Positions 1 through 64,000 of a DNA stretch of 64,000 bases are shown in pieces. The stretch is from a virus (taxonomy: Duplodnaviria; Heunggongvirae; Uroviricota; Caudoviricetes): positions 32,002 to 96,001 of the IMG/VR virus record IMGVR_UViG_3300043464_001836; one strand, 5' to 3'. How positions within the stretch are numbered: the stretch's first letter is position 1; the number at the start of each line of letters is the position of its first letter. The position numbers and the translations under genes were made by a program. Under the pieces are notes generated by a model. The model ran no database searches and was not told the origin of the DNA. It worked only from the letters and a program-made list of their open reading frames with translations.

Positions 1-2803
1 CCTGCCTCTTATCCTTGAAGTACTTCTTTACGTCATCAACTGCACATGGAAGGCTGAACACTTCCTTAGCAATACTGCTGTGAAAATCCTTTTTATCAAT
101 AAAAATCTGCTGAAGTTTCTTATCTCCGGACAGAACCGCTGCGATATATACCTCACCAGTTTGGAGGTCTTGGCTTACTATCTTCCAGCCTTCGTAGGCT
201 CCAGTACCCTTAATTGCACCCTTTACGCGCTTCTCATCTCTAGGAAGCTGCTGTGCATTAAACTTCCCTGAGCTAGATAAGCGCCCAGATGTAGTACTAG
301 TAAGGTTGAATCCTGTTCGTACTCTAAGGTCTCTATTAAGGTTTGCTAGAAGATTATCAACGTAGGTGTTTTTAATCTTTCCTAGCTTTCTGATGGAGAT
401 AATACTATTTACTACTTCGTGCTGGCCGTCTAGACTTTCTAGTACCTCAGCATCTGTACTTTGTAAACCAGTTCCAGTCTTCTTAGCTAGAGGAATTAAT
501 CCTAGTTTATCGAAAAGTAGCTTACGTAGCTGAAGAACACTATTAGGATTGAATTCCTTGCCTTGCTCTTTCTCAAACTCTATTACCTCTGGTAGGGAGT
601 ATAGGTGCTTCGTAGCGTCTGCAATAGCTTTATCAATAGTAGCCTGAGCAAACTGTAGTCTACGCTTATCGAAAGGCACTCCAGCTAGCTCAATATCTAC
701 TAGTGCTCGTAGAGAGGGCATTAGTAGACGATTATACACATGGTCTAGCTTGCTATTAGCAGTTACTAGTGGTTTGAACTTGTTATATAGTTCTAGGGTT
801 ACTCCGGTGTCTTTGCAGTTATGTACCAAGCCAGACTTAGTAAAAAAGTTAGCATTATCTTGCACATCTATGCACCACTTAGTTGCGTACCCTCTCCTAC
901 TTAGAGGAGGCTCCCACTTTGGTATCTCATAAATAGTTGCATAATAGTAGTTACTAGACTCACTGCTCCACTTATAAGGGGAATAGGTACCGTGGTATTT
1001 AGCAGGAATTTTATAATAGCAGTCTGGATGAAGGTACGTACTAATGGCAGTAAAGAAGTGCTCTGCATGTTCACTATCACACACTAAAAACTGATTATTT
1101 ACACCATCATTATGGTAACGAAACCCTTTTAGGCCTAATTCCTCCATCCTACGCAGGATTACAGGTACCTCTTCCTCTGTAAGGGTTCTACTCCATATAC
1201 GTGGTTGACTGCCTGCTAAGTTTCCATCATCCATGTACCATATAGCAATAGCCCTTAAGTCTATTTTTTTAGCTAAATCTTCAGTTATTTTTAGTTTATA
1301 CTTGTAGCTACCACTTCGTGTTTCTAATCCGTTATACAGGTCGGTATATAATAATGAGTACCCACTTGAGTAGGTATACATATCGTTCCTGTTGTCTAGG
1401 CCTTTAGTAGAGGAAACTTGTAGCGTATGGGCTCCTAGCATACTAGCCTTGAACGCGACATACTCTTTTCTTGGCTCTGCTTGGCTAACTGTTACACCAG
1501 CTCCGGAATTATTCCTAGCGTGTAAATACCCATCTCCTAGTAGGGAACCATACAGTACTTGGTAGCTATCCTCACTAAGATCTTTCTCTTGTGATAGTAT
1601 TCTATCACCTACGTGAATATCTTTTACTTCTGTCCACCCCCTATCTAGTAGATATACTCTGTGGTCACCAGTGTACTTAGGTCCTTGCAGAGAACCTTTA
1701 GTACCTGTTTCTTGTGAACCCATACCAATTCGTAGCTGAAACCACTCTTTTGACGTGTGAGGCTGCTTCACCCACCCGTAAATAGGTTTAGCCTCAATAG
1801 ACCCGGTTTTGAAGTTGTAAGATAGTACCTTCTCGGTACTCTTACTTCTTACTAAATCACCTATTGTCTTTAAAGAGCCATCTTCCATATACACATGAGA
1901 ATCATGGGTTAAACAAGCATAAGGATACATAGTACTAAAAGGAATCCGCTCGTAAGAGAACTCAGACTCTAGAAGGCCGTGCTCTCTGCAATAAGCCTTT
2001 TTGAAGTCATCTAGCTCGCTATCGTAAGCACCAAATTCTGTATACTTTAGCGCTAGACTCTTTAGGCCGTGTGAACCCTGAGTCTCGTCTAGTACATAGT
2101 GCAGAACTAGAGTATCCTCTAAGTCAGGGAACTTAAAGTTAAAGTGATACTGTAGCATTTTAACGTCAAACTTAGCGTTATGAAATACTACTTTGTATTT
2201 ATTGAAAAGATACTGAAATTTAGCTGCAACTTCGTCGTCAACACAGTCAGTATCAATATATGCAGCATTTTGCTCTCTAGCACAAATGCTGATACCTAGT
2301 ACATATCCATCGTGTGGATACAGTGCCGTAGTTTCCGTATCTAGGGCTAGCACTCCAGTTTCACTAGCAAACGCATCAACTAGGTCTAGGTAGCGTAGCG
2401 CTTCTTCCTTATCTTGAATTCCTAGCCAGGTTCCAGAAGTATTTACTAGGCTTTTTCCTTCTAGGACTTTATGTAGTCTTTCTACACTAGCGAGGAACTG
2501 AGGTTTATTCTCAGGCTTGAATACAATCATTGCAGGGTTTACTAGTGGAATGAACTTATCATTTACTAAGTGGCCTGCGAAGTCAGTTACTGAGGTAATT
2601 TTAGCGTAGTACTTTGCAGCTTCACTACCTACTAGAATTACATAGTCATAGTCATCTGGGTTGAACTCAATGTCCACGTCTTTCTTTAGAACTTTTGCTA
2701 GTTTAACGGAGCTAAGTCTAAATAGTTCAAAGTCAAATTCAAAGTAGTCCTTATACCGATTGCTCGACGGGCACTTTTCGATTACGGCGATACGTCTATT
2801 CAT
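1..2803 (-). CDS. DNA polymerase, family A (T5-like), N-terminal ~934 codons in window; the ORF continues past the window start. The host protein is interrupted by an in-frame intein.
   Basis: Hand translation of the minus strand from ATG at 2803 gives an uninterrupted frame. Exo I LALDTETT, Exo II VVFHNAKFD and Exo III YPYA/CKD are present, with the polymerase motif TSGRLSSSGKFNAQQLP downstream. It is absent from the ORF track only because the ORF is truncated by the window edge. Confidence 0.85.
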   Translation of the reverse strand, partial: MNRRIAVIEKCPSSNRYKDYFEFDFELFRLSSVKLAKVLKKDVDIEFNPDDYDYVILVGSEAAKYYAKITSVTDFAGHLVNDKFIPLVNPAMIVFKPENKPQFLASVERLHKVLEGKSLVNTSGTWLGIQDKEEALRYLDLVDAFASETGVLALDTETTALYPHDGYVLGISICAREQNAAYIDTDCVDDEVAAKFQYLFNKYKVVFHNAKFDVKMLQYHFNFKFPDLEDTLVLHYVLDETQGSHGLKSLALKYTEFGAYDSELDDFKKAYCREHGLLESEFSYERIPFSTMYPYACLTHDSHVYMEDGSLKTIGDLVRSKSTEKVLSYNFKTGSIEAKPIYGWVKQPHTSKEWFQLRIGMGSQETGTKGSLQGPKYTGDHRVYLLDRGWTEVKDIHVGDRILSQEKDLSEDSYQVLYGSLLGDGYLHARNNSGAGVTVSQAEPRKEYVAFKASMLGAHTLQVSSTKGLDNRNDMYTYSSGYSLLYTDLYNGLETRSGSYKYKLKITEDLAKKIDLRAIAIWYMDDGNLAGSQPRIWSRTLTEEEVPVILRRMEELGLKGFRYHNDGVNNQFLVCDSEHAEHFFTAISTYLHPDCYYKIPAKYHGTYSPYKWSSESSNYYYATIYEIPKWEPPLSRRGYATKWCIDVQDNANFFTKSGLVHNCKDTGVTLELYNKFKPLVTANSKLDHVYNRLLMPSLRALVDIELAGVPFDKRRLQFAQATIDKAIADATKHLYSLPEVIEFEKEQGKEFNPNSVLQLRKLLFDKLGLIPLAKKTGTGLQSTDAEVLESLDGQHEVVNSIISIRKLGKIKNTYVDNLLANLNRDLRVRTGFNLTSTTSGRLSSSGKFNAQQLPRDEKRVKGAIKGTGAYEGWKIVSQDLQTGEVYIAAVLSGDKKLQQIFIDKKDFHSSIAKEVFSLPCAVDDVKKYFKDKRQ
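818..1915 (-). mobile_element. Intein (366 aa) with a LAGLIDADG homing-endonuclease domain, inserted in the Exo III motif of the DNA polymerase
   Basis: Starts with Cys (CLTHDSHV, block A). Block B is TGDHRVYLL...VGD. The two LAGLIDADG motifs are LYGSLLGDGYL and AIWYMDDGNL. It ends in VHN followed by the C-extein Cys (CKDTGV). Removing it joins YPYA to CKD, restoring the exonuclease Y-x3-D motif. Confidence 0.8.
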
Positions 2804-3668
2804 TATCTTTCCTTTTTATTAGGCTAGAGGAAGCCATGTTAGCTAGATATGCACTTACTTGTTCTTTAGTTAGGTCGCATGGGTCTTCGCCATCTGCCAG
2901 TCCTGCATCCATAACAAAGAAGTTTTCAGCTTCTAGTAACGGTTTAATATCTTCAGTTGCTTGTCTACCAGCGTCATCACCATCTAGCATCAGGTATATT
3001 CTAGATACGCCTGAAAGCTTGAAGATTGACACTACTTCCTTATTTAAGCCCTTCTTTCCGTGTAGTCTATTAACTCCACTAAGAGCTATAACATTCTTGA
3101 AACCATAGTCCCATAGTCGTAACGCATCAAAGATGCCTTCTACTATAATGATAGTGCTATGCTCTGGCTGTGGTTTTGCAGGAAATAAAGGTACTTTAGC
3201 TCCTGGAGGTGTAATAAGGTACCTTAGCTCAACATTTGGGTCAATAGCCCTAGCGTTGAAAGCTCTAATTTTACCATTTGTATCTCGCATAGGAAAACAG
3301 ATTCTACCATTTTCTTCATATGCTTCAAAGTGCCTATATGTATTGACACTAATATCCCTGAAAGGTTCACTAATAGGAGCTACTTTAGCAGGAAGCTCCA
3401 AGCCTCTAGATTCTTCTATAACTTCTTTAATCTTTGCCTTTAGCAAGTCTATTCTAGCTAGTCTTCCATCTACTTGAACTCCATAAAAGTCAAATACATT
3501 AACTGAGAAGCCGCAGGAGAAGCACCTTCCAATGCCTAGATTCTTATCTATTCGCATGGAAGGATTACGGTCTTCATGCTCCGGGCTTAGGCAGTTTACT
3601 AGGAGGTCTTTACCCTTAGGTGTATACCTTACGTTGTTCTCTTGCAGTATGTTTTCTACTTCTGTCAT
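2796..3668 (-). CDS. DNA primase (DnaG-like: CHC2 zinc finger plus TOPRIM)
   Basis: Zinc-finger residues CLSPEHEDRNPS...CFSCG. TOPRIM motifs EGIFDALRL and LMLDGDDAG. The stop overlaps the polymerase start by 8 nt. Confidence 0.8.
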   Translation of the reverse strand: MTEVENILQENNVRYTPKGKDLLVNCLSPEHEDRNPSMRIDKNLGIGRCFSCGFSVNVFDFYGVQVDGRLARIDLLKAKIKEVIEESRGLELPAKVAPISEPFRDISVNTYRHFEAYEENGRICFPMRDTNGKIRAFNARAIDPNVELRYLITPPGAKVPLFPAKPQPEHSTIIIVEGIFDALRLWDYGFKNVIALSGVNRLHGKKGLNKEVVSIFKLSGVSRIYLMLDGDDAGRQATEDIKPLLEAENFFVMDAGLADGEDPCDLTKEQVSAYLANMASSSLIKRKDNE

Positions 3669-3669
3669 T

Positions 3670-5091
3670 TCAGTCCCAAGGTTGGTTACCTTTTGGTTTA
3701 GGTTTAGGTATATCTAAATCGTTAGCATCTTCAACTACTGTAGGTGCTTCGGTTTTTTCTTTCTTAGATTTCTTAGTAGGTTTCTCACACTCTGCTGGGT
3801 TAATCTTCAACGTCTCCCAATTAATACCGTTACTAAAGTCAAGAGGTGGACCACCACGAATCTTAGTAGTCTCGAAAGAGATAGTACCGTCATCCTTATC
3901 GTGTGCATCTAGTAGGAAAGCTACGTCACAGCTATCTAGAATACCCTTAGCGAACCTAGTACCTCCATTATCATCAATCTGATATGGTGACACAATACAA
4001 ATGTCGTACTTTCTAGCAAGTTCCTTCAGCTTTTTACTTACAGTGATTTGAGCAGTCCAATCGTACATGCCTCCTTGATTTCCAGGTATTACAATCTGGT
4101 TTAGGTAGTCGATTACTGCTAGCTTGAAGTTATCACCGAACTTAGCTTTCAGCTTTTGCAGGTGTAAGTCGATAGAAGTAATGCTAAGCTCTCTATCGTC
4201 AATAATTACAATCTGATTGTCTGGCTTAAGATGCTTAGTCTTAATTAGAGCAGCCTCAAACTTAAGTACATCACCATGCTCTATATACTCAGCTACTAGG
4301 TCATCTGACTCCGTAAACATTTCAGCTCTAGCTTTAACTAGCTTTAGCTTATCTGAGTCTGATAAAGTATCTTGTTTAAGCTGTATATGTGATACTCCAG
4401 CTCTAATTGACATTAGTCGTTGGAATGTTTCACGACCAGACATTTCAATAGTAAAGTACACACTAGTATGTCCTAGTGCATATTGAGCCTCTACGAAGTT
4501 AGCACAAACGATAGACTTACCAGCACCGCGCTTTCCACCTAGTAAGATAATTTCCTGTCGGTACAAACCGCCTAGAACAGAGTCTAGCGTATTAGAGATA
4601 CCACTAGGAAATCTGATGTACTCTCTATCTACTACTGTATTAAATAGTAGGATGTTATCCATACTAATAATATCTTCAGAAGTATGAGTCTTCTCGTCTA
4701 GCTTCATTACTACTGCACTAAGCTGGTCTTTGATTTCCTGAGTATCCATCATACTCACGTTTTCAACAAACTTAGTAAGCAGCTTTAGTGTTTCGTCTTG
4801 AGTATAGCTATTAATTAGCGCATCAACCGCTACATCTATATCTATTTCGTCTGCGTCTATGTCTAGACTATTTAAGGATGCTACAGAGCTAAGTACTCCT
4901 CCACTTCTCTCATAGGCTGTACCTAATTCCTCGAATGTAGGTATATGCCCATAAGCATCATAGAAAGAAGCAATAGTGGCGAAGATAGTAGTATAGGCTT
5001 GATTGAAGAACGCAAGTTTTAGTTTGGCCCAAGTTGCTAGGTCTTTATCTTTGATAACTTTGTATAAAACAATCGCACCAATATCTGCCAT
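3670..5091 (-). CDS. Replicative DNA helicase, DnaB-like
   Basis: Walker A GGKRGAGKS, a RecA-like core and an acidic C-terminal tail. Confidence 0.75.
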   Translation of the reverse strand: MADIGAIVLYKVIKDKDLATWAKLKLAFFNQAYTTIFATIASFYDAYGHIPTFEELGTAYERSGGVLSSVASLNSLDIDADEIDIDVAVDALINSYTQDETLKLLTKFVENVSMMDTQEIKDQLSAVVMKLDEKTHTSEDIISMDNILLFNTVVDREYIRFPSGISNTLDSVLGGLYRQEIILLGGKRGAGKSIVCANFVEAQYALGHTSVYFTIEMSGRETFQRLMSIRAGVSHIQLKQDTLSDSDKLKLVKARAEMFTESDDLVAEYIEHGDVLKFEAALIKTKHLKPDNQIVIIDDRELSITSIDLHLQKLKAKFGDNFKLAVIDYLNQIVIPGNQGGMYDWTAQITVSKKLKELARKYDICIVSPYQIDDNGGTRFAKGILDSCDVAFLLDAHDKDDGTISFETTKIRGGPPLDFSNGINWETLKINPAECEKPTKKSKKEKTEAPTVVEDANDLDIPKPKPKGNQPWD

Positions 5092-5093
5092 AA

Positions 5094-5393
5094 CTACGTA
5101 CTCTTTATTTCGTTATCTCTTAGTACCGAGGACAACTCCTTCTTTACTGTGCTCATAGTATCCGCCGTTAGTAAAGATAGCCTTTGAGGATAAAGGTTTT
5201 TATCATCAAATAGTAATGACAGTTGTTCATGAACAACCATCTGCTGTAGTGCAAAGTAAAGAATATCTCTAGGCTTATTGCTGTTAGGAGCTACCTCTAC
5301 TGTTGTAAATTCGCCGTAGTTGTGTTTAGCACGAGATACAACTTCTTCAATACTTAAGGCGTCTTCGTCAAAGTATGTAATAGTTACTTTCAT
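5094..5393 (-). CDS. hypothetical protein
   Basis: ORF in operon context. Confidence 0.4.
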   Translation of the reverse strand: MKVTITYFDEDALSIEEVVSRAKHNYGEFTTVEVAPNSNKPRDILYFALQQMVVHEQLSLLFDDKNLYPQRLSLLTADTMSTVKKELSSVLRDNEIKST

Positions 5394-5743
5394 ATATCTC
5401 CATATGAAAATGCCTGTATCTGCACCTTGGTACTAGTAGTAATCCAGTCTAGTGCTTCTTGCCTAAATGCACTACCTGCGTAGACTATAATAGCTTTAGT
5501 AATGTTGTCTGTGTTTAATGCTGATTGCATTGAAAGAGCTAAGTAAGGAAGTTTTTCATCCGTAGTGCCTTGGACGTTCTGCTCTCTACATTCAACAAGA
5601 GTCTTAGAACCATCTGAGTTAAGCACTACTAGACTAGCCTTTTTCTTAGTATTAAAAATAGTTTTGTAGAAGTAACCTTGTAAAACCATAGCACCTTCAG
5701 CTAGGTACTTTTCTATTACTGCTTTAGTTAGTGTATTACTCAT
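5390..5743 (-). CDS. hypothetical protein
   Basis: ORF with start/stop overlaps to both neighbours. Confidence 0.4.
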   Translation of the reverse strand: MSNTLTKAVIEKYLAEGAMVLQGYFYKTIFNTKKKASLVVLNSDGSKTLVECREQNVQGTTDEKLPYLALSMQSALNTDNITKAIIVYAGSAFRQEALDWITTSTKVQIQAFSYGDI

Positions 5744-6219
5744 AGTATGTGGTGAACTCCTGGTTGAATATTCTTACTTTCTCTCTCCCATACGTACCAA
5801 GCATACTCAGTACTATCTGTACCTCCACCAGTAAAACTAGGACGTTTACTAAGCACAAATAGCGAAGTAGGCTCATTCCCCTTCCAGAAAGCGTGTCTCT
5901 TCTGAGCTCCTAGGAAGTTAAGTCTTAGCAGCATTATTACTGTAGGTGCTAGAGATAGGGAATGCACTACAAACTCTTGAGCTAGAGAGTATGGAGGGTT
6001 AGTAAGGATAAGGTCTACAGTATTACTGTATTCGAAAAAGTCCTTACCTTCCTGAATTTCACAGTAGTCAGTCTCCAGACCTTTAGAAGTTAGAAACTGT
6101 AGTATCCTACCATCACCAGCACAAGGCTCTAGAGCGGTAGAGTACTTAGAGTAATCTATAGGTAGCTTTTCATAGCACCAAGAAGGTGTGGGGTAGAAAT
6201 CATATGCGTTTCTTGCCAT
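5740..6219 (-). CDS. Small DNA methyltransferase (N6-adenine/N4-cytosine type)
   Basis: SAM motif EPCAGDG. Catalytic motif NPPY. N-terminal DFYPTP. Confidence 0.65.
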   Translation of the reverse strand: MARNAYDFYPTPSWCYEKLPIDYSKYSTALEPCAGDGRILQFLTSKGLETDYCEIQEGKDFFEYSNTVDLILTNPPYSLAQEFVVHSLSLAPTVIMLLRLNFLGAQKRHAFWKGNEPTSLFVLSKRPSFTGGGTDSTEYAWYVWERESKNIQPGVHHIL

Positions 6220-6272
6220 TATATCTCCATGAAAAAAGGGATGGCCCGTAGAACCATCCCTTTGTTTAGCTA

Positions 6273-7013
6273 TTACTCAGCTAGTTTCTTGGCTTCGTTC
6301 TTAGCTTTCTTTTCGCTGCCCTTATAGTCAGTACAGTCGATACCACGACGGGTTAGAGTAACTTTGATACCGCGTTCGGTTTTACCCGTAGCAGCAACAA
6401 TATCTGCTAGAGACATAGTGCCAATGTTGCTTAGGTTAGCCAGAATGTCGGCTTCGGCCTTAGCGTGTGATTCCTTCTGAGCAGGGATACCAGCAATTTC
6501 ACCAGTACGAAGGAAGGAAAGAGCCTTACCCCGAACTGAATTGACTGTCTTACCTAGAGCAGCTGCAATTTCTTCAACAAAAGCACCGGCAGTACACATT
6601 TCTAGGAAAGTGGCTTCCTCAGCAGGAGTATAGGTACGAGCAGCTTCTACGCGCTCAGCAGGCTTAACATGAGCAGTAAGTTCTAGGCTAAGTAGCTTAC
6701 CCTGAACTTGCTTACTAGTGAAAGCGCCACCAAGTACTTGCTCAGCGATTTGAGCGTAGGTGAACTGACCAGAGTTAGCTTCAACAAACTCGGCTAGAAC
6801 AGCGGCTTCGTCGGCGGTGAATACGGGGCCTTTAACTTGGGCCATGGACGCAACTTCAATACCTAGTTTACGTAGTTTACTAGCAATACTGCGCTCAGAG
6901 ACTTCAAGAGCTTCGGAAGCAGCCTTTACTAGTTCTAGGTTAACAGGTGCTTGACCCTCAACCATAGAGGTTAGTAGGTTGGTACGGTCTTCGGTCCATT
7001 TTTGGGTAGTCAT
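6273..7013 (-). CDS. hypothetical protein with three internal HTH-like repeats
   Basis: Repeated units SERSIASKLRKLGIEV, VNSVRGKALSFLRTGEIAGIP and TGKTERGIKVTLTRRGID. Confidence 0.4.
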   Translation of the reverse strand: MTTQKWTEDRTNLLTSMVEGQAPVNLELVKAASEALEVSERSIASKLRKLGIEVASMAQVKGPVFTADEAAVLAEFVEANSGQFTYAQIAEQVLGGAFTSKQVQGKLLSLELTAHVKPAERVEAARTYTPAEEATFLEMCTAGAFVEEIAAALGKTVNSVRGKALSFLRTGEIAGIPAQKESHAKAEADILANLSNIGTMSLADIVAATGKTERGIKVTLTRRGIDCTDYKGSEKKAKNEAKKLAE

Positions 7014-7017
7014 ATTT

Positions 7018-7782
7018 TTATAAATCCTTTTCTAAGTCTTTGATAGTTGAAATCATTATACCTAATGATTGAGCTTTAGTTAATTTAGAGCTTTGTCTAT
7101 CTTCTTCGTTAATTAAAATGTCCGTAGCTTTAGTTACACTATCGACTACGGTGTACCCAAGACTCTCTAGGTGTCTAGCAGCGTCTGAGCGGTTTTTGAA
7201 ATCTAGCAGCTTGCCGGTAATACATACTTTCAAGCTATTAGATTGTACTGCTGGCTTAGCTTGTTGTGTAAACTTACTAAGCAGTTTCTTCAAATTAAAG
7301 TATTCTTCACTTTCTAGGAAAGAAAGTAGGTTATACGTAACCTTTTCTCCCAGCCCTGCTTTACTACAGGTTTCTCTGCTAATTTCTGAGAAAGAAGTAA
7401 TGTGCTCACAAAGTTTATTTGCTGCTGTTTCCCCCACTAGAGGGATACTAAGTCCAGCAATTACACGGTTTAGGGTCGTGTACTTTTCAGCATTACGAAT
7501 TTCAGCAAATAGTTTAGTACCAATAGTGTCTCCAAGGGTATCCTTATAGTAGGATTCGCTGAAGGTAAACAGGTCTAGGATGGATTCAAAGTCTAGCTTT
7601 GTTAGAGCAGCTGGACCGAAACCTTTTACTTTTATTGACTTACAGAAGTGCTCTAGCTTCTTTAGAGACTGAGCAGGACAAAGTTTATTCTTGCAGAATA
7701 ACTGGTCATTTTGTAGTACAAGCGTAGAGGAACAGGAGGGGCACTGAGTGGGGGGGATTATTTTATACATTGGTTCTCTCAA
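7018..7782 (-). CDS. NAD-dependent DNA ligase, C-terminal part (Zn finger, HhH, BRCT): ligase subunit B of a split gene
   Basis: CPSCSSTLV...CKNKLCPAQ tetracysteine finger, HhH-like segment and BRCT-like C-terminus. Confidence 0.7.
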   Translation of the reverse strand: MREPMYKIIPPTQCPSCSSTLVLQNDQLFCKNKLCPAQSLKKLEHFCKSIKVKGFGPAALTKLDFESILDLFTFSESYYKDTLGDTIGTKLFAEIRNAEKYTTLNRVIAGLSIPLVGETAANKLCEHITSFSEISRETCSKAGLGEKVTYNLLSFLESEEYFNLKKLLSKFTQQAKPAVQSNSLKVCITGKLLDFKNRSDAARHLESLGYTVVDSVTKATDILINEEDRQSSKLTKAQSLGIMISTIKDLEKDL

Positions 7783-7834
7783 CGTGAAGAAGATATTATA
7801 CGGTACTTAGAATATAAAATCAAGAGTATTTTTC

Positions 7835-8812
7835 TTAATCGAGGACTCGTCGCACAATAGTAGGGATAATATCTCCAGCCTTGATTAGCTCCACAGTACA
7901 CTCAAGTTCTAGCCCAAGAGCTTCGATGAAGGCCTGGTTGTTAAGAGTAGCTCTAGTAATAGTAGCGTCTCCAATTTTACAAGGTTCTAGGATAGCTACC
8001 GGGGTAACTTTTCCAGATTTACCAACCTGCCACTCAACTGATAGGAGTTTGGTAGTTACCCCTAGTTTACGCTGCTTTAGCGCGTAAGCACCTTTGGGAT
8101 GCTTAGAAGTGTACCCTAGTGATTCAAACAACCGATTATCATTGATACGGATTACTAGGCCATCTGAATCAAACTTAGCACACCAATCCTCGTCAGCTAC
8201 AGTCTTAAACCCTTCTAGTCGTAGCGTCTCTAGGTCTAGCTCATACGTAGGAGTCATAGGAAACAGCCCGTAGGCGGTAAAGAACAACTCTCTAGTATTA
8301 AACTCATTTAAGTCTAGTAGAGCTAGAGCACCTGACGCGTAGTTACGAGGATTATCAACTTCTGATAGAGCAGTAACCTCCCCAGTTACTTGGATTAGTC
8401 CTAGAGCCTTGATTTGCTTAGGTAAAATCGCTTGTGTACTGAAAAGGAACTTTTCAGTAATATCCCGACCCTCAATGCCGTCTCCGCGCGTTAAAACCTG
8501 AGTTAGCTTACCGTCAACATATAAGGCACTAATAGCAGCACCATCTAGCTTGGTTGACTCATACTTGAATCCATTATACTCTGCTAGAGGTACTTTACCT
8601 TCACCTCGATAGTACTTCTGTAGAGAGTACATACGAGTCCAGTGCTTCTTAGTGTCTGAAGAAGGCTTGCTACCTACCTCCTTAAAATCAATCAAGTCTG
8701 CTAGGTAGTCGAACTGCTCGTCCGTGATAATAGGATTACCTTCATAGTAAGCAGCAGAGGCTTGCTTTAGATAGGAATAAAGATAGTCGTCTTTAGCAGC
8801 TTCAAAATTCAT
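7835..8812 (-). CDS. NAD-dependent DNA ligase, N-terminal part (Ia domain, adenylation domain, OB fold): ligase subunit A
   Basis: Ia domain YYEGNPIITDEQFD. Adenylation motif I KLDG (STKLDGAAISALYVDG). Confidence 0.8.
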   Translation of the reverse strand: MNFEAAKDDYLYSYLKQASAAYYEGNPIITDEQFDYLADLIDFKEVGSKPSSDTKKHWTRMYSLQKYYRGEGKVPLAEYNGFKYESTKLDGAAISALYVDGKLTQVLTRGDGIEGRDITEKFLFSTQAILPKQIKALGLIQVTGEVTALSEVDNPRNYASGALALLDLNEFNTRELFFTAYGLFPMTPTYELDLETLRLEGFKTVADEDWCAKFDSDGLVIRINDNRLFESLGYTSKHPKGAYALKQRKLGVTTKLLSVEWQVGKSGKVTPVAILEPCKIGDATITRATLNNQAFIEALGLELECTVELIKAGDIIPTIVRRVLD

Positions 8813-8904
8813 TTAAGTCCTTAATTTGGTTCGGTTTTTAATTTGGTTCGGTTTTTAATTACCTACTACAATTTTCACTTTGGTTCGGTTTTTAACTAGT
8901 AATT

Positions 8905-9156
8905 TTAACTAGTTTCCTGCTGCTCGCCCTCAGAAACTAGCTCCTTCAAGCCTTCTAGTAACTCTCTAGTGAAAGTAAGTTCTAGAGGTATGCTGATGCC
9001 TTTACGAGTAGGCTGCCATTCACTATCAAAGTCTAGGAAGTACTCACGTATATTTAGATAGTGCTCGCCTCTAAATTCTGTTACCGTGAGTCTCCACTGA
9101 GAGAAGTCGTCTACTCGTTCTTTTAGAACTTTGGAGTAGACTACTTCATCCGGCAT
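8905..9156 (-). CDS. hypothetical protein
   Basis: ORF in the minus-strand operon. Confidence 0.4.
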   Translation of the reverse strand: MPDEVVYSKVLKERVDDFSQWRLTVTEFRGEHYLNIREYFLDFDSEWQPTRKGISIPLELTFTRELLEGLKELVSEGEQQETS

Positions 9157-9439
9157 AAGGTTGCCGTACTACCTGATTTAGAGCTACTACGCTGATAACA
9201 TCAGTAGTATTGATAGGTTTGAAGTCATCCAGGTCATAACAAAATACTAGTACCTGGTTCTCCTCTAGTTTGATATTACGAGTTCGCATAGCTAATTTGC
9301 GAGCAATATACGGAGAAGTCTCTACTCGAAAGTCCATAGTAGCTACGTGATACTTAAACTTCCGACTCACACTGGAGATATAGTTGATATATACATCACC
9401 GTGTTCACGTAGGCTATTGACAAAGGCAGTACGATTCAT
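9146..9439 (-). CDS. hypothetical protein
   Basis: ORF in the minus-strand operon. Confidence 0.4.
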   Translation of the reverse strand: MNRTAFVNSLREHGDVYINYISSVSRKFKYHVATMDFRVETSPYIARKLAMRTRNIKLEENQVLVFCYDLDDFKPINTTDVISVVALNQVVRQPYAG

Positions 9440-10056
9440 TGTATTTTAATTCCATATTTGGTTAGGTGTTCCAAGGAAGCTAGTTCCTCAGCAGGTTGGT
9501 AGGCATTCTGCTGCCACTTCTCGTCTTCTAGGTAGATAGCATATACCTTAGAAGGATAGTTCTTATTAGCTACTTCGTACTTAATACGAGCCATGGACTC
9601 ATATCTAGCAGACCATACTTTCTGACCCTCAGCGAACTCGTCACGTCGTGCAGCCTCTGGGATTAGCTCTGGAGTAGTGTAGCTCCAGCCCATACTACGC
9701 CGAGGGGTCTGCGTCTTCTTAAGAATGTTATCTACAAAAGACGGAGAGCGGTACAAATCTTCAGCAATACTAGAGACAGTAGAGCCTGCTAGGTACGCAG
9801 TTATACTATACTCGATTTCAGATGCTGTGGCTGGAGTATACGCCTTCTGCGCTTTTAACTCTGCAATACGTAGCTTCTTAGCTTTGTAGTTCTCAATAAT
9901 AGTATTGAGACGTGTAGTATTGTAGGTTATGCGAAGAATAGCGCACGCTTCTTTCTTAGTACAAGGCTTCTCGGCTTCTAGAAGACCGATAACCTTTTCC
10001 AGGTTAGATTCAGATAAATCCTCACTGTCCTTAGTTACAGTCTTCTTAGCAGCCAT
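9436..10056 (-). CDS. hypothetical protein
   Basis: ORF in the minus-strand operon. Confidence 0.45.
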   Translation of the reverse strand: MAAKKTVTKDSEDLSESNLEKVIGLLEAEKPCTKKEACAILRITYNTTRLNTIIENYKAKKLRIAELKAQKAYTPATASEIEYSITAYLAGSTVSSIAEDLYRSPSFVDNILKKTQTPRRSMGWSYTTPELIPEAARRDEFAEGQKVWSARYESMARIKYEVANKNYPSKVYAIYLEDEKWQQNAYQPAEELASLEHLTKYGIKIQ

Positions 10057-10062
10057 TTTGTA

Positions 10063-10482
10063 TTAGTCCTCTTCGTTAAATTCGGGTTCTACTTCTTCAA
10101 CCTCTGTAACCACAGAGGCTGCCTTGATTACTGCGGTAAAGTAGATAGCTTGCTTGCCCGTTAGCTTATCCACAATCTCTCGATCTAGAATGTAGCCAGT
10201 AGACTCAATAGCAGCTACTAGCGCGTTGATAGAGTCAGCCTTGGTTACTTTAGCCGTACCATCCGCTTTAGTAGCCGTCTTAGTGACCGCAGGCTTCGGC
10301 TTTGCAGTATCACCCTGCTTTACGTATACGCCAGCTTTCGACAGAATTAGTCGAACACCGTTAACAGACTCACCCAAGTCTTCTGCAATAGAAGCAATAA
10401 TTTCTTGAGTGTTAGTAGGGGTAGGATTGCTACCAGTGTAGTCAGCGATTGCCTTAGCGCGTTTTGCGTCGTCCCATGCCAT
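10063..10482 (-). CDS. hypothetical protein
   Basis: ORF in the minus-strand operon. Confidence 0.45.
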   Translation of the reverse strand: MAWDDAKRAKAIADYTGSNPTPTNTQEIIASIAEDLGESVNGVRLILSKAGVYVKQGDTAKPKPAVTKTATKADGTAKVTKADSINALVAAIESTGYILDREIVDKLTGKQAIYFTAVIKAASVVTEVEEVEPEFNEED

Positions 10483-10500
10483 GTGTGTATTCCTTTAATT

Positions 10501-10731
10501 TCAATGTAAGTTAAAAATGTTGTGTTTAGCTGATTTGGTATTAGGCATCAACCCCGCCTGTAAAACTGCTTCGTATAAGAATAAGTATCCAGAAGCTAGA
10601 GAACCTAGTACGTTACTGTCTACTGTAACTTTTTCTTCATTGTGACTGCCTAAGTCTTCGATAACTTGTAGGGACATGTCAGCTACTTCATTAACAGCAC
10701 CTAGATTTTGCTTACCTACAATTAGATACAT
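10501..10731 (-). CDS. hypothetical protein
   Basis: ORF in the minus-strand operon. Confidence 0.35.
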   Translation of the reverse strand: MYLIVGKQNLGAVNEVADMSLQVIEDLGSHNEEKVTVDSNVLGSLASGYLFLYEAVLQAGLMPNTKSAKHNIFNLH

Positions 10732-10976
10732 TTTGTATGCGCCTTTACTATTCCATCAATAAACTCTTGCTCTTTATCCTTCATACATAAAACTAGAATA
10801 ATAAGAGGAAAAGTACCAATACTTTGTAGTAGCCAAGCAAACCACCCTAATATTGGATTATCTGTATAAGTACAAGAGGCTTTAGCAGCTCTTAACGCAC
10901 TCAGCGCTTTAGGGTAGATTACTAGTACAGATGTTAAACCTGTTGCTAGTGCGATTACTATTAATGCTTCAAGCAA
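10722..10976 (-). CDS. small membrane protein
   Basis: Two hydrophobic helices. Confidence 0.4.
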   Translation of the reverse strand: MLEALIVIALATGLTSVLVIYPKALSALRAAKASCTYTDNPILGWFAWLLQSIGTFPLIILVLCMKDKEQEFIDGIVKAHTKCI

Positions 10977-11160
10977 TTGACTCCTCTGGTAGTTTGAGTA
11001 CTTCTACAAGAATAACGGAAACCTTTTTTCCTTCTTCTTTAGAAATATAACTAGCGTATTCACTCACATAGTCTTCGATAGACATATCACCCAAAGGAGC
11101 ATCGGTAAACATTTTCTTGCTACCATCCTCAAAGCGTACAGCTACTTTCATGACTTCCAT
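10969..11160 (-). CDS. hypothetical protein
   Basis: Preceded by the TATAATATTATTTCTGAG promoter-leader cassette. Confidence 0.4.
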   Translation of the reverse strand: MEVMKVAVRFEDGSKKMFTDAPLGDMSIEDYVSEYASYISKEEGKKVSVILVEVLKLPEESIA

Positions 11161-11180
11161 GGTTCCTTTCCTTTCTCAAT

Positions 11181-11199
11181 CTCAGAAATAATATTATAG
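11181..11199 (-). promoter_or_regulatory. Class-A promoter-leader cassette (minus-strand TATAATATTATTTCTGAG)
   Basis: Perfect -10 hexamer followed by a conserved leader. Further copies at 19023..19041, 19433..19451, 21392..21410 and 28793..28811 (minus) and 40190..40207 (plus). Confidence 0.45.
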
Positions 11200-11232
11200 T
11201 TCATCTAACATTCTAGAACAACTGCAAAATTT

Positions 11233-11613
11233 TCAAAGTGGTTTTTCTAGTGTAAAATAGAACTTGTGTTTGCCTATAGTTTTTCTATAGATGAACTTCC
11301 TAGACCAGTCTGGCTTAACATGCTTAGCATGATAGAAGGTGGAACCTGCTGTAATATCAGAGACTTTACCCAATAGCACGTCTAGTGCAACTGATTCTGC
11401 CAGTTTGTACGCTTTGGGGTCACTAGCTTTAGGCTTATAAATAGTCCAAGAGAACTGGTTTGGTGAGTGTACAACCTGGCAGATGTTTTTGTTTAGCCGC
11501 AGTGCTCTATTTCTAGTGACTAGAGCTACTGCGTACATGCCTTCTAGTGGCTCGCCTCTAGCCTCATGGTAGACGTTTAATGCTAAACAAGCTACTAGTG
11601 CAGTAGTTATCAT
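11233..11613 (-). CDS. Cell-wall hydrolase, SleB/CwlJ (Hydrolase_2)-like
   Basis: N-terminal hydrophobic segment. Conserved NVYHEARGEP...AVALVTRNR block typical of the SleB family. Confidence 0.6.
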   Translation of the reverse strand: MITTALVACLALNVYHEARGEPLEGMYAVALVTRNRALRLNKNICQVVHSPNQFSWTIYKPKASDPKAYKLAESVALDVLLGKVSDITAGSTFYHAKHVKPDWSRKFIYRKTIGKHKFYFTLEKPL

Positions 11614-12393
11614 CTAAATTATAAACCTATTACCTTTACTTAAGTTCTCACTAGCGTGGAGATGCTGAAGATTGAACTCACAGTGTAGTCCACATACTAA
11701 AGGATTTTGTAACGGAACTATATGGTCTACATGATATCCCTCTGGGCATGTTCGGTAAATTTCTTCTATAGCTACCAAGTTTGCCCACTTTGGGGTTGCT
11801 TGTAGCTTAGTAGCTTTGCGCTTAGCCACCTGAGCATTACGCTTATGCCTATTACTTAGTCTATACTGCTTATCATACTCTGCTCTTTTAAGTTTATTTA
11901 AGACCCTATACTTCATACCTCTTTCCGAGATACGAGCTTTATTATCTTCGTAGTACTGACGATAGTGGTCTTTATTACTGTCCAAGTACTTAGCATCACA
12001 CTCTTTACACGAGCACCTTAACCCATCTATGCGTCCTTTCTTTCTTGAAAAGGACTCTGAGCTTTTAATAGTGTTACAACTACTACAGTACTTTTTACTA
12101 ACTAAAAGTAAAAAATAGTACCTCCAAGGTTGGTTACCTTTTAAAGTAACTATATCAAAGTGCTTTCTTTTGATACCCTCAGCATAGTTACCAGAGCTAC
12201 TATACCCACAGTATTTATATACTGCTTTTATATCGTTTTCTAGCACAGTGAAAGCTATAAAGTCTGCCCAGGAAATATCCTTTATGCGATTTGGTAAATA
12301 CCTAGGTAAAAATACCTCCTGTGCTTTTTTGCCAATAGCTTCTAATACTTTAGCAACTATTTCATCTATATTACTACATGCGGCTTGAGTCAT
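11614..12393 (-). CDS. HNH homing endonuclease (family 1 paralog)
   Basis: C-terminal KLQATPKWANL...YHVDHIVPLQ...CGLHCEFNLQHL...ENLSKGN module shared by nine ORFs in the window. Confidence 0.8.
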   Translation of the reverse strand: MTQAACSNIDEIVAKVLEAIGKKAQEVFLPRYLPNRIKDISWADFIAFTVLENDIKAVYKYCGYSSSGNYAEGIKRKHFDIVTLKGNQPWRYYFLLLVSKKYCSSCNTIKSSESFSRKKGRIDGLRCSCKECDAKYLDSNKDHYRQYYEDNKARISERGMKYRVLNKLKRAEYDKQYRLSNRHKRNAQVAKRKATKLQATPKWANLVAIEEIYRTCPEGYHVDHIVPLQNPLVCGLHCEFNLQHLHASENLSKGNRFII

Positions 12394-12946
12394 GGTGGTC
12401 TAGCTTTACTATACTGCGGGTAGCCATGTACTCCTTTACCTCTTTGTAAGAGATAGGGCGACCCCAAACATCCCAACCTACATCTAGGATTTTGCCAGCC
12501 TCTACATGATACGAATTATGGCTATGGCCATGTAAGTGCCACGCACCAAAATGGGCAGATGGCCATACTGCTAGAGGATAGTGACACAGAGTAGCCATCT
12601 GGTCTACAGTATCCTCCTTTACATGCAACTCAACCAAATCTAGTACGTCAGAGAATAGTTGCACGATTTTAGAGCTATCGTGATTCCCTCGAACTAGAAT
12701 AATATTGCCATTAAGCTGTTCTAGAATTTCTTTAGTAAGAGACTGGTTTAGGAAACTAAAGTCACCCAAGTGGAATACAGTATCCAAGTCTGAAACGGTA
12801 GCATTCCAAGTCTCAATAATCTTGGTAGTCATCTCCTTCGCGGAAGCGTAGGGACGGTCACAGTACTTGATTACGTTAGCGTGACCTAGATGTGTGTCAG
12901 CAGTAAAGAATAGGTTTTCACCTGATGCAAAGTTCAATCGTGCCAT
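12374..12946 (-). CDS. Metallophosphoesterase (Ser/Thr phosphatase-like)
   Basis: Motifs DTHLG, GDF and GNHD. Confidence 0.7.
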   Translation of the reverse strand: MARLNFASGENLFFTADTHLGHANVIKYCDRPYASAKEMTTKIIETWNATVSDLDTVFHLGDFSFLNQSLTKEILEQLNGNIILVRGNHDSSKIVQLFSDVLDLVELHVKEDTVDQMATLCHYPLAVWPSAHFGAWHLHGHSHNSYHVEAGKILDVGWDVWGRPISYKEVKEYMATRSIVKLDHHDSSRM

Positions 12947-13403
12947 CTAAGGCTCCTGGTAAGTTCAATCAATATAAAGATTATACGTTCTTCTGACCGT
13001 TTGATCAACTACAAAAATACGCACTAGTGTACGTGTAACTTGATGGATGCAGCTGTTTTAGGTGGGGTCGGCGCGGAAGCTAAGAAAGTATAGACAATAA
13101 AAAGGACCCAGCCAAGGGCTAGGTCCAGGTTAGTATTAGTGCACACAGCAGGGATCCTGTTATTACACCTAGTATGAATAGTATTATTAAAGGTTTGGTA
13201 TCAACAAATGGGTACATACTAATTTAGTGGGTGTTTAATTAAATGTGATACTACTCGAAAAAGTAGATACACAAGAGCAAAGCCTACTGAAAACTCAAGC
13301 AAGTGTTTTAGTATCTCTAGTAGCATAGTATTATTTCTTCGGTGGTTTTACAGGTTTCTTACCAGGTTTTGGTTTGCAAGCCATATTGTTTAATCTCCTT
13401 TAA

Positions 13404-13535
13404 TTACGCTGTAATTGTATGTAGGAATAGCTTAGCAAAAGGCCACACCCAGACTAGGATATTCCAAACTACTACGCCTATAACCATTCCTACTACGATG
13501 AGCACTGGAATAATAGCGTCTAAATTAATTCCCAT
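13404..13535 (-). CDS. small hydrophobic peptide (43 aa)
   Basis: MGINLDAIIPVLIVVGMVIGVVVW... Short ORF, not in the track. Confidence 0.25.
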   Translation of the reverse strand: MGINLDAIIPVLIVVGMVIGVVVWNILVWVWPFAKLFLHTITA

Positions 13536-13567
13536 AAGTTTCTCCTATTTCTACAGTTTCTGCGGTT

Positions 13568-13643
13568 TGGGGTGACCGACGAGGTTTGAACTCGTATCTC
13601 TCTGATTCACAGTCAAAGCCTTTTCCAGTTAAGTTACAGCCAC
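13568..13643 (-). tRNA. tRNA-His (GUG)
   Basis: Hand fold: acceptor GTGGCTG/CGGTCAC, discriminator C, encoded CCA, anticodon loop CTGTGAA, T-arm ACGAG-TTCAAAC-CTCGT. Confidence 0.65.
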
Positions 13644-13742
13644 AAGTAGACTCCCTTACACCTTTAGTCACGCCCGTATTTCCAGGTACGGGCTATCAGC
13701 TGGAAACTGACATAGGAAAGTGAAGTCTACTTGTGGTGACTT

Positions 13743-13819
13743 TGGTAGTAAGAAGTGGATTCGAACCACTTTACATCTGGTTATGAACCAGACCGCGCAG
13801 CCACATTGCGTTCCTTACT
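13743..13819 (-). tRNA. tRNA-Met (CAU)
   Basis: Acceptor AGTAAGG/TCTTACT, anticodon loop TTCATAA, T-arm AGTGG-TTCGAAT-CCACT, encoded CCA. Confidence 0.65.
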
Positions 13820-13946
13820 ATAAAGATAGTAGCTTAAGTTAGGAGATTTACACTCCCCTCTGTCTTCGAGACCGTGGTTTCTATCCACTAAACTTATTAT
13901 GCTGAGTTCCTTCCAACCACTGACTCAGACCCCTTGGGTAGGGCTA

Positions 13947-14019
13947 CTATTTAACTTGGCGATTCCACGCAGGATCGAACTGCGTTCTCTGACTAGACAG
14001 GCATGGTAATACCAATATA
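13947..14019 (-). tRNA. tRNA, anticodon not resolved
   Basis: Acceptor GGTTCCA/TGGAATC, T-arm CGCAG-TTCGATC-CTGCG, encoded CCA. Confidence 0.5.
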
Positions 14020-14744
14020 CGATGGAACCTTTTGATTTTTGCTACCCCAAGTCCAAACAGGTAGCGGCTACTATAACTCCCGAAGGAAGTAGGTTTAATA
14101 AGGAGTTTCAACCTTACTCAGCTATTTTAATTGATAAATGTTCCGGAATGTATAAAATTAGTACACATTCCGCAACACTCATGAATGTTGGGCATAGGTT
14201 TAAAAGACACTATGAGGTCTAGCAAAGTTAATGTGTAGCCTTCACTTAATGTACTAGTTTGTCTGTAGCTATACTAGCAAACCCTGGAGTTCACGAAAGT
14301 TAAAGTGCTTGGTACTCCTAACTATCATTACGCACTATTCTCTGTTCTAGTATGCACAAACTTGTCAGGGTTTGTGTGCTATTTTGCACCTTGCGAGTGC
14401 CCGGTAGGCTATCCAGAATTTGACAACATACTAGGTAGAGAACTTCTAGTTTGAACTAACTAGCAAAAGTCATAGCGTATCTTAAGTTCGGCTACAATTT
14501 ACTAAGGTTGGCGAGGTTTCCGTAAGGCTTAGGACTATTCCACTCTTATGCCAGTTATTTCCACACCTTAGATTTCGTTTAGAGTGCAGAGCACTAAGCT
14601 AGTATCATAATAATACTAGCAGCATCCCGGTTTTACATCGTGATTAAAGATGGCAGTAGTTTAGAGACAACCTCTGCAACAGTCTTGCCAGTTTTAAGTC
14701 TTGAACTAGACTTCTGACTCTTCCACATAATCTGGTAGACCTAT

Positions 14745-14870
14745 TCGATCTAGGGACGATGAATCCCAAGTATCATATGAGCTTTTCGGGTACCTAGGAT
14801 TCGAACCTAGAATTGCGACGGTTTCTAAGAGTGGCTTAGGCGTCCACTGCCGTTTGCGTCTACCAACTTG
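14745..14870 (-). tRNA. tRNA-like region; one or two genes, boundaries unresolved
   Basis: Two T-arm-like signatures (GGGA-TTCATCG-TCCC and CTAGG-TTCGAAT-CCTAG) and a canonical D-loop AGTTGGTAGA. The acceptor pairing could not be closed by hand. Confidence 0.3.
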
Positions 14871-14894
14871 CGCGAGTACGCTAAAGTCTCATAA

Positions 14895-14970
14895 AGCAGC
14901 CTCTAGGAATCGAACCTAGTTAATCATCTACTCACCTTACCGGCCGGAGTTGGTGTTATTAATAGACTGC
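14895..14970 (-). tRNA. tRNA, anticodon not resolved
   Basis: Acceptor GCAGTCT/AGGCTGC, T-arm CTAGG-TTCGATT-CCTAG. Confidence 0.4.
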
Positions 14971-15043
14971 TAACCCGTCGATTAGCTGATTAAGTCCCAG
15001 TTGCTAGACTGCTTTATGAAACCTATTGGTTCCATAAAAATCT

Positions 15044-15292
15044 TTAGTACAACTTCAACTGATTAACCCGGGCAAACTTCTCCCAACGAGTGGGAAAACC
15101 TTGCCAATCGAATGTCATGTGAGTAATTGGCTTACCAAATATCTTATATGGCTTTTGTAAGCGCACAATGATAGGGTAGTCTTCTGGATGTTTACGCCAA
15201 GCATTGTGCTCTGAGGCAGTATCAATAGCCTCTACAGTTCCAATTGCTCGACCATAAGGAGTTACTACCGTTACCCAATCGCCTTTTTTCAT
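15044..15292 (-). CDS. hypothetical protein
   Basis: ORF. Confidence 0.4.
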   Translation of the reverse strand: MKKGDWVTVVTPYGRAIGTVEAIDTASEHNAWRKHPEDYPIIVRLQKPYKIFGKPITHMTFDWQGFPTRWEKFARVNQLKLY

Positions 15293-15498
15293 ACAAAGTC
15301 CACAACAGTGTAGAACTTGCCATCACGCTTGTAAGTAGTGCACTTATACCCAAGCTCTTGAACGATAAGTTTCTCAAGTTCGGGGTCGAAGCGCATGAAA
15401 GCGAACATCCGACCAGATCGCTTATACATCTCGATACTAGCAGCAATACACTTGATACGGTTACCAGGTACTTTCCAGAAGTTCATCGCTTTCTCCAT
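15289..15498 (-). CDS. hypothetical protein
   Basis: Preceded by the TGTAAAATATCTTTTCTGAA cassette. Confidence 0.4.
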   Translation of the reverse strand: MEKAMNFWKVPGNRIKCIAASIEMYKRSGRMFAFMRFDPELEKLIVQELGYKCTTYKRDGKFYTVVDFV

Positions 15499-15519
15499 TT
15501 CAGAAAAGATATTTTACAG
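15495..15519 (-). promoter_or_regulatory. Class-B promoter-leader cassette (minus-strand CTGTAAAATATCTTTTCTGAAATG)
   Basis: Further copies at 23122..23144, 24197..24222, 24411..24434, 28966..28986, 29243..29266, 29570..29593, 31420..31440 and 32921..32944 (minus) and 42234..42255 (plus, upstream of the Nampt-family gene). Confidence 0.45.
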
Positions 15520-15705
15520 TTATTGAAGCGTCAGAACAACGTTAAATTTTCCAAGGTCCGCGGTCTGAGTTGCCTTGAATGCGAAGGCTTAGACGCATGA
15601 GCCAATCGTATAGGTCTAGCATAGTAGCTTGAAAGATGTTTTCTAGTACTAAGTGAGATACTAGGTCGCCTACCTTGTATACTAGATTTGATACATATCC
15701 GCGAA

Positions 15706-15927
15706 TCATAATCTCTCCAATTTAAGTTTCAAATACTCGATTACTTCACGCTTCTTTGCTAGAGATGGGTGCATAAGCAGCTTTGCTACTTCCTCCCATA
15801 TCTGGTACTTAGTTAGGTACACAGCAGAGTCTACTAGATTATGTACTACTTCGTAGTCAGTAAACTCTTCCAGAATCTCGGGAGGAGCACTCTCTAGTTG
15901 CTCAGCGTCCCATACTAATAAAAGCAT
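15706..15927 (-). CDS. hypothetical protein
   Basis: ORF. Confidence 0.4.
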   Translation of the reverse strand: MLLLVWDAEQLESAPPEILEEFTDYEVVHNLVDSAVYLTKYQIWEEVAKLLMHPSLAKKREVIEYLKLKLERL

Positions 15928-16156
15928 CTGGGAACCGGGGAACTAGAAGTAAATCGCGTGCCTTTAGTAGGCCGTCAATTAGCTGGTCAATCTGCGTAAT
16001 ATCGAAAGGAACAGAACGACCAATACAGTCTGATAGGACTAGAGTTTCTTCATCTACTTCTAGAACGAACTCGTAGGTCTTTTCATTGGGAGCTACGAAT
16101 CCGAAGCCATCGTTTAGTTCATCAGGTACTTCAGAGAAAAATACAAGGTTAGTCAT
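15902..16156 (-). CDS. hypothetical acidic protein
   Basis: ORF. Confidence 0.4.
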   Translation of the reverse strand: MTNLVFFSEVPDELNDGFGFVAPNEKTYEFVLEVDEETLVLSDCIGRSVPFDITQIDQLIDGLLKARDLLLVPRFPDAFISMGR

Positions 16157-16555
16157 TTATGTCCAGTACTCAAGTTTGCCCTTACTATCGAGAATAACCT
16201 CGAATTCAGGAGTTAGTAGGAACTTCTTTAATTGCCTTTTTGATTCTCTACGCAGAGGTCTTTCTGTGTAGAGATTACGAAAAAATGCGGGGCCTGGCTC
16301 TTTGAAATAGCTACTACGGTCTCTATGTTCTAGAGCGTCTATGCGCCTCTGCTCTTTCTGCGGTTTGGGGACTTCCCACATAAATAGAAAATCTCTACCT
16401 ACGTATTTAGCTATTCTAGCAGACGGCTCCCATTCCTTGGACATACTATATCGCTTATGGTCCAAGTTAGCAAACCAAGGAAGGTACCCACATTCCTTTC
16501 TAAACCTATACGTTCTTGCCATAAAAAGGATTCCCGTAGGAGATATACATAGCAA
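16157..16555 (-). CDS. hypothetical protein
   Basis: ORF. Confidence 0.4.
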   Translation of the reverse strand: MLCISPTGILFMARTYRFRKECGYLPWFANLDHKRYSMSKEWEPSARIAKYVGRDFLFMWEVPKPQKEQRRIDALEHRDRSSYFKEPGPAFFRNLYTERPLRRESKRQLKKFLLTPEFEVILDSKGKLEYWT

Positions 16556-16746
16556 TAAAATCTTTGTACTCTTGCTGGTGTTCTTGCAAGTACCAAAACT
16601 TGCTAGGAGGATTAACTTTCATCGTGTAGCAATATTCTTTCCACATGGCCGAATGAAATTCTTTGTTCAGAATCATATAATTTCTCCTAATCAAAGAAGA
16701 AATTATACGCTATAGAGCTATGTGAAGCAACACCGAACTTTAGATG

Positions 16747-17055
16747 TTAGGAACCGTAAGCCTTCCAAAACGCCACTTGTTCCTCACTATTAAGTGGCTC
16801 TAGTGCTATAGTACCTAAGTGTGTAGGGTCATACTTGTCGTCCCATAACCGTTTGGTTGTTTTTAGCCGACTTTTGAGAAAAGGTAGTAAGGCTGTATGC
16901 GCTGCTGGAATTTGGTGTGTATAAATTCCTTTTTCACCGATCAAGTACTCAAGGTCTTCATAAATATCAGACATTTTAGTATGTAGCCTGCCGGTAGTAA
17001 GGTTACGAATTCGTTGAATATCCATTTGTACAGCTCCATTGTTAAAATTTGGCAT
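16747..17055 (-). CDS. hypothetical protein
   Basis: ORF. Confidence 0.4.
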   Translation of the reverse strand: MPNFNNGAVQMDIQRIRNLTTGRLHTKMSDIYEDLEYLIGEKGIYTHQIPAAHTALLPFLKSRLKTTKRLWDDKYDPTHLGTIALEPLNSEEQVAFWKAYGS

Positions 17056-17133
17056 CCCACCAAGGTACCGGCCCTCGTCTTGCGATTTTGGAGATCGCCG
17101 TGCTACTTTTACACTAGTGAGACATTGTCTGGC

Positions 17134-17204
17134 AGGCCTATCTAGACTCGAACTAGAAACTCAGCAGTCAAAGTGCTGGGTGATAACCAATTTCACCATA
17201 AGCC
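17134..17204 (-). tRNA. tRNA-Gln (UUG)
   Basis: Acceptor GGCTTAT/ATAGGCC, D-stem GTGA/TCAC, anticodon stem CAGCA/TGCTG, loop CTTTGAC, T-loop TTCGAGT. Confidence 0.6.
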
Positions 17205-17779
17205 AATTATTTACTCTTTTGTAGACAGTAGTTAGGGCACGCCTCACAAGGCTGGTGTAGCTGTGTAAGGGAACACTCAGTGCAACTTAGTTGAAATATT
17301 AATATCATTTTATCTCCATCAATTATTAGGTAATATACTTTCGTGGGTGGCCCCAACACTGGGCTAGCAGTGCATCTTCTGCTATTTATTTTCGATCCTT
17401 AAACCGCATCCTAGGTCTTGCCTATAGTGATGCCACACCGCAGTCTAAGTCACTTTCCTTCACCACCCCGAAAGTATACTAGGAAGCATACTAGCTTAGG
17501 GACTCACACCCTTTTGGTTAAATAACTTGTCTTAACTAGCATACTTTCTAATAGAGACTGTATTGGGTAATAAGGAACAGTCTCAAAACCTCAGCTATTA
17601 CTTAGGCAGCAATAGCAAACACTTCGTCGTTAGCATTTAATACTTTTGTGTCTTCGACCGGGAGAACCCAATCCTAACGGCTTTCACTTTGCCGATTCTA
17701 GCTTATCTATCCAACGCCTGTCGAATCCAATTCAGGCACATTATTAAGTACACTTCGCATTGCCATATTATGCTACTCT

Positions 17780-17870
17780 TATCCAGGGTTGGAATCGAAC
17801 CAACATCTAAGTGTACTTAATGGTGTACCTGGCGAACCTCGAAGTTCGCGTCCAAGCCTCTTCAATTTAA
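17780..17870 (-). tRNA. tRNA-like region; one or two genes, unresolved
   Basis: T-arms GTTGG-TTCGATT-CCAAC and CGAAC-TTCGAGG-GTTCG with CCA-type 3-prime ends. The 5-prime acceptor strands were not found. Confidence 0.3.
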
Positions 17871-18072
17871 GCTTACAACTTAAGCACTAAGGCTTAAGTA
17901 ACGAATTTCTTAATTACTATGCCAATTACCTACTTGATATAAAGCTATTAGCTTAGACTCTCTATGCATATCGTTTCTATGCACTCTAAAGTATGGCTTA
18001 TTCTTTCCTATTTGGAAATGATATAACCAAATACGCAAGTTAAATACAAGGTCTGACATAAATTTCCTTGTT

Positions 18073-18148
18073 TGGAGTCACTAGAGGGACTTGAACCCTG
18101 CATTATCGGAATGAAAACCCGAGGTCCTGACCTTTAGACGGTAGTGAC
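18073..18148 (-). tRNA. tRNA-Glu (UUC)
   Basis: Acceptor GTCACTA/TAGTGAC, anticodon stem TCGGG/TCCGA, loop TTTTCAT, encoded CCA. Confidence 0.65.
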
Positions 18149-18297
18149 AGTTTTAATCTAAAATAGTAGCATGAATTACAGCATCACCAGAAGAACGAAT
18201 AAACTCATACAGTTCTTGTTCACTAGCAAACTCATAGTCCTTGCTAGTTTCGTCCCAGTAGAAGAGGCGTACTTTAATCATTAGCTATCCTTTAATT

Positions 18298-18381
18298 TGG
18301 TGGGCGAGGAGAGATTCGAACTCTCAATCCTTTCGGCATTAGTTCCTAAGACTAACGTGTATACCATTCCACCACTCGCCC
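18298..18381 (-). tRNA. tRNA-Leu (UAG), class II
   Basis: Acceptor GGGCGAG/CTCGCCC, anticodon stem TTAGT/ACTAA, loop CTTAGGA, long variable arm, T-arm GAGAG-TTCGAAT-CTCTC, encoded CCA. Confidence 0.7.
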
Positions 18382-18387
18382 TATATT

Positions 18388-18510
18388 ATTTGTAATAACC
18401 TCTAGTGAGAGAAGTTAGCTGGGTTCTGCGATTAGCAGTCCATCTGAAAGCTCTCACACTTTCACCGGAGAACTTAGTCTCCGACTAACCTAGAGGTTAT
18501 TACAAATAAT
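18388..18510. repeat. Perfect 21-bp inverted repeat (ATTATTTGTAATAACCTCTAG) flanking an ~80-bp spacer
   Basis: Arms at 18388..18408 and 18490..18510 are exact reverse complements. The element lies between tRNA-Leu and tRNA-Tyr. Confidence 0.7.
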
Positions 18511-18518
18511 ACTCTGTG

Positions 18519-18608
18519 TGGAGTGTCTTGGATTCGAACCAAGAATGTTTACCCAGAGGGGATGGATTTACAGTCCACCGATGCACACGCCGTAGCATCA
18601 AACACTCC
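18519..18608 (-). tRNA. tRNA-Tyr (GUA), class II
   Basis: Acceptor GGAGTGT/ACACTCC, anticodon stem GTGGA/TCCAT, loop CTGTAAA, variable-arm hairpin CCC-TCT-GGG, T-arm CTTGG-TTCGAAT-CCAAG. Confidence 0.65.
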
Positions 18609-19065
18609 ACACAGAATACTATACGGTACTATTGAGGTCTTGACCGTACGAGCCCTTAACCTCTTCCCAGTATTCGTGTCATCAATTCTAGTGTTAGATG
18701 AGCACCATCAGAATATAAAGCTCTCCATGAGAAGCTGGGTAAATAGATAGATACCCACTATTGTAGTTTTGCTTGGACTACGAACCACCAGTTTCTCGTC
18801 AGCATCTTGGAATCTGACCGCAGGCTTAGTACTACTCAAAAGTGTAGCAACTCAAAGAGTTATACTGGAGGATACTTTAGGCACTCTTAACAACCTAAGT
18901 ACTTTTTCGCTAGTTTCACTTCCTAGAGACTTTCCAAGTTCTCTAGAATCGTGTAGCACTCACTGTTATTCTAAATTTTCAACTAAGGCTGTCATTCCTA
19001 TCAGTCCGCTGTCGTTTACTAATTCAGAAATAATATTATAAAGCGTTTAACTTATTCAAACAACT

Positions 19066-19278
19066 TCAAATTTCTAGTGCTGAAATCATACCATCGTTGT
19101 CAAAAGCAGCTTGTTTAATACTAGCAGAGTCATAGTCTGCTGCATCATATTCTGTATCAGTTAATCGCTCAAAAGCAATACGTAGTGCCTGACCCTCAGT
19201 GTAAACTTCAACTACTTCTTGCTGAAGCCTATAGTCTATGAAGTTAACCCAAGCAATACAAAATTTCATAAGTACCAT
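19066..19278 (-). CDS. hypothetical protein
   Basis: ORF. Confidence 0.4.
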   Translation of the reverse strand: MVLMKFCIAWVNFIDYRLQQEVVEVYTEGQALRIAFERLTDTEYDAADYDSASIKQAAFDNDGMISALEI

Positions 19279-19591
19279 AAGTATCCTTACATGAAGTAAA
19301 GGTGGGTCATTAGTGCATCAGAGTTAAAGGTACCTTTGAACAAGTTGTAATATACGTCTTCCATATCAGCAATAAACTGTGTAGAAAACTCTCGTGCGTG
19401 GATTTGGTCTAAAATAAACATTGCGTTCCTCACTCAGAAATAATATTATAAAGCGTTTGGCTTGTTGAAACAACTTCAAAATTTTGGCAGAGAGCTGGTA
19501 GCACGATTACCATACCATTTCTGGTACGAGCTGCTTAGCAGGCAGTCCTAGACCCTGTCTAGTTAACTCTCTATTGTTTGGCGGAAGGTAG

Positions 19592-20275
19592 TTATACGTT
19601 GTATGTATTACCCTTACTTAAGTTCTCTTTTGCTGGTAGATGTTGAAGATTAAATTCACAATGAAGTCCGCATACTAAGGCACCTTGTAGAGGGACTATA
19701 TGATCTACGTGGTATCCCTCTGGGCAAGTTGTGTATATATCTTGTATAGCGAGTAAACTTGCCCAAATTGGGGTCGCTCGTAGCTTAGTAGCTCTATACT
19801 TTGCAGCCTTGAACTTATAGTAGGAAGAATTCTTATTGTAAGATATTAGTCTATATTCTATAATTTTTTCTGGGCGTAGAAGTGCATACTTCTTCTTGTA
19901 TACACTACAGCAGTGTTTACAGTAACAACTTAAACCATCAAATTTATTACTATCCCTATTAAAGTAGGTTGGTTCTTTTATTTCCGTGCACCCTACACAC
20001 CTTTTTAAGTTAATATACATCAGTAGTGTATTAACCCACTTACCTCTATAAAGATTATCTTTGAATATAGGTGCTATGTGTCTAGACATATGATGTTCCA
20101 AGCTACTATCCGTCATACCAAGTATGACAGCGGCTTCCTTTATACTTCCACCCCTTAATAAAGCATGTAATAACTCTCCCCATGAGCGGGAGACCCTGCT
20201 ACCGTGCTTTTTAATTGCTATATCACTATACTCTTTATTTAGTTTAGCAAGAATTTTTTCTACAATATTTTCCAT
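19592..20275 (-). CDS. HNH homing endonuclease (family 1 paralog, HTH N-terminus)
   Basis: Shared C-terminal HNH module YHVDHIVPLQGALVCGLHCEFNLQHLPAKENLSKGN. Confidence 0.8.
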   Translation of the reverse strand: MENIVEKILAKLNKEYSDIAIKKHGSRVSRSWGELLHALLRGGSIKEAAVILGMTDSSLEHHMSRHIAPIFKDNLYRGKWVNTLLMYINLKRCVGCTEIKEPTYFNRDSNKFDGLSCYCKHCCSVYKKKYALLRPEKIIEYRLISYNKNSSYYKFKAAKYRATKLRATPIWASLLAIQDIYTTCPEGYHVDHIVPLQGALVCGLHCEFNLQHLPAKENLSKGNTYNV

Positions 20276-20332
20276 TTACTCCTCCAATTTTTATATTATA
20301 CTATTGGAGGAATAAAATTTCAAGCACTTTTT

Positions 20333-20422
20333 AGGAAAAGGTGAGACTCGAACTCACACACCTCTTGCGAGGCCTTCAGTTTTCAAGACTGCTGCCGCTA
20401 GGCCAACTCGGCTAACTTTTCC
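20333..20422 (-). tRNA. tRNA-Ser (UGA), class II
   Basis: Acceptor GGAAAAG/CTTTTCC, D-stem GCCG/CGGC, anticodon loop CTTGAAA, variable arm CCTC-GCAA-GAGG, T-arm GTGAG-TTCGAGT-CTCAC. Confidence 0.65.
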
Positions 20423-20426
20423 ATTG

Positions 20427-20735
20427 TTACTTAGCCCAATCTACGGCAAGCTCGTAAGCTCCATATTCGTAGTCGGACTCATGAAAGTCATCACCTTCAC
20501 TATAAGAATACTTACCAGAATACGCAGAAGCCTTCCTACACCTAGCGTCAATCATATTGTTTCTAGCGTAAAACAGTACACTTAACTGCCTTTCAGTTAG
20601 AAGCTCTCCAGCTAGAATACGCCAAGCAATTACTCCTGGTAATCCAGAGCTACCTTTCCATCCTAGAGCTAGTTTATATTCTGCTTCTGTTGCTTTACGT
20701 CTGGTTGGTGGGTTTAACTTATTAAATGCTACCAT
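20427..20735 (-). CDS. hypothetical protein
   Basis: ORF. Confidence 0.4.
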   Translation of the reverse strand: MVAFNKLNPPTRRKATEAEYKLALGWKGSSGLPGVIAWRILAGELLTERQLSVLFYARNNMIDARCRKASAYSGKYSYSEGDDFHESDYEYGAYELAVDWAK

Positions 20736-20925
20736 TAGCTTTTCTATTCAAAGTGCGCTGCCAATAGTTAAAGTGGTCTAATGCGCGTTGATACTGTTCA
20801 TACTCCCAATCCAGTAAACTTACTTCCACACTAGAATCCATTTTATCAGTTCCTAGTGCTTCGTGGATAGGTTTAACATCAAATAAGATAGTGCACGGTT
20901 CACGAACTAGCCAAAGTGTTTTCAT
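20722..20925 (-). CDS. hypothetical protein
   Basis: ORF. Confidence 0.35.
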   Translation of the reverse strand: MKTLWLVREPCTILFDVKPIHEALGTDKMDSSVEVSLLDWEYEQYQRALDHFNYWQRTLNRKANGSI

Positions 20926-21066
20926 AATGAGGATATTTAGAGTAAAGACAAGAGTTTAGTTTGAAAAGAATTTCTCGTGCAACAGTTGAATGCTTTTGTT
21001 GTGATTCTAGCTCGCTTTTTAGTGCTAGAAGGGACTTTAGCATTGTTTGTTCATCTACTAGTGTTT

Positions 21067-21375
21067 TCATATTGAGTATTCTACCAGTTTAATTCCAGCC
21101 TCTTTAATAGCCAACTTACAAATCGCGCAGGGTTCGGCATTACCAGTCGTGCCATCTTTCAAATAGCGAACTACGCTAATACGGTGAGGTTTCTCACGAC
21201 ATTTTACTAAAGCTGCAATCTCACTGTGTAGATAGATGGCTTTAGGGTTGCCGGCCAAAGCTGCGAACTTGGCTTGCTTGGGATGCGTCTTAGTGTAGCT
21301 ATTTCTAGCTTGGGCAATGATATGACCCTTCTTGTTATACACAGTAGCCACTATATGCATTCGTTGATTACACAT
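21067..21375 (-). CDS. Cytidine/deoxycytidylate deaminase-like zinc-binding protein (102 aa)
   Basis: HSEIAAL (HxE) and PCAICKLAI (PCxxC) zinc ligand motifs. Confidence 0.55.
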   Translation of the reverse strand: MCNQRMHIVATVYNKKGHIIAQARNSYTKTHPKQAKFAALAGNPKAIYLHSEIAALVKCREKPHRISVVRYLKDGTTGNAEPCAICKLAIKEAGIKLVEYSI

Positions 21376-21475
21376 TTGGTAAGTTCCCTAACTCAGAAAT
21401 AATATTATAGCGAAACTTAACAAATGGAACAACTGTGAAATTTCTGAGGTGCCTTAACACCTCAGAAATCATAGG

Positions 21476-21748
21476 TTACTTATATAGTAACTCTCTTAGG
21501 GCATTAGCCTCTAAGTCGTATTCTTTTGCCCATCTTGTGCTTTGCACCGATGTGGCCGCTTTTTCGTACAGTTGATGTGCGAATAAGGACATTTCTAGGA
21601 ATTCTTTGTGCGCGCGAAGTGCGCCGGCTGCTTCTTCTAGCAAATCTGCAATGCGATCTGGAGCGCCCTCCTGAACTGACTTTCTAGTAGGAATCTGTCT
21701 TCGGATTTCCGCGCGCTTTTCTAGACGCTCAATTAAGTCTTTTTTCAT
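21476..21748 (-). CDS. hypothetical protein
   Basis: Start moved to the internal Met (MKKDLIERLEK) so that it no longer overlaps tRNA-Cys. Confidence 0.4.
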   Translation of the reverse strand: MKKDLIERLEKRAEIRRQIPTRKSVQEGAPDRIADLLEEAAGALRAHKEFLEMSLFAHQLYEKAATSVQSTRWAKEYDLEANALRELLYK

Positions 21749-21756
21749 AAGTTTCC

Positions 21757-21830
21757 TGGAAAGAGTAGAGGGAATCGAACCCACCTGAAAGGTTTTGCAG
21801 ACCGTTACCTAGCCAATCGGACATACTCTT
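21757..21830 (-). tRNA. tRNA-Cys (GCA)
   Basis: Acceptor AAGAGTA/TACTCTT, anticodon loop CTGCAAA, T-loop TTCGATT, encoded CCA. Confidence 0.6.
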
Positions 21831-21836
21831 AGTATC

Positions 21837-21920
21837 TGGTACCCGAGGCGAGATTCGAACTCGCATGACCGAAGTCGTGAGTGCTTAAAACTCATGTGGC
21901 TGCCGTTTCACCACTCGGGC
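21837..21920 (-). tRNA. tRNA-Leu (UAA), class II
   Basis: Acceptor GCCCGAG/CTCGGGT, anticodon stem TGAGT/ACTCA, loop TTTAAGC, variable arm GAC-TTCG-GTC, T-arm GCGAG-TTCGAAT-CTCGC, encoded CCA. Confidence 0.7.
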
Positions 21921-22184
21921 AATTTCAAGTTTCAAAAGCTATTATAGCAATAGTATATACAAAAATCAACGCTATTTTTGCATACTAAAGCAATCTTTAG
22001 ATTGGTGGGACTGCTAGGTAACGATCCTAGTTCTATTGGTTAAAAGCCAATTGCTTCACCTTAAAGCTTCAATCCCTTTAATTACAGCTCCTTCAACATA
22101 CGAATCTTATCCGCACGTCGAATAGCCTTAGTTGATTTAACATGAGCACCTTGTTTACGTGAGAACATAGGTACTAGGTCTTTG

Positions 22185-22397
22185 TTACGTGGCTTCATCT
22201 ACTCTTCCTTTCAAAAATGTGAATCCTAGTTTATTAGCTTCCCACTCCATAATAAGTGAGCGTGCTGTAGCATCCCTAAATAACGTGCACTTTCTTAGCC
22301 AAATATTAACGTCATGTAGTAATTCTTCACACACGTCATCAGGTACTAGTTTCATTAGTGATCTCCAAATTGTGTAGATCCAGTATCCTTGAACCAC
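22185..22397 (-). CDS. hypothetical protein
   Basis: ORF. Confidence 0.35.
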   Translation of the reverse strand: MVQGYWIYTIWRSLMKLVPDDVCEELLHDVNIWLRKCTLFRDATARSLIMEWEANKLGFTFLKGRVDEAT

Positions 22398-22537
22398 TGT
22401 CCACGCATATTAAGCGGGGGCTTGGAAGTACTAAAACTCTGTCGAGGCTCACAGAATAAAGTCTTGAGCACTTCTTTTAGGTCTTCATCACTAAGATTGC
22501 TAGTTAGAAGTTTTGCTACAGTTTCACGGAATGTCAT
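22355..22537 (-). CDS. hypothetical protein
   Basis: Start trimmed to the internal Met MTFRETVAKLL so that it does not overlap the upstream gene. Confidence 0.35.
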   Translation of the reverse strand: MTFRETVAKLLTSNLSDEDLKEVLKTLFCEPRQSFSTSKPPLNMRGQWFKDTGSTQFGDH

Positions 22538-22547
22538 TTTGTTTTCC

Positions 22548-22772
22548 TTAAATAAATTTCCAAGAGCCTTCAATGCCTTGCGAGATACTTTCGTCTTCGT
22601 CGTCTGAGTCTTCGTAGTATGGGTATATACCGTAGGACTCTGCATTCTGCTGAGCCAAATCCCAAGCATAATCATCTAAATGCTGAGTTGTTACATCATC
22701 CTCAAACTCTACAATCTCTTTGTTGTCCATACCACAGAAGCCTGTACGACTAGTAAATTCTACTGTTTTCAT
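22548..22772 (-). CDS. hypothetical acidic protein
   Basis: ORF. Confidence 0.4.
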   Translation of the reverse strand: MKTVEFTSRTGFCGMDNKEIVEFEDDVTTQHLDDYAWDLAQQNAESYGIYPYYEDSDDEDESISQGIEGSWKFI

Positions 22773-22799
22773 TATAGTTCCTTAAATTAAAATACTAAG

Positions 22800-22873
22800 T
22801 CTAGACGGTAGGATTCGGACCTACGACAACCGCGTTCCAAACACGGGACTCTACCAGACTGAGCTACGCCTAG
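22800..22873 (-). tRNA. tRNA-Pro (UGG)
   Basis: Acceptor CTAGGCG/CGTCTAG, D-arm GCTC-AGTCTGGTAG-GAGT, anticodon stem CCGTG/CGCGG, loop TTTGGAA, T-arm GTAGG-TCCGAAT-CCTAC. Confidence 0.7.
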
Positions 22874-22892
22874 ACTTAGTACTCTATATTAT

Positions 22893-22967
22893 TGGTCCTA
22901 CGGACTAGGATCGAACTAGTGACCAACGCGTTATCAACACGCTGCTCTACCTCTGAGCTACCGTAGG
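22893..22967 (-). tRNA. tRNA-Ile (GAU)
   Basis: Acceptor CCTACGG/CCGTAGG, D-arm GCTC...GAGC, anticodon loop TTGATAA, T-arm ACTAG-TTCGATC-CTAGT, encoded CCA. Confidence 0.7.
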
Positions 22968-22974
22968 GTTTTAA

Positions 22975-23112
22975 TTACATCAAATCGTGTTCTTCAGCAA
23001 ACAAGTGATAAATGTCGTACCAAGTGTTTGCAGTATCTGACATAGGAACAGCCTTAAGATATTTGTACCAAGCATAAATCTTCATACGATGCAGATTAGC
23101 TTTTACGCTCAT
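22975..23112 (-). CDS. 45-aa hypothetical protein, paralog A (MSVKANLHRMKIYAWYKYLKAV...)
   Basis: About 85 percent identical to the ORF at 24051..24188. Class-B promoter cassette upstream. Confidence 0.4.
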   Translation of the reverse strand: MSVKANLHRMKIYAWYKYLKAVPMSDTANTWYDIYHLFAEEHDLM

Positions 23113-23173
23113 GTCACTCTCCAGTTCAGAAAAGATATTTTACAAGGTTTGTACTATTTGTTCAACTGCAAAT

Positions 23174-23244
23174 TGGTGGAGCTAAGGGGTAACTAGCCCC
23201 TGCTGAGGTTATGAAACCTAACGCTAAGTTTAACCGCTAGCCCC
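23174..23244 (-). tRNA. tRNA with CAU in an apparently 8-nt anticodon loop (Met/Ile2-like) and an atypical T-loop CTAGTTA
   Basis: Seven-bp acceptor GGGGCTA/TAGCTCC, discriminator A, encoded CCA, T-stem AGGGG/CCCCT, anticodon region TTAGG-TTTCATAA-CCTCA. Confidence 0.4.
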
Positions 23245-23253
23245 GATGATTAA

Positions 23254-23351
23254 AATGGTTGACAGGTTTCGAACCTGCGTTTCACTGGTGATTCCCACCA
23301 TACTATTTCTAGTGTGGGCCCTTGCGTACTAAACCACTATACTACAACCAT
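23254..23351 (-). tRNA. tRNA-like, 98 nt, unresolved (possible insertion)
   Basis: Acceptor ATGGTTG/CAACCAT, D-arm GTAT...GTAC and T-arm GCAGG-TTCGAAA-CCTGT, but about 20 extra nt in the anticodon region. Confidence 0.3.
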
Positions 23352-23382
23352 ATCTAAGAGGTCTGAGGAAACTGCTTAGATA

Positions 23383-23459
23383 TGGCCCGCCGGGAGGAAG
23401 TCGAATCCCCATCTAAAGAGGTAGAAGCTCTTTGCTCTAGTCCGTTAAGCTACCGGCGG
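23383..23459 (-). tRNA. tRNA-Arg (UCU)
   Basis: Acceptor CCGCCGG/CCGGCGG, anticodon stem AAGAG/CTCTT, loop CTTCTAC, encoded CCA. Confidence 0.65.
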
Positions 23460-23464
23460 AATGT

Positions 23465-23540
23465 TGGTGGGCCCGGGAGGAATCAAACCTCACGTTCTTC
23501 GTCTTATGAGGACGCCGCTTCGTCATTAAGCTACAGGCCC
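23465..23540 (-). tRNA. tRNA-Met/Ile2-type (CAU)
   Basis: Acceptor GGGCCTG/CGGGCCC, D-stem GCTT/AAGC, anticodon loop CTCATAA, atypical T-loop TTTGATT, encoded CCA. Confidence 0.55.
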
Positions 23541-23551
23541 GATAGTACTTC

Positions 23552-24019
23552 TTAATAATGATCTACTGAGTAGTAATCCCTTACTATGATTTTTCTATCA
23601 ATAATGTCTTTTCTATGACCAATCTTGCTCCCGCAAGTTCTAGAGCAAGTTACAGTTTCTTTATGACTTACTTGGTTATACGCCCGTATAAATTCATTTG
23701 AGCATATAGGACACCGTAGTAAAACTAGTCTCTTACCTTTAGAGGATTCTTTGAGATACTTCAAATTGTTTTCTTTTTTAGAAAGAATTTGTAAATTCTC
23801 TATTCTATCATCTATTTTGATATTATTAATGTGGTCTACATGCTCATCAGGATGTAATTTTCTACCTAGATGAGTAGACATTAGATACCTGGCGTATGAA
23901 GTACTAGAGCGAGCACCAGTACTAGTGTTATAAAGTACTACGGTATTCCTACCTTGCGAAGAGACTAAGTATGCATTAGTGTACTCTTCGGTATAAGGGT
24001 GTTTTATTTCTATTTTCAT
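23552..24019 (-). CDS. HNH endonuclease (second family, HNH_3/AP2-like)
   Basis: HVDHINNIKIDDRIENLQIL HNH motif plus a C-terminal CPIC...C zinc cluster. Confidence 0.65.
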   Translation of the reverse strand: MKIEIKHPYTEEYTNAYLVSSQGRNTVVLYNTSTGARSSTSYARYLMSTHLGRKLHPDEHVDHINNIKIDDRIENLQILSKKENNLKYLKESSKGKRLVLLRCPICSNEFIRAYNQVSHKETVTCSRTCGSKIGHRKDIIDRKIIVRDYYSVDHY

Positions 24020-24050
24020 TTTATTCTATTCTATTCTATTGTTAATATGT

Positions 24051-24188
24051 TTACATCAAATCGTATTCTTCAGCAAACAAGTGGTAAATATCGTACCAAG
24101 TGTTTGCAGTCTCTGACATGGGAGCGGCAGCCAAGTATTTATACCAAGCATAAATCTTCATACTACGTAGGTTAGCTTTTACGTTCAT
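24051..24188 (-). CDS. 45-aa hypothetical protein, paralog B
   Basis: MNVKANLRSMKIYAWYKYLAAA... Paralog of 22975..23112. Confidence 0.4.
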   Translation of the reverse strand: MNVKANLRSMKIYAWYKYLAAAPMSETANTWYDIYHLFAEEYDLM

Positions 24189-24456
24189 GTCATTCTCCAG
24201 TTCAGAAAAGATATTTTACAGTGAATTGAGTTTTCAAACAACGTCAGATTCTTGTATGTGCTATATCAAGTCTTTGCACATCATAGCTATCCTAGTGAAG
24301 TTTTGTACTCCTTGTGCACTAAGGGTTTCATCTTTAAGACTAAATTCTGCCAGAGCGAGTGTATCTTGTAACGTTTTCAGGCTTTCTTGTAGATCACTCA
24401 TGTCTTTCTCCATTTCAGAAAAGATATTTTACAGTGAATTACGCGTTCAAACAACG

Positions 24457-24915
24457 TCAAATAAACCAGCTAGGAACCTCGGTCTTCCAAGTGCAGAAGT
24501 ATGCTTTGTCTTTCTTATAGTATTCCCTATAAGCAGTAACTACGTCTAGATGCTTATACTCATCTGGTACACATTTAGGTGGCTCGGTAAACTCTGTACT
24601 AGTAAACGTAGGCAGCTCTAGTTCGTTGCGTACTACTAGGTAGGACTTATGATCTCTACCAGAGTAACGTTTCTTATATTCTAGATTTAGCTGCTCTTGT
24701 AAGTCGACTAGATAGAAGAAGTTAGCTTCAGACTTTCTAGTCCATATAGCACACGGATGGTTAGCATGAGTAGGCTTATAAGGGCCAACTCCTAGTAGTT
24801 GATGGGTAGTGGTTGAAAGAAGCTGCGCGTACTCTAGAATCATCTTAACTACGTGCTTATCACAATGATAAGCAGCACAGCGCTTAATGTCTGTATCTAG
24901 GTAAAAGATATTCAC
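24457..24915 (-). CDS. hypothetical protein
   Basis: ORF. Confidence 0.45.
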   Translation of the reverse strand: MNIFYLDTDIKRCAAYHCDKHVVKMILEYAQLLSTTTHQLLGVGPYKPTHANHPCAIWTRKSEANFFYLVDLQEQLNLEYKKRYSGRDHKSYLVVRNELELPTFTSTEFTEPPKCVPDEYKHLDVVTAYREYYKKDKAYFCTWKTEVPSWFI

Positions 24916-25160
24916 TTTTTTCCAATCTTAGAGGATAACTCAGCCTTACTAGCACGCAGCTTATCTAGGAAGCCATAGTAACTACGAAGGTATAACTCTC
25001 TGACGTCAGCACTTTCTTCCTGCTTAAGTAACTCAATAGCGGCAAGTATCCTTTTCTCTTCTTCGCTATGTCTAGTAAGGTTGGCTTTCAGTCCTATTGG
25101 TTTTAGGTCACAGAAGTAGCTAGCCATTTTATTCACTCCACAAAAGTTCAAGCATGTCAT
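24912..25160 (-). CDS. hypothetical protein
   Basis: ORF. Confidence 0.4.
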   Translation of the reverse strand: MTCLNFCGVNKMASYFCDLKPIGLKANLTRHSEEEKRILAAIELLKQEESADVRELYLRSYYGFLDKLRASKAELSSKIGKK

Positions 25161-25335
25161 CAGCTATTTTATACATCTCAGGGTCCATACGTTCCATACC
25201 GGCTTCCAAAGAATCACTACAAAGGTAGTGGTCGGTATGACGATCCCAAGCACGCTCTAGCGTATTTCTAATAAACTCACGGAGGTTTGAAAATTCCCCT
25301 TCGGTCAAAATAAAGTCTTCACCTTGTTTACGCAT
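25129..25335 (-). CDS. hypothetical protein
   Basis: ORF. Confidence 0.4.
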   Translation of the reverse strand: MRKQGEDFILTEGEFSNLREFIRNTLERAWDRHTDHYLCSDSLEAGMERMDPEMYKIADDMLELLWSE

Positions 25336-25460
25336 TTCAGTCTTCCTTAATCAGTTAATAAAGATATTATACGCACTTGTATAAAACTAAACAACCTTAT
25401 AAATTTGGGGTCGAGGCGCAGAAAAAGGCTCCGAAGAGCCTTTACTGTTAAATCACTTTG

Positions 25461-26279
25461 CTACATAATTTCAAATTTATTACTCTTACTTAAGTTCTCC
25501 CTAGCTGGGAGATGTTGTAGATTAAATTCACAATGAAGTCCGCATACTAAGCTACTTTGTAGTGGAACTATATGGTCTACATGATACCCCTCTGGGCAGG
25601 TTTGATAAATTTCTTTTATAGCTATCAAATTTGCCCACTTTGGAGTCGCCTGTAACTTAGCAGCTCTACGTTTAGCGCTTTTTGCTGCAAATAAGTACTT
25701 ATTATTTTGGTAGTATAGCTTAATACTCTCTTTATTATGTAGTCTGTAGATGCGTTGTTTTTCTAATATGTCTTCTTTATTATTCTGATAGTGTACTTGC
25801 TTTTTCTTATGTAAAGAAGAAGCATTAAGTACATTATACTCTTTGAGGTACCTAGATATCTCATCCCTATTAGTTACTCTGTACTCTCTATCGCAGCTTT
25901 TACACTTACTTTGTCTGGAGCTTCTAGCATAATAGTTACTAAAGCGATCCAGGTCTAAAATAGAGTTACAGCAGGGGCACCTCTTTTTACCTACTAGGGA
26001 TAAAAAGTAGATGAACCACATTCTACCTTCCTTATCAGCAACAATATCAGGATACTTAGACCTTATAGACCTATTAAGATTAACTCCACAGGTGTACCCA
26101 CAGTACGTTGCTAATTGCTCCATACTACCTACTTTTATATCTAAAGCTTTTTCAATGAAGTGCACCCATAATATGTGTTTAGGTCTTTGTTTACTATATT
26201 TTGGGAGAAATACTTCACCAATATTAAACCTACTTACTAAGTAAGAATAAATTTTACTAACTAGAGTGTTATCTATCAT
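25461..26279 (-). CDS. HNH homing endonuclease (family 1 paralog)
   Basis: Shared C-terminal HNH module. Confidence 0.8.
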   Translation of the reverse strand: MIDNTLVSKIYSYLVSRFNIGEVFLPKYSKQRPKHILWVHFIEKALDIKVGSMEQLATYCGYTCGVNLNRSIRSKYPDIVADKEGRMWFIYFLSLVGKKRCPCCNSILDLDRFSNYYARSSRQSKCKSCDREYRVTNRDEISRYLKEYNVLNASSLHKKKQVHYQNNKEDILEKQRIYRLHNKESIKLYYQNNKYLFAAKSAKRRAAKLQATPKWANLIAIKEIYQTCPEGYHVDHIVPLQSSLVCGLHCEFNLQHLPARENLSKSNKFEIM

Positions 26280-26386
26280 ATTATGCCTCCTTCGGCATTC
26301 ACAAGAGGGTAACCTCTTGCTTATCTTTTAAGAAATATGAGAAAAGTTTCTAGTTAGAACTTTACTAGAAGTGCAACATATTTTAT

Positions 26387-26466
26387 TGGTGGAGCATATC
26401 AGGATCGAACTGATCTGTTCTTCCTCGGTGCAAGCGAGGTAGCCACGCCAAGCAGCCCCATGCCCC
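26387..26466 (-). tRNA. tRNA-Ala (UGC)
   Basis: Acceptor GGGGCAT/ATGCTCC with a G3:U70 pair, anticodon stem CCTCG/CGAGG, loop CTTGCAC, T-arm ATCAG-TTCGATC-CTGAT, encoded CCA. Confidence 0.55.
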
Positions 26467-26472
26467 AAATGT

Positions 26473-26682
26473 TTATTTATTCATAACTACAGCAGTACAC
26501 ATAGCAGCCGATTCGGTATACGCATAAGCACACTTAGCTTCGATAGCTGGTATACCTTGCACTACCATTTCCTTAATGGCTTCCGTTTCTGTAACGGAGT
26601 CGTAAGTGATAGCTAGAATTAAAGTAGCTAGTACCGCTGCTACTAGCGACCAGGTTACGACGTATAGCTTATTGTCGCTCAT
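26473..26682 (-). CDS. small membrane protein
   Basis: Hydrophobic N-terminus. Confidence 0.4.
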   Translation of the reverse strand: MSDNKLYVVTWSLVAAVLATLILAITYDSVTETEAIKEMVVQGIPAIEAKCAYAYTESAAMCTAVVMNK

Positions 26683-26918
26683 AATCCAGCAGCACCAAGA
26701 GCTAGAGCCATAGCACCGGCTGAGTTATTACGCCGACCGTTGTGCTTCATAACGACCTTGGTATTACCTTCCATCCGGTACAGGTCCGTAGCAGTACGGC
26801 TCTTGTAGAAGCAATCTTCTGCTTCTTTATAGTCGGAGCCAAAATACTGAGTAACTAGGCCACCAAAAGCAACAACGCCGAACAAACCTTTAGGTTGAAT
26901 CTTATTACGAAATTTCAT
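26679..26918 (-). CDS. hypothetical protein
   Basis: ORF. Confidence 0.4.
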   Translation of the reverse strand: MKFRNKIQPKGLFGVVAFGGLVTQYFGSDYKEAEDCFYKSRTATDLYRMEGNTKVVMKHNGRRNNSAGAMALALGAAGL

Positions 26919-26930
26919 TTTAATGCTCCA

Positions 26931-27524
26931 TTAAGTTGAGGGTACTACGATAAATCTGTTGTTCTTCTGTATATTATCAAACGGTGTTAAGTATTGCAAA
27001 TTAGCAAGAGTGTGTAACCCACAAACTAAATCATCTTGAAGGGGTACTATATGGTCTACGTGATACCCTTCAGGGCATGCGCTATAGAAGTCACTTATTG
27101 CGGGGAGGTCTGCCCAAGATGGACAACTATTTAACCTCTTAGCTTTATATTTAGCAGTTCTGGCTACTTGTTTATCTTTGTTCCTAGAATACTGGCACAT
27201 CCTACAGGAAATATTCAACCCGTCTGACTTCGATGCATTTTTTGAGAAGTTACTTAAACTATACACGGTATTACAATACCTACAGTATTTAAGCCCTTCT
27301 AATTTTAGAATATGGGTTAACCATCTTGTATTATTGATTTTACCTGGAAATATAGTATTAAGTAATTTAACTAGTACATTATATGTACTATTACTAAGGA
27401 ATGTTCGCAAGTTATAAGTATCGGAACTTAATAACTCTATAATAGTATCCGTAGGAACTACTTGGTCTAGTAGTATACGATGCCTATTTAAAATAAAGGT
27501 TAGTATTTCTTCTTTTGAGTACAT
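26931..27524 (-). CDS. HNH homing endonuclease (family 1, divergent paralog)
   Basis: YHVDHIVPLQDDLVCGLHTLANLQYL module. The conserved structured leader lies upstream. Confidence 0.7.
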   Translation of the reverse strand: MYSKEEILTFILNRHRILLDQVVPTDTIIELLSSDTYNLRTFLSNSTYNVLVKLLNTIFPGKINNTRWLTHILKLEGLKYCRYCNTVYSLSNFSKNASKSDGLNISCRMCQYSRNKDKQVARTAKYKAKRLNSCPSWADLPAISDFYSACPEGYHVDHIVPLQDDLVCGLHTLANLQYLTPFDNIQKNNRFIVVPST

Positions 27525-29420
27525 TTTTATTCCTTAACTGAATACTTAGGCTAGATAGTGAGTTAAGCACTATCAGGGGAGCTACCCTTTTCGCCTTAAT
27601 TGGATGCGGCCGAGCGTACCGCCCGCTCTCCCTTTTGGGATATGAGCCCAAAGTCTGACTATCAGAAGCCGCAATTAATTCTACTAAGTAAAGCCCCTTA
27701 TACTTACTAGCTACGGGATAGTGACCGTACTATTACGTTATAAGTGTTGCCGGTACGCCTATCAACCGGCAGTTGCGCAGATATTCCTAATGTGGTTAAT
27801 TACGCCTATAGGATTATCATAAGCTTTGCTTTACTTAGTAAAACTGGGTAATGAGATGAAGTTTGTAACAGACTCAGTATAAACCTAGGATAAGTTTAGG
27901 GTCCTAGAACTGACATTTATACTGTACTAGTACTTGGTCTACTAGCTGACTACAACATTGGATAACCGTTGAGGTTATCCATCTCTTTATCATATAGAAG
28001 TAGCTGTTACACACGCAGCACTACCCATACGGTCGTTACGGCTAGAATCTTGGGATATTTAGAATTATCAAGATTAGCCTAGAGTCGACCGTTTCATGGC
28101 ATTTCAGCCAATCGTCAGTAGGTTTGTTTGTCCGATTAATACTGGTTTCATATCGGGAGGTTGCTAGTACACCAGTCCTATACCTAGTCATTATAAGGGT
28201 GTGCGTCAGACTAGGAGTTGAGCACAACAATCTCTAAATTTCAGTCTAGCTTTGAGGTACTAGAACAGACGCGCGGTATTAATTCGCCTAGAGTACTCAC
28301 GCGTTACCTCTAGGTAGAGGATAGGTGCTAAGGATACCAACCCTTAGTCTTTCATAATGTTATTGCACAAAGTGGGTTTACACCTATTTAGAAGTACCTG
28401 CTATTAAGACTTCCTAGCTTCCTCTGCCTGCAAAGCATTTCCACTAGTAGTTTCTTAAAATACGCCATACATTCAGTGATCCCGTACCCTCACGCTTGCA
28501 GACATAAGGTGTCCCGTACCAGTATATAGTCTTTGGTCGTACTGCAAATACTTCTAAATAATACTCTTTTCGTGAGTAACTCGCACTTCGTAACCGAGAA
28601 GTGTAGCAGCCTAGGTATATGGATTCTTTCCCTAGAGTCACTAGATTAACATTTCTGCTAATTGCCACACAGCGGAGCCTACTAATAATTTCGGACGCTC
28701 TGTACTAGTGTCTTAAAAGCTAGGGTGGCTGCGCTTGGCATAAACCCAGAAGGGTTTGTTCCTTTTAACACTAACCAGGGTTAGTGCCCTAACTCAGAAA
28801 TAATATTATACGACCTTAATCAAAGAATTTCAAGTTCAAAATCAGGAAAGTCTGCTTCAGTTTCTTGAGGAATAAAGCCTCGTTCAATCATGTCAAAGTA
28901 AACTACATCGTGCATATCAGCCGGAACAGAGAATTCGCCGAAAGACATTTTGTTATTCCTTCATCAAGTTAGAAAAGATATTTTACAGCACTTAAGACTT
29001 TGAAGCAACATCAAATTTCTGAACCGTAACAACCAGGAAGTTGCATCCCTTCGTTTCAGTAGCCGTTTACTCCGTCTTGCTTAGGACAGTGATTACAATT
29101 CAGAATTGATATTTTACAGTGTTTAACTTACTAGAACAACATCAGAATTTAGCGGTTGGCCCAGAGTTCCGCTTCACGCAAAAGACCTGCATCAACCAGC
29201 TCCCAATATCGACGATCAAACATGTTGAACTCCTTAATTCATTTCAGAAAAGATATTTTACAGCGTTTGACTTATTAGAACAACGTCAAAATTCTCAAGT
29301 TAGATGCCTAGCATGAAAGAGTAATACCACGGGACCTTTGACAATGGCACAGGATATTAGAGCTTACTAGTGTCGCCTTTGTATGTCAACTCAGGCTTTG
29401 ACGGTCTCTAGGAGATTTGT

Positions 29421-29568
29421 CATCTAACTTTAGAATCCCAGTTATTCGATCTGGGAACGCTTACTCGCTCAGGCTTTCGCGTGGAGCAGTAATTCATCTA
29501 ACTTTAGAATCCCAGTTATTCGATCTGGGAACGCTTACTCGCTCAGGCTTTCGCGTGGAGCAGTAATT
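29421..29568. repeat. Perfect tandem duplication, 2 x 74 bp
   Basis: Unit CATCTAACTTTAGAATCCCAGTTATTCGATCTGGGAACGC... occurs twice head to tail. It is followed by the class-B promoter cassette. Confidence 0.8.
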
Positions 29569-29634
29569 CATTTCAGAAAAGATATTTTACAGCGTTTGAC
29601 TTGTTACAACAACGTCAAAATTCTAAACTAGGGA

Positions 29635-29707
29635 TGGAGCGGGTATGGGAGATCGAATCCCATCTACACGGCGTGGAAGGCCGGCGACTCTCCATGAGCT
29701 TACCCGC
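29635..29707 (-). tRNA. tRNA-Gly (UCC)
   Basis: Acceptor GCGGGTA/TACCCGC, anticodon loop CTTCCAC, T-arm TGGGA-TTCGATC-TCCCA, encoded CCA. Confidence 0.6.
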
Positions 29708-29748
29708 TTTGTTACTTTTGTAAAGGTAGTTTACAGCGTTTGATATGC

Positions 29749-30429
29749 TTAATCGACTTCAAATTTGTTACCCTTACTTAAGTTCTCACTAGCAGGTAAA
29801 TGTTGTAGGTTGAATTCGCAGTGTAAACCACATACTAGCTTACCTTGTAGGGGTACTATGTGATCTACATGGTACCCCGGAGGGCATGTTTGGTAAATTT
29901 CTTTTATAGTTACCAAGTTTGCCCACTTTGGGGTGGCTTTCAGTTTGGTAGCTCTGTATTTTGCTTTCTTTGCAAAATACATATATTTATGTATATAATA
30001 GTGATTTCTACTAGAAATATTTAGTATGGTTTTGTTTATTTTGTAATAAATCTTATGTCTACTAGAGTCGCACTCTTTACATATAGTATGCACTTTATAG
30101 TTTACATCTCGTATATTACGAGAGTAATAGCTCAAAGGCTTAACTTCTACGCATTTTGTGCAGACTCTATAACCAACAGTGTATAATAACCAAGCTCTAT
30201 AACTTTTTATAATTTTTGGCTTACTAAGGAAGATTTTATCCCTGAAACCTTTGAATCCACCATCACCTAACCTAGAGTACCCTAATTCTTTTGCTAAGTT
30301 GGAGTTGTCTTCATTTATAAGAGCTTCTATTAGACGTGCTTTATCTATGTTCTTTGTATTTCTAGGTATCGGTACACCTAATTTATCTATAGCTACGCTT
30401 AGTAGCTCTCTTACTGTATCTTCATTCAT
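29749..30429 (-). CDS. HNH homing endonuclease (family 1 paralog)
   Basis: Shared HNH module. The conserved leader lies upstream. Confidence 0.8.
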   Translation of the reverse strand: MNEDTVRELLSVAIDKLGVPIPRNTKNIDKARLIEALINEDNSNLAKELGYSRLGDGGFKGFRDKIFLSKPKIIKSYRAWLLYTVGYRVCTKCVEVKPLSYYSRNIRDVNYKVHTICKECDSSRHKIYYKINKTILNISSRNHYYIHKYMYFAKKAKYRATKLKATPKWANLVTIKEIYQTCPPGYHVDHIVPLQGKLVCGLHCEFNLQHLPASENLSKGNKFEVD

Positions 30430-30541
30430 ATTACACCCCCTCCAGGGCTAAAGCATAGGCTAGATTATGGAGGTAATCAGAGGAGCAACCCTTTTTCGCC
30501 TATAATTGTAGAAAGCTGCTATACCAGCAACTTTCTGAATG

Positions 30542-30617
30542 CTCCGTATTAGAGAATCGAACTCTACTATCCAGTGGTTAACAGCCACGCCCATGCGCCT
30601 TGCTCGGGTTCTACGGA
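30542..30617 (-). tRNA. tRNA-Asn (GUU)
   Basis: Acceptor TCCGTAG/ATACGGA (6/7 pairs), anticodon stem GTGG/CCAC, loop CTGTTAA, T-arm TAGAG-TTCGATT-CTCTA. Confidence 0.55.
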
Positions 30618-30626
30618 ATTGATCTT

Positions 30627-31052
30627 TTAATCTACCTTAGGTTCAACAAACTGAAACTCACGTCCAGGCTTCGTAATTAGGGCTAGCTTATTACGAATCT
30701 TATCTTCTAGAATAGGGTCAGCGAAACCAAAGTCATCTTGAATGCTCATATCAACGATGGGCTTATCCAAGTCAAAGTCTGCTAGCAAACCTTCAACTAC
30801 GTCGGCTACTAACACGTCAGCACAGAGAATTAAGTCTGCCCACTCTAGATGCACTTGGTCGATAGGGATTAGTGCAAAGTCAGCAGTAGAGCCAACTGCA
30901 CGAGGATTTACATTATCAAAGTCACGGGTGAGCACTCGTGCCATCGTAGGGCTGCGAAGCAAGCCCGCAGAACAGACGCAAAGAACTCGTACAGAGTCAC
31001 CTTGAAACCGATTGTGACAATTTCCTAGACGATTACGGGTTACGTTAGACAT
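30627..31052 (-). CDS. Low-molecular-weight protein-tyrosine-phosphatase/ArsC-like protein
   Basis: N-terminal P-loop VLCVCSAGLLRS (C-x5-R-S), with conserved Asp residues downstream. Confidence 0.45.
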   Translation of the reverse strand: MSNVTRNRLGNCHNRFQGDSVRVLCVCSAGLLRSPTMARVLTRDFDNVNPRAVGSTADFALIPIDQVHLEWADLILCADVLVADVVEGLLADFDLDKPIVDMSIQDDFGFADPILEDKIRNKLALITKPGREFQFVEPKVD

Positions 31053-31071
31053 TTTGTTTCCTTAAAGTATT

Positions 31072-31146
31072 TGGAGCCGTATGAGAATTCTGAGATCTCG
31101 ACCTGCTGCTTACAAGGCAGCTGCTCTGCCACTGAGCTAATACGGC
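31072..31146 (-). tRNA. tRNA-Thr (UGU)
   Basis: Acceptor GCCGTAT/ATACGGC, canonical D-arm GCTC-AGTGGCA-GAGC, anticodon stem GCTGC/GCAGC, loop CTTGTAA, atypical T-loop CTCAGAA, encoded CCA. Confidence 0.6.
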
Positions 31147-31206
31147 GGTATATTTTGGCTGAATTCTCAACCGAAAGAAGAATTATACGCTACAACTAAA
31201 TGAAAA

Positions 31207-31407
31207 TCAAGCCTGATTTTTCTTTACCCAAGCCTTATAAACGCGCAGAGCCTCAGCATCCAAACTGGCCGCAACGCGGAACTGGTCTTTGCCTACCTTG
31301 TCGTAATGGTCACAAGCAAGGCAGTACAAGTCAGCATAGGTTTCCTCACCAAGAGGAAGGAAGCGATAAGCGTACGCATCAATCAGAAACTCTCTAGTGT
31401 ATGCCAT
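31207..31407 (-). CDS. hypothetical protein
   Basis: ORF. Confidence 0.35.
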   Translation of the reverse strand: MAYTREFLIDAYAYRFLPLGEETYADLYCLACDHYDKVGKDQFRVAASLDAEALRVYKAWVKKNQA

Positions 31408-31467
31408 AGTGTTCTCCAGTTCAGAAAAGATATTTTACGTCAATTGGAGCACTATGGCAACACTAAA

Positions 31468-31608
31468 TTATTGGGATTTAATCACTTGCGTAGTTTGTTG
31501 AGCTGACTCTAACTTGTTAAACGCAGGTGCTACAATAGCTACTAGAATACCTAGAATAGCTATTACGATAATAAGTTCAATTAGTGTGAAACCATTAGCG
31601 ACCGACAT
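31468..31608 (-). CDS. Type IV prepilin-like peptide (46 aa)
   Basis: MSVANGFTLIELIIVIAILGILVAIVAPAF: class III signal (G|FTLIEL with Glu at +5) followed by a hydrophobic helix. Not in the ORF track. Confidence 0.45.
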   Translation of the reverse strand: MSVANGFTLIELIIVIAILGILVAIVAPAFNKLESAQQTTQVIKSQ

Positions 31609-32404
31609 TTACTAGTGCTCCAGTGTTAGAAGGCATAACTACGGTATGAGTACCTTGACCAGCGAACTTAGCTTGCGCTTCAATCGCTTTAATCTGTACC
31701 AGATTGCCAGTAAGAGACTCAGCAATTAGACGGTTAGAGGTTGCTTCACCTTGAGCTTCTACAATCTTTCGAGCAGCCTCAGCCTCTGCTAGTTTTAGTT
31801 CTAGCTGTTTGGCCTCAATCTGCTTCTGCATTTGCACAGAGGCCTGAATGCTCTTTTCTAGTGCAGGGTCGGTTAGTAGCTGACGTACTACTGCACGAGT
31901 AACCGTATAGACACCCGGGTCACTCTTGTTCAGGTCATCTTGAATTTTCTTGGTAATTGCAGACTCTAGTTCATCACGCTTAGAGTGAATAGTTAGAGAG
32001 TCGAAGTCAGCAGCAGTACTATAAATAGCACCACGGGTGATACGCTCTACTAGAAAATAGCCAGACGCCCAGACGCCGGAATCTAGCTGACCGGCCATGC
32101 CTTGGTATTTAATACGCTGTTCAGCAATTTGACCAGGAGCAACCTTATAAAAGACACTAACGTCTAGGTCTTGTAAGGAAAGGTTATCCTTAGCTTTAGG
32201 ACGCATGTCGTTCATCTGAAGTTCTACTTCCTTGGTAGTGAATTCATCTACGCTAGTAAGGAAGGCACCATACCAGCCAGGGTTGACTTCAGTACTTTCA
32301 ATGGCTTTGTTAAAGTCGGTACGTACACCTACGTTACCAGTTTCAATACGACCACAGCCGATTAGGGTGGATGCTACTGCGATTGCTAGAATTAGTTTTT
32401 TCAT
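31595..32404 (-). CDS. SPFH/band-7 (stomatin/prohibitin-like) lipoprotein
   Basis: Signal peptide with lipobox LIGC, SPFH core and a coiled-coil C-terminus (AEAEAARKIVEAQGEA). Confidence 0.65.
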   Translation of the reverse strand: MKKLILAIAVASTLIGCGRIETGNVGVRTDFNKAIESTEVNPGWYGAFLTSVDEFTTKEVELQMNDMRPKAKDNLSLQDLDVSVFYKVAPGQIAEQRIKYQGMAGQLDSGVWASGYFLVERITRGAIYSTAADFDSLTIHSKRDELESAITKKIQDDLNKSDPGVYTVTRAVVRQLLTDPALEKSIQASVQMQKQIEAKQLELKLAEAEAARKIVEAQGEATSNRLIAESLTGNLVQIKAIEAQAKFAGQGTHTVVMPSNTGALVNVGR

Positions 32405-32587
32405 TTAGATTCCTGAGATATTGTTAATGAGCATTACGATGGAAATAAGTACACCAGCAATAACTGCTGAGTACGCTACGGATTTTAATAGGCGAGTTGA
32501 CCATTTACGGTCGGCTTTTTCTGCTGTACGCCACATATGTACAGCTGCTCCTGAAAGGAGCCATACTAGGATGAATTTTGCAATCAT
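32405..32587 (-). CDS. small two-helix membrane protein (possible NfeD-like partner of the SPFH protein)
   Basis: Sixty aa with two hydrophobic segments, immediately upstream of the SPFH gene. Confidence 0.4.
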   Translation of the reverse strand: MIAKFILVWLLSGAAVHMWRTAEKADRKWSTRLLKSVAYSAVIAGVLISIVMLINNISGI

Positions 32588-32590
32588 AAA

Positions 32591-32920
32591 TTAACCAAAA
32601 GAAGTATAACCAAAAGAAAGAATTTCGCGCTTTAGTGCTAGAATATTGGAAGCTGACTCTTCGTCTGCATAATTGGACACTAGACCAATAAGGTCTACCC
32701 TGTCATCTATCCATAGATCATCAGCTACTTGGAAAAGATTACGGCTAGGAGCCATAAGAGTATGGTTGATATAAACTCCACTATTAACCGCGAGCTCAAA
32801 GTCGGCCCAGCGTACGTCTACATTAATAAGAGCATCCGCAAAGTATCTTTTCAACTCTTTTTGAGTATTCTCTCGCTCGACTGCTAATGCTTGAATATAA
32901 GATTTCATGGCTTTCTCCAT
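32591..32920 (-). CDS. hypothetical protein
   Basis: ORF. Confidence 0.4.
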   Translation of the reverse strand: MEKAMKSYIQALAVERENTQKELKRYFADALINVDVRWADFELAVNSGVYINHTLMAPSRNLFQVADDLWIDDRVDLIGLVSNYADEESASNILALKREILSFGYTSFG

Positions 32921-33104
32921 TTCAGAAAAGATATTTTACAGTTTCTTAGGTTCTCTATCAACCACAAAATTCCGGTATTGAATGTCTTCAATTACCCACC
33001 ACTTTTCATCATCAGAGAAGTTAAGCCAAGCAGCAATTTCACCAGTTGTACGAAGACAGCTAATGCAGTAGCCTTCCACTAACGTACATTTATTAATACA
33101 AGGG

Positions 33105-33740
33105 CTATTTATCATCGTTCCACATTAAGAATAGAGCGTTACAAATTACGTGCGCTAGGTGCGATTTCTGCGATTCGGGGTCTTCTTTCTCCCCAGACAC
33201 ATATGATACAATGTGTCTAAGAATAGCCTTCTCATAGCGGTCACGTTCTACTTTCTGCCAATTATCTCTAGAGTACTTAGTAGCTCCGAACTCTAGTACT
33301 TCTACTACTGGTTCTAGCTGCTTCCAAGGAATTAAAGTCCAATCTAGCTTACCGGAGTCGTGCTTTACTCCTTTTTTCACACTAGCCAACTTAGTTAAAA
33401 CCGTATCATCTAGCACAGGTAACGTATTGTCTATAGTAGGTAAGCTACTAATATCGTCTGGCAATTCATAATTTGCTTTTGGAGTATTAGTGACTGCTTG
33501 TACACTAGATGGAATCCTGCCTGTAATAATTCCTGGGTAGGGGTTTGTAATAGTTAAAGGTGAAATTTTAGTAGTAAACGAAGATTTTGCTACTGTTGAC
33601 TCTACTAATTCCTTAAAGTTACTGCCATTAGTACAGGTAGAACATACTGTACTAGCACTAGTAAACAAGTAACAATACTCGCAACCACGATTTTTAGGCT
33701 GCTGCATACAAGCTCCTTTCATCAAAATGAATATTCTCAA
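33105..33740 (-). CDS. hypothetical protein with an N-terminal Cys cluster and a C-terminal nucleotide-pyrophosphohydrolase-like (MazG/DUF550-like) segment
   Basis: CEYCY...CSTC zinc-ribbon-like N-terminus. C-terminal LEFGATKYSRDNWQK...SHLAHVICNALFLMW resembles phage NTP-PPase domains (weak). Confidence 0.35.
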   Translation of the reverse strand: MRIFILMKGACMQQPKNRGCEYCYLFTSASTVCSTCTNGSNFKELVESTVAKSSFTTKISPLTITNPYPGIITGRIPSSVQAVTNTPKANYELPDDISSLPTIDNTLPVLDDTVLTKLASVKKGVKHDSGKLDWTLIPWKQLEPVVEVLEFGATKYSRDNWQKVERDRYEKAILRHIVSYVSGEKEDPESQKSHLAHVICNALFLMWNDDK

Positions 33741-34443
33741 AACCGTAACCCCTAGGATTACAAATAAACTTAGTTCCTAGGTACTCTTCACAGTAGCTAT
33801 CATGAGTATGACCAAATAGCCAAATTTTAGGTACCCTGTAGATTACATCTAGTAGCTCTGCTGCATTAGAACTAAACATGCAGTTCTCCACTATATGCTT
33901 ATACTTAGGGTGGGTAAACTTACGACTAGGAACAAAGTGAGTTACTAGGATATCAAAGTCATTACTAGAAATCCAATCCATTGTATCTCTATATTCTTGC
34001 ATCCAGGAGTCAGTAGTCATACATTTAATATAACGTATGTCGTTTGTATAATCCTTTCCTAGAATAACTGAAACAGGGTTACCTTCATCCATGCTAGACC
34101 ATAGAGTAGCTCCCCCAATTCTTACACCTTCAATGTCTACCCACTCTTTCTCAAGAATATATACATTCTCGTTTACTAGCATGTCTAGACTTTCAGACGC
34201 TACACGCCAATCATGGAAACCCCAATAGTCATGGTTTCCTAGAACAGCTACTACATGCTTGAATCGCTTGGACATTTCATTTAGCCAGTCGGCAGTATTA
34301 ATAATACTACGGCCTGTCCAAATATCCCCAGCAACGATTAGAGTAGTTTCGGAGTCTTCATCTAGACGCTTTGGGGTCCATAATGGTTTTCGATTAGCAT
34401 AGTCAAAGTCTAGATGTAAATCACTAAATATACGATATTTCAT
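33694..34443 (-). CDS. Metallophosphoesterase (calcineurin-like)
   Basis: Motifs DLHLD, GDIW and GNHD. Confidence 0.7.
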   Translation of the reverse strand: MKYRIFSDLHLDFDYANRKPLWTPKRLDEDSETTLIVAGDIWTGRSIINTADWLNEMSKRFKHVVAVLGNHDYWGFHDWRVASESLDMLVNENVYILEKEWVDIEGVRIGGATLWSSMDEGNPVSVILGKDYTNDIRYIKCMTTDSWMQEYRDTMDWISSNDFDILVTHFVPSRKFTHPKYKHIVENCMFSSNAAELLDVIYRVPKIWLFGHTHDSYCEEYLGTKFICNPRGYGFENIHFDERSLYAAA

Positions 34444-34873
34444 ATTTTTCCTTAACAGGGTGAAAGGTATCTACAAGCAGCTTGCCAGCCACTCACAAAT
34501 ACTTTATATTGTAAGTCCCAAAACTCTTGATATTTCATAAATTTGGGGTCTACAGGTCTGGGCCCATATATCTTCTCAAAAGCTGAAAGAGCAGGGCTTA
34601 CCAAATTTGATTCGTTCATATAACCTCACTAGAATAATTTGTGGGTACAACAGGGTTAGCACTACATAAGCAAATACCTTATATAGCGTAGGATTGTATA
34701 GATAATTCATAGGTTTTCTCCATATTGAAATGATATTATACGCGTGCGTACCGTGTACTTCAAGCCTGAATTTATGTGGTTAGGCGCAGGGAGTAGCGAG
34801 AAGAGACATAAAATTTTACACTTACTTTTACACTAAAAACGCACTATAATATCCTTTCTGAAATTACTTAAAG

Positions 34874-35020
34874 GCCAAACAAATGAAAAACTGGCAGCTT
34901 TTCGCTATTATTACTACTATCTATAACGCGGCTTTTCAGGTAGCTGCAGAAATAAACCCTCTTGTTATCTTTAGCCTTGCTACAGTATTCGCTATTTTTA
35001 CTTTCTATACTGCACATAAA
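34874..35020 (+). CDS. small membrane peptide (48 aa)
   Basis: MKNWQLFAIITTIYNAAFQVAAEINPLVIFSLATVFAIF... between two copies of a TATAAT-containing promoter repeat. Confidence 0.3.
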
Positions 35021-35099
35021 GACGTGTAAAATTTTACACTTGTTTTTACACTAAAAACGCACTATAATATCTTTCTTAACTCAATAAAGGACTAAACGA

Positions 35100-36068
35100 A
35101 TGGCATTTATCAAATTCCCCAAAATCGGGCAGTTCCGCGATGTTATTACCCACGTGCGCAAGCAGGCCCAGTTCGTTGGCATTGACGCCGAAGGTAATGT
35201 TATCGTAGACCGTACTCGCAAGGCTCCCACTCTCAAATTCAAAGGTACTGTGAAATTGCATGGTACCAACGCTGCTGTTGTGCGTAATGCTGATGGCACT
35301 ATCCACTTCCAATCTCGTGAACGTATTATCACTCCTACTAGTGATAACGCCGGTTTTGCTATTTGGGCTTCTACTGTTGACTGGAACTTCTTCTTCTTCT
35401 CACTATTCAATCCTGATAGCGAGGTAGCTATCTTCGGTGAATGGTGTGGTGGCAATATCCAGCAAGGTATTGCTCTTAACCAGCTAACCAAGCGCTTTGT
35501 TATCTTCAAAGTTATGGTTGATGGTGTTTGGCAGAAGTTCACCCTAGATGTTGCTCAAGACTTTGGCATCTACAACATCAACAGCTTCCCTAGCTTTGAA
35601 GCTGAGATCGACTTCGAAAATCCGGGTGTTGTTCAAAATATCCTTATTGCTATTACTGAGCAGGTTGAGGCTGAATGTCCTGTAGGTAAAGCTTTCGGTG
35701 TTACTGGTATTGGTGAAGGTGTTGTATGGACTTGCGAGAGTGATCCTACTCTAGTCTTTAAGGTTAAGGGTGAAAAGCACTCTGCATCCAAGGTTAAGGT
35801 CTTGGCTAGTGTAGACACCGAGAAGGCTGCTTCTTTGCAGGAATTCGTTGAAAACTCTGTAACTGAAAACCGCCTCAACCAGGGCCTAGAAAATATTGAT
35901 GAACTAGACGTTAAGTGCACTGGTCAGTTCTTGAAGTGGGTAGTTAATGACGTTCTAGTTGAGGAAGCAGATGTTATCGTTGCTTCTCTGCTAGAAACCA
36001 AAGAAGTTAATCGTGAAGTATCTAAAGCTGCTAAAGTCTGGTTCATGGAGAAACTGAAAAATGCATGA
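35100..36068 (+). CDS. RNA ligase, Rnl2-like nucleotidyltransferase
   Basis: Motif I KLHGTNA (compare T4 Rnl2 KIHGTN), motif III IFGEWCGG, motif IV GEGVVW, motif V LVFKVKGEKH. Confidence 0.6.
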   Translation: MAFIKFPKIGQFRDVITHVRKQAQFVGIDAEGNVIVDRTRKAPTLKFKGTVKLHGTNAAVVRNADGTIHFQSRERIITPTSDNAGFAIWASTVDWNFFFFSLFNPDSEVAIFGEWCGGNIQQGIALNQLTKRFVIFKVMVDGVWQKFTLDVAQDFGIYNINSFPSFEAEIDFENPGVVQNILIAITEQVEAECPVGKAFGVTGIGEGVVWTCESDPTLVFKVKGEKHSASKVKVLASVDTEKAASLQEFVENSVTENRLNQGLENIDELDVKCTGQFLKWVVNDVLVEEADVIVASLLETKEVNREVSKAAKVWFMEKLKNA

Positions 36069-36384
36069 TTTAGAGATTCTAGGGAAGACCTTATCTAACC
36101 GCTTTAGGGTTAACCTAGAGTTTTCTAAACATGCTGTAGAGCGCTACCGAGAACGAAAATTATCTACGGATACTAGTGCTAAACTTCTAAGTATGGCACT
36201 AGGTTCTAGGCTGTGTGAGATTCTCTACCTATTAAACATCGATAAATCAGTATGTGTATCCAATCCCAGTATAAGTATTGTACTGCGCGGTACTGGCCGA
36301 CTTATTAAGGTTACTACAGTTACTAAGTCACACCACTTAAAGTGTGACGAGTTTCTACACTATATGGAGTTGAAAAATGCATGA
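36061..36384 (+). CDS. hypothetical protein
   Basis: ATGA overlap with the upstream gene. Confidence 0.4.
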   Translation: MHDLEILGKTLSNRFRVNLEFSKHAVERYRERKLSTDTSAKLLSMALGSRLCEILYLLNIDKSVCVSNPSISIVLRGTGRLIKVTTVTKSHHLKCDEFLHYMELKNA

Positions 36385-36574
36385 CTTAGAAGTAGCAAAT
36401 CTTCAAGATGAAGTTGAGCGCCTTACTATGGAGAATATATTACTAAACCGCAGGATTAGTGAGCTAACTGAAAAGAATACTCAAGTAAGTCTAGAGCTAC
36501 AGTCACTAGTATCTTTCATAGATGGTTATGTGCTAGCTAGTAGGGCTATCATCCCAAGTAAGATTTTTAATTAA
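36377..36574 (+). CDS. hypothetical coiled-coil protein
   Basis: ORF. Confidence 0.35.
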   Translation: MHDLEVANLQDEVERLTMENILLNRRISELTEKNTQVSLELQSLVSFIDGYVLASRAIIPSKIFN

Positions 36575-36716
36575 CTGTAACTCATAGGAGAATATAATGT
36601 ATAACCCAGACGATACGCCGCTAGCTGGTGGACTATTAGACTTGCAACATGAGTTGGAAAAGCTACGAGAGTTTGTAACTATTCTAAAAACATAAAATAG
36701 AATTCTTAGGGACGCT

Positions 36717-36929
36717 ATGAAAGAGACTAGAAAGTTCAAGCTAGGTGAACCCGTAGCAGACGAAGACGGGGATATCTTCTTCGTTTGTCATACTAACTAT
36801 CAAGGAGACCCAGATACCTACCTAGTAGGTAATTTAGTTAACGGTTCTCTGCAGCATAAAGCATACGCACACGTGTCAGAGCTTCATCGGCCAAAGCCCA
36901 AGGAATGGCGGAAGTACCTATATCTTTGA
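36717..36929 (+). CDS. hypothetical protein
   Basis: ORF. Confidence 0.35.
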   Translation: MKETRKFKLGEPVADEDGDIFFVCHTNYQGDPDTYLVGNLVNGSLQHKAYAHVSELHRPKPKEWRKYLYL

Positions 36930-36985
36930 TGTTGCTTGTCGTCGCTAAGTTCTGTATAATTCTTTTATTGATTAGGAGAACTTAG

Positions 36986-37492
36986 ATGAACAAAGAAGCC
37001 GTAATTGCTAAGGTTTATGAAGTTTGGGCCGCTGCTTGCAAGACCTTTAAGCTGAAAAATACTAGCGTTCCTGCGATCTCCTTCTTTAGCAAATCTTCTA
37101 TTGCTGGCAAAGCCTGGTACTCCGAGCACCGTGTTGAGTTCAACGAGATTCTTGCACTGGAGAATTCCGATAGCTTTGAGACTACTATTGCTCATGAGCT
37201 GGCTCACCTTATCACCGATCAGCTGTACCCTCAGGCTAAACAGCACCACGGGCCTGAGTTTAAGCACGTTATGGAAATTATGGGATACGACCCACGTACT
37301 TATCATAGCTATGATGTTTCTAGCGTAGCTACTCGTCGCGTTAAGACTCGCTTTATCTACTTCTGCAACTCTTGCCACAAAACGCTAGAAATTGCTGGCC
37401 CTACTCACAAGAAAATCTCCGCTGGCAGCACCTATACGTGCAAGTGTGGTGGACGTATTACCTTTACTAACGAAGAAAGGAAGTTTGTATAA
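36986..37492 (+). CDS. SprT-like zinc metalloprotease
   Basis: HELAH zinc motif plus a C-terminal CNSC...CKCGG zinc ribbon. Confidence 0.6.
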   Translation: MNKEAVIAKVYEVWAAACKTFKLKNTSVPAISFFSKSSIAGKAWYSEHRVEFNEILALENSDSFETTIAHELAHLITDQLYPQAKQHHGPEFKHVMEIMGYDPRTYHSYDVSSVATRRVKTRFIYFCNSCHKTLEIAGPTHKKISAGSTYTCKCGGRITFTNEERKFV

Positions 37493-37652
37493 AATGCTTA
37501 AATACTTGAAAGAAGCTATCGCTAATCTGTTGGACGCTATCTGCTCTGAAACTTATGAGCCTTACGAATACTTACTCATTGATCGAGGTGGCATTAAGTA
37601 TGTTATGCCTATTCCCAAGCAATGAATTATTTTCTAATTAAACTTAACTACC

Positions 37653-37868
37653 GTGGAGAAGCAGCAAATGACGCAGACCAAGGAAGCAAATACTACATCG
37701 TGCAGTTCCCCGGGTGGAAGCGGGATACCTCCTTCTGTCCATATTACTCTAGACGTACCTGATTGCTCTCACCTATTACCTAATCATAAGTGTGGGCTTA
37801 TTATGCACATAGGCACACCTTGTGTGCTATACGACATTCGTGTGATGGATTGTTACTTTGCTAACTAA
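37653..37868 (+). CDS. hypothetical protein
   Basis: ORF. Confidence 0.3.
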   Translation: MEKQQMTQTKEANTTSCSSPGGSGIPPSVHITLDVPDCSHLLPNHKCGLIMHIGTPCVLYDIRVMDCYFAN

Positions 37869-38202
37869 TATGCCACTATCACCCGAAGATAAACAGTTCA
37901 TTAAACAAGAGTACGCTGACGACCCTACTACGGAAAACATTGACTTCCTAAGAAAGAAGTTCTCTGTTTCTACTAGGACGATTAAAGCTGTGCTCACAGC
38001 AGCAGGGTTATACACTAGGGCACCTTATCTAACTAAGACTGGTGAGCTTCCTGTATCTAAGGAGCATATCATTAACTACATTGCTAGTAGCTTGAGGTGT
38101 CCTCCTGAAGAAGTTGAGAGCTTATCTAAAGTAACTAAGCCTGTGCTTAGAATGATTCTTAGAGCCTTAGACCCAGGTAGTGATGACTATTTTAAGCACT
38201 GA
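37858..38202 (+). CDS. hypothetical protein
   Basis: ORF. Confidence 0.4.
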   Translation: MLTNMPLSPEDKQFIKQEYADDPTTENIDFLRKKFSVSTRTIKAVLTAAGLYTRAPYLTKTGELPVSKEHIINYIASSLRCPPEEVESLSKVTKPVLRMILRALDPGSDDYFKH

Positions 38203-38571
38203 AAAATATACTTGATTTTGTCTAGTAGGTATGGCATAATAGGTAGGTAGAATAGAAGTAACGGGGTTAATACTATAAGGAAGGTAGGTATGTATCCTAA
38301 GAGCTTCCGCCTTTTGCCCAACCTCTTCAGTTTCTACAATTTAGGGTTGCCTGCTTCCCCAAAACTGAAAACGCAGAGGCACTAGACCTACCCTTGCTAC
38401 AACTTTTAGTAGGCATACTGAATTTTGTATAAGGTAGTTCTTTCTAGTGCTCCAGGGACCAATAGGCGGTAGTGCCTTCTTTGGATAAGCACCCAAGCTC
38501 CGCAAGAGCAGGCCGAAAACTGCGGTGTTGTTACTGAGTTTCTCGCCTAATCAAAGAAACTCAAAAGAATT

Positions 38572-38600
38572 AAAAAAGCCAGCTAGTCTGGCTTTTTTCA
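38572..38600. terminator. Rho-independent terminator (bidirectional)
   Basis: AAAAAAGCCAGCTAGTCTGGCTTTTTTCA: GC hairpin flanked by an A-run and a T-run. Confidence 0.6.
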
Positions 38601-38681
38601 CAATTAAGGCGAAAAGGATTGATCCCCCTGTCCCCCTCATGGGACTAGCCTAAGTTAACTAGCCAGTGAGGTGGCTGTAGT

Positions 38682-39422
38682 ATGGTTGAAGATAATGTAG
38701 TTGAAGAGATTTATGCCGTGTTGGTTGAGCAGTTTGGGGTCGACAACCTATTTTTACCTAAGAGGGGTAAAAAGAGACCTAGAACCATTACTTGGAAAGA
38801 CTTTATCAAAGCTACACTAGAAGAAGAGGAATTATATAAGTATTGTGGATACGCTAATACTGGCTCCTTCAGCTCTGGTATAAAGAGAGCACACCCTAGT
38901 ATAGTAAAGGAAAAAGGTAGTAGGCCTTGGTTTCACTTCCTTCTATATTTGGCTGGATATAAGCGCTGTCCAGAGTGTAACAACGTACTAATGGTTACTA
39001 ATTTTAGTTATACTAGTACGCATAAGGATGGCTTGCATACAGAGTGCAAAGAATGCGCAAGAGAATGTGCAAGAGAGTACTATAAGAAAAATAAAGGGTC
39101 TATCTTAGAGAAAGCAAGGGAGTACCAACAAGCTAATAAAGAGCAGTATATGGAGCAGCATAAAAAATACTACCTAAACAATAAGCATATATTTGCAGCA
39201 TATAATGCTAAACGCCGAGCTACTAAGCTACAGGCTTCCCCACTATGGGCAGACCAGGAAAAGATAAAACAGATATACGCAACACGACCAGAAGGTTATC
39301 ACGTAGACCATATAATTCCATTACAACATCCACTAGTATGTGGCCTTCATTGTGAATTTAACTTACAGCACCTACCGGCAGCTGAAAACCTTACTAAGCA
39401 CAATAGGTTTGATTTAGATTAA
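38682..39422 (+). CDS. HNH homing endonuclease (family 1 paralog)
   Basis: Shared N-terminal EEIYAxLVEQFGV...LPKRGKKRPRTITW module and C-terminal HNH module. Confidence 0.8.
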   Translation: MVEDNVVEEIYAVLVEQFGVDNLFLPKRGKKRPRTITWKDFIKATLEEEELYKYCGYANTGSFSSGIKRAHPSIVKEKGSRPWFHFLLYLAGYKRCPECNNVLMVTNFSYTSTHKDGLHTECKECARECAREYYKKNKGSILEKAREYQQANKEQYMEQHKKYYLNNKHIFAAYNAKRRATKLQASPLWADQEKIKQIYATRPEGYHVDHIIPLQHPLVCGLHCEFNLQHLPAAENLTKHNRFDLD

Positions 39423-39451
39423 CAAGCGTAGCATAAAGGAGCCAAAAGTAT

Positions 39452-40141
39452 ATGGCCAAGCCCCAGAAGCAAAAAGTTAGTCCGTATAAACAAAAAGATA
39501 ACCTAGGACTAAGGTCAATAAAGCCTTTGACCTATGCACAGCAGCAGATGTTCACTTCATACCTAGAGTATGATATGAACCTAATTTGCTCTGGAAGTGC
39601 TGGTACAGGCAAGTCGTTCCTCGGTACGTATCTTGGTCTGCGGTCTCTATTCTCAAACGAAGTAGATAAGATTATCTTTGTTAGGTCTACTGTTAGTGTG
39701 CGCGATATTGGCTTCCTCCCTGGTACACCTGAGGATAAGGCTAAGCCTTATTTTGCAATCTATGCTGACGCTGTTAATTTCCTATGTGACTCTGGAACTG
39801 CATGGGAGAGCTTACTGCACAGAGGGTCTATTCTACTAGAGCCTACATCTTTTGTGCGCGGAGCAACTTGGCGTAATGCTGTAGTTATTTTGGACGAGTA
39901 TCAGAATATGAGTAGGCAAGAGTTATACTCGGTTATGACTAGACTAGGAGATAATTCTAGGCTAATTATTCTAGGAGATCATAAACAAACTGACCTAGTT
40001 AAGGGTTCTAGTCACGAGTACCTTATGCACCTGGCCGATAAGCTATCTGAAGATTTTGATACTATTAAGTTCACACATCAGGATATTGTCAGGTCACCAC
40101 TAGTTAAGTCCATTATCATCGCAGATTCAGAGATACTCTGA
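39452..40141 (+). CDS. phoH: PhoH-like ATPase
   Basis: Walker A GSAGTGKSF, followed by FLPGTPEDKAKPY and ILDEYQNMSRQELYSVMTRLGDNSRLIILGDHKQTDL. Confidence 0.7.
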   Translation: MAKPQKQKVSPYKQKDNLGLRSIKPLTYAQQQMFTSYLEYDMNLICSGSAGTGKSFLGTYLGLRSLFSNEVDKIIFVRSTVSVRDIGFLPGTPEDKAKPYFAIYADAVNFLCDSGTAWESLLHRGSILLEPTSFVRGATWRNAVVILDEYQNMSRQELYSVMTRLGDNSRLIILGDHKQTDLVKGSSHEYLMHLADKLSEDFDTIKFTHQDIVRSPLVKSIIIADSEIL

Positions 40142-40147
40142 CAAAAA

Positions 40148-40180
40148 CGCCCACAAGATTTCGCGCTTGTGGGTTTTTGC
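40148..40180 (+). terminator. Rho-independent terminator
   Basis: CGCCCACAAG-ATTTCGCG-CTTGTGGGTTTTTGC. Confidence 0.6.
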
Positions 40181-40226
40181 TTTTAGAGGTACAATATTAT
40201 TTCTGAGATTGGGAAAGGAAAGAAAG

Positions 40227-40427
40227 ATGAATGATATCATGATTAAGCTGATGCGTCAAGCTGATGCTGTACTTGCAGAGCACCTAGGGAATGAAGAAAT
40301 CTCCCTAGAAGAATTTGAGGCACTCAATAACGCACTGTGGTCTGGTGTGTACACTGAGGACGAACTTCGCAGCTTCCTCATCCCTAACGACAACAACTCT
40401 TGTTTCTGGAAGTGGGCCGATGATTGA
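40227..40427 (+). CDS. hypothetical protein
   Basis: Preceded by a plus-strand copy of the class-A cassette TACAATATTATTTCTGAG plus an AGGAAAGG ribosome-binding leader. Confidence 0.35.
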   Translation: MNDIMIKLMRQADAVLAEHLGNEEISLEEFEALNNALWSGVYTEDELRSFLIPNDNNSCFWKWADD

Positions 40428-40568
40428 AGTATCTAGTAAGTTTATTGAACGTACACAATATTTTCTTGGCAAGAATCGCCTTCATGTTTATTATTCTATG
40501 AGCCAAGGTAAGTATATCCTTAGTGACGCACATACTTACTATTTTTGGCGTAAAATTGGAGCAATGTA

Positions 40569-40883
40569 ATGACGTACAAATTGTTTATTGATGATGAGCG
40601 GTACCCACCTAATGATGGGGGTACTTGGGTTATCAGTCGTACCTCTCAAGAGGCTATTGCTGCTGTACTTTCTCTAGGTATGCCAGCCTTTATCTCCTTT
40701 GACCATGACTTGGGTGGTGAGGATACGTCTATGGTTTTCGTTAATTGGCTTATTGACTATATGCTTGATAATCACAAAGACCAGTTTGACTTCTACGTCC
40801 ACTCTCAAAATCCTGTTGGAAAGGTTAATATTGAGAAGAGACTGCTAGGTCTCTTTACTTACTTGGAGCAATGTAATGATTAA
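40569..40883 (+). CDS. hypothetical small protein with a receiver(REC)-like signature (FIDDER...DHDLGG)
   Basis: KLFIDDERYP ... ISFDHDLGG pattern reminiscent of CheY-like/phage REC-like domains. ATGA overlaps on both sides. Confidence 0.35.
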   Translation: MTYKLFIDDERYPPNDGGTWVISRTSQEAIAAVLSLGMPAFISFDHDLGGEDTSMVFVNWLIDYMLDNHKDQFDFYVHSQNPVGKVNIEKRLLGLFTYLEQCND

Positions 40884-41676
40884 AATTTATGCAGTACAAG
40901 GTGGTGAAATTCCTTACGAACAGTTTATCTTCCCTGGTGGTGAGGTGTCTATTCGACTAGATATTTCTGCTATGCAGTACGTTAAGCAGTTCACTATTAG
41001 TGCTAATCTTCAGTCACCGACTGAAATAGTTAATCTAGTAATGATTAAAGATGCGATTCAGCGACAAGTACCAGAAGCCCTAATCGAGCTTTACATGCCT
41101 TACGTTCCTTATGCTCGCCAAGACCGAGTATCCGTTCCTGGTGAAGCACTCTCTATTAGGGCTTTCGCTGCTATTATCAACTCGATGCACTTCTTCAAAG
41201 TAACTGCTATGGATGTACACAGCCAGGTTACTGAAGATTCTATCGACCGTCTAGAAGTAATCCCTCAGTGGCATCTAGTAGGCCAATTCATTGACGGGCG
41301 TTCTGACTACGTACTAGTAGCGCCAGATAAAGGTGCTGTAGAAAAGACAGCTGCATGTGCTAGAGCACTAGACCTAGAGTATATTACTGCTAGTAAAGTG
41401 CGCGACCCAGTAACTGGTAAAATTACAGGTACTGAGGTTAACTTCGGTAATGTTAACCTAAAAGGTAAGCGCCTACTAATTGTGGATGATATCTGTGACG
41501 GGGGGGGTACCTTTACTGAGCTAGCTAAGGCCATTAGAGCTAAGGTTGATAATCCTATTGACCTGTATGTGACTCACGGAATTTTCTCTAAGGGCCTCAA
41601 TGAGCTTTATAGCCTGTTCGAGACGATTTACTGTGCTAACCCTTGGTTTGAGGATGAAAGGATTACTACTCTATGA
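40876..41676 (+). CDS. Ribose-phosphate pyrophosphokinase (Prs)-like enzyme; could instead be an ADPR-pyrophosphate synthetase (Adps)
   Basis: PRPP/PRTase-type motif LLIVDDICDGGGTF and the Prs-like fold order. Confidence 0.65.
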   Translation: MIKIYAVQGGEIPYEQFIFPGGEVSIRLDISAMQYVKQFTISANLQSPTEIVNLVMIKDAIQRQVPEALIELYMPYVPYARQDRVSVPGEALSIRAFAAIINSMHFFKVTAMDVHSQVTEDSIDRLEVIPQWHLVGQFIDGRSDYVLVAPDKGAVEKTAACARALDLEYITASKVRDPVTGKITGTEVNFGNVNLKGKRLLIVDDICDGGGTFTELAKAIRAKVDNPIDLYVTHGIFSKGLNELYSLFETIYCANPWFEDERITTL

Positions 41677-42236
41677 GCCACTATAAAGGGAGGGATCCAT
41701 TTGATCCTAAATGTGCTTGTGGTAGCAATAAGTTCTCTGATGAGTGTACTTGCAACATCTCCACAACTCAAGGTAGAAGTATGATTCACTACGAACAAGG
41801 CGATGTATTCGCCAGCCTGCCAAAGGCCTGTATCTTTGTACACGGCTGTAATGCACAACGTACTATGGGTTCTGGAGTAGCTAAGGTTATTAAAGACCGC
41901 TATCCAGAAGTTTACTATGGCTACCTAACTATGGTAATGAACCTAGGTATGGTCTCTATAGTCAAGTTAGAAGAGCAGGTATTTTGTAACGCTATCACAC
42001 AGCAGTACTATGGTAGAGATCCTAATCGCTGCTACGTTGACTATAGAGCAGTAGAGGATGCACTAGCAAAGGTAGCTACTATTGCTAGAACTCTAGAACT
42101 TCCGGTTTACATGCCCTTCATTGGTGGTGGTCTAGGTGGTGGAGATAGGCTAGTATTAAGCCAAATCTTCGAGAGCGTCTTCTGGGAAGTTGAGGTGCAT
42201 ATTTTTTCACTTGAATCTGCACCAATTTCCGCGTAA
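41673..42236 (+). CDS. Macro-domain (ADP-ribose-binding/processing) protein with an N-terminal Cys-rich zinc ribbon
   Basis: VHGCNAQRTMGSGVAKVI (macro NAAN-GGGV-like block) and PFIGGGLGGG (macro Gly-rich loop). N-terminal CACGSNKFSDECTC. Confidence 0.5.
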   Translation: MSHYKGRDPFDPKCACGSNKFSDECTCNISTTQGRSMIHYEQGDVFASLPKACIFVHGCNAQRTMGSGVAKVIKDRYPEVYYGYLTMVMNLGMVSIVKLEEQVFCNAITQQYYGRDPNRCYVDYRAVEDALAKVATIARTLELPVYMPFIGGGLGGGDRLVLSQIFESVFWEVEVHIFSLESAPISA

Positions 42237-42271
42237 AATATCTTTTCTGAAATGAATTAAGGACTAAAACT

Positions 42272-43753
42272 ATGAATCCCGCAACTAACACTGACTTCTA
42301 CAAAACTGGTCACATCTTTCAGTACCCCGAAGGCACTGAAAAGGTCTACTCTAACTGGACTGCTCGTTCGGCCAAGAACTTCAAGGACTTCCAAGGTCAA
42401 TTCGACGACAAGGTAGTCTTCTTCGGCCTTCAAGCGGCTTTGATTAAACTACAGAAAGAATGGGAAGAAAAGTTCTTCTCTCTGCCTGTAGACGTAGCTG
42501 TAGCTAAGTACAATCGCCGTATGCGTACTAGCATTGGCCCTATTGATACTAAGCACATTGAAGCGCTTTGGAACCTTGGCTTTCTACCTATCAAGGTTAA
42601 GGCCCTTCCCGAAGGTTCTCGTGTTAACCTACGTGTACCTATGTTTACTGTAGTTAACACCCACTCTGAATTCGGTTGGCTCACTAACTACCTAGAGACC
42701 TACCTCTCTTCTGAAGTTTGGAAGACCTGTACCAACGCAACTATCGCCTTTGAGTATCGTAAGCTGTTTGACAAGTATGCGCAGATTACTGGTACGCCTC
42801 GCGAGTTTGTCCAGTTTCAGGGTCACGACTTCTCAATGCGTGGTATGGATGGAACTGAGTCAGCAGGACGTTCTGGAGCTGCTCACCTTCTTTCCTTCGT
42901 AGGAACGGATACTATTCCTGCAATTGACTTCCTTGAGGATTTCTACTTCGCTAATGCTGAGCAGGAACTTATTGGAACCTCTGTTCCAGCTACAGAGCAC
43001 TCAACTATGTCAGCGGGTGGAGAAGTTGATGAGGCTGCTACCTTCAAGCGTCTTATTACTGAAGTGTACCCTTCTGGTATTATTAGTATCGTATCCGATA
43101 CTTGGGACCTGTGGGGAGTGCTAACTGTTATTGCACCTTCTCTAAAGGAAGAAATCCTTAACCGCGGCCGTGATGCCTTCGGCATGTCCAAGGTAGTGTT
43201 TCGCCCTGACTCCGGGGATCCTGTTAAAATCATTGTAGGTGACTGTAGTGCTGAACCTGGTACTCCTGAGTTCAAAGGTGCTGTTCAACTACTGTGGGAA
43301 AACTTTGGTGGAACCTTTACTGATAATGGCTTCAAGCAAGTAAATGAGCACGTTGGTCTTATCTATGGTGACTCTATTACTCCTGCTCGTGCTAGGGCAA
43401 TCCTAGAAGGTCTAGCTAACAAGGGCTTTGCTAGTGGTAACATTGTGTTTGGTATTGGTTCTTACACGTACCAAATGAACACTCGTGATACCTTTGGCTT
43501 TGCTATGAAGGCTACCTACGCTGTAGTTAATGGTGTTGGCCGAGAACTCTTCAAGAACCCTAAAACTGACTCTGGTATGAAGAAGTCTGCTAAGGGTCTG
43601 CTTCGTGTTGAACTAGAAGATGGTGAGTTTGTTCTATACGATCAGCAAACTGAACTAGAAGAGACATTAGGAGTACTTGAAACTGTATTCCTTAACGGTA
43701 AGCTAGTTAAGCAAACCAGCCTTGCAGAAGTTCGTAAGAATCTGCTAGGCTAA
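42272..43753 (+). CDS. nadV: Nicotinamide phosphoribosyltransferase (Nampt/NadV)-family enzyme; could be the Namat variant
   Basis: 493 aa, Nampt-family length and conserved blocks (FQGHDFSMRGMDG, GIISIVSDTWD, GLIYGDSIT). Confidence 0.75.
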   Translation: MNPATNTDFYKTGHIFQYPEGTEKVYSNWTARSAKNFKDFQGQFDDKVVFFGLQAALIKLQKEWEEKFFSLPVDVAVAKYNRRMRTSIGPIDTKHIEALWNLGFLPIKVKALPEGSRVNLRVPMFTVVNTHSEFGWLTNYLETYLSSEVWKTCTNATIAFEYRKLFDKYAQITGTPREFVQFQGHDFSMRGMDGTESAGRSGAAHLLSFVGTDTIPAIDFLEDFYFANAEQELIGTSVPATEHSTMSAGGEVDEAATFKRLITEVYPSGIISIVSDTWDLWGVLTVIAPSLKEEILNRGRDAFGMSKVVFRPDSGDPVKIIVGDCSAEPGTPEFKGAVQLLWENFGGTFTDNGFKQVNEHVGLIYGDSITPARARAILEGLANKGFASGNIVFGIGSYTYQMNTRDTFGFAMKATYAVVNGVGRELFKNPKTDSGMKKSAKGLLRVELEDGEFVLYDQQTELEETLGVLETVFLNGKLVKQTSLAEVRKNLLG

Positions 43754-43826
43754 GAACTGAACAGTTCGGCCCCACTAAGAGCTTAAGCTTTGAAGCTCTT
43801 AAGCTCTTAAGCTCTTAAGCTTTGAA

Positions 43827-43940
43827 GTTTGAAGTTTTGAAGTTTGAAGTTTGAAGTTTGAAGTTTGAAGTTTGAAGTTTGAAGTTTGAAGTTTGAAGTT
43901 TGAAGTTTGAAGTTTGAAGTTTGAAGTTTGAAGTTTGAAG
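43827..43940. repeat. Tandem 7-bp repeat (GTTTGAA)n, about 16 copies
   Basis: Uninterrupted GAAGTTT phase. Preceded by (GCTCTTAA)3 and followed by TTTGGGGTC. Confidence 0.8.
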
Positions 43941-43987
43941 TTTGGGGTCGAACAGTTCCTCAAATTCTTTTATAATTATTTCTTTAA

Positions 43988-44284
43988 ATGGAGAACGAAG
44001 TGCAAAAACATAAAGACCTAATCATTGCCTGGGCTAATGGTGCTACTATTCAGTATAGAACCGATAATATTTGGTACGATGTTCAAGATAATCATCCATC
44101 CTGGAGTAACCATACTGAATACCGTATTAAGCCTCAATTTGCTAATATTAAAGCAGTACCGGAAACTTATGGTTGTGATGGCTGCGTATTTAGCAATCAG
44201 ACGCGCTGTCACGATTTAATTAAAGGTTTGGTTACACTAGGCCTACCTAAATGTGCAGAAGGTTATATCTATGTCAAAGTGTGA
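43988..44284 (+). CDS. small Cys-motif protein, family member 1 (C-x2-C...LGLP-x-C...GYIY)
   Basis: Paralog of 49377..49547, 49540..49737 and 50975..51277. Conserved upstream TATAAT...ATGGAGAACG cassette. Confidence 0.45.
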   Translation: MENEVQKHKDLIIAWANGATIQYRTDNIWYDVQDNHPSWSNHTEYRIKPQFANIKAVPETYGCDGCVFSNQTRCHDLIKGLVTLGLPKCAEGYIYVKV

Positions 44285-44459
44285 GCAAGTATTCGTTAAA
44301 CGGTATGACGATACTATCGAGAAGGTAACGCTTACTGGACGTTGGTACGCGAATTCCAGTGGTAACTTGGGGTTTGAAGTTAAAACTTACTTCTGGCAAA
44401 AGCCTAAGTTTGTTTGGGAGAAAGATATTCGAGAGTTATATGGAGAACTATGTGAATAA
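44253..44459 (+). CDS. hypothetical protein
   Basis: ORF. Confidence 0.35.
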   Translation: MQKVISMSKCEQVFVKRYDDTIEKVTLTGRWYANSSGNLGFEVKTYFWQKPKFVWEKDIRELYGELCE

Positions 44460-44537
44460 GGATTACTTACCTCTAGTAATTATGCTAGTTATTGCCTCAC
44501 TAGTAGTTTTTGGTCCTTTCATTGTTGGAGCACTTTC

Positions 44538-44741
44538 GTGATTGTATCGTATAAAATTTCTGATAATGGCAGCATCCTAGCAGTAACGTACTCTCAGGGT
44601 TTTGTTGGCAAGTTACTTGGCTTTACTCCTGATATTGAGATTTATATCCTTATAGACGATGAGTGGATTAATGCTGATTCTCCTGGTGAAGAACTTCCTA
44701 AACCAATTAAAAACATTCTGAAGCGAGAAAACCTACTATGA
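44538..44741 (+). CDS. hypothetical protein
   Basis: ORF. Confidence 0.35.
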   Translation: MIVSYKISDNGSILAVTYSQGFVGKLLGFTPDIEIYILIDDEWINADSPGEELPKPIKNILKRENLL

Positions 44742-44959
44742 AAACTTTTCCTACTTTCGGCAAACTAGAAACTGCTAAGCCTTGCATGAAACGCCCTATC
44801 GTAGTTCATGCAGCTCAAATTAACGAGGAGTTCCGCGTTGAGTCTCTAGAAGGTAACTATGCTATTGGTAAGCCTGGTGATTATCTAATGACAGGCACCG
44901 CAGGTGAGCAATATATCTGCGATAAAGCTATCTTTAAAGCAACCTATGACTTCATCTAA
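44738..44959 (+). CDS. hypothetical protein
   Basis: ORF. Confidence 0.35.
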   Translation: MKTFPTFGKLETAKPCMKRPIVVHAAQINEEFRVESLEGNYAIGKPGDYLMTGTAGEQYICDKAIFKATYDFI

Positions 44960-45254
44960 TAAAGAACTAATCCTAGAATTCCTAGCTGTTAATAACTCTT
45001 GCTCTTCTAAACAGAATGCTGTTAACTCAGCCTTAAGGCTACTTAATGGAGATAATTGGATTATCTCCACGGTACCTACTGAAGTAGAGGAATTACTGTG
45101 GAAGCTACTAACCCAAATTATCGGAGCTGAAAAAGCTGACTGGCTACAGTGGTGGTTATATGAAGCAGAACAAAAGCCTTCTGTGACTTGGAAAGGCGTT
45201 AACACTATTCCTATTAACAACTTTGAAGACCTATGGGAGAACTGGCTAAAATGA
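44946..45254 (+). CDS. hypothetical protein
   Basis: Start set at the internal Met overlapping the upstream stop. Confidence 0.35.
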   Translation: MTSSNKELILEFLAVNNSCSSKQNAVNSALRLLNGDNWIISTVPTEVEELLWKLLTQIIGAEKADWLQWWLYEAEQKPSVTWKGVNTIPINNFEDLWENWLK

Positions 45255-45403
45255 CAAACAAAGAATTTATTGAAGCACTAGAAGAAATTATTAATGATGC
45301 GTATCTAGTACCTGAGATTAAGTACCAGTTACTAGTAGAAGCTATCGAAGAAATGAAGATGTATTTACTAGACTAAAGAGTAGGAAGTAAAAGGTAGAAA
45401 ATA

Positions 45404-46186
45404 ATGCAAATTAACACATTAGACCATGGGTTTGTCCGGCTAGTTGATTCTATGGGTAGTGATAGTGCAATAGTACAGGCTGCTAGAGTGTCTTATGGTG
45501 GAGGTACTAAAACTATGCTAGAGGATAGATCCTTGATTAGGTATTTAGTTAGAAACAAACATACTTCTCCATTAGAAATGGTTGAGTTCAAGTTTCACCT
45601 AAAAATGCCTATATTCATTGCTAGACAGCATATTAGACACAGGACTGCCAGCATTAATGAAGTATCCGCTAGGTACTCAGTAATGGGTGAAGAGTTTTAT
45701 ATCCCAGATGAAATTAGGGGCCAATCCGTAACTAACAAGCAATGTTCTGCAGGTGTAGTTGATGGCTCATTTATTACTGATCTAAAGGATACCTGTAACA
45801 ATGCTTATGAAGTATATCAAACTAGCATCAGTAATGGAGTGTCTAGGGAGTTAGCTCGCTGTCTTTTGCCAGTTAATCTGTACACTGAAATGTACTGGAA
45901 AATTGACGCACATAACTTACTACACTATATTAAGCTAAGACTCCATTCTCACGCCCAGAAAGAAATTCAAGTTTATGCTAAAGCAATGCTAGATCTTATT
46001 AAGCCCACAGTGCCTATGCTAGTTGAAGCTTTTGAGGATTATATTCTAAATGCTAGCACATTTTCGGCTAGAGAGCTAGAATTTATTAGGAGTGTTCCTC
46101 AATCTAATTGGGGGAGACAAGTAGCAAGTGAATGGTTCCAAGGAAGTGAGCTTAAGGAATTCCTTGAAAAACTAAAGGTAGAGTAA
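45404..46186 (+). CDS. thyX: Flavin-dependent thymidylate synthase ThyX
   Basis: ThyX signature RHRTASINEVSARY (RHRxxS), 260 aa. Confidence 0.85.
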   Translation: MQINTLDHGFVRLVDSMGSDSAIVQAARVSYGGGTKTMLEDRSLIRYLVRNKHTSPLEMVEFKFHLKMPIFIARQHIRHRTASINEVSARYSVMGEEFYIPDEIRGQSVTNKQCSAGVVDGSFITDLKDTCNNAYEVYQTSISNGVSRELARCLLPVNLYTEMYWKIDAHNLLHYIKLRLHSHAQKEIQVYAKAMLDLIKPTVPMLVEAFEDYILNASTFSARELEFIRSVPQSNWGRQVASEWFQGSELKEFLEKLKVE

Positions 46187-46352
46187 AAATTACATTTGAT
46201 TTTACTGTATGATTATTATATAATAGTCTGTAGCCTATAATAAGGCTAATAAGATATTACGTATAATTACAGGTTATGGGTGAAAAGGGTCGCTCCTCTG
46301 TCCTCTCCTCCAAGGACTAGCCCAGTTATTTGGCCACGGAGGTGGCTACACT

Positions 46353-47102
46353 ATGATTGAAGAAGAAATTTATAACCTTTTAGTCGAGCGGTTTGGGGTT
46401 AGCGAAGTCTTTTTACCAAAGAGAGGTAAAAAGAGACCTAGAACCATTACTTGGCTAGAATTTATTAAAGTAGTTCTACAGGTAGAACCAATGGCCCTAC
46501 CAAAGTTTTGTGGGTATTCTAATAGCAACTTTGGTACTGGTGTAAAAACATTGCATAGTGCTATAGTAAAGGAAAAAGGTAAAAGACAGTGGGCTCACTA
46601 CTTTCTAGCTTTGGTTGGCTATAAGAGATGTAGTGAATGTAAGATAATATTACCTGTAAAAACCTTTAACCGGAATACCCATAATACAGATGGCTTGCGA
46701 CCTAGCTGTAAAAATTGTGACGCCACTTATCGTAAGTCTAATAGGGCTAGTAAAAATGCGCTACAGGTTGTCTATTATAAGGCAAATAAAGAGCGTTATA
46801 GAGTTCTTAACAAAAAGTGGCGAGAATCTAATAAAGACCGTATTAAAGAGTACTGTGAAAAGAATAGACATATATTTGCAGCATATGCTGCAAAACGCAG
46901 AGCAATTAAGCTACAAGCAACCCCCAATTGGGCAAACCTCATAACTATAAAACAAATTTATGAAACGTGCCCTGATGGCTATCACGTAGACCATATAGTT
47001 CCTTTACAGAATCCTTTAGTATGTGGCCTTCATTGTGAGTTCAACCTTCAACATCTACCTGCCCTAGAAAACCTAACTAAGAGTAATAAATTTGAAATAT
47101 AG
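46353..47102 (+). CDS. HNH homing endonuclease (family 1 paralog)
   Basis: Shared N- and C-terminal modules. Conserved structured leader 46278..46352. Confidence 0.8.
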   Translation: MIEEEIYNLLVERFGVSEVFLPKRGKKRPRTITWLEFIKVVLQVEPMALPKFCGYSNSNFGTGVKTLHSAIVKEKGKRQWAHYFLALVGYKRCSECKIILPVKTFNRNTHNTDGLRPSCKNCDATYRKSNRASKNALQVVYYKANKERYRVLNKKWRESNKDRIKEYCEKNRHIFAAYAAKRRAIKLQATPNWANLITIKQIYETCPDGYHVDHIVPLQNPLVCGLHCEFNLQHLPALENLTKSNKFEI

Positions 47103-47204
47103 TAATAATATTCCCAATAGTCTATGGGATGACGAAACACTACAGATTTGGGGCTTTACCGGCTCTGAACTTAAAGAGCTTAAAGAAAAACTGGAGATTG
47201 AATA

Positions 47205-47564
47205 ATGCAAATTACTGGTCTAAAGCAAGAGTATAATGTGTGTACCTATGGTTTTTACGCAACCATAGAACTGCGCGTATCTGAGGAAGAGTTACTAGCA
47301 GTAGCTGAGCTAGCAGAAGTGGGTAAAGAAGTCTCTCTAGTAGAGAAGCAGCCTGTAGAGAACCTAGCACAAAAGCTGCGTAAGTCTCAGTATGAGAAGT
47401 TCTGTACGAAGGCACTAAAACTTATAGAAGCTCAGGTAGAGTCTTTCTCTTCTACCTTCGCAGTCTACGATAAACTCCTTCAACAGTATGTTGACGTCTT
47501 CTTTACTAGTAGGGGTTTCAGAGTTTCTCAGGTTAGAGACCATGAAGCAAAGGTGAGCTGGTAA
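47205..47564 (+). CDS. hypothetical protein
   Basis: ORF. Confidence 0.4.
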   Translation: MQITGLKQEYNVCTYGFYATIELRVSEEELLAVAELAEVGKEVSLVEKQPVENLAQKLRKSQYEKFCTKALKLIEAQVESFSSTFAVYDKLLQQYVDVFFTSRGFRVSQVRDHEAKVSW

Positions 47565-47764
47565 TGCTAGGAAGCGTAGTATTTATCGTAGCACTAACAC
47601 TATCTAGTGGTGAACACTATCAAGTGCCTACTCAATTCTTTGACAACCAAGTTCAGTGTATGGATGCAGCTATGACCCTAAGCTACACATACCGTAGAGC
47701 TGACCTAAAGAGCTATAGTTTGAAGTGTCTAAAGACTGTACCTGAAGTCGAAGAGAAAGAGTAA
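47564..47764 (+). CDS. hypothetical secreted/membrane protein
   Basis: N-terminal hydrophobic segment. Confidence 0.35.
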   Translation: MLGSVVFIVALTLSSGEHYQVPTQFFDNQVQCMDAAMTLSYTYRRADLKSYSLKCLKTVPEVEEKE

Positions 47765-47811
47765 AGTAACCTCTACAACCCCAAACTGCAATAACCTCTA
47801 AAGGATATGAT

Positions 47812-48108
47812 ATGGGAATGCGACCTGAACTACTTCTAGTACTAGAGTTTGATGACTCTATGGAAAGTATAGTTGACTTGTTTAAGATGGAAGATGAGGA
47901 AGATATTTATCTAGACCTTCCTAATAGTAATTGGTACACTAATAGTAGTAACCTAGAAATTTCTAGGAATTACTTAGCATTCGGTGTATTCTACGGTTGG
48001 GGTGAGGAACACGACCCCAAACAGTTAACCATAGCACTTAAAGATGCTAACTTCCTAGCAGAGTTCCTAACTAATCCTAGAGTCTACTGTACAATGAACT
48101 TCTGTTAA
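47812..48108 (+). CDS. hypothetical protein
   Basis: ORF. Confidence 0.35.
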   Translation: MGMRPELLLVLEFDDSMESIVDLFKMEDEEDIYLDLPNSNWYTNSSNLEISRNYLAFGVFYGWGEEHDPKQLTIALKDANFLAEFLTNPRVYCTMNFC

Positions 48109-48303
48109 CCCAAAGCCTCAAGCCTACGAAATAATGGGCTTGAGGCTTTACTTATTAAAAAGTACACTTGATTTTTATACCTAGCGTGTCGTATAATAAG
48201 TTTGTGAGCTAAAAGAATTTATATAGTTAAGGGCGAAAAGGGTAGCTCCCCTGGTCAACTCACAGACCTAGCCCAGGTATTACGACACAGTGAGGTGTCT
48301 TAA

Positions 48304-49023
48304 ATGATAGAAGAAATTTATACTGCTCTAGTTGAGCAGTTTGGGGTTGGAGTAGTATTCTTACCTAAGTATAGAAAGAATAGAGTTAAGGACATAACTT
48401 GGCTAGAGTTTATCGAAGCTGCTTTAGAAATAAGTACAGAAGAGCTATATAAGTATTGTGGTTACTCTGAGGCTACTAATTTTAGTAGAGGTTTAAGGCA
48501 AGCATACCCACATATAATAAAAGAAAAAGGTGGTAGACCTTGGAGATTATATCTCCCTACACTAGTACATAAGAGGCACTGCTGTTCCTGTGGTAGGTTG
48601 CTAGAGTATATTAATTTTAGTCCAGATAGTACAAAGAAAGATGGTTTACACTCTGAATGTAAATCCTGTAAGTTAGAGTATTACAAAGGTAACAAAAACC
48701 ATATTTTAGATAGACAGAGATACTACCGGCAAGCTAATACTGAACTTATTAAAGAGAGGCATAAAGAGTACTATAGTAATAACAAGTACCTATTTAATGC
48801 AAGAAATGCTAAGCGTAGAGCAACTAAACTACAGGCGACCCCAAATTGGGCAAACCTCATAACTATAAAACAAATTTATGAAACGTGCCCTTCTGGGTAC
48901 CATGTAGACCATATAGTTCCGTTACAGCATGACTTAGTGTGTGGCCTTCATTGTGAATTTAATCTTCAACATTTAACAGCTAAAGAAAACTTAAGTAAAG
49001 GTAATAAATTTGAGGTAGATTGA
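48304..49023 (+). CDS. HNH homing endonuclease (family 1 paralog)
   Basis: Shared modules. Conserved leader 48230..48303. Confidence 0.8.
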   Translation: MIEEIYTALVEQFGVGVVFLPKYRKNRVKDITWLEFIEAALEISTEELYKYCGYSEATNFSRGLRQAYPHIIKEKGGRPWRLYLPTLVHKRHCCSCGRLLEYINFSPDSTKKDGLHSECKSCKLEYYKGNKNHILDRQRYYRQANTELIKERHKEYYSNNKYLFNARNAKRRATKLQATPNWANLITIKQIYETCPSGYHVDHIVPLQHDLVCGLHCEFNLQHLTAKENLSKGNKFEVD

Positions 49024-49155
49024 GGTAGACTTAGATAAGCCCTGGGATTCTTTAGGATTCTAGGGCTTTTGCATTACTACGCTATAATTTTAAGCTTACT
49101 TTACCTACTTAATTACTTTATAATTACTTTATTGGTATAGCTTATAGGAACAAAA

Positions 49156-49380
49156 GTGGAAAGCATTCTGGTTGATGGTAGGAAGTATAAGTACCGTATA
49201 GTTAAAGAAGGCGGTATGTTCAAGTGGTTTATTATAGTGTATGAAGGTGGTTTTAATTACTACATTCCTATCACTCTCGATAATGATTATTTATATAATA
49301 AATATGGGGATAGTCCTGGTGGCCAAGCAGAGGTTGCTGAAAAGATTAAAGACTATTTCGCTGAGGAGCATTACATATGA
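49156..49380 (+). CDS. hypothetical protein
   Basis: ORF. Confidence 0.35.
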   Translation: MESILVDGRKYKYRIVKEGGMFKWFIIVYEGGFNYYIPITLDNDYLYNKYGDSPGGQAEVAEKIKDYFAEEHYI

Positions 49381-49547
49381 TTAAGATTACTGTTGTTGCT
49401 AAACCTGTCGAAACTATCACTTGTACTGGGTGTCTTAGAGAGCTCTATCCTGGTTGTTCAAATGAGGATGTTGATTTCCTAGTAAATCTAGGACTACCTA
49501 GCTGTCATGACGGTTATATTTACATCCTGGAGAAGAAAGATGATTAA
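49377..49547 (+). CDS. small Cys-motif protein, family member 2
   Basis: CTGC...C...LGLPSC..GYIYILEKKDD. Not in the track (56 aa). Confidence 0.4.
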   Translation: MIKITVVAKPVETITCTGCLRELYPGCSNEDVDFLVNLGLPSCHDGYIYILEKKDD

Positions 49548-49737
49548 AACTGTAAATATTGTAGCAAAGCCTTCTGGTAGGAATAGCTGTGGAGGCTGCC
49601 TCCTGATGGGTATTGGCTGCTCATCTATGGTTGGTGACCACTTTGAAGACCCTAGGGTTGATTTCGTTTTCAGTCTAGGACTTCCTGATTGTGTTCTAGG
49701 GTACATTTACGTTTTGGAGAAGAAAGATGAAGTTTAA
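49540..49737 (+). CDS. small Cys-motif protein, family member 3
   Basis: CGGC...C...LGLPDC..GYIYVLEKKDE. Tandem with member 2. Confidence 0.4.
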   Translation: MIKTVNIVAKPSGRNSCGGCLLMGIGCSSMVGDHFEDPRVDFVFSLGLPDCVLGYIYVLEKKDEV

Positions 49738-49936
49738 GATTTACATTATCAATGAGGCTGGAGAGCAGGTTAGGTATAAACCTAATAAAGGAGAAATGCT
49801 AGTAATGAACTCTCAAGGGGTTTACTTTGTTTATAACAACGAACCATTCTACCCCTCTATTACTAGACTATACGATAAGATTGGGAACTATATAGTAGTT
49901 TGGGAGAAAGAAAAGCTACTTGAGGTTCTTAAATAG
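49727..49936 (+). CDS. hypothetical protein
   Basis: ORF. Confidence 0.35.
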   Translation: MKFKIYIINEAGEQVRYKPNKGEMLVMNSQGVYFVYNNEPFYPSITRLYDKIGNYIVVWEKEKLLEVLK

Positions 49937-49998
49937 TTTCAACCTCTAAAGTTTGGGGTCGAATGCTTTAACGAAATACTCTATAATTACTTTATTGA

Positions 49999-50295
49999 AT
50001 GGAGAACGAAATGGAATTCCTTAAACTACTTATTAAAGACTTGAAAGATACTTTCACTGGTAACTCTCCCAAAGTACCTGAAAAAACTTATGCTGAAATG
50101 GTTAGGGAGATTCATGTTCAACGGTTCTGTGAAGGTTTGCTACTCAGCATTGAATACGATAAGTCTGGTGATATGCAGCGTGATGTTCGTATTGAGGATG
50201 CATCTTTACGAGAGCGGACAATTAATTTTCTAAATGAAAAGGGTTTTATTGTCAAAGTATTTCATGCTTCTAAAACTATTCAAGTTAAATGGTGA
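49999..50295 (+). CDS. hypothetical protein
   Basis: Same promoter/ATGGAGAACG leader as the Cys-motif family. Confidence 0.35.
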   Translation: MENEMEFLKLLIKDLKDTFTGNSPKVPEKTYAEMVREIHVQRFCEGLLLSIEYDKSGDMQRDVRIEDASLRERTINFLNEKGFIVKVFHASKTIQVKW

Positions 50296-50675
50296 AACCA
50301 ATGCTATATTTAATTCGCGGTGTGCCCGGTTCTGGTAAGTCTACAAAGGCTAGAGAACTACTAGAACAAGGGCTAGCTACTGTTCATCTAGAAGCTGATA
50401 TGTATTTTGAAGATGAAGAAGGTAACTATAAGTTTGAGCCTACTAAGATTGGTAGAGCACATAGCTGGTGTTTGTACCTTACTAGAAAGCACTTAGAAGA
50501 AGGGCACAACGTAGTTGTCTCTAATACCTTTATTAAGCGTTGGGAACTAGCTAAGTATGTTGCACTAGGATTTCCTTATGAGATCATTGAGTGTAAAGGT
50601 AGCTACGAGAGTGTACACGGTGTTCCGGCTGAAGTTGTTGCTAGAATGAAAGCTAACTATCAAGAGCTTGAGTAA
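50289..50675 (+). CDS. Polynucleotide 5-prime-kinase, kinase domain only (T4 Pnk N-domain-like)
   Basis: P-loop GVPGSGKSTKARE aligns with the T4 Pnk GCPGSGKSTWARE block. Pnk-like residues follow downstream. 128 aa, no phosphatase domain. Confidence 0.55.
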   Translation: MVKPMLYLIRGVPGSGKSTKARELLEQGLATVHLEADMYFEDEEGNYKFEPTKIGRAHSWCLYLTRKHLEEGHNVVVSNTFIKRWELAKYVALGFPYEIIECKGSYESVHGVPAEVVARMKANYQELE

Positions 50676-50716
50676 CACTTTCTACAATTAACACTTTCTA
50701 CAATTTGGGGTAAGAG

Positions 50717-50911
50717 ATGATTAAGATTTATTACTGGTGTGATGGTTGCTGGTGTTACTACAATGAGATTGGTCAGATGAGCCATAAGTCTGATGACTAC
50801 GCTACCCTAGAAGTACCTGATGAGTTTTGTGATCTAGAAATTGATGCGCTAGTTCATGATTTAGTAGCTAAAGAAGTGCTATCATTTGCAGAACTGTTTC
50901 ATAACCTCTAA
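50717..50911 (+). CDS. hypothetical protein
   Basis: ORF. Confidence 0.3.
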   Translation: MIKIYYWCDGCWCYYNEIGQMSHKSDDYATLEVPDEFCDLEIDALVHDLVAKEVLSFAELFHNL

Positions 50912-50974
50912 AACTTAAGAGCTTAAGTTTGGGGTTAACTTTTCTAGTAAAACCTTCTATAATTATTTCTTTGA

Positions 50975-51277
50975 ATGGAGAACGCAATGAAGAAGCATAA
51001 AGAACTAGTAATTGCTTGGCTTAACGGGGCTAAGATTCAGTATAGGCATAATGGCTGTGGTTGGACTGATATTGATGAGCCTAACTGGATAGAAAATATG
51101 GAGTATCAAGTTAAGCCATCCTACACTGAGGAAGTTAAGATTAAAGCAGTAGAAGGTGCTTACTGTGGTGGATGCATCTTTGAAGATCAGATGGTTTGTG
51201 GTTCCCTCATTACCACTATGGAGCTACTAGGACTTCCTAGCTGTCGTGAAGAGGCTATTCACTATGAAACTAATTAA
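50975..51277 (+). CDS. small Cys-motif protein, family member 4
   Basis: CGGC...C...LGLPSC motif. About 40 percent identical to member 1. Confidence 0.45.
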   Translation: MENAMKKHKELVIAWLNGAKIQYRHNGCGWTDIDEPNWIENMEYQVKPSYTEEVKIKAVEGAYCGGCIFEDQMVCGSLITTMELLGLPSCREEAIHYETN

Positions 51278-51536
51278 AGATTTTTTGCAGCGTAGACGTA
51301 ATGCACTTAAAGTAATAAAAGAGGTTGAAGCTGGTTTGTGGGAGCGCTATAGCACTATAGGTAGTAATGCAATGCAACTACATAAAGAAGACTGGCGGCT
51401 ACATATCGCTAATAAAACTGCTTTTCTATATAATTCTAAATACAACACAGAATCAATGCTAGGTGATTTTTGGGGTAGGTTTGTTTATGCCGTCTTGTGC
51501 AAAAAGCCTGTTAAGCCTAGCGCACCTGTTTACTAG
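51246..51536 (+). CDS. hypothetical protein
   Basis: ORF. Confidence 0.35.
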   Translation: MKRLFTMKLIKDFLQRRRNALKVIKEVEAGLWERYSTIGSNAMQLHKEDWRLHIANKTAFLYNSKYNTESMLGDFWGRFVYAVLCKKPVKPSAPVY

Positions 51537-51636
51537 AACATAAGTTTAACAATACGCAAGTTTAACCAATTTCACAACTAGAAGTTTACGGTTTACCAAT
51601 TCAACAGTTAGAAGTTTACGGTTTGGGGTCAAGAGA

Positions 51637-52416
51637 ATGAAGCCACTAGTAATGAAGAAAGAACATAACGGATTGACCATGCTTAAGTACTCTAAGCGAG
51701 TGTTCTGGGACAATCTATGGAACGATGAATTAATTGAGTGTCGTGGGCGGGTTGTTGACTCTGAAGGTAACGTAGTAGTAAACCCGTTCACCAAGGTTTT
51801 CAACTATCTAGAAAATGATACCAAAGTTCCACTAGACGAAGTTGTACTAGCAGTTGAAAAGATTAACGGTTTTATGGCAGCTCTTACGTGGCATGACGAA
51901 GCGTGGCTAGTAACGACTACTGGTTCTTTCGACTCTAAGTACGTTGAAATTGCTAAGCGTTACATTGGAGATTCTGGGCTACCTGAGCTAAATGGTGTTA
52001 CTTATTTGTTTGAGATTGTAGCGCCGGAAGATCCTCATATTATTCCTGAGCTAGAAGGAGCTTATCTACTAGGATACCGTACCGCTGGTTCACTAGTATA
52101 CACCTCTTATCTAGAAAAGGAAAAGAAGCTAGACTCACTAGCACGACAGTTTGGATATAAGCGTCCTAAGTACTTTCAGGCTACGTTTGGTGAGGTACTA
52201 GAGTTATCTAAGAAAGTTAGGCATGAGGGTTTTTGCATCTATGGTTCTGTTAACTTCAAGCTAAAGTCACCTTGGTATCTACAGTCTAAAGCTATTGCAC
52301 GCTCTAACCGTCGTCTAGCTCTTGACGAAGAGTTCTCTCAAATGCTCCTAGAAATGCCTAAGGTCTTGGGTGAGCAAGAGCGACTAGAGTTCATTCGTAA
52401 CTACTTTAAGGTCTAG
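51637..52416 (+). CDS. RNA ligase, Rnl1 family (T4 RnlA-like), short form
   Basis: LIECRGRVVDSEGNVV...NPFTKVFNYLEN aligns with T4 Rnl1 ALECRGIMFEMDGEKPV...NPFT. Motif I region AVEKINGFMAAL aligns with T4 LTKEDGSLVS. Confidence 0.55.
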   Translation: MKPLVMKKEHNGLTMLKYSKRVFWDNLWNDELIECRGRVVDSEGNVVVNPFTKVFNYLENDTKVPLDEVVLAVEKINGFMAALTWHDEAWLVTTTGSFDSKYVEIAKRYIGDSGLPELNGVTYLFEIVAPEDPHIIPELEGAYLLGYRTAGSLVYTSYLEKEKKLDSLARQFGYKRPKYFQATFGEVLELSKKVRHEGFCIYGSVNFKLKSPWYLQSKAIARSNRRLALDEEFSQMLLEMPKVLGEQERLEFIRNYFKV

Positions 52417-53532
52417 AAATGGAAATAGAAATGGAATTAGAAAGTGTTACTGACCCCAAACTGCAAATCTTTAACTTGGAACCGTTAAGAGTGCTTTCCC
52501 CAAACCGTAAAAGGTGATTAAACTGTAAAATCTAGTTCACTAGAAAACCTAAATGAACTAGAAAGATTGGCCCTGGCTGTTGTAGCTAGGGCTTTTTCTT
52601 TGGTTCTAGGTGGTTTCGACTGTTAAAGCAGTTTGATAAGTTTGGGGTGGGATACAACTAGTCGAACTCTCGATTTTTCCAGTTTGGGGTGACTTTTAAT
52701 GAAGCGAAAAAATACACTTGAACATCGAGCGAATTTTCCGATAAAAATATAGGTGAGATTTTCTGATTTAGATGTGGTAGGAAAATGCGAAAACAGCGAA
52801 AAATAAATTTTGATAATGTCCCTCGCTACGGTTTTCCCAGTTTGGGGTCCACGTTTGCTATCGTTTCTACACTGAAAAATTGCTTGAGAAAAAAAAATAT
52901 TGTTTTTGTAGTGACAGGAGTGTATAATGTTAGGAACAGAACGACAGATGCGCTGCTTTAGAGAAACAGCAGATAGGTTTTTTCACCATGGATAAAAGGC
53001 CTATCTGCTCTATAAAGTCTAAAGCAAGCGCATCTGTACACGAGGGCGAAGCTGTAATTATTAAAATCAAAGAAAAAAAGACGTAAAATAAGAATGTTTC
53101 GGGTTTTTACCGTTTTCCGTTGATTTTAAGCGAACTGAGCCACCCCTTCTCAAGCGGTTTCTAGAGAAAAGAATTTCTAGAAATGTTAAATTAATATTCT
53201 CCAGCCCTTTCTAATTCCTAGAAAGGTAATTTCTTGATATATTTAGGTTTTTTCGACTTTTTGGAATTTTGATTTCTACAATTTGGGGTCAGAAAAGCGC
53301 AGAACCAGTTTGACCCCAAACCGCAAGGGTTTCTAATCCGCTTTTGACCCCAAACTGGAAAAATCGGTCAAACCTATAAAGTTTGTGCTATCTAGTGTGT
53401 AATTTTGAGGTTGAAAGTCTCTACAGTTTGGGGTAAAATATTATTTAAGATGTAAGTGGGTGAGGACTGTGGTTTGTAAGTTCTTATTACCACTTAAAAT
53501 AATACCAAACCAAGTCAGTAAAGGAAACAAAA

Positions 53533-54422
53533 TGAAGCAGAGTAATTCAAAACAGCAAAGTAACCTAGCCTCACTAGAAGTAGACTTCTTACGTGCGGCT
53601 TTAGAAAATCCAAGTCTAATTAAGACTAACGATAAAGACTGGTTAACACACATTAAGCCAGTAGTAACGGCAGCACGCCCTACTATAGAAATTAATAAAA
53701 ATACTAGACTTTCTATGGAGCAACTTTTTAGCTTCTTAGGTACATCTAAAGTCCTAGAAGGAGGTTATACTACAGAGCAAGTACGCCTAGTTTACAGGAT
53801 TCTAGCTACGCACAACCGCTCAGATTACGTAGTGTCACAAAGTAAAAATACACAACACTCTTCTGCGGTACCTATTATCATGGCTGCTTACAGAGATAAG
53901 TACCAGATTAAGTACTCTAGTTGGATTCACGACCATATTGGAATGTCTAACGCTATTTTAGGTAAAACCCTATCCGAGGTTCTAGAGGTTAAAGAATACC
54001 TAGATTCACTAGGTAAGCAAGCAAAGCGTGCTCAAAAAACCTACGACACGGAGATGGGAGATAGTGAGTATGAAGACATGCTAGGCATTGAATCTCCTAG
54101 CCATGAGCCTATTGATGTATTTGACTTTGACTTTAGAGTGGACCTAAAGAATAGAGCCACCAAAAACGGTTCTATTCTAGATACTGGATATGCAACAATT
54201 AAGCGAGTATTCAAACCTGACCACCCACTAGGGTCGGAGTTTTTATCCAAGTTCTACTGGCACATGCTAACGCAGACATGGATTTTCTCACCAAGTATTC
54301 GCCACCGTGACATGATTACTAATTTGCAGGATTTTGATGTACTAGATCCTTCATTGACACCTCTAACAAACTTAGAGGATAAGTCCAACCCTAGCAAGAA
54401 AAGCTCTTTACTAGATTGGTAA
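53533..54422 (+). CDS. hypothetical protein (about 296 aa) embedded in the repeat-rich zone
   Basis: ORF with ribosome-binding site AAGGAAACAAAATG. A rho-independent terminator follows. Confidence 0.45.
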
Positions 54423-54424
54423 CA

Positions 54425-54452
54425 AAAAAGCCGCTAAATAGCGGCTTTTTGC
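54425..54452 (+). terminator. Rho-independent terminator
   Basis: AAAAAAGCCGCTAAATAGCGGCTTTTTGC. Confidence 0.65.
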
Positions 54453-54628
54453 ATTTCTTGACCCCAAACCGTAGAAATCTGACAAATTGACCACAAACCA
54501 AGACATTTTAGAGGTTTTTGTGACTTTTTGTGGGTATTTGAAACTTGTGAGATTTTAGTAACTTTTGAGGTTTGGGGTAAACGGTTCAGCAGTTTTTCCA
54601 GTTTGGGGTAAGGCTTATAAATACACGG

Positions 54629-54658
54629 TTGACAATTATTGCTGTGGAGATGTATAAT
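54629..54658 (+). promoter_or_regulatory. Consensus sigma70 promoter (TTGACA, 18-nt spacer, TATAAT)
   Basis: TTGACAattattgctgtggagatgTATAAT. Confidence 0.6.
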
Positions 54659-54664
54659 AGGCGC

Positions 54665-54750
54665 CGTGTTGAATTTAGCGCAAAACTTACGACTTATAAC
54701 TTATAACTTATAACTTACAAGTCGTAAGCTGCTGGGTTTTTCCCCCAAAC
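54665..54750 (+). ncRNA. candidate small RNA: long hairpin (CTTACGACTT...AAGTCGTAAG) followed by a T-run
   Basis: Transcript predicted from the promoter at 54629. Ten-bp stem with a 23-nt (TAACTTA)n loop, then GGTTTTTCCCCC. Confidence 0.35.
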
Positions 54751-54858
54751 CGCAGAAACTGCTCAACCCCAGAATCTTGACCCTAAACTGGAGAACTTGC
54801 TGAGGTGTGGGTGTTGCATAGGTCACTACAGTTTGGGGTCAGGCACAGTAATTTGCGG

Positions 54859-54888
54859 TTGATTTTATACTATACGGAGATGTATAAT
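54859..54888 (+). promoter_or_regulatory. Near-consensus sigma70 promoter (TTGATT, 18-nt spacer, TATAAT)
   Basis: TTGATTttatactatacggagatgTATAAT. Confidence 0.55.
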
Positions 54889-54894
54889 GGGCGC

Positions 54895-54978
54895 CGAGTG
54901 GAATTTAACGCAAAACTTACGACTTATAAGTTATGAGTTACAACTTATAAGTCGTAAGTTTTGCGTTTTTACCCCAAA
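54895..54978 (+). ncRNA. candidate small RNA, paralog of 54665..54750
   Basis: Same hairpin (CTTACGACTTATAAG...CTTATAAGTCGTAAG) and T-run. Confidence 0.35.
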
Positions 54979-54999
54979 CCGCAGAAACTGCAGAAACTT

Positions 55000-55428
55000 C
55001 TAGGATTTAGTAAGGTCCTTTAATTCCAGTAGTAGATAGTTAATATTACCTACCGCTTTAGCATGATCCTTTTCAATAATAACTGGATCTTGAAGTATTT
55101 TAACAAAGAACTTTATTAGTGCTATTACTTCCTCCATAGTACTTCTAGGGAATAAAAAGTTCCACATATCCTGTTCTTCCGGAGTTGTTAAAGTACTTAA
55201 AACATCTACTTGCAGTATCTTAGGCCCCTCTTCTGAGTCTTCCATAGTAAGAGGTTCGCCACTTAGATACTTCTTATATAAATCACTATCTTTAAAGAAG
55301 GGCTTAGTTTTAGCTTTAACGTAGTACTTTAGTGTACTCTCCGGGATACCTATAGTTTGCGCAATATCTCCCCAAGTGTACCCTTGTTCCCTAGCTAGAG
55401 ATACAAGCTGCTTAATTTTATCATCCAT
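55000..55428 (-). CDS. HTH DNA-binding protein
   Basis: N-terminal HTH YTWGDIAQTIGIPESTLKYYVK. Confidence 0.45.
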   Translation of the reverse strand: MDDKIKQLVSLAREQGYTWGDIAQTIGIPESTLKYYVKAKTKPFFKDSDLYKKYLSGEPLTMEDSEEGPKILQVDVLSTLTTPEEQDMWNFLFPRSTMEEVIALIKFFVKILQDPVIIEKDHAKAVGNINYLLLELKDLTKS

Positions 55429-55657
55429 TTCTTAATTCTCCTATTACTACACTTTTCTATAAACTTACAACTTATGACTCATAACTTACAACTTATAACT
55501 TATAACTTACAAGTCGTAAGTTAATATTTTACCCCAAACCGCTAACCTGTTCAACCTCAGATTTTTACCCTAAACCGCGGAAATTAGGTTAGTCGCTACA
55601 GTTTGGGGTTGCGGGGGACTGCTACAGTTAGTTCAGTTTGGGGTCAGGAATCTGGCC

Positions 55658-55687
55658 TTGATTTTACATGATGTGGAGAAGTATAAT
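55658..55687 (+). promoter_or_regulatory. Near-consensus sigma70 promoter (TTGATT, 18-nt spacer, TATAAT) reading into the GGCGC-repeat and 9-mer array region
   Basis: TTGATTttacatgatgtggagaagTATAAT. Confidence 0.55.
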
Positions 55688-55900
55688 TGGCGCAGACTAG
55701 TACTAGAAACGAATTTTGAGGTTGACTCGGTTTCGTACTGGCGGGCGCAGAGATAATACTGATGTTGTTTCGATTTTGCACTAGGGCGCGTAGATAATTT
55801 TGCGCTTGTTTCACTTTTTCACTGGGGCGCGTGGCAAGCTTAAAATTGTTTCGTCGATTTACTACTCAGGCGCGGCGAAGCCGCGCTGGCCCGGAGGGCC

Positions 55901-56086
55901 AAACGTCAAAAACGTCAAAAACGTCAAAAACGTCAAAAACGTCAAAAACGTCAAAAACGTCAAAAACGTCAAAAACGTCAAAAACGTCAAAAACGTCAAA
56001 AACGTCAAAAACGTCAAAAACGCCAAAAACGTCAAAAACGCCAAAAACGTCAAAAACATCAAAAACATCAAAAACATCAAAAACAT
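55901..56086. repeat. Tandem 9-bp repeat (CAAAAACGT)n, about 20 copies, degenerating into CAAAAACAT x4
   Basis: Read directly from the sequence. The ORFs overlapping this stretch are repeat-translation artefacts. Confidence 0.85.
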
Positions 56087-56877
56087 GGATGCGAATGATT
56101 CTCACTAACTTCCTGGAAAACAACAAATCCACATTGTCTCACGCCGGCGGTAGGCTTGTCAATAACTCTAGAGGGTTATTTACAAAAAACTTTTTTCGTG
56201 GTAGCCATAAGAAAAACTTATAGCCATATAAAAAAATTTCATAGGCCGGCCTGGTGGATAGTATTTTTCTAGTGCTGTCAAATAAAATTTTTCTATAGCA
56301 AAAAACGCTTGTAAGTCTTTGATTCTAAAGAGAAATCCTAGAATCGACGTTCTCCTGCTGGCCTACACCCTGCTATCAATAAAGGGGAAAACGCCTCAAA
56401 ACGCCTCAAAACGCCTATAAACGGCAGTTGCGAAAAAACCACACTTTTTTGCAGGAAATTTGACCGTTAGCGTTTTTCGTGCTAGTGAAAAACCGCGCTT
56501 GACTACCTGCCAAATATCGTGCTATTCGTGCATGAAAAAATAATTGTTGCGCTTGGCTGATTATTGTGTTATCGCGTACACGTCTAAAGACTAAAAAGAG
56601 GCCGGAAAGAAAAAAGCCTTTAAAATCAAAGACTTAAAATTATTTTGAAATATCTTCAAAATTTTTTGAAAAACGCTTTACAGGGTCAGTCATAGTCTGG
56701 ATAATTCATCACATCGAAACAGCAACAGCAGCAAGGCAAGGCAAGGCAAGGCCTCCGGGCCATGCTGGCCAGGCCCTCGCTCTTTAAAAATTTGGAAAAA
56801 TCGGCTTTCTCCGGCGAGAGTATCAAATAGATGCCGCTTTAATAGGCGGCATTATTGGATAATTTTGTCCGAATTAA

Positions 56878-57087
56878 TTGGAGTTTATCATGATTGAAGT
56901 AATGGTTAATGGTAAATGGTTTGCAGTTCGTCAATCTTGCGGGATTTACCAGAAAATGATCTACGTAGAGTCTGGACACGGCATTTATTCCGGTTTTGAT
57001 GAACTGTCCAATATTCAAGGTTGGAAATTGGATGGGGAAATATCCAATTATGCTACCTGTAAGCAATTGCTCAAATTTACACGGTAA
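56878..57087 (+). CDS. hypothetical protein (GC-richer island)
   Basis: ORF whose codon usage differs from the rest of the window. Confidence 0.35.
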   Translation: MEFIMIEVMVNGKWFAVRQSCGIYQKMIYVESGHGIYSGFDELSNIQGWKLDGEISNYATCKQLLKFTR

Positions 57088-57186
57088 GAACTAATCAGGC
57101 ATTAACGCTTAATAATTAGGCGTTAATACCGGGCTATTTCAAAAAACCCGATTTCCCGTTTTTCAATTTTTTTTGGAGTAAATAGC

Positions 57187-57606
57187 ATGGCCGAAAGCAA
57201 AAAAACCCCGACGTGGACGCCGGAACAGACTGTTTCTCTTGTGGCCGCATGGGATGCGGTTAACCGGGACAATAAGCGTATCGACGAAGTAGCGGCAAAG
57301 ATGGGCCGTAGTGCCGCGTCCTGCCGCATGAAGCTTGTTCGGGAAGGCTTGTATCAAAAAGCGGAAAATCTGACAAAAACGGGGGAAAGCGTAATTTCCC
57401 GCGAGGAATTGGCTGATTCTATCGCCGCCTATCTGCCCGCCACCGTTTCTGATGACGTTAGCAGCCTCGCCAAGACGAATAAGCGAATTCTCAAAGCAAT
57501 CAAAAAATTGCTGGATGAAAACGCTCAATTCCGGAAAGCGGCAATGGAATCTTTCGAGACTGACGCGGAAACCGTGGAAACGGAAAACCCGGAATTGGCT
57601 GATTAA
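57187..57606 (+). CDS. hypothetical protein (island)
   Basis: ORF followed by a terminator. Confidence 0.4.
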   Translation: MAESKKTPTWTPEQTVSLVAAWDAVNRDNKRIDEVAAKMGRSAASCRMKLVREGLYQKAENLTKTGESVISREELADSIAAYLPATVSDDVSSLAKTNKRILKAIKKLLDENAQFRKAAMESFETDAETVETENPELAD

Positions 57607-57613
57607 TTAATCC

Positions 57614-57640
57614 ACGCCGGGGCAATTCCCGGCGTTTTAG
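57614..57640 (+). terminator. Rho-independent terminator
   Basis: CGCCGGGGCAATTCCCGGCGTTTT. Confidence 0.6.
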
Positions 57641-57733
57641 GAAATCAAAATGCGCTTATCAATATTTGTGGCGATTGTTTCGTGTCTTAGTTTTATCACG
57701 GCATTAATCAATTTTTTCTGTAAAGGTTAACCA

Positions 57734-57997
57734 ATGGAAATCTTGCCATACTTAGGAATTATGCTATTGACTGCCGGAAGTGTAGGCATTCGAGTTGCGC
57801 AGCAATTAAACGTAACCCGTGGATACTTTATTAGGGCATTCTTTACAAGTTACGTGTTCACGGCATTTGATGCCTTAGTCGTTGGAGTGTATGCAAAGTT
57901 AATGCTAGACGGCGACTATATCAAATTGATATTCGCCGGTACTGGTTCCGCATTAGGTGGACTAATTGTAATGTTTTTTTATAGGAAATCGAAATAA
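57734..57997 (+). CDS. small membrane protein (island)
   Basis: Two to three hydrophobic helices. Confidence 0.4.
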   Translation: MEILPYLGIMLLTAGSVGIRVAQQLNVTRGYFIRAFFTSYVFTAFDALVVGVYAKLMLDGDYIKLIFAGTGSALGGLIVMFFYRKSK

Positions 57998-58701
57998 TGG
58001 CAAAGAAGGCATGGTATTTGCTGGTTGATACCGAGACTACCCTATCGGGGCGCGTGGTTGATTTTGGCGCCATTATCGTTGATAGAAATGGGGAAATTCA
58101 TAAAAGAATCGCCGTATTAATCAAGGGCATTTTCGGCGTGGAAGAATTGTTTTTTGATGTTAATTCCAAAGACGAAATTTGGACAAAACGCGGATTGGAG
58201 AAACGGAATCAGAATTACGTGGAACATTTGAATAATGGAACACGAATGCTTGCGAGTGTATCGGCCATTAATAAATGGCTTATGCAAGCAATGATAACTT
58301 ATTCTCCAAGTGTAACCGCTTTCAATCTTGCTTTTGACAAAGACAAATGCCAAAAAACCGGAATTGACTTATCCATCTTTACCGATCAATTCTGTTTATG
58401 GCATCTTGCTTGCGGCCATTATGCGAACACGAAAGCTTACCGCGCGTTTATTCTGGATAACCATTGTATTAATCCGCCCACGGAATTGCGCAATTGCACG
58501 TATCAGACTAATGCCGAAGTAATGGCGTCTTATCTTTCCGGTGGCATGTTGCCACCGGAGCCGCATACAAGTTTGGAAGACTGTATCGACTACGAGTTGC
58601 CGATATTGAGAGCCATTCTCAAACGTAAAAAATGGCGTGAGAGGATAAAGCCGTATAACTGGCGGGATTATCAAATTCGGGATGCCTTCGTTGCAAAGTA
58701 G
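57997..58701 (+). CDS. DEDDh 3-prime-5-prime exonuclease (DnaQ/oligoribonuclease-like)
   Basis: Exo I LLVDTETT, Exo II FNLAFD, Exo III HTSLEDC (H-x4-D). Confidence 0.6.
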   Translation: MAKKAWYLLVDTETTLSGRVVDFGAIIVDRNGEIHKRIAVLIKGIFGVEELFFDVNSKDEIWTKRGLEKRNQNYVEHLNNGTRMLASVSAINKWLMQAMITYSPSVTAFNLAFDKDKCQKTGIDLSIFTDQFCLWHLACGHYANTKAYRAFILDNHCINPPTELRNCTYQTNAEVMASYLSGGMLPPEPHTSLEDCIDYELPILRAILKRKKWRERIKPYNWRDYQIRDAFVAK

Positions 58702-58714
58702 GACAGGAACCACC

Positions 58715-58828
58715 GGCCTGTGGTGGCCTGTGGTGGCCTGTGGTGGCCTGTGGTGGCCTGTGGTGGCCTGGGGTGGCCTGGGGTGGCCTGGGGTGGCCTG
58801 GGGTGGCCTGGGGTGGCCTGGGGTGGCC
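58715..58828. repeat. Tandem 8-bp repeat (GGCCTGTG x5, then GGCCTGGG x7)
   Basis: Read directly from the sequence. Intergenic. Confidence 0.85.
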
Positions 58829-58875
58829 TGGGGTGGCAGTAAAAACTTTTCTTTTATCTTTTTGGGGTAATTAGC

Positions 58876-59157
58876 ATGAACAAAAAACAGTTCGCAGAAA
58901 TTGGTGGTAAAGTTTTTCATTTTCCGGCCTATGGCATTACCATTGCAATTCGAGAGGCATGTAAAAACGGCGATTTTCTGCACTTTGCCATCGCACAATG
59001 CAGCAATGCGGACACCTACAGCAAGAAACGCGGAAAACGCATTGCACTAGGTTATATGTCTGTAGGTGGTTATATGGCAATTAGGAAGGGGAAACTGCAA
59101 AGCATGCGAAAGCATGCCGAATACATCGCGGCATTTTTTGGCAATGGGACGAATTGA
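58876..59157 (+). CDS. hypothetical protein (island)
   Basis: ORF followed by a hairpin. Confidence 0.4.
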   Translation: MNKKQFAEIGGKVFHFPAYGITIAIREACKNGDFLHFAIAQCSNADTYSKKRGKRIALGYMSVGGYMAIRKGKLQSMRKHAEYIAAFFGNGTN

Positions 59158-59379
59158 TTAATTAACCGGAATTCGCCAGCCTAATAAGCTGGCGAATTAA
59201 TAGAATGAAAAATTCAATAATACAGCCAATCTTCTATCCTATCTTATGGAAAGAATATTGTAGAGTTATGCGAATTCACCCATATAGTCAATGGGAGTAT
59301 TTAAAGAAGCATAAACAGGATTATATGGATTTCATAGCCTTATATTTGAATTACGATCAAGTAACCGGGGTGAAATAAA

Positions 59380-59571
59380 ATGCCAGCCTATACATTCTTA
59401 ATTCGTCGTAATGGAATGAATTATTTTGTTTTAGTGCGGGGATTAAAATTCGATTACATCAGACAGGAAACCTATTACGCCACAATCAAAAAACTTTGTA
59501 AGCAATTAAAAACTGAAAAAGCGGCAATTGCTTATATTGATAAAATGAAAAAATTATTGGGCGACGAATAA
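59380..59571 (+). CDS. hypothetical protein (island)
   Basis: ORF followed by a hairpin. Confidence 0.35.
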   Translation: MPAYTFLIRRNGMNYFVLVRGLKFDYIRQETYYATIKKLCKQLKTEKAAIAYIDKMKKLLGDE

Positions 59572-60030
59572 AAACCGCTTGCAAAGTGTACGGAAAGCCG
59601 GATAGAATATCGGCTTTCCAATACAGGATGAATGAGATGAAAAAAATCCTTGCATTTTCTGAGTATCAGCGGGTTAACTTCTATAAGACTCGCCGTGTTT
59701 CGTTTTTTCAAATTTTGGTCGATATATTATTCCGGTAAAAAACGCTTGACAAAATCGCGGACACCTGCTACACCGCGATTTTGTCAGTTGTTTCACTTTT
59801 ATCACTTCCAGGGGGGCGGTTATCAGACTTTTCATTTTCCGTAACCCTATCGCACCCCCGCGCGCGGTAAATTAAAAAATTTATCAAAACTAGAATATAT
59901 TGTACTGTACTGTACTGACCCCAAACTGTAAATCTTGTCAGTTTGTTCTAGTTAAAAATAGGCTTGATTTTATATTCGTATTATTGTAGAATGCACTAAC
60001 AGTTAAAAATTCTACTACCAAAAGAAGGCC

Positions 60031-60477
60031 ATGTCAACCAACGAAATAGTTCCCATCTCCCCTGAGTCTCTAGAAATAATGCAAGTGTACCTTAGCACTC
60101 AGTCAATCGCTGAAACTGCTAGGCGTTTAGGTATACATGATACTCTAGTGTCCCAATATTTAAATAAGCCCGAAGTTAAAAGATACCTAGACCACGTATA
60201 CCTAAGTAGCGGGTACCGAAATAGGGATAAGATAGCAGAAGTTATGGACTCGGTTATCGAGACTAAACTCTCTGAGATGGTAGAAACTGGTCTAGGTAGT
60301 ACTAAAGATATTGCAGACTTGCTGACGCTAGCTCATAAGATGCGTATGGACGAATTAAAGGCTATTACGGAATACGAAAAAGCTAAAGAAGGTTCTAGTA
60401 TCAAAAAGCAAACCAATATTCAAATCAACAATAACCAGCCTAATTACTCAGACTTACTTGGAAAACTGTTAGGCTAA
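60031..60477 (+). CDS. Terminase small subunit-like HTH protein
   Basis: N-terminal HTH SIAETARRLGIHDTLVSQYLNKPEV. Located upstream of the terminase large subunit. Confidence 0.45.
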   Translation: MSTNEIVPISPESLEIMQVYLSTQSIAETARRLGIHDTLVSQYLNKPEVKRYLDHVYLSSGYRNRDKIAEVMDSVIETKLSEMVETGLGSTKDIADLLTLAHKMRMDELKAITEYEKAKEGSSIKKQTNIQINNNQPNYSDLLGKLLG

Positions 60478-60520
60478 TTAAAAACTACTAGCCTACTAAG
60501 GCTAATTTAAGGAGAAATAA

Positions 60521-61354
60521 ATGAGCTTCCCAATTTTTAGAAATTCATACGAGTGGACTACTGTAACTACTAGTGGTGAAAACATTCGTGCCACTAACCG
60601 CAAAACCGGCGAAACCTTCACAGGTACTCTAGCCGCTTTCGATGAACTAATGAACGATAGACTAGAAGGTATCGGTCTAGTTGCCCAGTCTACTATTCCC
60701 GTCGGCATCGCCCCAAGTGGTTCAGTTGCCCCTAATGGAGCTATTACTCTAGGTACAGCTCTACCAGTTATCTACTCTAGTGGTATCTGGCTAGCTCTAC
60801 CTGCTGATGCTGCTTATACTGATGCACCCGCCGGAACCTATTGGTGTGTAATGTCTAGCACTACTGTTGGTACTGTATACGACGAAGTGCTAGTTGGCGT
60901 TCCTACTATTCCTAGCGCCCCTACAGCAATCGTAGATGCTCGCGAAGCAACTAACTACACTGGCGTTACTACTGAAGTTGCCCTAGTTACTGCTACTGTA
61001 GCTGGCGGACTAGTTGGTGCTAACGGTTCCATCAAGATTAACTTCGCTGGATCGCAGAACTCTTCTGCTGGTGCTAAGACCTATGTAGTTAAGGGTGGAG
61101 CAGGAACCTGGCTATCTAGCGCTGCTACTACAACCGCTTCAGCTCTATACGACTTTACTGTTGGTAACCGCGGTAGTGCTGCTGTTAACTTTAGTACTGG
61201 CGTAAACGCTAATGGCCTAGGTGCTCGTGGTTTCCTAGCAACTACTGTAGATACTGCTAGCAACTTCAACGTTACTTTCAACGCTACTCTAGCCGTTGCT
61301 ACTGACTACGTTCTTTATGAGCACGTAGAAGTCCTAGTAGCCCCCAAACTGTAA
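60521..61354 (+). CDS. Gly/Ala/Thr-rich putative virion structural protein
   Basis: Low-complexity beta-rich composition. A strong hairpin terminator follows. Confidence 0.4.
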   Translation: MSFPIFRNSYEWTTVTTSGENIRATNRKTGETFTGTLAAFDELMNDRLEGIGLVAQSTIPVGIAPSGSVAPNGAITLGTALPVIYSSGIWLALPADAAYTDAPAGTYWCVMSSTTVGTVYDEVLVGVPTIPSAPTAIVDAREATNYTGVTTEVALVTATVAGGLVGANGSIKINFAGSQNSSAGAKTYVVKGGAGTWLSSAATTTASALYDFTVGNRGSAAVNFSTGVNANGLGARGFLATTVDTASNFNVTFNATLAVATDYVLYEHVEVLVAPKL

Positions 61355-61524
61355 AAACTTAGTAGGCCGGTGATTTATATGCACCAGCCTACTAACCTTT
61401 AATTATTCTTAAGTGTTCCTACGAATGCTTAAGAATAATTAACGGAGGTGACACGGAGTTGCAACTCCTTCTAGGTTCCTAACTAGATAGCCTCCACCTA
61501 CATAGTCCTATAGGAGGGACAAAA

Positions 61525-62244
61525 ATGATTGATGATAAATTAGTAGAAGAGATTTACGCTGCGTTAGTTGAACGGTTTGGTATTAGTGAAATATTCTTGC
61601 CTAAGAGGGGTAAGAATAGACCATTAGATATAACTTGGAAGGACTTTATTAAAGCTGCTTTAGAGCTAGAGCCAACAGAGTTATATAGCTTCTGTGGTTA
61701 TGCTAATAAAGTTAATTTTAGCAAGGGGCTAAAGAATACACATCCTAATATAATGCTAGATAAAGATGGAAGACATTGGGCAGGGTACTTACTATGTCTA
61801 GTTGGCTATAAACTATGCCCAGAATGTGGTGAAGTGCTACCTACATCAGTATTTAGTCACAGTAATAGTACAAAAGATGGATTACAGTCTACCTGTAAAG
61901 GCTGCGACGCTACCTCTAGGGAAGCAAATAAAGAATACTTTAAAGAGTACTCTAAAAAATATTACGCAGCAAATAAAGAATACTTTAAAGAGTACTATGA
62001 AAGTAACAAGCACCTGTATATAGCTTATAGTGCGAAACGCAGAGCTTCAAAGCTTAAAGCGACCCCAAAATGGGCAAACCTGGTAGCCATAAAAGAAATT
62101 TACCAAACATGCCCAGAGGGGTATCATGTAGACCATATAATTCCACTTCAAGGTAAATTAGTGTGTGGTCTTCATTGTGAGTTCAATCTACAGCATCTTC
62201 TAGCTAGTGAGAATTTAATTAAAGGTAATAGGTTCGAAGTATGA
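61525..62244 (+). CDS. HNH homing endonuclease (family 1 paralog) between the terminase genes
   Basis: Shared N- and C-terminal modules. Confidence 0.8.
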   Translation: MIDDKLVEEIYAALVERFGISEIFLPKRGKNRPLDITWKDFIKAALELEPTELYSFCGYANKVNFSKGLKNTHPNIMLDKDGRHWAGYLLCLVGYKLCPECGEVLPTSVFSHSNSTKDGLQSTCKGCDATSREANKEYFKEYSKKYYAANKEYFKEYYESNKHLYIAYSAKRRASKLKATPKWANLVAIKEIYQTCPEGYHVDHIIPLQGKLVCGLHCEFNLQHLLASENLIKGNRFEV

Positions 62245-63536
62245 TAAAAGTATCCAGACCCGATATCAGCAGTACAGAAATTCAACAGTTCTCAGCACAT
62301 GAACGTTTTATTAAGCTTCCTATTGATAAGTACTTAGAATTACTAGGCATGACTCTTAATGCACCTCAAATTGCAATAGTTAATGCGCTTAATAACCCTA
62401 AGTATAGATTCGTTACTGCTGCAGTATCTCGTCGCGTTGGTAAGACTACAATTTCTAACATCATAGCACAAGTAATTACTCTAGTACCTGGAAGTGCGGT
62501 ACTGATCATGTCTCCTAACTACTCCCTTTCTAGTATTTCATTTGAAGAGCAGCGTAAGCTGATCAAGAAATTTGACCTAGAAGTGAGTCGTGATAATATG
62601 AAGGACCGAATGATAGAACTATCTAATGGTTCTAGCATCCGTATGGGTTCCGTATCACAAGTTGACTCAGTTGTTGGCCGTTCATATGACCTCATTCTCT
62701 TTGACGAGGCGGCCTTAACGACTGAGGGTAAAGAGGCGTTCGAAGTTGCTTTAAGGCCTACCCTAGATAAACCTAATTCTAAAGCTATTTTTGTCTCCAC
62801 ACCACGTGGACGCTTAAATTGGTTTTCTCAGTATTGGGAAAACGGGTTCTCCGACCTACCGGCCTATTCTAAGTGGGCTTCAGTTCATGCAGACTATAGA
62901 GCGAATCCTCGCGCAAACGAAGAAGATATTGAAGAAGCTCGCGCTACTATGTCTAAAGCCAAGTTCGAGCAGGAATACATGGCTAGCTTTAGCGTATTCG
63001 AGAATCAGGTATACAAGTTCGATGCCGATGCTAGCGTAGTTGAAGTTGATACTAGCGGAATGGAACATATCATGGGTATCGACGTTGGTTTCCGGGACCC
63101 TACCGCTATGCTAGTTCTAGCGTTTGATGGTGAGAAGTTCTATGCTGTAGACGAGTATCTAGAAGCAAACAGAACAACTGACGAACATGCAGCTGTATGT
63201 AAAGAGCTAGAAAGTAAGTACGACGTACAGGTAATCTTTATTGATTCCGCAGCACAGCAGACTCGCTTCGACTGGGCACAGAATCACGATATCTCTACTA
63301 CTAACGCTACTAAGTCAGTTCTAGATGGTATCGCCTATGTTCAAGCAATTGTGGAGCAAGGTAAGCTAGTTGTTAGTCCTAAGTGTAAACATACGCTAGC
63401 AGCACTAGACCAGTACCGCTGGGATCCTTCACCAAGTCTATTGCGTGAGAAACCACTTCATGACCAGTTTTCCCACGTTGCGGATGCGCTTCGCTATGCG
63501 TTATACAGCTATCGTAGTAACGTTGGCATATATTAA
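62241..63536 (+). CDS. Terminase large subunit
   Basis: Walker A VSRRVGKTT, Walker B LILFDEAA and a C-terminal nuclease-like domain (MGIDVGFRDPTA). ATGA overlap with the HNH gene. Confidence 0.8.
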   Translation: MIKVSRPDISSTEIQQFSAHERFIKLPIDKYLELLGMTLNAPQIAIVNALNNPKYRFVTAAVSRRVGKTTISNIIAQVITLVPGSAVLIMSPNYSLSSISFEEQRKLIKKFDLEVSRDNMKDRMIELSNGSSIRMGSVSQVDSVVGRSYDLILFDEAALTTEGKEAFEVALRPTLDKPNSKAIFVSTPRGRLNWFSQYWENGFSDLPAYSKWASVHADYRANPRANEEDIEEARATMSKAKFEQEYMASFSVFENQVYKFDADASVVEVDTSGMEHIMGIDVGFRDPTAMLVLAFDGEKFYAVDEYLEANRTTDEHAAVCKELESKYDVQVIFIDSAAQQTRFDWAQNHDISTTNATKSVLDGIAYVQAIVEQGKLVVSPKCKHTLAALDQYRWDPSPSLLREKPLHDQFSHVADALRYALYSYRSNVGIY

Positions 63537-63612
63537 AAATGAGCTTGATTTTATTTTTCTATAAGACTATAATGGCACTTATGATAAAAATTTACGAGCA
63601 AGAAAATTACAA

Positions 63613-64000
63613 GTAGAAGAGCATGGCAGCCAACACTGGATTGAAACGTTTAGAAGTAAAGTACGTTCGGGATAAAGCCAAAGCAAGATACCCGCATGGT
63701 GAGGTTTGCGCGATTTGTGGGGCTACAGAGCCATTAGAATTACATCACTACAAATCAGTAACACTACTTTGGGAAGCCTGGAAGAAGGCAACGGGTACTG
63801 AGATTAAAGATGTAGATGATGTGCTATTTCACAGAGACGCCTTTATAGCCGAACATCAGCAAGAATTGTATGTGGACTGCGTAACATTATGTGCTGCACA
63901 CCACGCTAAGCTCCATAGCATTTACGGCCCCAAGCCTATGCTGCACACCGCAGCGAAGCAGGCGAATTGGGTAAAGATTCAAAAGGATAAGAATGCTGGA
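63613..64000 (+). CDS. HNH endonuclease (third family), 3-prime end lies outside the window
   Basis: CAICG...LELHHYKS...LCAAHHAKLH zinc/HNH motif. The ORF runs off the window end. Confidence 0.5.

What the first reader, a model, noticed from the sequence alone, without database searches (positions are those of the whole stretch)
818..1915. Intein with LAGLIDADG endonuclease inserted in the Exo III motif of the phage DNA polymerase
The polymerase frame is uninterrupted over more than 2.8 kb only because a 366-aa element is inserted in frame. That element begins with Cys, contains blocks A and B (TGDHRV), two LAGLIDADG motifs and block G (VHN followed by Cys). Excising it rejoins YPYA to CKD and restores the catalytic Y-x3-D exonuclease motif. 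Inteins at this exact position of T5-like polymerases are uncommon. Together with the 11 HNH genes in the window, it shows heavy homing-element load.
Basis: seen in the sequence. Interest (0 to 1): 0.7.

Follow-up and report, generated by a model that had tools for sequence, protein, structure and literature searches.

The report
Mobile intein in phage DNA polymerase
A self-splicing protein insert (an intein) with its own DNA-cutting enzyme interrupts the proofreading site of a T5-like phage's DNA polymerase; this kind of element is already known at this site, but nearly identical sibling phages lack it, so it was gained or lost recently.

Summary
On the minus strand, window 1915-818 encodes a 366-aa in-frame insert in a family A DNA polymerase. 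It starts with Cys, has TGDH (block B), two LAGLIDADG motifs with both catalytic Asp residues, and ends VHN before Cys+1.

All intein-less homologues read YA|A-x-D at this point. In-silico excision gives YACKD and restores a contiguous 3'-5' exonuclease Pfam domain.

The endonuclease part is I-SceI-like (Pfam LAGLIDADG_2), and the model matches mini-inteins and I-SceI/I-WcaI.

It is not a new kind. Homologous inteins (48-51% identity) occupy the same site in Tequintavirus-type coliphages, and one (SelmaRatti) is annotated as an intein in GenBank. Many metagenomic PolA proteins carry relatives at this site.

The new information comes from metagenomic contigs that are identical to the window over 7 kb. 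They lack the intein and instead carry a group I intron 733 nt downstream. The exon segment between the two sites differs at 58 positions, and the flanks are identical. A third haplotype has the intein plus other introns.

So the intein was gained or lost recently by recombination.

The "11 HNH genes" are nine paralogues of one His-Me-type family.

Verdict: real intein, a new member of a known kind, moderate interest.

The parts
1916..2803 (-). N-extein of the family A DNA polymerase (296 aa, Met1 to Ala296). It contains Exo I (DTET), Exo II (NAKFD) and the first half of Exo III (..YPYA).
   Evidence: Translation; Pfam DNA_pol_A_exo1; alignment with T5-like polymerases.
818..1915 (-). Intein, 366 aa, from Cys1 to Asn366.
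1601..1915 (-). N-terminal part of the HINT splicing domain (intein residues 1 to about 105), including block A (Cys1, 1913-1915) and block B (TGDH, 1661-1672).
   Evidence: T82 and H85 are invariant in the family alignment. NCBIfam intein_Nterm matches at E=2e-4. The fold matches the Mtu RecA mini-intein, rmsd 1.8 A over 111 columns.
1001..1600 (-). I-SceI-like double-motif LAGLIDADG homing endonuclease domain (intein residues about 106-305). Motif 1 is at 1523-1555 (catalytic Asp128) and motif 2 at 1217-1252 (catalytic Asp230).
   Evidence: Pfam PF03161, 52.7 bits; PHROG 11023. phmmer aligns GDG and DDG with the I-SceI LGDA and MDDG motifs. Foldseek matches I-WcaI and I-SceI at TM 0.65-0.66.
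818..1000 (-). C-terminal part of the HINT domain (intein residues 306-366), with blocks F and G (KWCIDVQDNANFFTKSGLVHN, 818-880).
   Evidence: N354, N356, V364 and N366 are invariant. Aligned with DNHNF..VHN of allelic inteins.
1..817 (-). C-extein (partial, 272 aa in the window). It starts with Cys+1 (815-817) followed by K-D, which completes Exo III as YACKD, and then runs into the polymerase domain. The gene continues beyond the window; the full precursor is 1141 aa.
   Evidence: exact match P0158.

Best explanation
Window 1915-818 (minus strand) is a true class-1 intein with a homing endonuclease. It sits between Ala296 and Cys+1 of the Exo III motif (Y-A^C-K-D) in the 3'-5' exonuclease domain of the family A replicative polymerase of a T5-like phage, whose genome is a contig of about 114 kb.

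Inferred protein mechanism: the gene is translated as a 1141-aa precursor. The HINT domain then excises itself by the standard route. Cys1 undergoes an N-S acyl shift, the acyl group is transferred to Cys+1 by trans-thioesterification, Asn366 cyclises with help from His365, and an S-N shift follows. The products are a 775-aa polymerase with an intact exonuclease domain and a free 366-aa protein.

Inferred DNA mechanism: the free protein is a monomeric I-SceI-type LAGLIDADG endonuclease with catalytic residues Asp128 and Asp230. During mixed infection it would cut intein-less polymerase alleles at the Exo III codons. Repair from the intein-bearing genome would copy the intein in, together with flanking extein sequence.

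What is shown: the anatomy, the homology, the clean insertion, the restored domain on excision, and presence/absence of the intein among otherwise identical genomes with an adjacent diverged tract. What is inferred: splicing itself, endonuclease activity and its target, and the direction of the recent event (gain or loss).

The confidence of 0.9 is for the statement that this is a true, splicing-competent intein of this type. That its endonuclease is currently active I put at about 0.55.
For: 1. Exact boundaries and hallmark residues are present.

2. The insert is absent from intein-less homologues, which read YA|AxD.

3. In-silico excision lengthens and strengthens the DNA_pol_A_exo1 match, from profile positions 19-155 at 73.6 bits to 19-171 at 92.3 bits.

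4. Pfam LAGLIDADG_2 matches at E=6.5e-14. The I-SceI alignment covers both catalytic Asp residues.

5. The AlphaFold model (pLDDT 70.6) matches intein-endonucleases (TliVMA, PI-PfuI, PI-SceI), mini-inteins (Mtu RecA, rmsd 1.8 A) and I-SceI/I-WcaI (TM 0.65).

6. Allelic inteins sit at the same site in Gostya9, SelmaRatti, smaug and Kenya phages (48-51% identity, E down to 6e-91). SelmaRatti's is annotated as an intein. More distant PolA proteins carry relatives at the same site.

7. The endonuclease domain is as conserved between alleles (47-50%) as the polymerase exteins (42-51%), which argues for selection on it.

8. Contigs L037/L038 are 100% identical to the window from 9000 to 1938 and for 1260 nt after their intron site. 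They lack the intein and differ at 58 positions in the 733 nt between the intein site and a group I intron site, and at 7 more in the 22 nt upstream of the intein site.

9. Both intein-bearing haplotypes (G1 = window/L039; G3 = P0159/L040) share the 36 nt immediately downstream of the intein, against the intein-less allele.

10. The intein-bearing 1141-aa ORF occurs in two independent assemblies.
Against: No experiment shows splicing or cleavage.

Generic intein profiles score below their curated cut-offs: Pfam Intein_splicing 26.5 bits against 35.8, and TIGR01445 22.2 against 24.5.

The usually conserved block F His is Ala here (DNANFF against DNHNF in most alleles), which could slow Asn cyclisation.

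The structure model is of moderate confidence only and rests on a 7-sequence alignment.

The intein-less sibling allele differs at 8 of the 22 central bases of the presumed target, so it may not be cleavable.

The mosaic tract could equally come from homing of the intron, or from ordinary recombination, with loss of the intein. Beyond the first 36 nt, the three haplotypes form a fine patchwork rather than one clean conversion tract.
Confidence: 0.9

Rival explanations
1. A splicing-competent but immobile intein. The HINT domain still excises the element, because the polymerase needs it to, but the LAGLIDADG domain no longer cuts DNA. On this view the presence/absence polymorphism reflects ordinary homologous recombination, or homing of the neighbouring group I intron, which replaced the intein-bearing segment.
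For: Endonuclease decay is seen in an allelic copy: SelmaRatti has DAG instead of DDG in motif 2. The divergent tract ends exactly at the intron site of L037, as expected if the break was made by the intron's endonuclease. The central 22 bases of the intein-less allele differ at 8 positions. The three haplotypes form a patchwork.
Against: Both catalytic Asp residues and both LAGLIDADG helices are intact in G1 and G3. The endonuclease domain is as conserved as the essential exteins across about 50% divergence. The densest cluster of differences lies directly against the intein site, on both sides, and is shared by both intein-bearing haplotypes.
Confidence: 0.25
2. A permanent, non-splicing insertion domain of the polymerase.
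For: None specific. The only support is that generic intein profiles score below their curated thresholds.
Against: The insert is absent from 1076 of 1084 matching phage records, from all eight IMG/VR relatives and from an otherwise identical sibling genome. All splice-junction residues are conserved (Cys1, TxxH, HN, Cys+1). The insert splits the catalytic Exo III motif and the Pfam exonuclease domain.
Confidence: 0.02
3. An assembly artefact, in which a chimeric contig joins a polymerase to an unrelated intein-containing gene.
For: The source is metagenomic.
Against: The identical 1141-aa ORF occurs on a 114-kb contig and on an independent Logan assembly (SRR27419146), which is 100% identical to the window over 5803 nt. 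A variant intein at the same site occurs in two further JGI samples. The junctions are in frame to the base, and G+C content is uniform.
Confidence: 0.01

Closest known systems
DNA polymerase intein of Escherichia phage SelmaRatti (Bas34, MZ501103; annotated mat_peptide 'intein'), with unannotated copies in Gostya9, Salmonella phages smaug and Kenya-K36/K42/K44
   Same: The host gene is the same (T5-type family A polymerase) and so is the insertion point (..YPYA|C...VHN|CKDT..). The architecture is the same (HINT plus LAGLIDADG_2). Identity is 48-51% over the whole length, E down to 6e-91.
   Different: Only about half the residues are identical. The host phage is far from Tequintavirus: the polymerase exteins are 42-51% identical and there is no DNA-level match in INPHARED. 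The window copy is 7 residues longer. It has Ala instead of His in block F. It keeps DDG in motif 2, where SelmaRatti has DAG.
I-SceI / I-WcaI (monomeric, intron-encoded mitochondrial LAGLIDADG endonucleases; Pfam PF03161)
   Same: The endonuclease domain belongs to this Pfam family. It aligns through both catalytic motifs, and the model superposes at TM 0.65-0.66.
   Different: Here the domain is embedded in an intein rather than encoded in a group I intron. Sequence identity is about 19-20%. The target site is unknown.
Classical intein endonucleases PI-SceI, PI-PfuI and TliVMA
   Same: Two-part architecture, with a HINT splicing domain interrupted by a two-motif LAGLIDADG endonuclease. These are among the best whole-chain fold matches. 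Standard class-1 junction residues.
   Different: Identity is 9-14%. Pfam places the window's endonuclease domain in LAGLIDADG_2 (I-SceI type) and reports no other LAGLIDADG family at E<=0.01. From my own knowledge, not tested here, the classical intein endonucleases are usually assigned to LAGLIDADG_3 (PF14528). The host proteins also differ.
Related phage inteins in RNA-ligase-like, RecA/UvsX-like and helicase genes (P0001-P0006; IMG/VR loci L005-L010; Pseudaeromonas phage KLEP7 'intein-containing RNA ligase')
   Same: The same intein family, with the WYMDDG(N/S)L signature and the PF03161 plus PF14890 domain pair, at 23-28% identity.
   Different: Different host genes and insertion sites, and much lower identity.
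Group I introns with competing endonucleases in the DNA polymerase genes of Bacillus phages SPO1 and SP82 (I-HmuI and I-HmuII). This comparison comes from my own knowledge and was not checked here.
   Same: A phage polymerase gene serves as a landing pad for alternative homing elements, and flanking markers are carried along.
   Different: In this case one element is an intein and the other an intron, at sites 733 nt apart. Competition between them is only a hypothesis.

Membership tests
Intein (HINT-domain protein-splicing element, class 1) | In-frame insertion at a conserved site of a host protein, absent from orthologues | tested here: met
   Alignment A1 and the junction scan show YA|AxD in 11 intein-less polymerase loci. 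The isogenic intein-less contigs L037 and L038 confirm it.
Intein (HINT-domain protein-splicing element, class 1) | Cys or Ser as the first residue (block A), and T-x-x-H (block B) | tested here: met
   Cys1 is present. T82-G-D-H85 is present, with T82 and H85 invariant across the family alignment.
Intein (HINT-domain protein-splicing element, class 1) | C-terminal Asn (usually His-Asn), followed by Cys, Ser or Thr as the first C-extein residue | tested here: met
   The sequence reads ..GLVHN|CKD. Intein-less alleles have Ala at +1, and all intein-bearing alleles have Cys or Ser.
Intein (HINT-domain protein-splicing element, class 1) | Block F motif (not strictly defining) | tested here: inconclusive
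   IDVQDNANFF aligns with the xDVxDNHNF of allelic inteins. The Asp and Asn-Phe residues are kept, but the usual His is Ala. Other family members also vary here, with Ser, Asn or Gly.
Intein (HINT-domain protein-splicing element, class 1) | Match to curated intein sequence profiles above threshold | tested here: inconclusive
   Pfam Intein_splicing matches at E=6.5e-6 but scores 26.5 bits against a cut-off of 35.8. TIGR01445 matches at E=2e-4 with 22.2 bits against 24.5. Both are significant but below the gathering scores.
Intein (HINT-domain protein-splicing element, class 1) | HINT fold | tested here: met
   The AF2 model (pLDDT 70.6) matches mini-inteins at rmsd 1.8-2.9 A over about 111 columns, probability 1.00. 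Model confidence is moderate.
Intein (HINT-domain protein-splicing element, class 1) | Autocatalytic protein splicing | not testable with these tools
   This needs expression and detection of the products.
LAGLIDADG homing endonuclease, I-SceI-like (Pfam PF03161) | Profile match above the curated cut-off | tested here: met
   52.7 bits against a cut-off of 25, E=6.5e-14, covering intein residues 119-263.
LAGLIDADG homing endonuclease, I-SceI-like (Pfam PF03161) | Two LAGLIDADG helices, each ending in a catalytic acidic residue | tested here: met
   LLGD128G and YMDD230G align with the two I-SceI motifs LGDA and MDDG. From my own knowledge, these hold the catalytic I-SceI residues D44 and D145. 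Both positions are invariant in the family.
LAGLIDADG homing endonuclease, I-SceI-like (Pfam PF03161) | Site-specific double-strand cleavage of the intein-less allele | not testable with these tools
   The only indirect evidence is the presence/absence polymorphism with an adjacent diverged tract.
PolA Exo III-site intein allele (SelmaRatti/Gostya9 type) | Same insertion point in the homologous host gene, with significant full-length similarity | tested here: met
   YPYA|C..VHN|CKDT appears in both. Identity is 48-51% over 355 aligned residues, E=6e-91.

The most novel reading that the evidence does not exclude
The intein and the group I intron 733 nt downstream may be rival homing elements in one phage population. 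Each endonuclease would drive replacement of the polymerase segment that carries the other element. That would explain two observations. The diverged exon tract is bounded exactly by the two insertion sites. The intein-less allele carries a dense cluster of substitutions at the intein's presumed target, which may be a cleavage-resistant allele. If so, this would be a natural case of intein-intron competition with hitch-hiking of flanking polymerase sequence.
Probability: 0.2. Interest if true: 0.55.

Novelty: new member of a known kind. Interest (0 to 1): 0.35.

Why it matters
As an intein it is ordinary. It adds a divergent member (about 50% identity) to an allele family already annotated in T5-like coliphages, in a phage lineage with no close sequenced relative.

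Its practical value is the natural set of near-isogenic polymerase alleles found in metagenomes: intein-plus/intron-minus, intein-minus/intron-plus, and intein-plus with other introns. This set defines a candidate homing site to the base. It also shows a recombination tract linked to the element, and it gives ready-made substrates for testing splicing, cleavage specificity and resistance.

It also documents that I-SceI-type (LAGLIDADG_2) endonucleases are a common cargo of phage inteins. The search found 883 representative clusters at E<=1e-10.

Tried and rejected
- The plus-strand reading of 818-1915 is full of stops. The feature is on the minus strand.
- Megablast of window 1-3000 and 3001-28000 against INPHARED found nothing except a tRNA-Leu match, so no sequenced phage is close at the DNA level.
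- The word-indexed protein search with the intein returned only 7 distant hits (23-27% identity). It missed the relatives at 40-50% identity that the exhaustive HMMER search later found, so its negative result is not informative.
- IMG/VR holds no close relative of the intein (best 28%) or of the polymerase (best 52%, intein-less).
- An exact 26-mer just upstream of the junction found nothing in metagenome contigs, even though JGI contigs with that sequence exist elsewhere.
- An exact look-up of a hypothetical double-positive ORF (intein plus the KKD|FHS intron, 906 aa) and of an intein-less, intron-less 775-aa ORF found neither in the collection.
- DNA for the third haplotype's 18.8-kb contig could not be fetched, so only a 3.5-kb fragment (L040) was available.
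- Literature searches found no paper describing this polymerase intein. The only trace is the BASEL collection paper (PMC8594841), which states that inteins were identified during annotation. Novikova et al. (PMC4760082) mention inteins in bacterial DNA polymerase I, without this site.
- G+C content does not set the intein apart from its flanks, so composition says nothing about recent foreign origin.
- I considered and rejected a BIL (bacterial intein-like) domain, because the site is conserved and catalytic and the +1 nucleophile is strictly kept.
- Pfam HNH does not recognise the nine-member paralogue family (E=0.061 in one member).
Full report
**1. The observation**

The finding's coordinates hold on the minus strand. 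The plus-strand translation of 818-1915 is full of stops. The minus strand gives an open 366-codon frame that starts CLTHDS and ends GLVHN.

The surrounding frame is open from an ATG at 2803 to the window edge, 934 codons in all. The ATG overlaps the stop of a DnaG-type primase gene. At the DNA level, 1915-1913 is TGT (Cys1), 820-818 is AAC (Asn366) and 817-815 is TGC (Cys+1).

Pfam finds DNA_pol_A_exo1 and DNA_pol_A in the flanks, and LAGLIDADG_2 inside the insert (PF03161, 52.7 bits against a cut-off of 25, E=6.5e-14). It also finds a sub-threshold Intein_splicing match that spans exactly residues 8-366 of the insert. NCBIfam's intein N-terminal model also matches just below its cut-off.

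**2. A clean insertion in Exo III**

tblastn against 50,697 phage records gives 1084 records with a polymerase match. In 1076 of them the match skips the 366 residues. Eight records carry a homologous insert: Gostya9 (two records), smaug (two records), SelmaRatti and Kenya-K36/K42/K44.

A protein alignment shows ..IPFxxMxxYA|AKDT.. in pVp-1 and Slocum, against ..YPYA|C[intein]HN|CKDT.. in the window, SelmaRatti and Gostya9.

Eight further intein-less relatives from IMG/VR read YA|A(I/M)D. The insert therefore sits between the second and third residues of the Exo III motif Y-x-x-x-D. By established knowledge this is YAAED in the Klenow fragment. The only extein change linked to the intein is Ala to Cys at +1, the nucleophile that splicing requires.

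Removing the insert in silico extends the exonuclease Pfam match from profile positions 19-155 (73.6 bits) to 19-171 of 173 (92.3 bits). It also gives a full-length DNA_pol_A match.

**3. Anatomy of the element**

A family alignment with distant relatives shows these positions as invariant:
- T82 and H85 (block B)
- G123, L125-L126, G127 and D128 (first LAGLIDADG motif)
- W226-YMDDG231 (second LAGLIDADG motif)
- N354, N356, V364 and N366 (blocks F and G)

phmmer against PDB sequences aligns residues 109-305 with I-SceI. The alignment places GDG and DDG on the I-SceI motifs that hold its catalytic Asp44 and Asp145.

An AlphaFold model built on a 7-sequence alignment (mean pLDDT 70.6, pTM 0.69) was searched against the PDB. 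Its matches fall into three groups:
- whole intein-endonucleases (TliVMA, PI-PfuI, PI-SceI)
- I-WcaI and I-SceI for the middle domain (TM 0.65-0.66)
- mini-inteins such as Mtu RecA for the splicing domain (rmsd 1.8 A over 111 columns)

The element is therefore a two-part intein whose endonuclease is of the I-SceI type.

One deviation stands out. The block F histidine found in most alleles (DNHNF) is alanine here (DNANF), in both intein haplotypes of this phage population. The penultimate His365 is present.

**4. How common the family is**

An exhaustive HMMER search of 1.84 billion representative proteins gives 2380 hits at E<=0.001, 883 at E<=1e-10 and 32 at E<=1e-30.

The best hits (50%, 40%, 47% and 42% identity) are T5-type polymerases with the intein at the same site. 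More distant family A polymerases, such as P0012, P0015, P0016 and P0020-P0023, also carry relatives at Y-x|C..N|[C/S]-x-D.

Relatives at 23-28% identity sit in RNA-ligase-like, RecA/UvsX-like and helicase genes of phages and giant viruses.

GenBank record MZ501103 (SelmaRatti, BASEL collection) already annotates its copy as 'intein' within an 'intein-containing DNA polymerase precursor'. The BASEL paper states that inteins were identified during annotation (PMC8594841).

So both the site and the intein type are known. This copy is a divergent new member.

**5. Conservation**

Against SelmaRatti and Gostya9, identity by region is:

| Region | Identity |
|---|---|
| Intein overall | 50-51% |
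| HINT N-terminal part | 54-55% |
| Endonuclease domain | 47-50% |
| HINT C-terminal part | 49-51% |
| N-extein | 42-44% |
| C-extein | about 50% |

The endonuclease is thus as well conserved as an essential replicase. That argues for selection on its function over the long term. SelmaRatti has DAG instead of DDG in motif 2. The window copy keeps both acidic residues.

**6. Near-isogenic alleles**

This is the most informative result.

An exact look-up of the window's primase found contigs L037 (Logan SRR35488497) and L038 (JGI 3300046009). blastn shows that window 9000-1938 is 100% identical to them.

The 1098-nt intein is absent from these contigs. Their empty site reads ..MYEYA|AKDTGACL... 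Window 795-85 aligns at only 93.4%.

At window position 85 these contigs carry a 1387-nt insertion between the codons KKD and FHS. It is a group I intron (Rfam RF00028, 61 bits against a gathering score of 50, E=1.5e-14) and holds a 370-aa ORF with no Pfam match.

I rebuilt the full precursor from the window plus the downstream exon of L037. The resulting 1141-aa sequence is an exact entry in the protein collection (P0158). It sits on a 114,128-bp contig and on Logan contig L039, which is 100% identical to the window over 5803 nt.

I call the haplotypes G1 (window and L039), G2 (L037 and L038) and G3 (below). Using L039, the differences between G1 and G2 are distributed as follows:

| Segment | Differences |
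|---|---|
| About 7 kb upstream | 0 |
| Last 22 nt before the intein site | 7 |
| 733 nt between the intein site and the intron site | 58, about 50 of them synonymous |
| 1260 nt after the intron site | 0 |

The diverged tract is therefore bounded by the two alternative mobile elements.

The third haplotype, G3, is P0159 from JGI 3300059473, with fragment L040 from JGI 3300044655. It carries the intein with 8 of 366 amino-acid changes, against 2 of 513 in the exteins. Its polymerase gene is also split by three further ORF-bearing insertions; L040 covers two of them, and only the first scores above Rfam's group I intron gathering cut-off (54.6 bits against 50; the second scores 43.2).

A three-way comparison shows that the 36 nt immediately downstream of the intein are shared by both intein-bearing haplotypes against the intein-less one. 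Further downstream the three sequences form a fine patchwork.

**7. Interpretation**

The intein was gained or lost recently in this population, by recombination with a diverged allele. A breakpoint lies directly at its insertion site.

This pattern is what endonuclease-driven homing with co-conversion of flanks would give. It would equally arise if the intron's endonuclease made the break and the intein-bearing segment was replaced. A third possibility is two independent homing events on a naive backbone, whose tracts meet between the sites. The data cannot decide the direction.

The intein-less allele differs at 8 of the 22 bases centred on the insertion point. It may therefore be resistant to the intein's endonuclease. 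This is a hypothesis.

**8. Context and side claims**

The window is a T5-like replication and tRNA region. The gene order is helicase, primase, polymerase, as in T5-like records. There are 14 tRNAs by ARAGORN and 15 by Rfam, and a split NAD-dependent ligase.

The '11 HNH genes' could not be reproduced. I find nine paralogues (31-61% identity) with a zinc ribbon and an invariant C-terminal HVDH...N...N motif. They match PHROG 1035 'endonuclease VII' at E down to 2.6e-19, and Pfam HNH does not detect them. A heavy load of homing-type genes is nevertheless real.

G+C content is uniform across the intein and its flanks.

**9. Verdict**

The element is a true intein, very probably able to splice, with an intact I-SceI-type homing endonuclease. 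It is a new member of a known kind.

Interest is moderate. It comes mainly from the natural presence/absence alleles and from the intein/intron mosaic, which make homing and resistance directly testable.

Noticed in passing
window 17602-17879 (-): Rfam reports a permuted tmRNA (RF04321, 74 bits against a gathering score of 47, E=2.4e-12) inside the phage tRNA cluster. ARAGORN did not call it. A phage-encoded two-piece tmRNA would be worth a look.
   Followed up: no
window 11617-12393(-), 19595-20275(-), 25464-26279(-), 26934-27524(-), 29752-30429(-), 38682-39419(+), 46353-47099(+), 48304-49020(+), 61525-62241(+): Nine paralogous ORFs (190-272 aa, 31-61% identity) with a CxxC...CxxC zinc ribbon and an invariant C-terminal GYHVDHIxPLQ..LVCGLH..NLQxL..N..K.N His-Me/HNH motif. 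They match PHROG 1035 'endonuclease VII' and are missed by Pfam HNH. They are probably free-standing homing or nicking endonucleases.
   Followed up: partly
L037 8486-9872 (equivalent to an insertion at window position 85/84, which the window lacks): A near-identical phage has a 1387-nt group I intron (Rfam RF00028, 61 bits) in the polymerase gene, between codons KKD and FHS. It holds a 370-aa ORF with no Pfam match, possibly a new type of intron endonuclease.
   Followed up: partly
L040 826-1119, 2187-2328, 3273-3492; JGI 3300059473 contig (no DNA available): A third haplotype of the same polymerase carries the intein plus three further ORF-bearing insertions (ORFs of 323, 316 and 332 aa). 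One lies directly after the motif A aspartate (..VSQD|). L040 covers two of them: the first scores above Rfam's group I intron cut-off (54.6 bits) and the second below it (43.2 bits). Both have cores related to the L037 intron (87-96% identity over about 100 nt).
   Followed up: partly
window 95-1937 compared with L037 7745-8486: The only differences between two otherwise identical genomes lie in the exon segment bounded by the intein site and the intron site: 65 substitutions, mostly synonymous. A small second patch of 4 substitutions lies about 1.26-1.33 kb beyond the intron site, in the next genes.
   Followed up: yes
window 13568-26466 and 31075-31146 (-): A cluster of 14 (ARAGORN) to 15 (Rfam) tRNA genes, interspersed with the endonuclease paralogues. 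One tRNA-Leu region is 94-97% identical to Streptomyces phage tRNA-Leu genes.
   Followed up: no
window 29110-29720, 43802-44021, 58399-59046: Overlapping ORFs in several frames match each other at 70-100% identity. This points to internally repetitive DNA at these three places. I did not examine them.
   Followed up: no
window 22978-23139 (-) and 24054-24215 (-): Two small ORFs of 54 aa, 85% identical to each other, flank part of the tRNA cluster. This is a local duplication.
   Followed up: no
window 7018-8812 (-): The NAD-dependent DNA ligase appears as two adjacent ORFs. One (325 aa) holds the adenylation and OB domains. The other (about 250 aa) has a weak BRCT match. Both match the same PHROG ligase family.
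   Followed up: no

What the first reader, a model, noticed from the sequence alone, without database searches (positions are those of the whole stretch)
31468..32587. Prepilin-like peptide, SPFH lipoprotein and small membrane protein trio
A 46-aa ORF with a textbook type-IV-pilin class III signal (G|FTLIELIIVIAILGILVAIV) overlaps the start of an SPFH/band-7 lipoprotein (lipobox LIGC). That lipoprotein is followed by a 60-aa two-helix membrane protein (NfeD-like partner position). Phage SPFH or lipoprotein modules are often superinfection-exclusion or envelope-remodelling factors. A pilin-like peptide could interfere with host type IV pilus or type II secretion assembly, or be processed by the host prepilin peptidase.
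Basis: inference. Interest (0 to 1): 0.55.

Follow-up and report, generated by a model that had tools for sequence, protein, structure and literature searches.

The report
Phage SPFH cage genes with mini-pilin
A large uncultured phage carries an early-expressed gene set (a small two-helix membrane protein, a lipid-anchored prohibitin-like SPFH protein and a 46-residue "headless" pilin) that recurs in many unrelated phages and probably interferes with the host's type IV pilus or type II secretion machinery, though no function has been tested.

Summary
All lie on the minus strand in the order 105-109-aa ORF, 60-aa two-TM protein, 269-aa SPFH lipoprotein, 46-aa prepilin-like ORF. The 46-aa ORF overlaps the 3' end of the SPFH gene by 14 nt. 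Two copies of a nine-fold repeated sigma70-like promoter/leader bracket the set.

The mini-pilin passes the Pfam and TIGRFAM prepilin thresholds. Relatives whose SPFH is 75-99% identical keep it at the same position and length. Its N-terminal part is under purifying selection and its tail evolves almost freely.

The two-TM plus SPFH-lipoprotein pair is a conserved module, found in Kuttervirus (small gene unannotated there), many metagenomic phages and some Betaproteobacteria. It is not NfeD.

Short pilins (32-97 mature residues) sit just downstream of Band_7 genes of several subtypes in about a quarter of sampled phage mini-pilin clusters (10/41, against 2/62 for full-length pilins). None was found next to 46 bacterial orthologues. 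I found no paper describing this link. Truncated phage PilA-like proteins were noted in 2026 but not tested.

The most likely function is early interference with host type IV filament assembly, giving superinfection exclusion. This is inferred, not shown.

The parts
32933..32961 (-). Sigma70-like promoter (TTGATA, 17 nt, TAAAAT) that heads the transcription unit
   Evidence: Promoter scan, 10/12 match. It is part of a conserved repeat aligned.
32913..32939 (-). Copy of the 27-nt repeat GTAAAATATCTTTTCTGAAMTGGAGAA, holding the -10 box, a conserved leader and the Shine-Dalgarno GGAG
   Evidence: 9 copies in the window with at most 3 mismatches, against 0 expected in shuffles. Alignment of the copies with flanks.
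32591..32920 (-). First gene of the unit: an acidic soluble protein of 105-109 aa (the likely true start is the second ATG, at 32908). It is variable between relatives and is not part of the conserved module.
   Evidence: ORF list. No Pfam, PHROG or NCBIfam hit. Called as 105 aa in L003. Replaced by an unrelated 61-62-aa basic protein in L037 and L038.
32405..32587 (-). Small two-TM hairpin membrane protein (60 aa, basic loop, conserved C-terminus LINNISGI). Its stop codon abuts the SPFH start codon (TAAATG), which suggests translational coupling.
   Evidence: A 55-72-aa two-TM ORF lies directly upstream of the SPFH lipoprotein gene in nearly all phage loci examined. In bacteria it accompanies the lipobox form, not the TM-anchored form.
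31595..32404 (-). Prohibitin-like SPFH/Band_7 lipoprotein (269 aa). Signal peptide MKKLILAIAVASTLIG|C, SPFH core, long coiled-coil helix, C-terminal tail.
   Evidence: Pfam Band_7. phrog_200. PDB profile hit to prohibitin, E 3e-7. AF2 model pLDDT 80.9. Foldseek full-length matches to prohibitin, erlin, HflK/C, stomatin and QmcA cages, E down to 3e-14. dN/dS 0.02-0.15.
31468..31608 (-). Mini-pilin: 46-aa prepilin-type peptide, MSVANG|FTLIELIIVIAILGILVAIVAPAFNKLESAQQTTQVIKSQ. It has G-1, F1, E5, G14 and P22 but no globular head. Its ATG overlaps the SPFH 3' end by 14 nt, with GGAG 9 nt upstream.
   Evidence: Orthologues of 45-46 aa at the identical position in L037, L038 and L039. N-terminal part pN 0.22-0.27 against pS 0.74-0.79; tail omega 0.7-1.1.
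31412..31438 (-). Next copy of the 27-nt promoter/leader repeat (-35 TTGCCA at 31455-31460). It starts the following unit and marks the downstream boundary of the cassette.

Best explanation
**Shown or well supported**
- The region is one early-type transcription unit of a large, uncultured, tRNA-rich phage.
- Its conserved core is a two-gene module. A small two-TM inner-membrane hairpin protein is translationally coupled to a lipid-anchored, extracytoplasmic, prohibitin-like SPFH protein. That protein has every structural element of the cage-forming SPFH proteins.
- Attached to this module is a 'mini-pilin': a prepilin-type leader plus the hydrophobic alpha1-N helix of a type IVa pilin or T2SS pseudopilin, followed by only about 15 polar residues.

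**Proposed mechanism (inferred)**
1. Soon after infection, host RNA polymerase transcribes the unit.
2. The mini-pilin inserts into the inner membrane and is cleaved and N-methylated by the host prepilin peptidase.
3. As a headless subunit it competes with host pilins at the type IV pilus (or type II secretion) assembly platform. This poisons or remodels the filament.
4. The infected cell stops offering functional pili to superinfecting pilus-dependent phages and to the phage's own progeny.

**Role of the SPFH module (weakest step)**
The SPFH cage with its two-TM partner is proposed to organise or shelter the membrane patch where this happens. Alternatively it contributes a separate envelope-protecting activity.
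For: **Identity**
- Prepilin motif above curated cutoffs.
- G14 and P22 present (read from the sequence).
- SPFH fold and full-length similarity to cage-forming SPFH proteins.
- Invariant lipobox.

**The mini-pilin is a real gene**
- It is kept at the same place and length in phages whose synonymous sites are saturated.
- G|FT.IE is retained and the N-terminal part has low pN/pS.
- E5 is conserved in orthologues found by position rather than by motif.

**Early expression**
- A sigma70-like promoter/leader occurs 9 times in the tRNA and nucleotide-metabolism region and brackets the unit.

**Linkage between SPFH and mini-pilin**
- In 307 kb of window plus SPFH-anchored loci, every prepilin-motif ORF lies just downstream of the SPFH gene.
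- Further SPFH-anchored examples: L040, L043, L033 and L168.
- From the pilin side, 10/41 de-replicated short-pilin clusters have a same-strand Band_7 gene within 1.5 kb, against 2/62 long-pilin clusters (Fisher p = 0.0015). These include lipoprotein, TM-anchored and flotillin-like SPFH types.
- Of three short pilins chosen from the global search for their short length and similar polar tails, without knowledge of their context, two sit behind a two-TM plus SPFH-lipoprotein pair.
- None of 46 bacterial orthologue loci has a mini-pilin beside it.

**Two-TM partner**
- It co-varies with the lipobox form of the SPFH protein.

**Precedent**
- Prophage P-FimU is incorporated into pili and blocks phages. 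Truncated PilA of about 60 aa occurs in virulent Pseudomonas phages, with assembly inhibition suggested (PMC12952977).
Against: - No experiment or expression data exist for any member.
- The host is unknown, so the presence of a type IV pilus, T2SS or prepilin peptidase is assumed.
- T4P and T2SS cannot be told apart: the GspG and PilA models score alike.
- About four in five SPFH-lipoprotein phage lineages, including all Kuttervirus, lack a mini-pilin. About three in four mini-pilins lack an SPFH neighbour. Each part can therefore work alone.
- No known biology links SPFH proteins with pilins. Deleting all nine SPFH genes in P. aeruginosa left swimming and swarming unchanged, and the authors concluded there is no major role in type IV pilus function (PMC13086221).
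- The +2 residue after the lipid-modified Cys is Gly. By the E. coli rule (my own knowledge) this predicts outer-membrane sorting, which sits awkwardly with an inner-membrane two-TM partner.
Confidence: 0.45

Rival explanations
1. The SPFH lipoprotein and its two-TM partner mimic HflK/C or prohibitin. They would enclose or regulate the host membrane protease FtsH, or another membrane client. This would stabilise phage membrane proteins or rewire envelope quality control. The mini-pilin would be a client or cargo of that cage rather than an agent acting on pili.
For: - Best structural and profile matches are prohibitin and HflK/C.
- The protein faces the periplasm, as HflK/C does (PMC2636767).
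- Bacterial orthologues are chromosomal p-prohibitins of Betaproteobacteria.
- The module exists without a mini-pilin in most phages.
Against: - It does not explain why the partner peptide so often carries a strict prepilin signal with E5, G14 and P22 rather than any TM helix.
- It does not explain why the pairing is confined to phages.
- There is no evidence of contact with FtsH.
Confidence: 0.2
2. The genes are functionally independent envelope 'morons'. They merely collect in the same early, accessory part of phage genomes, and the adjacency carries no mechanistic meaning.
For: - Patchy co-occurrence in both directions.
- The first gene of the unit is swapped between close relatives, showing local mosaicism.
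- Neighbouring genes are a mixed bag.
Against: - The order and strand (SPFH, then mini-pilin) and the distances of 0-1 kb recur across SPFH proteins of different subtypes and very low identity.
- There is a 14-nt or similar overlap in several lineages.
- Enrichment over full-length pilins.
Confidence: 0.2
3. The cassette is part of the lysis system, for example a spanin-, holin- or signal-anchor-release-like membrane set.
For: - It combines small membrane proteins with a lipoprotein.
- There is a weak PHROG hit of the signal peptide to Cor (E 0.037).
Against: - No endolysin or holin lies nearby.
- The promoter is of the early sigma70 type and sits in the tRNA and nucleotide-metabolism region.
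- The lipoprotein is a 269-aa SPFH fold, not an o-spanin.
- The peptide carries a specific prepilin motif.
Confidence: 0.03
4. The 46-aa ORF is a chance ORF or a decaying fragment of a captured pilin gene, and is not translated.
For: - It is very short.
- At E <= 0.001, the indexed homologue search found only the identical protein.
- All other contigs carrying this exact 46-aa sequence are 100% identical in DNA.
Against: - The ORF stays open at 45-46 codons, with the motif intact, in three diverged lineages where pS is 0.66-0.77.
- It has a Shine-Dalgarno sequence at suitable spacing.
- Comparable short pilins are common in phage contigs and metagenomes.
Confidence: 0.03

Closest known systems
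Phage-encoded pilus components: P-FimU of F10-like Pseudomonas prophages, P-PilA, and the 'truncated PilA' family (N-terminal ~60 residues) of virulent Pseudomonas phages (Sztanko et al., Cell Rep 2026, PMC12952977)
   Same: A phage gene encodes a prepilin-type protein that is expected to enter the host type IV pilus pathway. The truncated family is likewise head-less and found in virulent phages. The authors propose either incorporation without a phage-binding surface or inhibition of assembly.
   Different: - P-FimU is a full-length minor pilin that keeps the pilus functional and works by changing the receptor surface.
- The window's peptide has no head and is shorter (40 mature residues).
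- It is linked to an SPFH module, which that paper's main text does not mention.
Naturally short pilins: Geobacter/Desulfuromonadales truncated PilA (about 60 mature residues) and Flp/Tad type IVc pilins (about 40-60 mature residues)
   Same: They show that a pilin consisting of little more than the N-terminal helix can be processed and polymerised (PMC5174107, listed; Flp biology from my own knowledge).
   Different: - These are cellular structural pilins with dedicated machineries.
- Flp pilins have a G/XXXXEY motif and their own peptidase, whereas the window peptide has the T4a/T2SS motif G|FTLIE.
- Neither is linked to SPFH genes.
Cage-forming SPFH complexes: HflK/C-FtsH, prohibitin PHB1/2, erlin, stomatin, QmcA-YbbJ
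   Same: The same fold and domain order (SPFH core, long coiled-coil helix, C-terminal segment). The protein faces the extracytoplasmic side, as HflK/C and prohibitin do. It is encoded next to a small membrane partner.
   Different: - It is anchored by a lipid rather than a TM helix.
- It is a single SPFH gene rather than a K/C pair.
- The partner is a 60-aa hairpin without an OB fold.
- It is phage-encoded.
- No protease link has been shown.
NfeD-SPFH operons (YbbJ-QmcA, YqiJ-YqiK, YuaF)
   Same: A membrane-embedded protein encoded directly beside, and probably co-translated with, an SPFH protein.
   Different: - NfeD is defined by a C-terminal OB-fold domain and partners with cytoplasm-facing stomatin- or flotillin-type SPFH proteins. 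No NfeD was found for p-prohibitins (PMC2636767).
- The 60-aa protein has no such domain.
Phage superinfection-exclusion membrane proteins and lipoproteins (T5 Llp, Cor, T4 Imm/Sp) and phage inhibitors of type IV pili (Pf PfsE, D3112 Tip, DMS3 Aqs1)
   Same: Early- or prophage-expressed small envelope proteins that stop further phage entry. PfsE, Tip and Aqs1 do this by switching off type IV pili (my own knowledge; reference titles listed).
   Different: None is pilin-like or SPFH-like. They bind a receptor, PilB or PilC directly.

Membership tests
Prepilin-type (class III signal) proteins / type IV pilins and pseudopilins | N-terminal methylation/cleavage motif scoring above curated thresholds (PF07963, TIGR02532) | tested here: met
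   33.6 bits against 21.2. 35 bits against 16.3.
Prepilin-type (class III signal) proteins / type IV pilins and pseudopilins | Short leader ending in Gly-1, hydrophobic +1 (Phe), Glu+5, and an uninterrupted hydrophobic helix of about 20 residues with G14 and P22 | tested here: met
   MSVANG|FTLIELIIVIAILGILVAIVAP, read. The same features are kept in orthologues L037, L038 and L039.
Prepilin-type (class III signal) proteins / type IV pilins and pseudopilins | C-terminal globular alpha/beta head domain | tested here: not met
   Only about 15 polar residues follow the helix. The mature length is 40 aa, against 127-205 aa for most full-length pilins in the same scan.
Prepilin-type (class III signal) proteins / type IV pilins and pseudopilins | Cleavage and N-methylation by a prepilin peptidase, and assembly by a type IV filament machine | not testable with these tools
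   The host is unknown and there are no experimental data.
Flp/Tad (type IVc) pilins | Flp motif G/XXXXEY after the cleavage site | tested here: not met
   The sequence after Gly is FTLIELII, with no EY. The best NCBIfam matches are GspG, PilA and PpdD.
SPFH / Band_7 superfamily (prohibitin-like branch) | Band_7 domain above the Pfam gathering score | tested here: met
   50.3 bits against 23.6.
SPFH / Band_7 superfamily (prohibitin-like branch) | SPFH core followed by a long coiled-coil helix and a C-terminal segment, as in the cage-forming members | tested here: met
   AF2 model: strands and helices at 17-178, helix 180-230, helix 233-249. Full-length Foldseek matches to prohibitin, erlin, HflK/C, stomatin and QmcA.
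SPFH / Band_7 superfamily (prohibitin-like branch) | Assembly into a multimeric ring or cage on a membrane | not testable with these tools
   Only a monomer could be modelled.
Bacterial lipoproteins (signal peptidase II substrates) | Basic n-region, hydrophobic h-region and lipobox [LVI][ASTVI][GAS]C near residue 15-25 | tested here: met
   MKKLILAIAVASTLIGC. L14, G16 and C17 are invariant in A1, and C17 is at least 90% conserved in A2.
NfeD | C-terminal soluble OB-fold domain (Pfam NfeD) after the membrane helices | tested here: not met
   No Pfam, NCBIfam or meaningful PHROG hit. Most of the 60 residues are taken up by two hydrophobic helices and a basic loop.
NfeD | Encoded adjacent to, and co-transcribed with, an SPFH gene | tested here: met
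   The stop codon abuts the SPFH start. The adjacency is conserved across phages.
Phage truncated P-PilA family (PMC12952977) | [quoted passage not shown] | tested here: inconclusive
   The architecture fits.
Spanins / lysis cassette | Small outer-membrane lipoprotein with an inner-membrane partner, next to holin and endolysin genes and expressed late | tested here: not met
   The lipoprotein is a 269-aa SPFH fold. The neighbours are nucleotide-metabolism genes. The promoter is of the early sigma70 type.

The most novel reading that the evidence does not exclude
SPFH cages and head-less pilins form a previously unrecognised, phage-specific two- or three-component system that hijacks the host type IV filament machinery. 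The cage, with its two-TM partner, corrals prepilin-peptidase-processed mini-pilins or the host pilin pool in the inner membrane. This shuts down or re-purposes pili or type II secretion during infection. It would be a new mechanistic class of superinfection exclusion or host takeover, and the first functional link between SPFH scaffolds and type IV filaments.
Probability: 0.25. Interest if true: 0.75.

Novelty: new variant of a known kind. Interest (0 to 1): 0.62.

Why it matters
**Pilin mimics.** Phage-encoded pilin mimics have only just been shown to work as anti-phage devices. Their truncated forms are still untested. This locus supplies an extreme, well-conserved example (40 mature residues) together with a large set of relatives.

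**SPFH link.** It ties the mini-pilins to SPFH scaffold proteins, whose functions in bacteria and phages are largely unknown. If the link is functional, it gives a testable handle on two questions:
- what phage SPFH proteins do. This includes the unstudied SPFH lipoprotein found in over 150 sequenced Salmonella and E. coli phage genomes, mostly Kuttervirus-like;
- how a minimal alpha1-N peptide can disable or rewire type IV pili or type II secretion.

**Annotation.** The work also exposes a conserved small gene that is missing from the GenBank Kuttervirus record examined.

Tried and rejected
**Searches that led nowhere**
- Megablast of the region against GenBank phages: no match.
- tblastn of the 46-aa peptide, of a PAK PilA N-terminus and of an L043-type mini-pilin against GenBank phages: nothing useful. 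Likely causes are the low-complexity filter or bacterial contigs filed as phage.
- Indexed homologue searches for the 46-aa and 60-aa proteins: only self-matches.
- PADLOC: no hit for any of the four proteins.
- Metagenome scan with the SPFH alignment: only 5 loci.
- Supplementary table of PMC12952977: not held.
- Base-composition profile of the region: nothing unusual.

**Readings rejected**
- NfeD identity for the 60-aa protein: no OB fold.
- Spanin or lysis role.
- Flp-type pilin.
- Receptor replacement in the manner of P-FimU: there is no head domain, and the tail evolves nearly neutrally.
- A pure cleavage decoy is considered less likely than engagement with the assembly machinery. E5, which to my knowledge is not needed for cleavage, is conserved in orthologues found by position.

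**Method limits**
- dN/dS from the four other contigs carrying this exact 46-aa sequence was impossible, because they are 100% identical in DNA.
- My first crude detector for the upstream two-TM ORF failed on GC-rich bacterial loci and was replaced.
Full report
**1. What is in the sequence**

All relevant ORFs lie on the minus strand. In the direction of transcription the order is:
- a 105-109-aa ORF (32920/32908 to 32591);
- a 60-aa ORF (32587 to 32405);
- a 269-aa ORF (32404 to 31595);
- a 46-aa ORF (31608 to 31468).

The 60-aa stop codon directly abuts the 269-aa start codon (TAAATG). The 46-aa ATG lies 14 nt inside the 3' end of the 269-aa gene, with GGAG 9 nt upstream.

The small membrane protein precedes the SPFH gene. 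The pilin-like ORF overlaps the end of the SPFH gene, not its start.

**2. The transcription unit**

A 27-nt sequence, GTAAAATATCTTTTCTGAAMTGGAGAA, occurs nine times in the window, against none in shuffled sequence. Each copy is preceded by a TTGnnn hexamer at 17-nt spacing from TAAAAT and followed by a start codon. It therefore looks like a repeated sigma70-type promoter with a conserved leader and ribosome-binding site.

Copies at 32913-32939 and 31412-31438 bracket the four genes. No terminator-like site was found in the gap between the last gene and the next promoter.

The surrounding region carries 14 tRNA genes. It also carries a MazZ-like dATP/dGTP diphosphohydrolase, a DUF1289 protein and a metallophosphatase. 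That is the look of an early or host-takeover region in a large phage.

GenBank phages hold no close DNA relative. The same DNA, 100% identical, occurs in several metagenome assemblies. One protein of the set is on a 114-kb contig.

**3. The 46-aa ORF is a real, conserved mini-pilin**

It passes the curated thresholds of Pfam N_methyl and TIGR02532. It is the only such motif in six-frame translation of the window.

The sequence MSVANG|FTLIELIIVIAILGILVAIVAPAF... has Gly-1, Phe+1, Glu+5, Gly14 and Pro22. These are the hallmarks of type IVa pilins and T2SS pseudopilins (my knowledge of the family). It ends 40 residues after the predicted cleavage site, so there is no head domain.

Phages whose SPFH protein is 99%, 75% and 76% identical (L039, L037, L038) carry a 46-, 46- and 45-codon ORF at exactly the same overlapping position.

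Selection analysis:
- Synonymous sites are saturated (pS 0.66-0.77).
- The motif and helix codons change little (pN 0.22-0.27; omega about 0.1-0.15 where it can be computed).
- The tail evolves almost freely (omega 0.7-1.1).
- Between the window and L039, the SPFH protein differs at 0.6% of non-synonymous sites and the mini-pilin at 8.8%.

**4. The SPFH lipoprotein and its two-TM partner are the conserved core**

The 269-aa protein matches Band_7 and phrog_200. It is about 35% identical to the 'SPFH domain band 7 family protein / lipoprotein' found in 181 GenBank phage records, mostly Salmonella and E. coli phages; the example I inspected is a Kuttervirus.

A profile of the family hits prohibitin in the PDB. 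An AlphaFold model (pLDDT 80.9) matches prohibitin, erlin, HflK/C, stomatin and QmcA over its full length. It therefore has the SPFH core, the long wall helix and the C-terminal segment of the cage-forming members.

The lipobox is invariant. The first strand of the fold starts only about three residues after the lipid-modified Cys.

In nearly every phage locus examined, a 55-72-aa two-TM ORF with a basic loop sits directly upstream. This includes the GenBank Kuttervirus record I examined, where the ORF is not annotated.

In bacterial genomes, mostly Betaproteobacteria:
- 28 orthologues have an N-terminal TM anchor, and none of these has a credible hydrophobic two-TM ORF upstream (the automated screen flagged two candidates, which I judged spurious);
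- 11 have a lipobox, and at least five of these have the partner (also L042).

This co-variation and the abutting stop and start codons argue that the hairpin supplies the membrane-spanning part of a lipid-anchored SPFH complex.

It is not NfeD. It has no family hit and no room for an OB fold.

**5. The recurrent link between SPFH and mini-pilin**

*Starting from SPFH genes.* A short prepilin-type ORF lies downstream on the same strand in:
- the window clade;
- L040 (SPFH 59% identical; one small membrane gene lies in between);
- L043 (56%);
- L033 (41%);
- L168 (45%).

About twenty other lineages, including Kuttervirus, lack it. In 307 kb of window plus SPFH-anchored loci, no prepilin motif occurs anywhere else.

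*Starting from pilin motifs.* Two back-translated patterns recovered 131 IMG/VR loci. Mature lengths are bimodal: 45 complete short ORFs (32-97 aa) and 83 of normal pilin size. After de-replication, 10 of 41 short clusters have a same-strand Band_7 gene within 1.5 kb, against 2 of 62 long clusters (Fisher p = 0.0015).

The SPFH partners are of different kinds:
- lipoprotein with a two-TM partner (L014, L048, L056, L106);
- lipoprotein without a detected upstream two-TM ORF (L130);
- TM-anchored (L076, L142, L154, L057);
- flotillin-like (L007, L055, L107).

From a full HMMER scan of 1.84 billion proteins (1,172 hits; roughly a third of the listed 150 are 100 aa or shorter), I picked three short hits by length and tail composition, without knowing their context. 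Two lie directly behind a Band_7 gene (L236, L238). In L236 the Band_7 protein carries a lipobox and is preceded by a 65-aa hydrophobic ORF of the two-TM type.

None of 46 bacterial orthologue loci has a mini-pilin.

Many SPFH-linked mini-pilins share a small Cys-bracketed C-terminal motif, C.[EA]G[YF]KF...C. The window clade and L076 have lost even that.

I found no paper that mentions SPFH together with pilins and phages.

**6. How it most likely works**

Shown:
- the identities of the parts;
- their conservation;
- the promoter architecture;
- the statistical linkage.

Inferred:
1. The unit is expressed early from a host-type promoter.
2. The mini-pilin is inserted and processed by the host prepilin peptidase.
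3. Through its alpha1-N helix and E5 it engages the type IV pilus or T2SS assembly platform as a head-less subunit that poisons or remodels the filament.
4. This yields superinfection exclusion and spares progeny from adsorbing to infected cells.

The selection pattern (N-terminus constrained, tail free) fits an assembly poison or competitor. It does not fit receptor replacement of the P-FimU kind (PMC12952977).

The role of the SPFH pair is the weakest step. Possibilities are a scaffold or shelter for the mini-pilin or for host pilins, an HflK/C-like control of FtsH, or an independent envelope function. Which membrane the lipoprotein occupies is unresolved (Gly at +2).

**7. Comparison and novelty**

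The closest known things are:
- the phage P-FimU and P-PilA proteins, with the untested truncated PilA family of virulent Pseudomonas phages;
- naturally short pilins (Geobacter, Flp);
- the HflK/C-prohibitin cages;
- SPFH-NfeD operons.

The mini-pilin is a member of the prepilin-signal class but fails the head-domain criterion of a full pilin. The SPFH protein is a member of the Band_7 superfamily. The hairpin is not NfeD.

The conserved two-TM plus SPFH-lipoprotein pairing and its repeated coupling to mini-pilins in phages appear to be undescribed. I rate this a new variant of a known kind, with interest 0.62.

**8. Caveats**
- IMG/VR may include bacterial flanks, which are the likely source of many long pilins.
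- My motif filter requires E5, so E5 conservation is meaningful only for the orthologues found by position.
- Lineage counts are approximate.
- There are no functional data.

Noticed in passing
window 15491-15517, 23117-23143, 24193-24219, 24406-24432, 29235-29261, 29564-29590, 31412-31438, 32913-32939 (all minus strand); 42233-42259 (plus strand): A 27-nt repeat holding a -10 TAAAAT box, a conserved leader ATCTTTTCTGAA and, in six copies, the SD GGAG followed closely by ATG. Upstream there is a conserved aaTTTgaCGTTGtt -35 region. It looks like a family of phage early promoters with a shared 5' UTR. Three copies have AATTA in place of GGAGAA.
   Followed up: partly
L001 2280-2498 (GenBank MT074479.1, about 64446-64664) and L022 4789-4998: Kuttervirus genomes have an unannotated 69-72-aa two-TM ORF (MIGLIRYLFIFVISTF...IYIFEGVH). 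It ends at the start codon of the annotated SPFH lipoprotein gene, so a conserved small gene is missing from the GenBank annotation examined.
   Followed up: partly
window 33105-33740, 32936-33115, 33694-34443 (minus strand): Directly upstream of the cassette lie three genes: a MazZ-like dATP/dGTP diphosphohydrolase domain protein with a Cys-rich N-terminal extension, a DUF1289 protein and a metallophosphatase. The MazZ-type domain is the one used in 2-aminoadenine (Z-genome) phages. No PurZ was looked for.
   Followed up: no
window 13568-26466 (minus strand): A cluster of 14 tRNA genes (His, Met x2, Gln, Leu x2, Tyr, Ser, Cys, Lys, Pro, Ile, Arg, Ala), interspersed with small ORFs and copies of the promoter repeat.
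   Followed up: no
window 30627-31052 (minus strand): This 141-aa ORF contains VLCVCSAGLLRSP. That resembles the CX5R(S/T) P-loop of low-molecular-weight phosphotyrosine phosphatases or ArsC. It has no Pfam or PHROG hit at E < 0.1.
   Followed up: no
window 29749-30429 (minus strand); L039 3590-4303: A 226-aa ORF with an HNH-like motif (HVDHIVPLQ...NLQHLPASENLSKGNK) lies downstream of the cassette. In the 99%-SPFH relative L039, the corresponding position holds a 237-aa protein with a weak GIY-YIG hit. This suggests mobile endonuclease turnover at the site.
   Followed up: no
L221 about 6338 and L226 about 6467 (Acidiferrobacteraceae MAGs): Two bacterial loci with the two-TM plus SPFH-lipoprotein pair also have a pilin-motif ORF resembling FimT/GspH, about 2.5 kb downstream on the same strand (144 residues after the cleavage site in L221, at least 101 in L226). 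This is the only pilin found near a bacterial orthologue.
   Followed up: no
L047, L048, L056, L098, L106, L115, L116, L130, L137, L146, L040, L043: A sub-family of phage mini-pilins (64-93 aa) shares a C-terminal Cys-bracketed motif, C.[EA]G[YF]KF...G.G[VI].C. It is reminiscent in size of the disulfide-bonded loop of type IVa pilins. Several members are SPFH-linked and several are not.
   Followed up: partly
L006, L008, L068, L084: Another group of phage mini-pilins, with acidic low-complexity tails, sits between genes for MKIK.DFVTNSSS... proteins and an SbcD/Mre11-like metallophosphatase. This is a second recurrent context, unrelated to SPFH.
   Followed up: no

What the first reader, a model, noticed from the sequence alone, without database searches (positions are those of the whole stretch)
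35100..36068. Rnl2-like RNA ligase at the head of the plus-strand module, near the tRNA island
KLHGTNA (motif I), IFGEWCGG, GEGVVW and FKVKGEK match the Rnl2/DNA-ligase nucleotidyltransferase motifs. Combined with the Pnk kinase and the Rnl1-like ligase further downstream, the phage carries two distinct RNA ligases plus end-healing functions. That is consistent with repair of tRNAs cut by host anticodon nucleases (PrrC, RloC, Colicin-like nucleases) or with maturation of its own unusual tRNAs.
Basis: partly seen in the sequence, partly recalled or inferred. Interest (0 to 1): 0.6.

Follow-up and report, generated by a model that had tools for sequence, protein, structure and literature searches.

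The report
Phage Rnl2-type RNA ligase gene
The gene at 35100-36068 is an intact, ordinary member of the well-known phage "RNA ligase 2" family, carried by a new T5-like phage together with a second RNA ligase, a small kinase and several phosphoesterases that could together mend broken RNAs such as tRNAs; what it repairs in the cell is unknown, as it still is for T4 RNA ligase 2.

Summary
The ORF 35100..36068 (+, 322 aa) exists, and all four quoted motifs are present.

- **Family assignment.** It passes Pfam RNA_ligase PF09414 and matches PHROG 548 over its full length; T4 Rnl2 belongs to that same PHROG. A 60-sequence profile finds T4 Rnl2 as the best solved structure and finds no DNA ligase or capping enzyme. 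A confident AlphaFold model is closest to T4 Rnl2 and TbREL1. DNA ligases, T4 Rnl1 and capping enzymes score clearly lower.
- **Catalytic residues.** K52, H54, R73, E114, F136, E206, K221 and K223 are invariant in 60 homologues, as are R258 and D284 in the C-terminal domain.
- **Companion genes.** A kinase-only Pnk-like protein, an Rnl1-family ligase without the T4 C-domain, cREC and two metallophosphoesterases are present. Similar gene sets are already annotated in Vibrio phage Athena and described for phage V5-like genomes.
- **DNA ligase.** The phage encodes its own split NAD+-dependent DNA ligase.

Verdict: a new member of a known kind, of low to moderate interest. The RNA-repair or counter-defence role is an inference.

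The parts
35100..36068 (+). Rnl2-family ATP-dependent RNA ligase gene (322 aa). The nucleotidyltransferase domain spans about aa 1-228, a low-confidence linker aa 229-232, and a helical C-terminal domain about aa 240-321.
   Evidence: ORF. Pfam PF09414 at 43.8 bits. PHROG 548 at 1.1e-59, full length. AF2 model with pLDDT 92.3. Fold searches.
35253..35273 (+). Motif I, KLHGTNA. K52 is the predicted AMP-accepting lysine. H54 is the Rnl2/Rnl5 signature His.
   Evidence: K, H, G, T and N are invariant in 60 homologues. The KxHG signature is described in PMC1807946.
35313..35327 (+). Motif Ia region, SRERI. R73 corresponds to T4 R55.
   Evidence: invariant. The role of R55 is described in PMC3149579.
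35430..35453 (+). Motif III, IFGEWCGG. E114 corresponds to T4 E99. Q121, just downstream, corresponds to Q106.
35496..35513 (+). Motif IIIa, FVIFKV. F136 corresponds to T4 F119. The position of T4 D120 is K137 here and is variable in the clade (G/K/A).
35712..35729 (+). Motif IV, GEGVVW. E206 corresponds to T4 E204.
35757..35777 (+). Motif V, FKVKGEK. K221 and K223 correspond to T4 K225 and K227.
   Evidence: HMMER and hhalign alignments. MAFFT mis-gapped this stretch. Residue roles are described in PMC3149579.
35817..36065 (+). C-terminal all-alpha domain. It contains TENRLNQ (R258 aligns with T4 R266) and VNDVLVEE (D284 aligns with T4 D292).
35027..35074 (+). Promoter-like 48-nt element, copy 2. 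It contains TTTACA...TATAAT and ends 26 nt before the ligase ATG. An AAAGGA ribosome-binding site lies at about 35088-35093.
   Evidence: The exact 26-mer occurs twice in the window against 0 expected.
34809..34856 (+). Promoter-like 48-nt element, copy 1 (94% identical to copy 2), upstream of the 48-aa ORF.
34883..35029 (+). 48-aa hydrophobic ORF, the first gene of the plus-strand block.
   Evidence: It is called as a gene in five independent metagenome contigs.
33694..34443 (-). Calcineurin-like metallophosphoesterase (249 aa), divergently oriented next to the ligase. It is a candidate 3'-end-healing enzyme.
   Evidence: Pfam PF00149 and PHROG 1649. The adjacency is conserved in L008, where the Rnl2 is 59% identical.
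33105..33740 (-). Protein carrying the N-terminal domain of dATP/dGTP diphosphohydrolase (PF18909), annotated in PHROGs as dATP/dGTP pyrophosphohydrolase. It possibly corresponds to the 'MazG pyrophosphatase' of the V5-type neighbourhood.
   Evidence: PF18909 at 4.5e-30, PHROG 801. The neighbourhood is described in PMC9503650, section 3.7.3.
40569..40883 (+). cREC protein (cyclic-phosphate-processing receiver domain), a predicted 2',3'-cyclic phosphodiesterase.
   Evidence: PF20274 at 77.5 bits against a cut-off of 27. The functional prediction comes from PMC9503650.
50289..50675 (+). 128-aa P-loop kinase, a candidate polynucleotide 5'-kinase. It has the kinase domain only.
   Evidence: AAA_33 at 1.1e-13, PHROG 2071 at 6e-32 and PHROG 505 'polynucleotide kinase' at 5e-10. 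Against the T4 Pnkp kinase domain, E 2e-6. Its phage distribution matches that of the Rnl1-like ligase, and the two are adjacent in other phages.
51637..52416 (+). Rnl1-family RNA ligase (259 aa). It has a complete adenylyltransferase domain with K75 as the motif I lysine, but no counterpart of T4 Rnl1 residues 255-374.
   Evidence: PF09511 at 37.4 bits against a cut-off of 28.3, and PHROG 562 at 1.3e-46. Alignment to T4 Rnl1.
12374..12946 (-). Second phosphoesterase (190 aa). It is the orthologue of Vibrio phage Athena gp173, which lies one gene (gp172) downstream of the kinase gp171 in the Rnl1-like/kinase cluster. Here it flanks the far end of the tRNA island.
   Evidence: PHROG 547 at 2.5e-55. 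38% identity, E 2e-37, to Athena gp173. Athena gene map.
13568..31146 (-). tRNA island on the minus strand: 14 ARAGORN tRNAs, Rfam-only tRNA-Glu and tRNA-Thr, one 98-nt tRNA-like element and a permuted tmRNA. These are possible substrates or context.

Best explanation
The gene encodes an intact ATP-dependent RNA ligase of the Rnl2 (T4 gp24.1) family in a previously unsequenced T5-like (Demerecviridae-type) phage.

**Predicted chemistry** (inferred from conservation of every residue with a described catalytic role). K52 attacks ATP to form ligase-AMP. AMP is then transferred to a 5'-phosphate at a nick. The RNA 3'-OH attacks the adenylylated end to seal the strand. R73, E114, F136, E206, K221 and K223 form the AMP and phosphate pocket, and the helical C-terminal domain helps engage the nicked duplex.

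**Expression** (inferred). The gene probably has its own copy of a duplicated promoter-like element at the strand-switch point. It opens a block of auxiliary and counter-defence genes: SprT-like, PhoH, cREC, PRPP-synthetase-like, macro-like, NAMPT-like, ThyX, kinase and Rnl1-like ligase.

**Most likely biological role** (inferred, not shown). It acts as the nick-sealing arm of a dispersed RNA 'healing and sealing' toolkit.
1. cREC and/or the two metallophosphoesterases open or remove 2',3'-cyclic or 3'-phosphate ends.
2. The 128-aa kinase phosphorylates 5'-OH ends.
3. The C-domain-less Rnl1-like ligase joins breaks in loops.
4. Rnl2 joins breaks held in base-paired regions of tRNAs or other structured RNAs cut by host ribotoxins.
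For: **Family**
- PF09414 above its cut-off.
- Full-length match to PHROG 548, the PHROG that contains T4 Rnl2 itself at 463 bits.
- Profile against PDB: T4 Rnl2 at 9.7e-9, in one stretch covering both domains. hhalign E 1.9e-6.
- AF2 model with pLDDT 92.3.

**Active site**
- K52, H54, T56, N57, R73, E114, Q121, F136, E206, K221, K223, R258 and D284 are invariant in 60 homologues of 48-74% identity.
- The roles of the T4 equivalents are described in PMC3149579 and PMC1807946.

**Not the phage DNA ligase**
- A split NAD+-dependent DNA ligase is encoded at 7018..8812.

**Toolkit**
- Kinase, Rnl1-like ligase, metallophosphoesterase, cREC and a second phosphoesterase are all present.
- The kinase and the Rnl1-like ligase have near-identical phage distributions and are adjacent in Athena, phiPsa374 and phage EM.
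- Athena carries the whole set, including Rnl2, within 10 kb.
- The Metallophos|Rnl2 ... cREC ... NAMPT synteny is conserved in a relative whose Rnl2 is 59% identical.
- A published description exists of a phage neighbourhood of T4-like tRNA ligase, cREC, kinase, MazG and calcineurin-like phosphoesterase, read as RNA-end clean-up for ligation (PMC9503650, section 3.7.3).
Against: - No biochemical or genetic data exist for this protein or its clade.
- The in vivo role of even T4 Rnl2 is unknown (PMC3884662), and T4 Rnl2 repairs anticodon-loop-nicked tRNA less well than Rnl1 (PMC9942843).
- Rnl2 lies 15-16 kb from the kinase and the Rnl1-like ligase here.
- Its phage distribution only partly overlaps theirs. 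For example, Caulobacter, Rhizobium and Mycobacterium hits appear only in the Rnl2 search.
- Three T4 positions differ: R33 to T50, E34 to V51, and D120 to K137, which is variable in the clade. R33 is reported as essential (PMC1807946). I recall D120 as essential from memory. I make no claim for E34.
- The kinase lacks T4 Pnk R38 and R126 in the pairwise alignment.
- No sirtuin, Tpt1 or 2H partner was found in the window.
- The promoter scan as a whole was not above the shuffled expectation.
Confidence: 0.8

Rival explanations
1. The enzyme works on DNA-associated substrates rather than in RNA repair. It would seal nicks whose 3'-OH strand ends in ribonucleotides, for example RNA-primed or ribo-terminated nicks arising during replication or repair of a T5-like genome.
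For: T4 Rnl2 seals RNA:DNA hybrids in which only the 3'-OH strand is RNA (PMC3884662). The phage is T5-like by TerL. From my own knowledge, T5-type genomes carry single-strand nicks. A SprT-like protein and PhoH lie just downstream.
Against: The phage has a dedicated split NAD+-dependent DNA ligase inside its replication module (primase, DnaB, ligase at 2.8-8.8 kb, minus strand). The Rnl2 gene sits instead in the auxiliary block with cREC, the NAD module, the kinase and the Rnl1-like ligase. Rnl2 homologues occur in many phage groups that are not T5-like.
Confidence: 0.1
2. The ligase matures the phage's own structured RNAs. Candidates are an interrupted tRNA-like transcript or the permuted tmRNA.
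For: The island contains a 98-nt tRNA-like element whose anticodon arm is replaced by a roughly 42-nt GAAA-capped arm. It also contains a permuted tmRNA gene. Phosphoesterases and Rnl2 flank the island.
Against: ARAGORN with introns allowed does not call the 98-nt element as a spliced tRNA, and no anticodon loop can be reconstructed by removing a simple insert. Its fold is not better than that of shuffled sequences, z -1.17. From my own knowledge, two-piece tmRNAs are made by cleavage and need no ligation. All other tRNAs are uninterrupted. The Rnl2 family occurs in many phages with unrelated RNA gene content.
Confidence: 0.07
3. The protein is not an RNA ligase. It would be an ATP-dependent DNA ligase or a capping-type nucleotidyltransferase that merely shares the superfamily motifs.
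Against: - Motif I is KxHG, not KxDG (PMC1807946).
- The C-terminal domain is all-helical, with no OB fold.
- No DNA ligase or capping enzyme is found by sequence profile up to E 10.
- No DNA-ligase Pfam family matches at E<=1.
- Rnl2-family structures outrank DNA ligases in both fold searches.
Confidence: 0.02
4. The gene is a decaying or functionally repurposed relic. Examples would be a protein kept only for a structural or moonlighting role, as T4 Rnl1 has in tail-fibre attachment.
For: Some T4-essential positions differ. No function has been proven for the clade.
Against: The ORF is uninterrupted. All residues with described catalytic roles are invariant across 60 homologues down to 48% identity. 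The model is confident. Gene position is conserved in a diverged relative.
Confidence: 0.03

Closest known systems
Bacteriophage T4 RNA ligase 2 (gp24.1/RnlB; PDB 2HVQ/2HVR/1S68; Pfam PF09414 + PF18043; PHROG 548)
   Same: - Both belong to PHROG 548.
- Size and layout are similar: 322 against 334 aa, with an N-terminal nucleotidyltransferase domain plus a C-terminal helical domain.
- Motif I is KxHGxN.
- Equivalents of K35, H37, T39, N40, R55, E99, Q106, F119, E204, K225, K227, R266 and D292 are conserved.
- T4 Rnl2 is the best sequence-profile and Foldseek match.
- T4 also carries Rnl1 and a Pnk alongside Rnl2.
   Different: - Foldseek structural alignments to T4 Rnl2 show only about 15-18% identity. 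The single-sequence PDB hit is E 0.055.
- The region before motif I is 14 residues longer.
- T4 R33, E34, K54, D120 and K209 are T50, V51, S72, K137 and T211 here.
- The host phage is T5-like, not T4-like.
'RNA ligase 2' genes annotated in large phages: Rhizobium phage RHph_I1_18, Caulobacter phage Cr30, Ralstonia RSP15, the PVP-SE1/KB57 group, and Vibrio Thalassavirus (Athena gp181)
   Same: They are full-length homologues at 38-48.5% identity. Athena is also Demerecviridae. Within about 10 kb it carries an Rnl1-like ligase, the small kinase, phosphoesterases and the PRPPs-like/macro-like/NAMPT-like trio together with Rnl2. Its gp173 and gp176 are homologous to window proteins.
   Different: - No nucleotide-level relative exists, and the best protein identity is below 50%.
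- Here the set is dispersed: the phosphoesterase at 12.4 kb, Metallophos|Rnl2 at 34-36 kb, cREC at 40.6 kb, and the kinase and Rnl1-like ligase at 50-52 kb.
- The 249-aa metallophosphoesterase next to Rnl2 is not the Athena gp168 or gp173 type.
Phage V5-type RNA-end clean-up neighbourhood (Iyer, Burroughs, Anantharaman and Aravind 2022, PMC9503650, section 3.7.3)
   Same: A T4-like tRNA ligase (Rnl1-like), cREC, a nucleotide kinase, a pyrophosphohydrolase possibly equivalent to its MazG component, and a calcineurin-like phosphoesterase are all present.
   Different: The defining sirtuin was not found in this 64-kb window. The genes are not contiguous. That description does not include an Rnl2-type ligase.
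Clostridium thermocellum Pnkp (kinase, metallophosphoesterase and ligase in one polypeptide) and T4 Pnkp + Rnl1 tRNA repair
   Same: The three activities needed to heal and seal 2',3'-cyclic-PO4/5'-OH breaks are the same. CthPnkp shows that a calcineurin-type phosphoesterase can do the 3' healing (PMC2190708). The kinase and the Rnl1-like ligase also hit PHROG 8238, a 737-aa fused kinase...ligase family.
   Different: Here the activities are on separate small proteins. The HAD phosphatase of T4 Pnkp is absent. The Rnl1-like ligase lacks the T4 C-terminal domain. No Hen1 partner was seen.
Rnl5 ligases (Deinococcus DraRnl, Naegleria NgrRnl)
   Same: Both have the KxHG motif I. Thr lies two residues before the lysine (T50, as DraRnl T163; PMC1807946). 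NgrRnl is the second-best sequence and fold match.
   Different: Rnl5 enzymes have an N-terminal OB-like module and no C-terminal domain (PMC1807946). This protein has a roughly 85-residue helical C-terminal domain and only a short N-terminal extension.

Membership tests
Rnl2 family (T4 gp24.1 type) | Motif I is KxHGxN: a lysine nucleophile with His, not Asp, two residues downstream. | tested here: met
   K52-L-H54-G-T-N57. All are invariant in 60 homologues. The signature is described in PMC1807946.
Rnl2 family (T4 gp24.1 type) | Counterparts of the catalytic residues R55 (Ia), E99 (III), F119 (IIIa), E204 (IV), and K225 and K227 (V). | tested here: met
   R73, E114, F136, E206, K221 and K223, all invariant. 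Residue roles are described in PMC3149579.
Rnl2 family (T4 gp24.1 type) | A curated family model (Pfam PF09414 RNA_ligase) matches above its gathering score. | tested here: met
   43.8 bits against a cut-off of 27, covering residues 49-222 and model positions 5-170 of 171. All 60 of 60 homologues match.
Rnl2 family (T4 gp24.1 type) | The nucleotidyltransferase fold is closer to Rnl2-family structures than to DNA ligases, Rnl1 or capping enzymes. | tested here: met
Rnl2 family (T4 gp24.1 type) | An all-alpha domain is appended C-terminally to the nucleotidyltransferase domain, rather than an OB fold or nothing. | tested here: met
   The AF2 models show five helices over residues about 240-321, with pLDDT above 90 in both the full-length and the isolated-domain models.
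Rnl2 family (T4 gp24.1 type) | That C-terminal domain is homologous to the T4 Rnl2 C domain (PF18043). | tested here: inconclusive
   For:
- PF18043 is the top and only recurrent Pfam family for the isolated domain. It gives E 7.2e-4 at 20.3 bits against a cut-off of 27, and hits 8 of 24 homologues with a best E of 6.8e-6.
- R258 and D284 are invariant and align with T4 R266 and D292.
- The PHROG 548 profile, which contains T4 Rnl2, is matched through position 339 of 341.

Against:
- hhalign probability is 25%.
- The isolated-domain profile finds no Rnl2 in PDB.
Rnl2 family (T4 gp24.1 type) | T4-specific positions R33 and D120. R33 is reported as essential in PMC1807946. I recall D120 as essential in T4 Rnl2 from memory. 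| tested here: not met
   R33 is T50, which is Thr in 59 of 60 homologues. D120 is K137, and that column holds G, K, A or D. These are not superfamily-defining positions. They mark this as a distinct sub-clade.
Rnl2 family (T4 gp24.1 type) | ATP-dependent sealing of 3'-OH/5'-PO4 nicks in duplex RNA. | not testable with these tools
   This needs a biochemical assay.
Rnl5 (DraRnl/NgrRnl) | An N-terminal OB-like module and no domain C-terminal to motif V. | tested here: not met
   Only 48 residues precede motif I, and a helical C-terminal domain of about 85 residues is present. NgrRnl matches only over the nucleotidyltransferase core.
ATP-dependent DNA ligase / mRNA capping enzyme | Motif I is KxDG, and a C-terminal OB domain carries motif VI. 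| tested here: not met
   His occupies the Asp position. The C domain is helical. No such protein is found by sequence profile up to E 10, and no such Pfam family at E<=1.
Rnl1 family (T4 gp63) | A PF09511 match and a KxDG-type motif I. | tested here: not met
T4-type tRNA healing-and-sealing system (Pnkp + Rnl1 against an anticodon nuclease) | A bifunctional Pnkp with a 5'-kinase domain and a HAD 3'-phosphatase domain. | tested here: not met
   Only a 128-aa kinase domain is present, aligning to T4 Pnkp residues 4-145. K17, S18 and D37 are kept, and R38 and R126 are not aligned to Arg. 3' healing would have to come from cREC or the metallophosphoesterases.
T4-type tRNA healing-and-sealing system (Pnkp + Rnl1 against an anticodon nuclease) | An Rnl1 with its C-terminal domain (T4 residues 255-374). 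| tested here: not met
   The window protein is 259 aa and aligns only to T4 Rnl1 residues 49-255 and PHROG 562 positions 29-264 of 377.
T4-type tRNA healing-and-sealing system (Pnkp + Rnl1 against an anticodon nuclease) | A cognate host tRNA nuclease whose damage is reversed. | not testable with these tools
   The host is unknown. The sequence comes from metagenomes.
V5-type sirtuin-centred RNA-end clean-up neighbourhood (PMC9503650) | A distinct sirtuin linked to a T4-like tRNA ligase, cREC, kinase, MazG and a calcineurin-like phosphoesterase. | tested here: inconclusive
   All partners except the sirtuin are present. No SIR2 hit was found among the ORFs of 190 aa or more that were scanned. 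The window covers about 64 kb of a contig of about 114 kb.

The most novel reading that the evidence does not exclude
The two ligases divide the labour of RNA repair in a way not yet shown for any phage. The C-domain-less Rnl1-like enzyme would reseal loop breaks. This Rnl2 would reseal breaks in base-paired regions, such as anticodon-stem or acceptor-stem cuts by Toprim-type or other tRNases, or cuts in the phage's own tmRNA or its 98-nt tRNA-like RNA. End healing would be supplied by a non-T4 set of enzymes: the kinase-only protein, cREC and the metallophosphoesterases. If true, this would give Rnl2 its long-missing biological function.
Probability: 0.15. Interest if true: 0.6.

Novelty: new member of a known kind. 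Interest (0 to 1): 0.25.

Why it matters
The gene itself is routine. Thousands of homologues exist, and phage annotators already label them "RNA ligase 2".

Its modest value has three parts.
1. It documents a diverged Rnl2 sub-clade with Thr instead of Arg before the lysine, no Asp at the T4 D120 position, and a C-domain only remotely like T4's. This clade could be mined as a reagent enzyme.
2. It shows a T5-like phage that assembles a complete RNA healing-and-sealing toolkit from parts unlike T4's, next to a large tRNA/tmRNA island and a probable NAD+-reconstitution module. That is a genome arrangement suited to asking what Rnl2 does in vivo, a question still open for T4.
3. It adds to the picture of translation-apparatus protection as a phage counter-defence theme.

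Tried and rejected
- **Nucleotide search.** Megablast of 34000-38000 against 50,697 phage records found no match, so no close annotated genome could be used.
- **Partner proteins against PDB.** Single-sequence searches were uninformative: nothing for the Rnl1-like protein, T4 Pnk at only E 0.09 for the kinase, and lariat-debranching enzyme at E 0.27 for the metallophosphoesterase.
- **Metallophosphoesterase.** I tested whether the 249-aa protein next to Rnl2 is the same as Athena gp168 or gp173. It is not. The 190-aa phosphoesterase at 12374..12946 is the gp173 orthologue.
- **Missing partners.** I looked for a sirtuin, Tpt1/KptA, 2H or HAD phosphatase among all larger ORFs and found none.
- **The 98-nt tRNA-like element.** ARAGORN with introns allowed does not call it. 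Its fold is not above shuffled sequences. A Y-RNA (YrlA) reading has no Rfam support at that site. The only YrlA hit is a sub-threshold overlap with the tmRNA.
- **TROVE protein in L008.** Rfam found only tRNAs in L008.
- **Promoter scan.** The sigma-70 consensus scan of 34400-36500 found 8 sites against 5.5 +/- 2.1 expected, which is not significant. The promoter suggestion rests on the exact duplication instead.
- **Alignment artefact.** MAFFT with T4 Rnl2 added mis-gapped motif V. I used the HMMER and hhalign alignments for K221 and K223.
Full report

Yes. A 322-codon ORF runs from the ATG at 35100 to the stop ending at 36068 on the plus strand.
- KLHGTNA at residues 52-58
- IFGEWCGG at residues 111-118
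- GEGVVW at residues 205-210
- FKVKGEK at residues 220-226

This is not a chance resemblance.
- The protein passes the curated threshold of Pfam RNA_ligase PF09414: 43.8 bits against 27, E 4e-11, covering model positions 5-170 of 171.
- It matches PHROG 548 'RNA ligase' end to end: E 1.1e-59, residues 1-319 against profile positions 1-339 of 341.
- A search of the large protein collection returned 4,596 homologues at E<=1e-5. One is an identical protein seen on six contigs, the longest 114 kb.

**2. Which ligase family?**

I tested this in three independent ways.

(a) Sequence profile.
- A profile of 60 homologues (48-74% identical to the query) was searched against all PDB sequences.
- It finds T4 RNA ligase 2 first, at E 9.7e-9, in one aligned stretch running from motif I into the C-terminal domain.
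- The isolated T4 Rnl2 adenylyltransferase domain follows, then the Naegleria Rnl5 ligase at E about 0.04.
- No DNA ligase or capping enzyme appears up to E 10.
- hhalign of the same profile against T4 Rnl2, fetched from NC_000866, gives E 1.9e-6 over 235 columns.

(b) Fold.
- An AlphaFold2 model built from that alignment is confident, with pLDDT 92.3 and pTM 0.79.
- Foldseek against the PDB ranks the three T4 Rnl2 entries first, at 2e-12 to 8e-11 with full-length alignments. DNA ligase IV chains appear from about 1e-5, over the shared core only.

(c) Family libraries.
- T4 Rnl2 is itself a member of PHROG 548, at 463 bits.
- Phage annotators call the homologues 'RNA ligase 2' in 211 GenBank phage records. 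The best is Rhizobium phage RHph_I1_18 at 48.5% identity.

The refutation criterion is therefore not met, and the Rnl2 assignment stands.

**3. Residue-level anatomy**

I used the HMMER and hhalign alignments and a MAFFT check. T4 residues map to window residues as follows:

| T4 Rnl2 | Window protein |
|---|---|
| K35 | K52 |
| H37 | H54 |
| T39 | T56 |
| N40 | N57 |
| R55 | R73 |
| E99 | E114 |
| Q106 | Q121 |
| F119 | F136 |
| E204 | E206 |
| K225 | K221 |
| K227 | K223 |
| R266 (C-domain) | R258 |
| D292 (C-domain) | D284 |

All of these columns are invariant across the 60 homologues.

Published work supports the roles of the T4 residues.
- K35 is the adenylylated lysine. F119 stacks near the adenine. 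E99 and R55 contact the ribose. K225 and K227 contact the phosphate (PMC3149579).
- A His two residues after the lysine is the Rnl2/DraRnl signature. DNA ligases, Rnl1 and capping enzymes have Asp there (PMC1807946).

Differences from T4 define a sub-clade.
- T4 R33, reported essential (PMC1807946), is Thr here, as in DraRnl.
- E34 is Val and K54 is Ser.
- The position of D120 is Lys here and is G, K or A elsewhere in the clade.
- K209 is Thr.

**4. The C-terminal domain: an honest gap**

Rnl1 and Rnl2 are told apart by their C-terminal helical domains, while Rnl5 has none (PMC1807946). The model shows a five-helix domain at residues about 240-321, so the architecture is Rnl2-like and not Rnl5-like.

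Homology of that domain to T4's is only weakly supported.
- PF18043 (T4_Rnl2_C) is the top and only recurrent Pfam hit for the isolated domain, but it is below threshold: 20.3 bits against 27, with 8 of 24 homologues hitting and a best E of 6.8e-6.
- hhalign restricted to the two C-domains aligns 40 columns, including the R and D motifs, at E 7.8e-4 but with a probability of only 25%.
- The isolated profile finds nothing relevant in the PDB.

I score this feature as inconclusive.

**5. Genomic setting**

The large terminase is about 50% identical to those of T5-like Vibrio and Yersinia phages, and there is no nucleotide-level relative. This is a new, distant Demerecviridae-type phage.

Strand organisation:
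- Minus-strand genes occupy the window up to about 34710. They include the replication genes: primase, a DnaB-type helicase and a split NAD+-dependent DNA ligase at 7018..8812.
- The minus strand also holds the tRNA island.
- The plus-strand block starts with a 48-aa hydrophobic ORF (34883..35029), followed by the ligase.

A 48-nt element containing TTTACA...TATAAT occurs exactly twice, at 34809-34856 and 35027-35074. The copies are 94% identical, and the exact 26-mer is expected 0 times. One copy lies ahead of each of these two genes. This is a plausible duplicated promoter. A generic promoter scan of the region was not above background.

Because the phage has its own DNA ligase in its replication module, the 322-aa protein is not standing in for one.

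**6. The companions**

- **Kinase, 50289..50675.**
  - A 128-aa AAA_33 P-loop kinase with PHROG 2071 at 6e-32 and PHROG 505 'polynucleotide kinase' at 5e-10.
  - It aligns to the kinase domain of T4 Pnkp only (residues 4-145, E 2e-6).
  - It keeps the P-loop Lys/Ser and the Asp that aligns with D35. It has no HAD phosphatase domain and no Arg aligned with R38 or R126.
- **Rnl1-like ligase, 51637..52416.**
  - An Rnl1-family ligase: PF09511 at 37.4 bits against 28.3, and PHROG 562 at 1.3e-46.
  - It has a complete adenylyltransferase domain, with K75 aligned to T4 K99.
  - It has no counterpart of T4 Rnl1 residues 255-374.
  - The two ligases in the window are unrelated by BLAST.
- **Candidate 3'-end-healing enzymes.**
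  - A calcineurin-like metallophosphoesterase lies divergently adjacent to Rnl2, at 33694..34443.
  - A second phosphoesterase lies at 12374..12946, flanking the other end of the tRNA island. It is orthologous to Athena gp173 at 38% identity, E 2e-37.
  - A cREC 'cyclic-phosphate processing receiver' protein lies at 40569..40883: PF20274 at 77.5 bits.

**7. Is the set conserved?**

- The kinase and the Rnl1-like ligase have almost the same distribution among 50,697 phage records: 618 against 723 records, with matching genus counts. They are neighbours in Vibrio phage Athena, Pseudomonas phages phiPsa374 and EM, and others.
- Athena, also Demerecviridae, carries the following within about 10 kb: a NinI-like phosphatase, the Rnl1-like ligase, the kinase, the gp173 phosphoesterase, a PRPP-synthetase-like gene, a 'phosphatase', a NAMPT-like gene and Rnl2.
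- In a metagenomic relative whose Rnl2 is 59% identical, this order is preserved: DUF1289 - dGTP_diPhyd_N - Metallophos (minus strand) | Rnl2 (plus strand) ... SprT-like ... PhoH ... cREC ... PRPPs-like ... NAMPT-like ... ThyX.
- Rnl2 itself is present in only a subset of the phages with the kinase/Rnl1-like pair. It also occurs without them, for example in Caulobacter and Rhizobium phages. It is a looser associate.
- Iyer et al. [quoted passage not shown] It is linked to a sirtuin and interpreted as clean-up of 2',3'-cyclic phosphate RNA ends for ligation (PMC9503650, section 3.7.3). I found no sirtuin in this window.

**8. How it most likely works**

Shown by sequence and structure prediction: an intact Rnl2-type adenylyltransferase with a helical C-terminal domain.

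Inferred from family knowledge:
- The three-step ligase pathway through K52-AMP.
- A preference for 3'-OH/5'-PO4 nicks in duplex RNA, or in RNA:DNA hybrids with an RNA 3'-OH strand (PMC3884662, PMC1807946).

Inferred from context: it is the nick-sealing arm of a distributed healing-and-sealing toolkit that protects tRNAs or other structured RNAs from host ribotoxins.
- 5' healing would come from the small kinase.
- 3' healing would come from cREC and/or the metallophosphoesterases. CthPnkp and lambda phosphatase show that such enzymes can open 2',3'-cyclic phosphates (PMC2190708).
- Loop sealing would come from the Rnl1-like ligase.

This last step is the weakest. The biological role of T4 Rnl2 remains unknown (PMC3884662), and Rnl2 is less efficient than Rnl1 on loop-nicked tRNA (PMC9942843).

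My confidence by level:
- About 0.95 for family.
- About 0.85 for ligase chemistry.
- About 0.5 for an RNA-repair or counter-defence role.

**9. Rivals**

- A role at ribo-terminated DNA nicks is possible biochemically, but the dedicated DNA ligase and the gene's location argue against it.
- A role in maturing the phage's own RNAs has no positive evidence.
  - The one odd element is a 98-nt tRNA-like sequence at 23254..23351 with a long GAAA-capped arm in place of the anticodon arm.
  - ARAGORN does not read it as an intron-containing tRNA, and it does not fold better than shuffled sequences.
  - To my knowledge, permuted tmRNAs are made by cleavage, not ligation.
- Misassignment as a DNA ligase or capping enzyme is effectively excluded (section 2).
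- Decay is unlikely given the invariant catalytic residues.

**10. Novelty and score**

This is a new, fairly diverged member of a well-known and routinely annotated family. It sits in a gene set already seen in annotated phages and already discussed in the literature. A specialist would not be surprised. The interesting open question, what Rnl2 does in vivo, is not answered by this locus, although the locus is a reasonable place to ask it.

- Interest: 0.25.
- Novelty: new member of a known kind.

Noticed in passing
window 17602-17879 (-): Rfam finds a permuted (two-piece) tmRNA gene: RF04321 at 74 bits against a gathering score of 47, covering the full model. The tag reading frame ends ...ANDEVFAIAA-stop. 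The gene also hits the betaproteobacterial tmRNA model RF01850 at 63.6 bits, below its cut-off of 84. ARAGORN did not report it. A phage-borne permuted tmRNA may hint at the host lineage.
   Followed up: partly
window 23254-23351 (-): A 98-nt tRNA-like element (Rfam tRNA, 40 bits). Its acceptor, D and T arms are good, but the anticodon arm is replaced by a roughly 42-nt extended arm capped by GAAA (CCCAC-ACUA-GAAA-UAGU-AUG-GUGGG). It has no recognisable anticodon loop. ARAGORN does not call it, even with introns allowed. Its function is unknown.
   Followed up: partly
window 31075-31146 (-) and 18076-18148 (-): Two further tRNAs are seen by Rfam but not by ARAGORN. One is tRNA-Thr(UGU) with an unusual T loop (CUCAGAA). 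The other is tRNA-Glu(UUC). They extend the tRNA island to about 4 kb from the ligase. Conversely, ARAGORN's Tyr (18518-18608, 91 nt) and Ala (26387-26466, 80 nt) did not reach the Rfam threshold.
   Followed up: partly
window 34809-34856 and 35027-35074 (+): A 48-nt promoter-like element is duplicated 218 nt apart at 94% identity. It contains two TTTTACAC repeats and a perfect TATAAT. One copy lies before the 48-aa ORF and one before the ligase. The exact 26-mer occurs nowhere else in the window.
   Followed up: partly
window 7018-7782 (-) and 7835-8812 (-): The NAD+-dependent DNA ligase is split into two adjacent genes. One carries the adenylation and OB domains, the other HhH and BRCT. They sit next to the primase (2796-3668) and a DnaB-type helicase (3670-5091). 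A heterodimeric phage LigA of this kind has a solved structure (PDB 9hu3, seen).
   Followed up: no
window 40569-43753 (+): A contiguous block holds cREC, a PRPP-synthetase-like gene (40876-41676), a macro-like 'phosphatase' (41673-42236, PHROG 335) and a NAMPT-like gene (42272-43753). The same trio is found in Vibrio phage Athena gp175-177. The block looks like the phage NAD+ reconstitution pathway NARP1 (Adps + Namat; bioRxiv 10.1101/2024.02.11.579819, PMC12774641). I did not test whether these are Adps/Namat rather than true PRPP synthetase/NAMPT.
   Followed up: partly
window 38682-39422, 46353-47102, 48304-49023, 61525-62244 (+); 11614-12393, 19592-20275, 25461-26279, 26931-27524, 29749-30429 (-): There are two expanded families of homing-endonuclease-like genes. 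Four HNH paralogues on the plus strand share 70-81% identical DNA segments. Five endonuclease VII/HNH-like paralogues (PHROG 1035 and 26577) are scattered through the tRNA island.
   Followed up: partly
window 43808-43972, 55865-56125, 58695-58854: Three long short-period tandem arrays are present. A 7-nt unit (TTTGAAG) repeats about 20 times in an intergenic region. A 9-nt unit (AAACGTCAA) repeats about 25 times inside ORF 55831-56223, giving a TSK tripeptide repeat. A 10-nt unit (GGCCTGTGGT/GGCCTGGGGT) repeats about 14 times just after gene 57997-58701.
   Followed up: no
window 43935-44019, 49946-50030, 50922-51006; and 38200-38241, 46184-46225, 59952-59993, 63533-63574: Two further families of repeated promoter-like upstream elements were found. 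One reads GTTTGGGGT...TATAAT...GGAGAAC-ATG. The other reads TTGATTTT...TATAAT. The first family precedes the small genes immediately upstream of the kinase and between the kinase and the Rnl1-like ligase.
   Followed up: no
L008 2866-4344 (-): A related phage contig, whose Rnl2 is 59% identical, encodes a 492-aa TROVE-domain (Ro60/Rsr-type) protein upstream of the conserved Metallophos|Rnl2 junction and next to gene-free gaps. An Rfam scan at gathering threshold found only tRNAs there and no Y RNA. The window itself has no TROVE gene.
   Followed up: partly
window 51562-51621 (+): Two tandem 30-nt direct repeats (TTAACCAATTTCACAACTAGAAGTTTACGG and a copy with 83% identity) lie immediately upstream of the Rnl1-like ligase start codon at 51637.
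   Followed up: no
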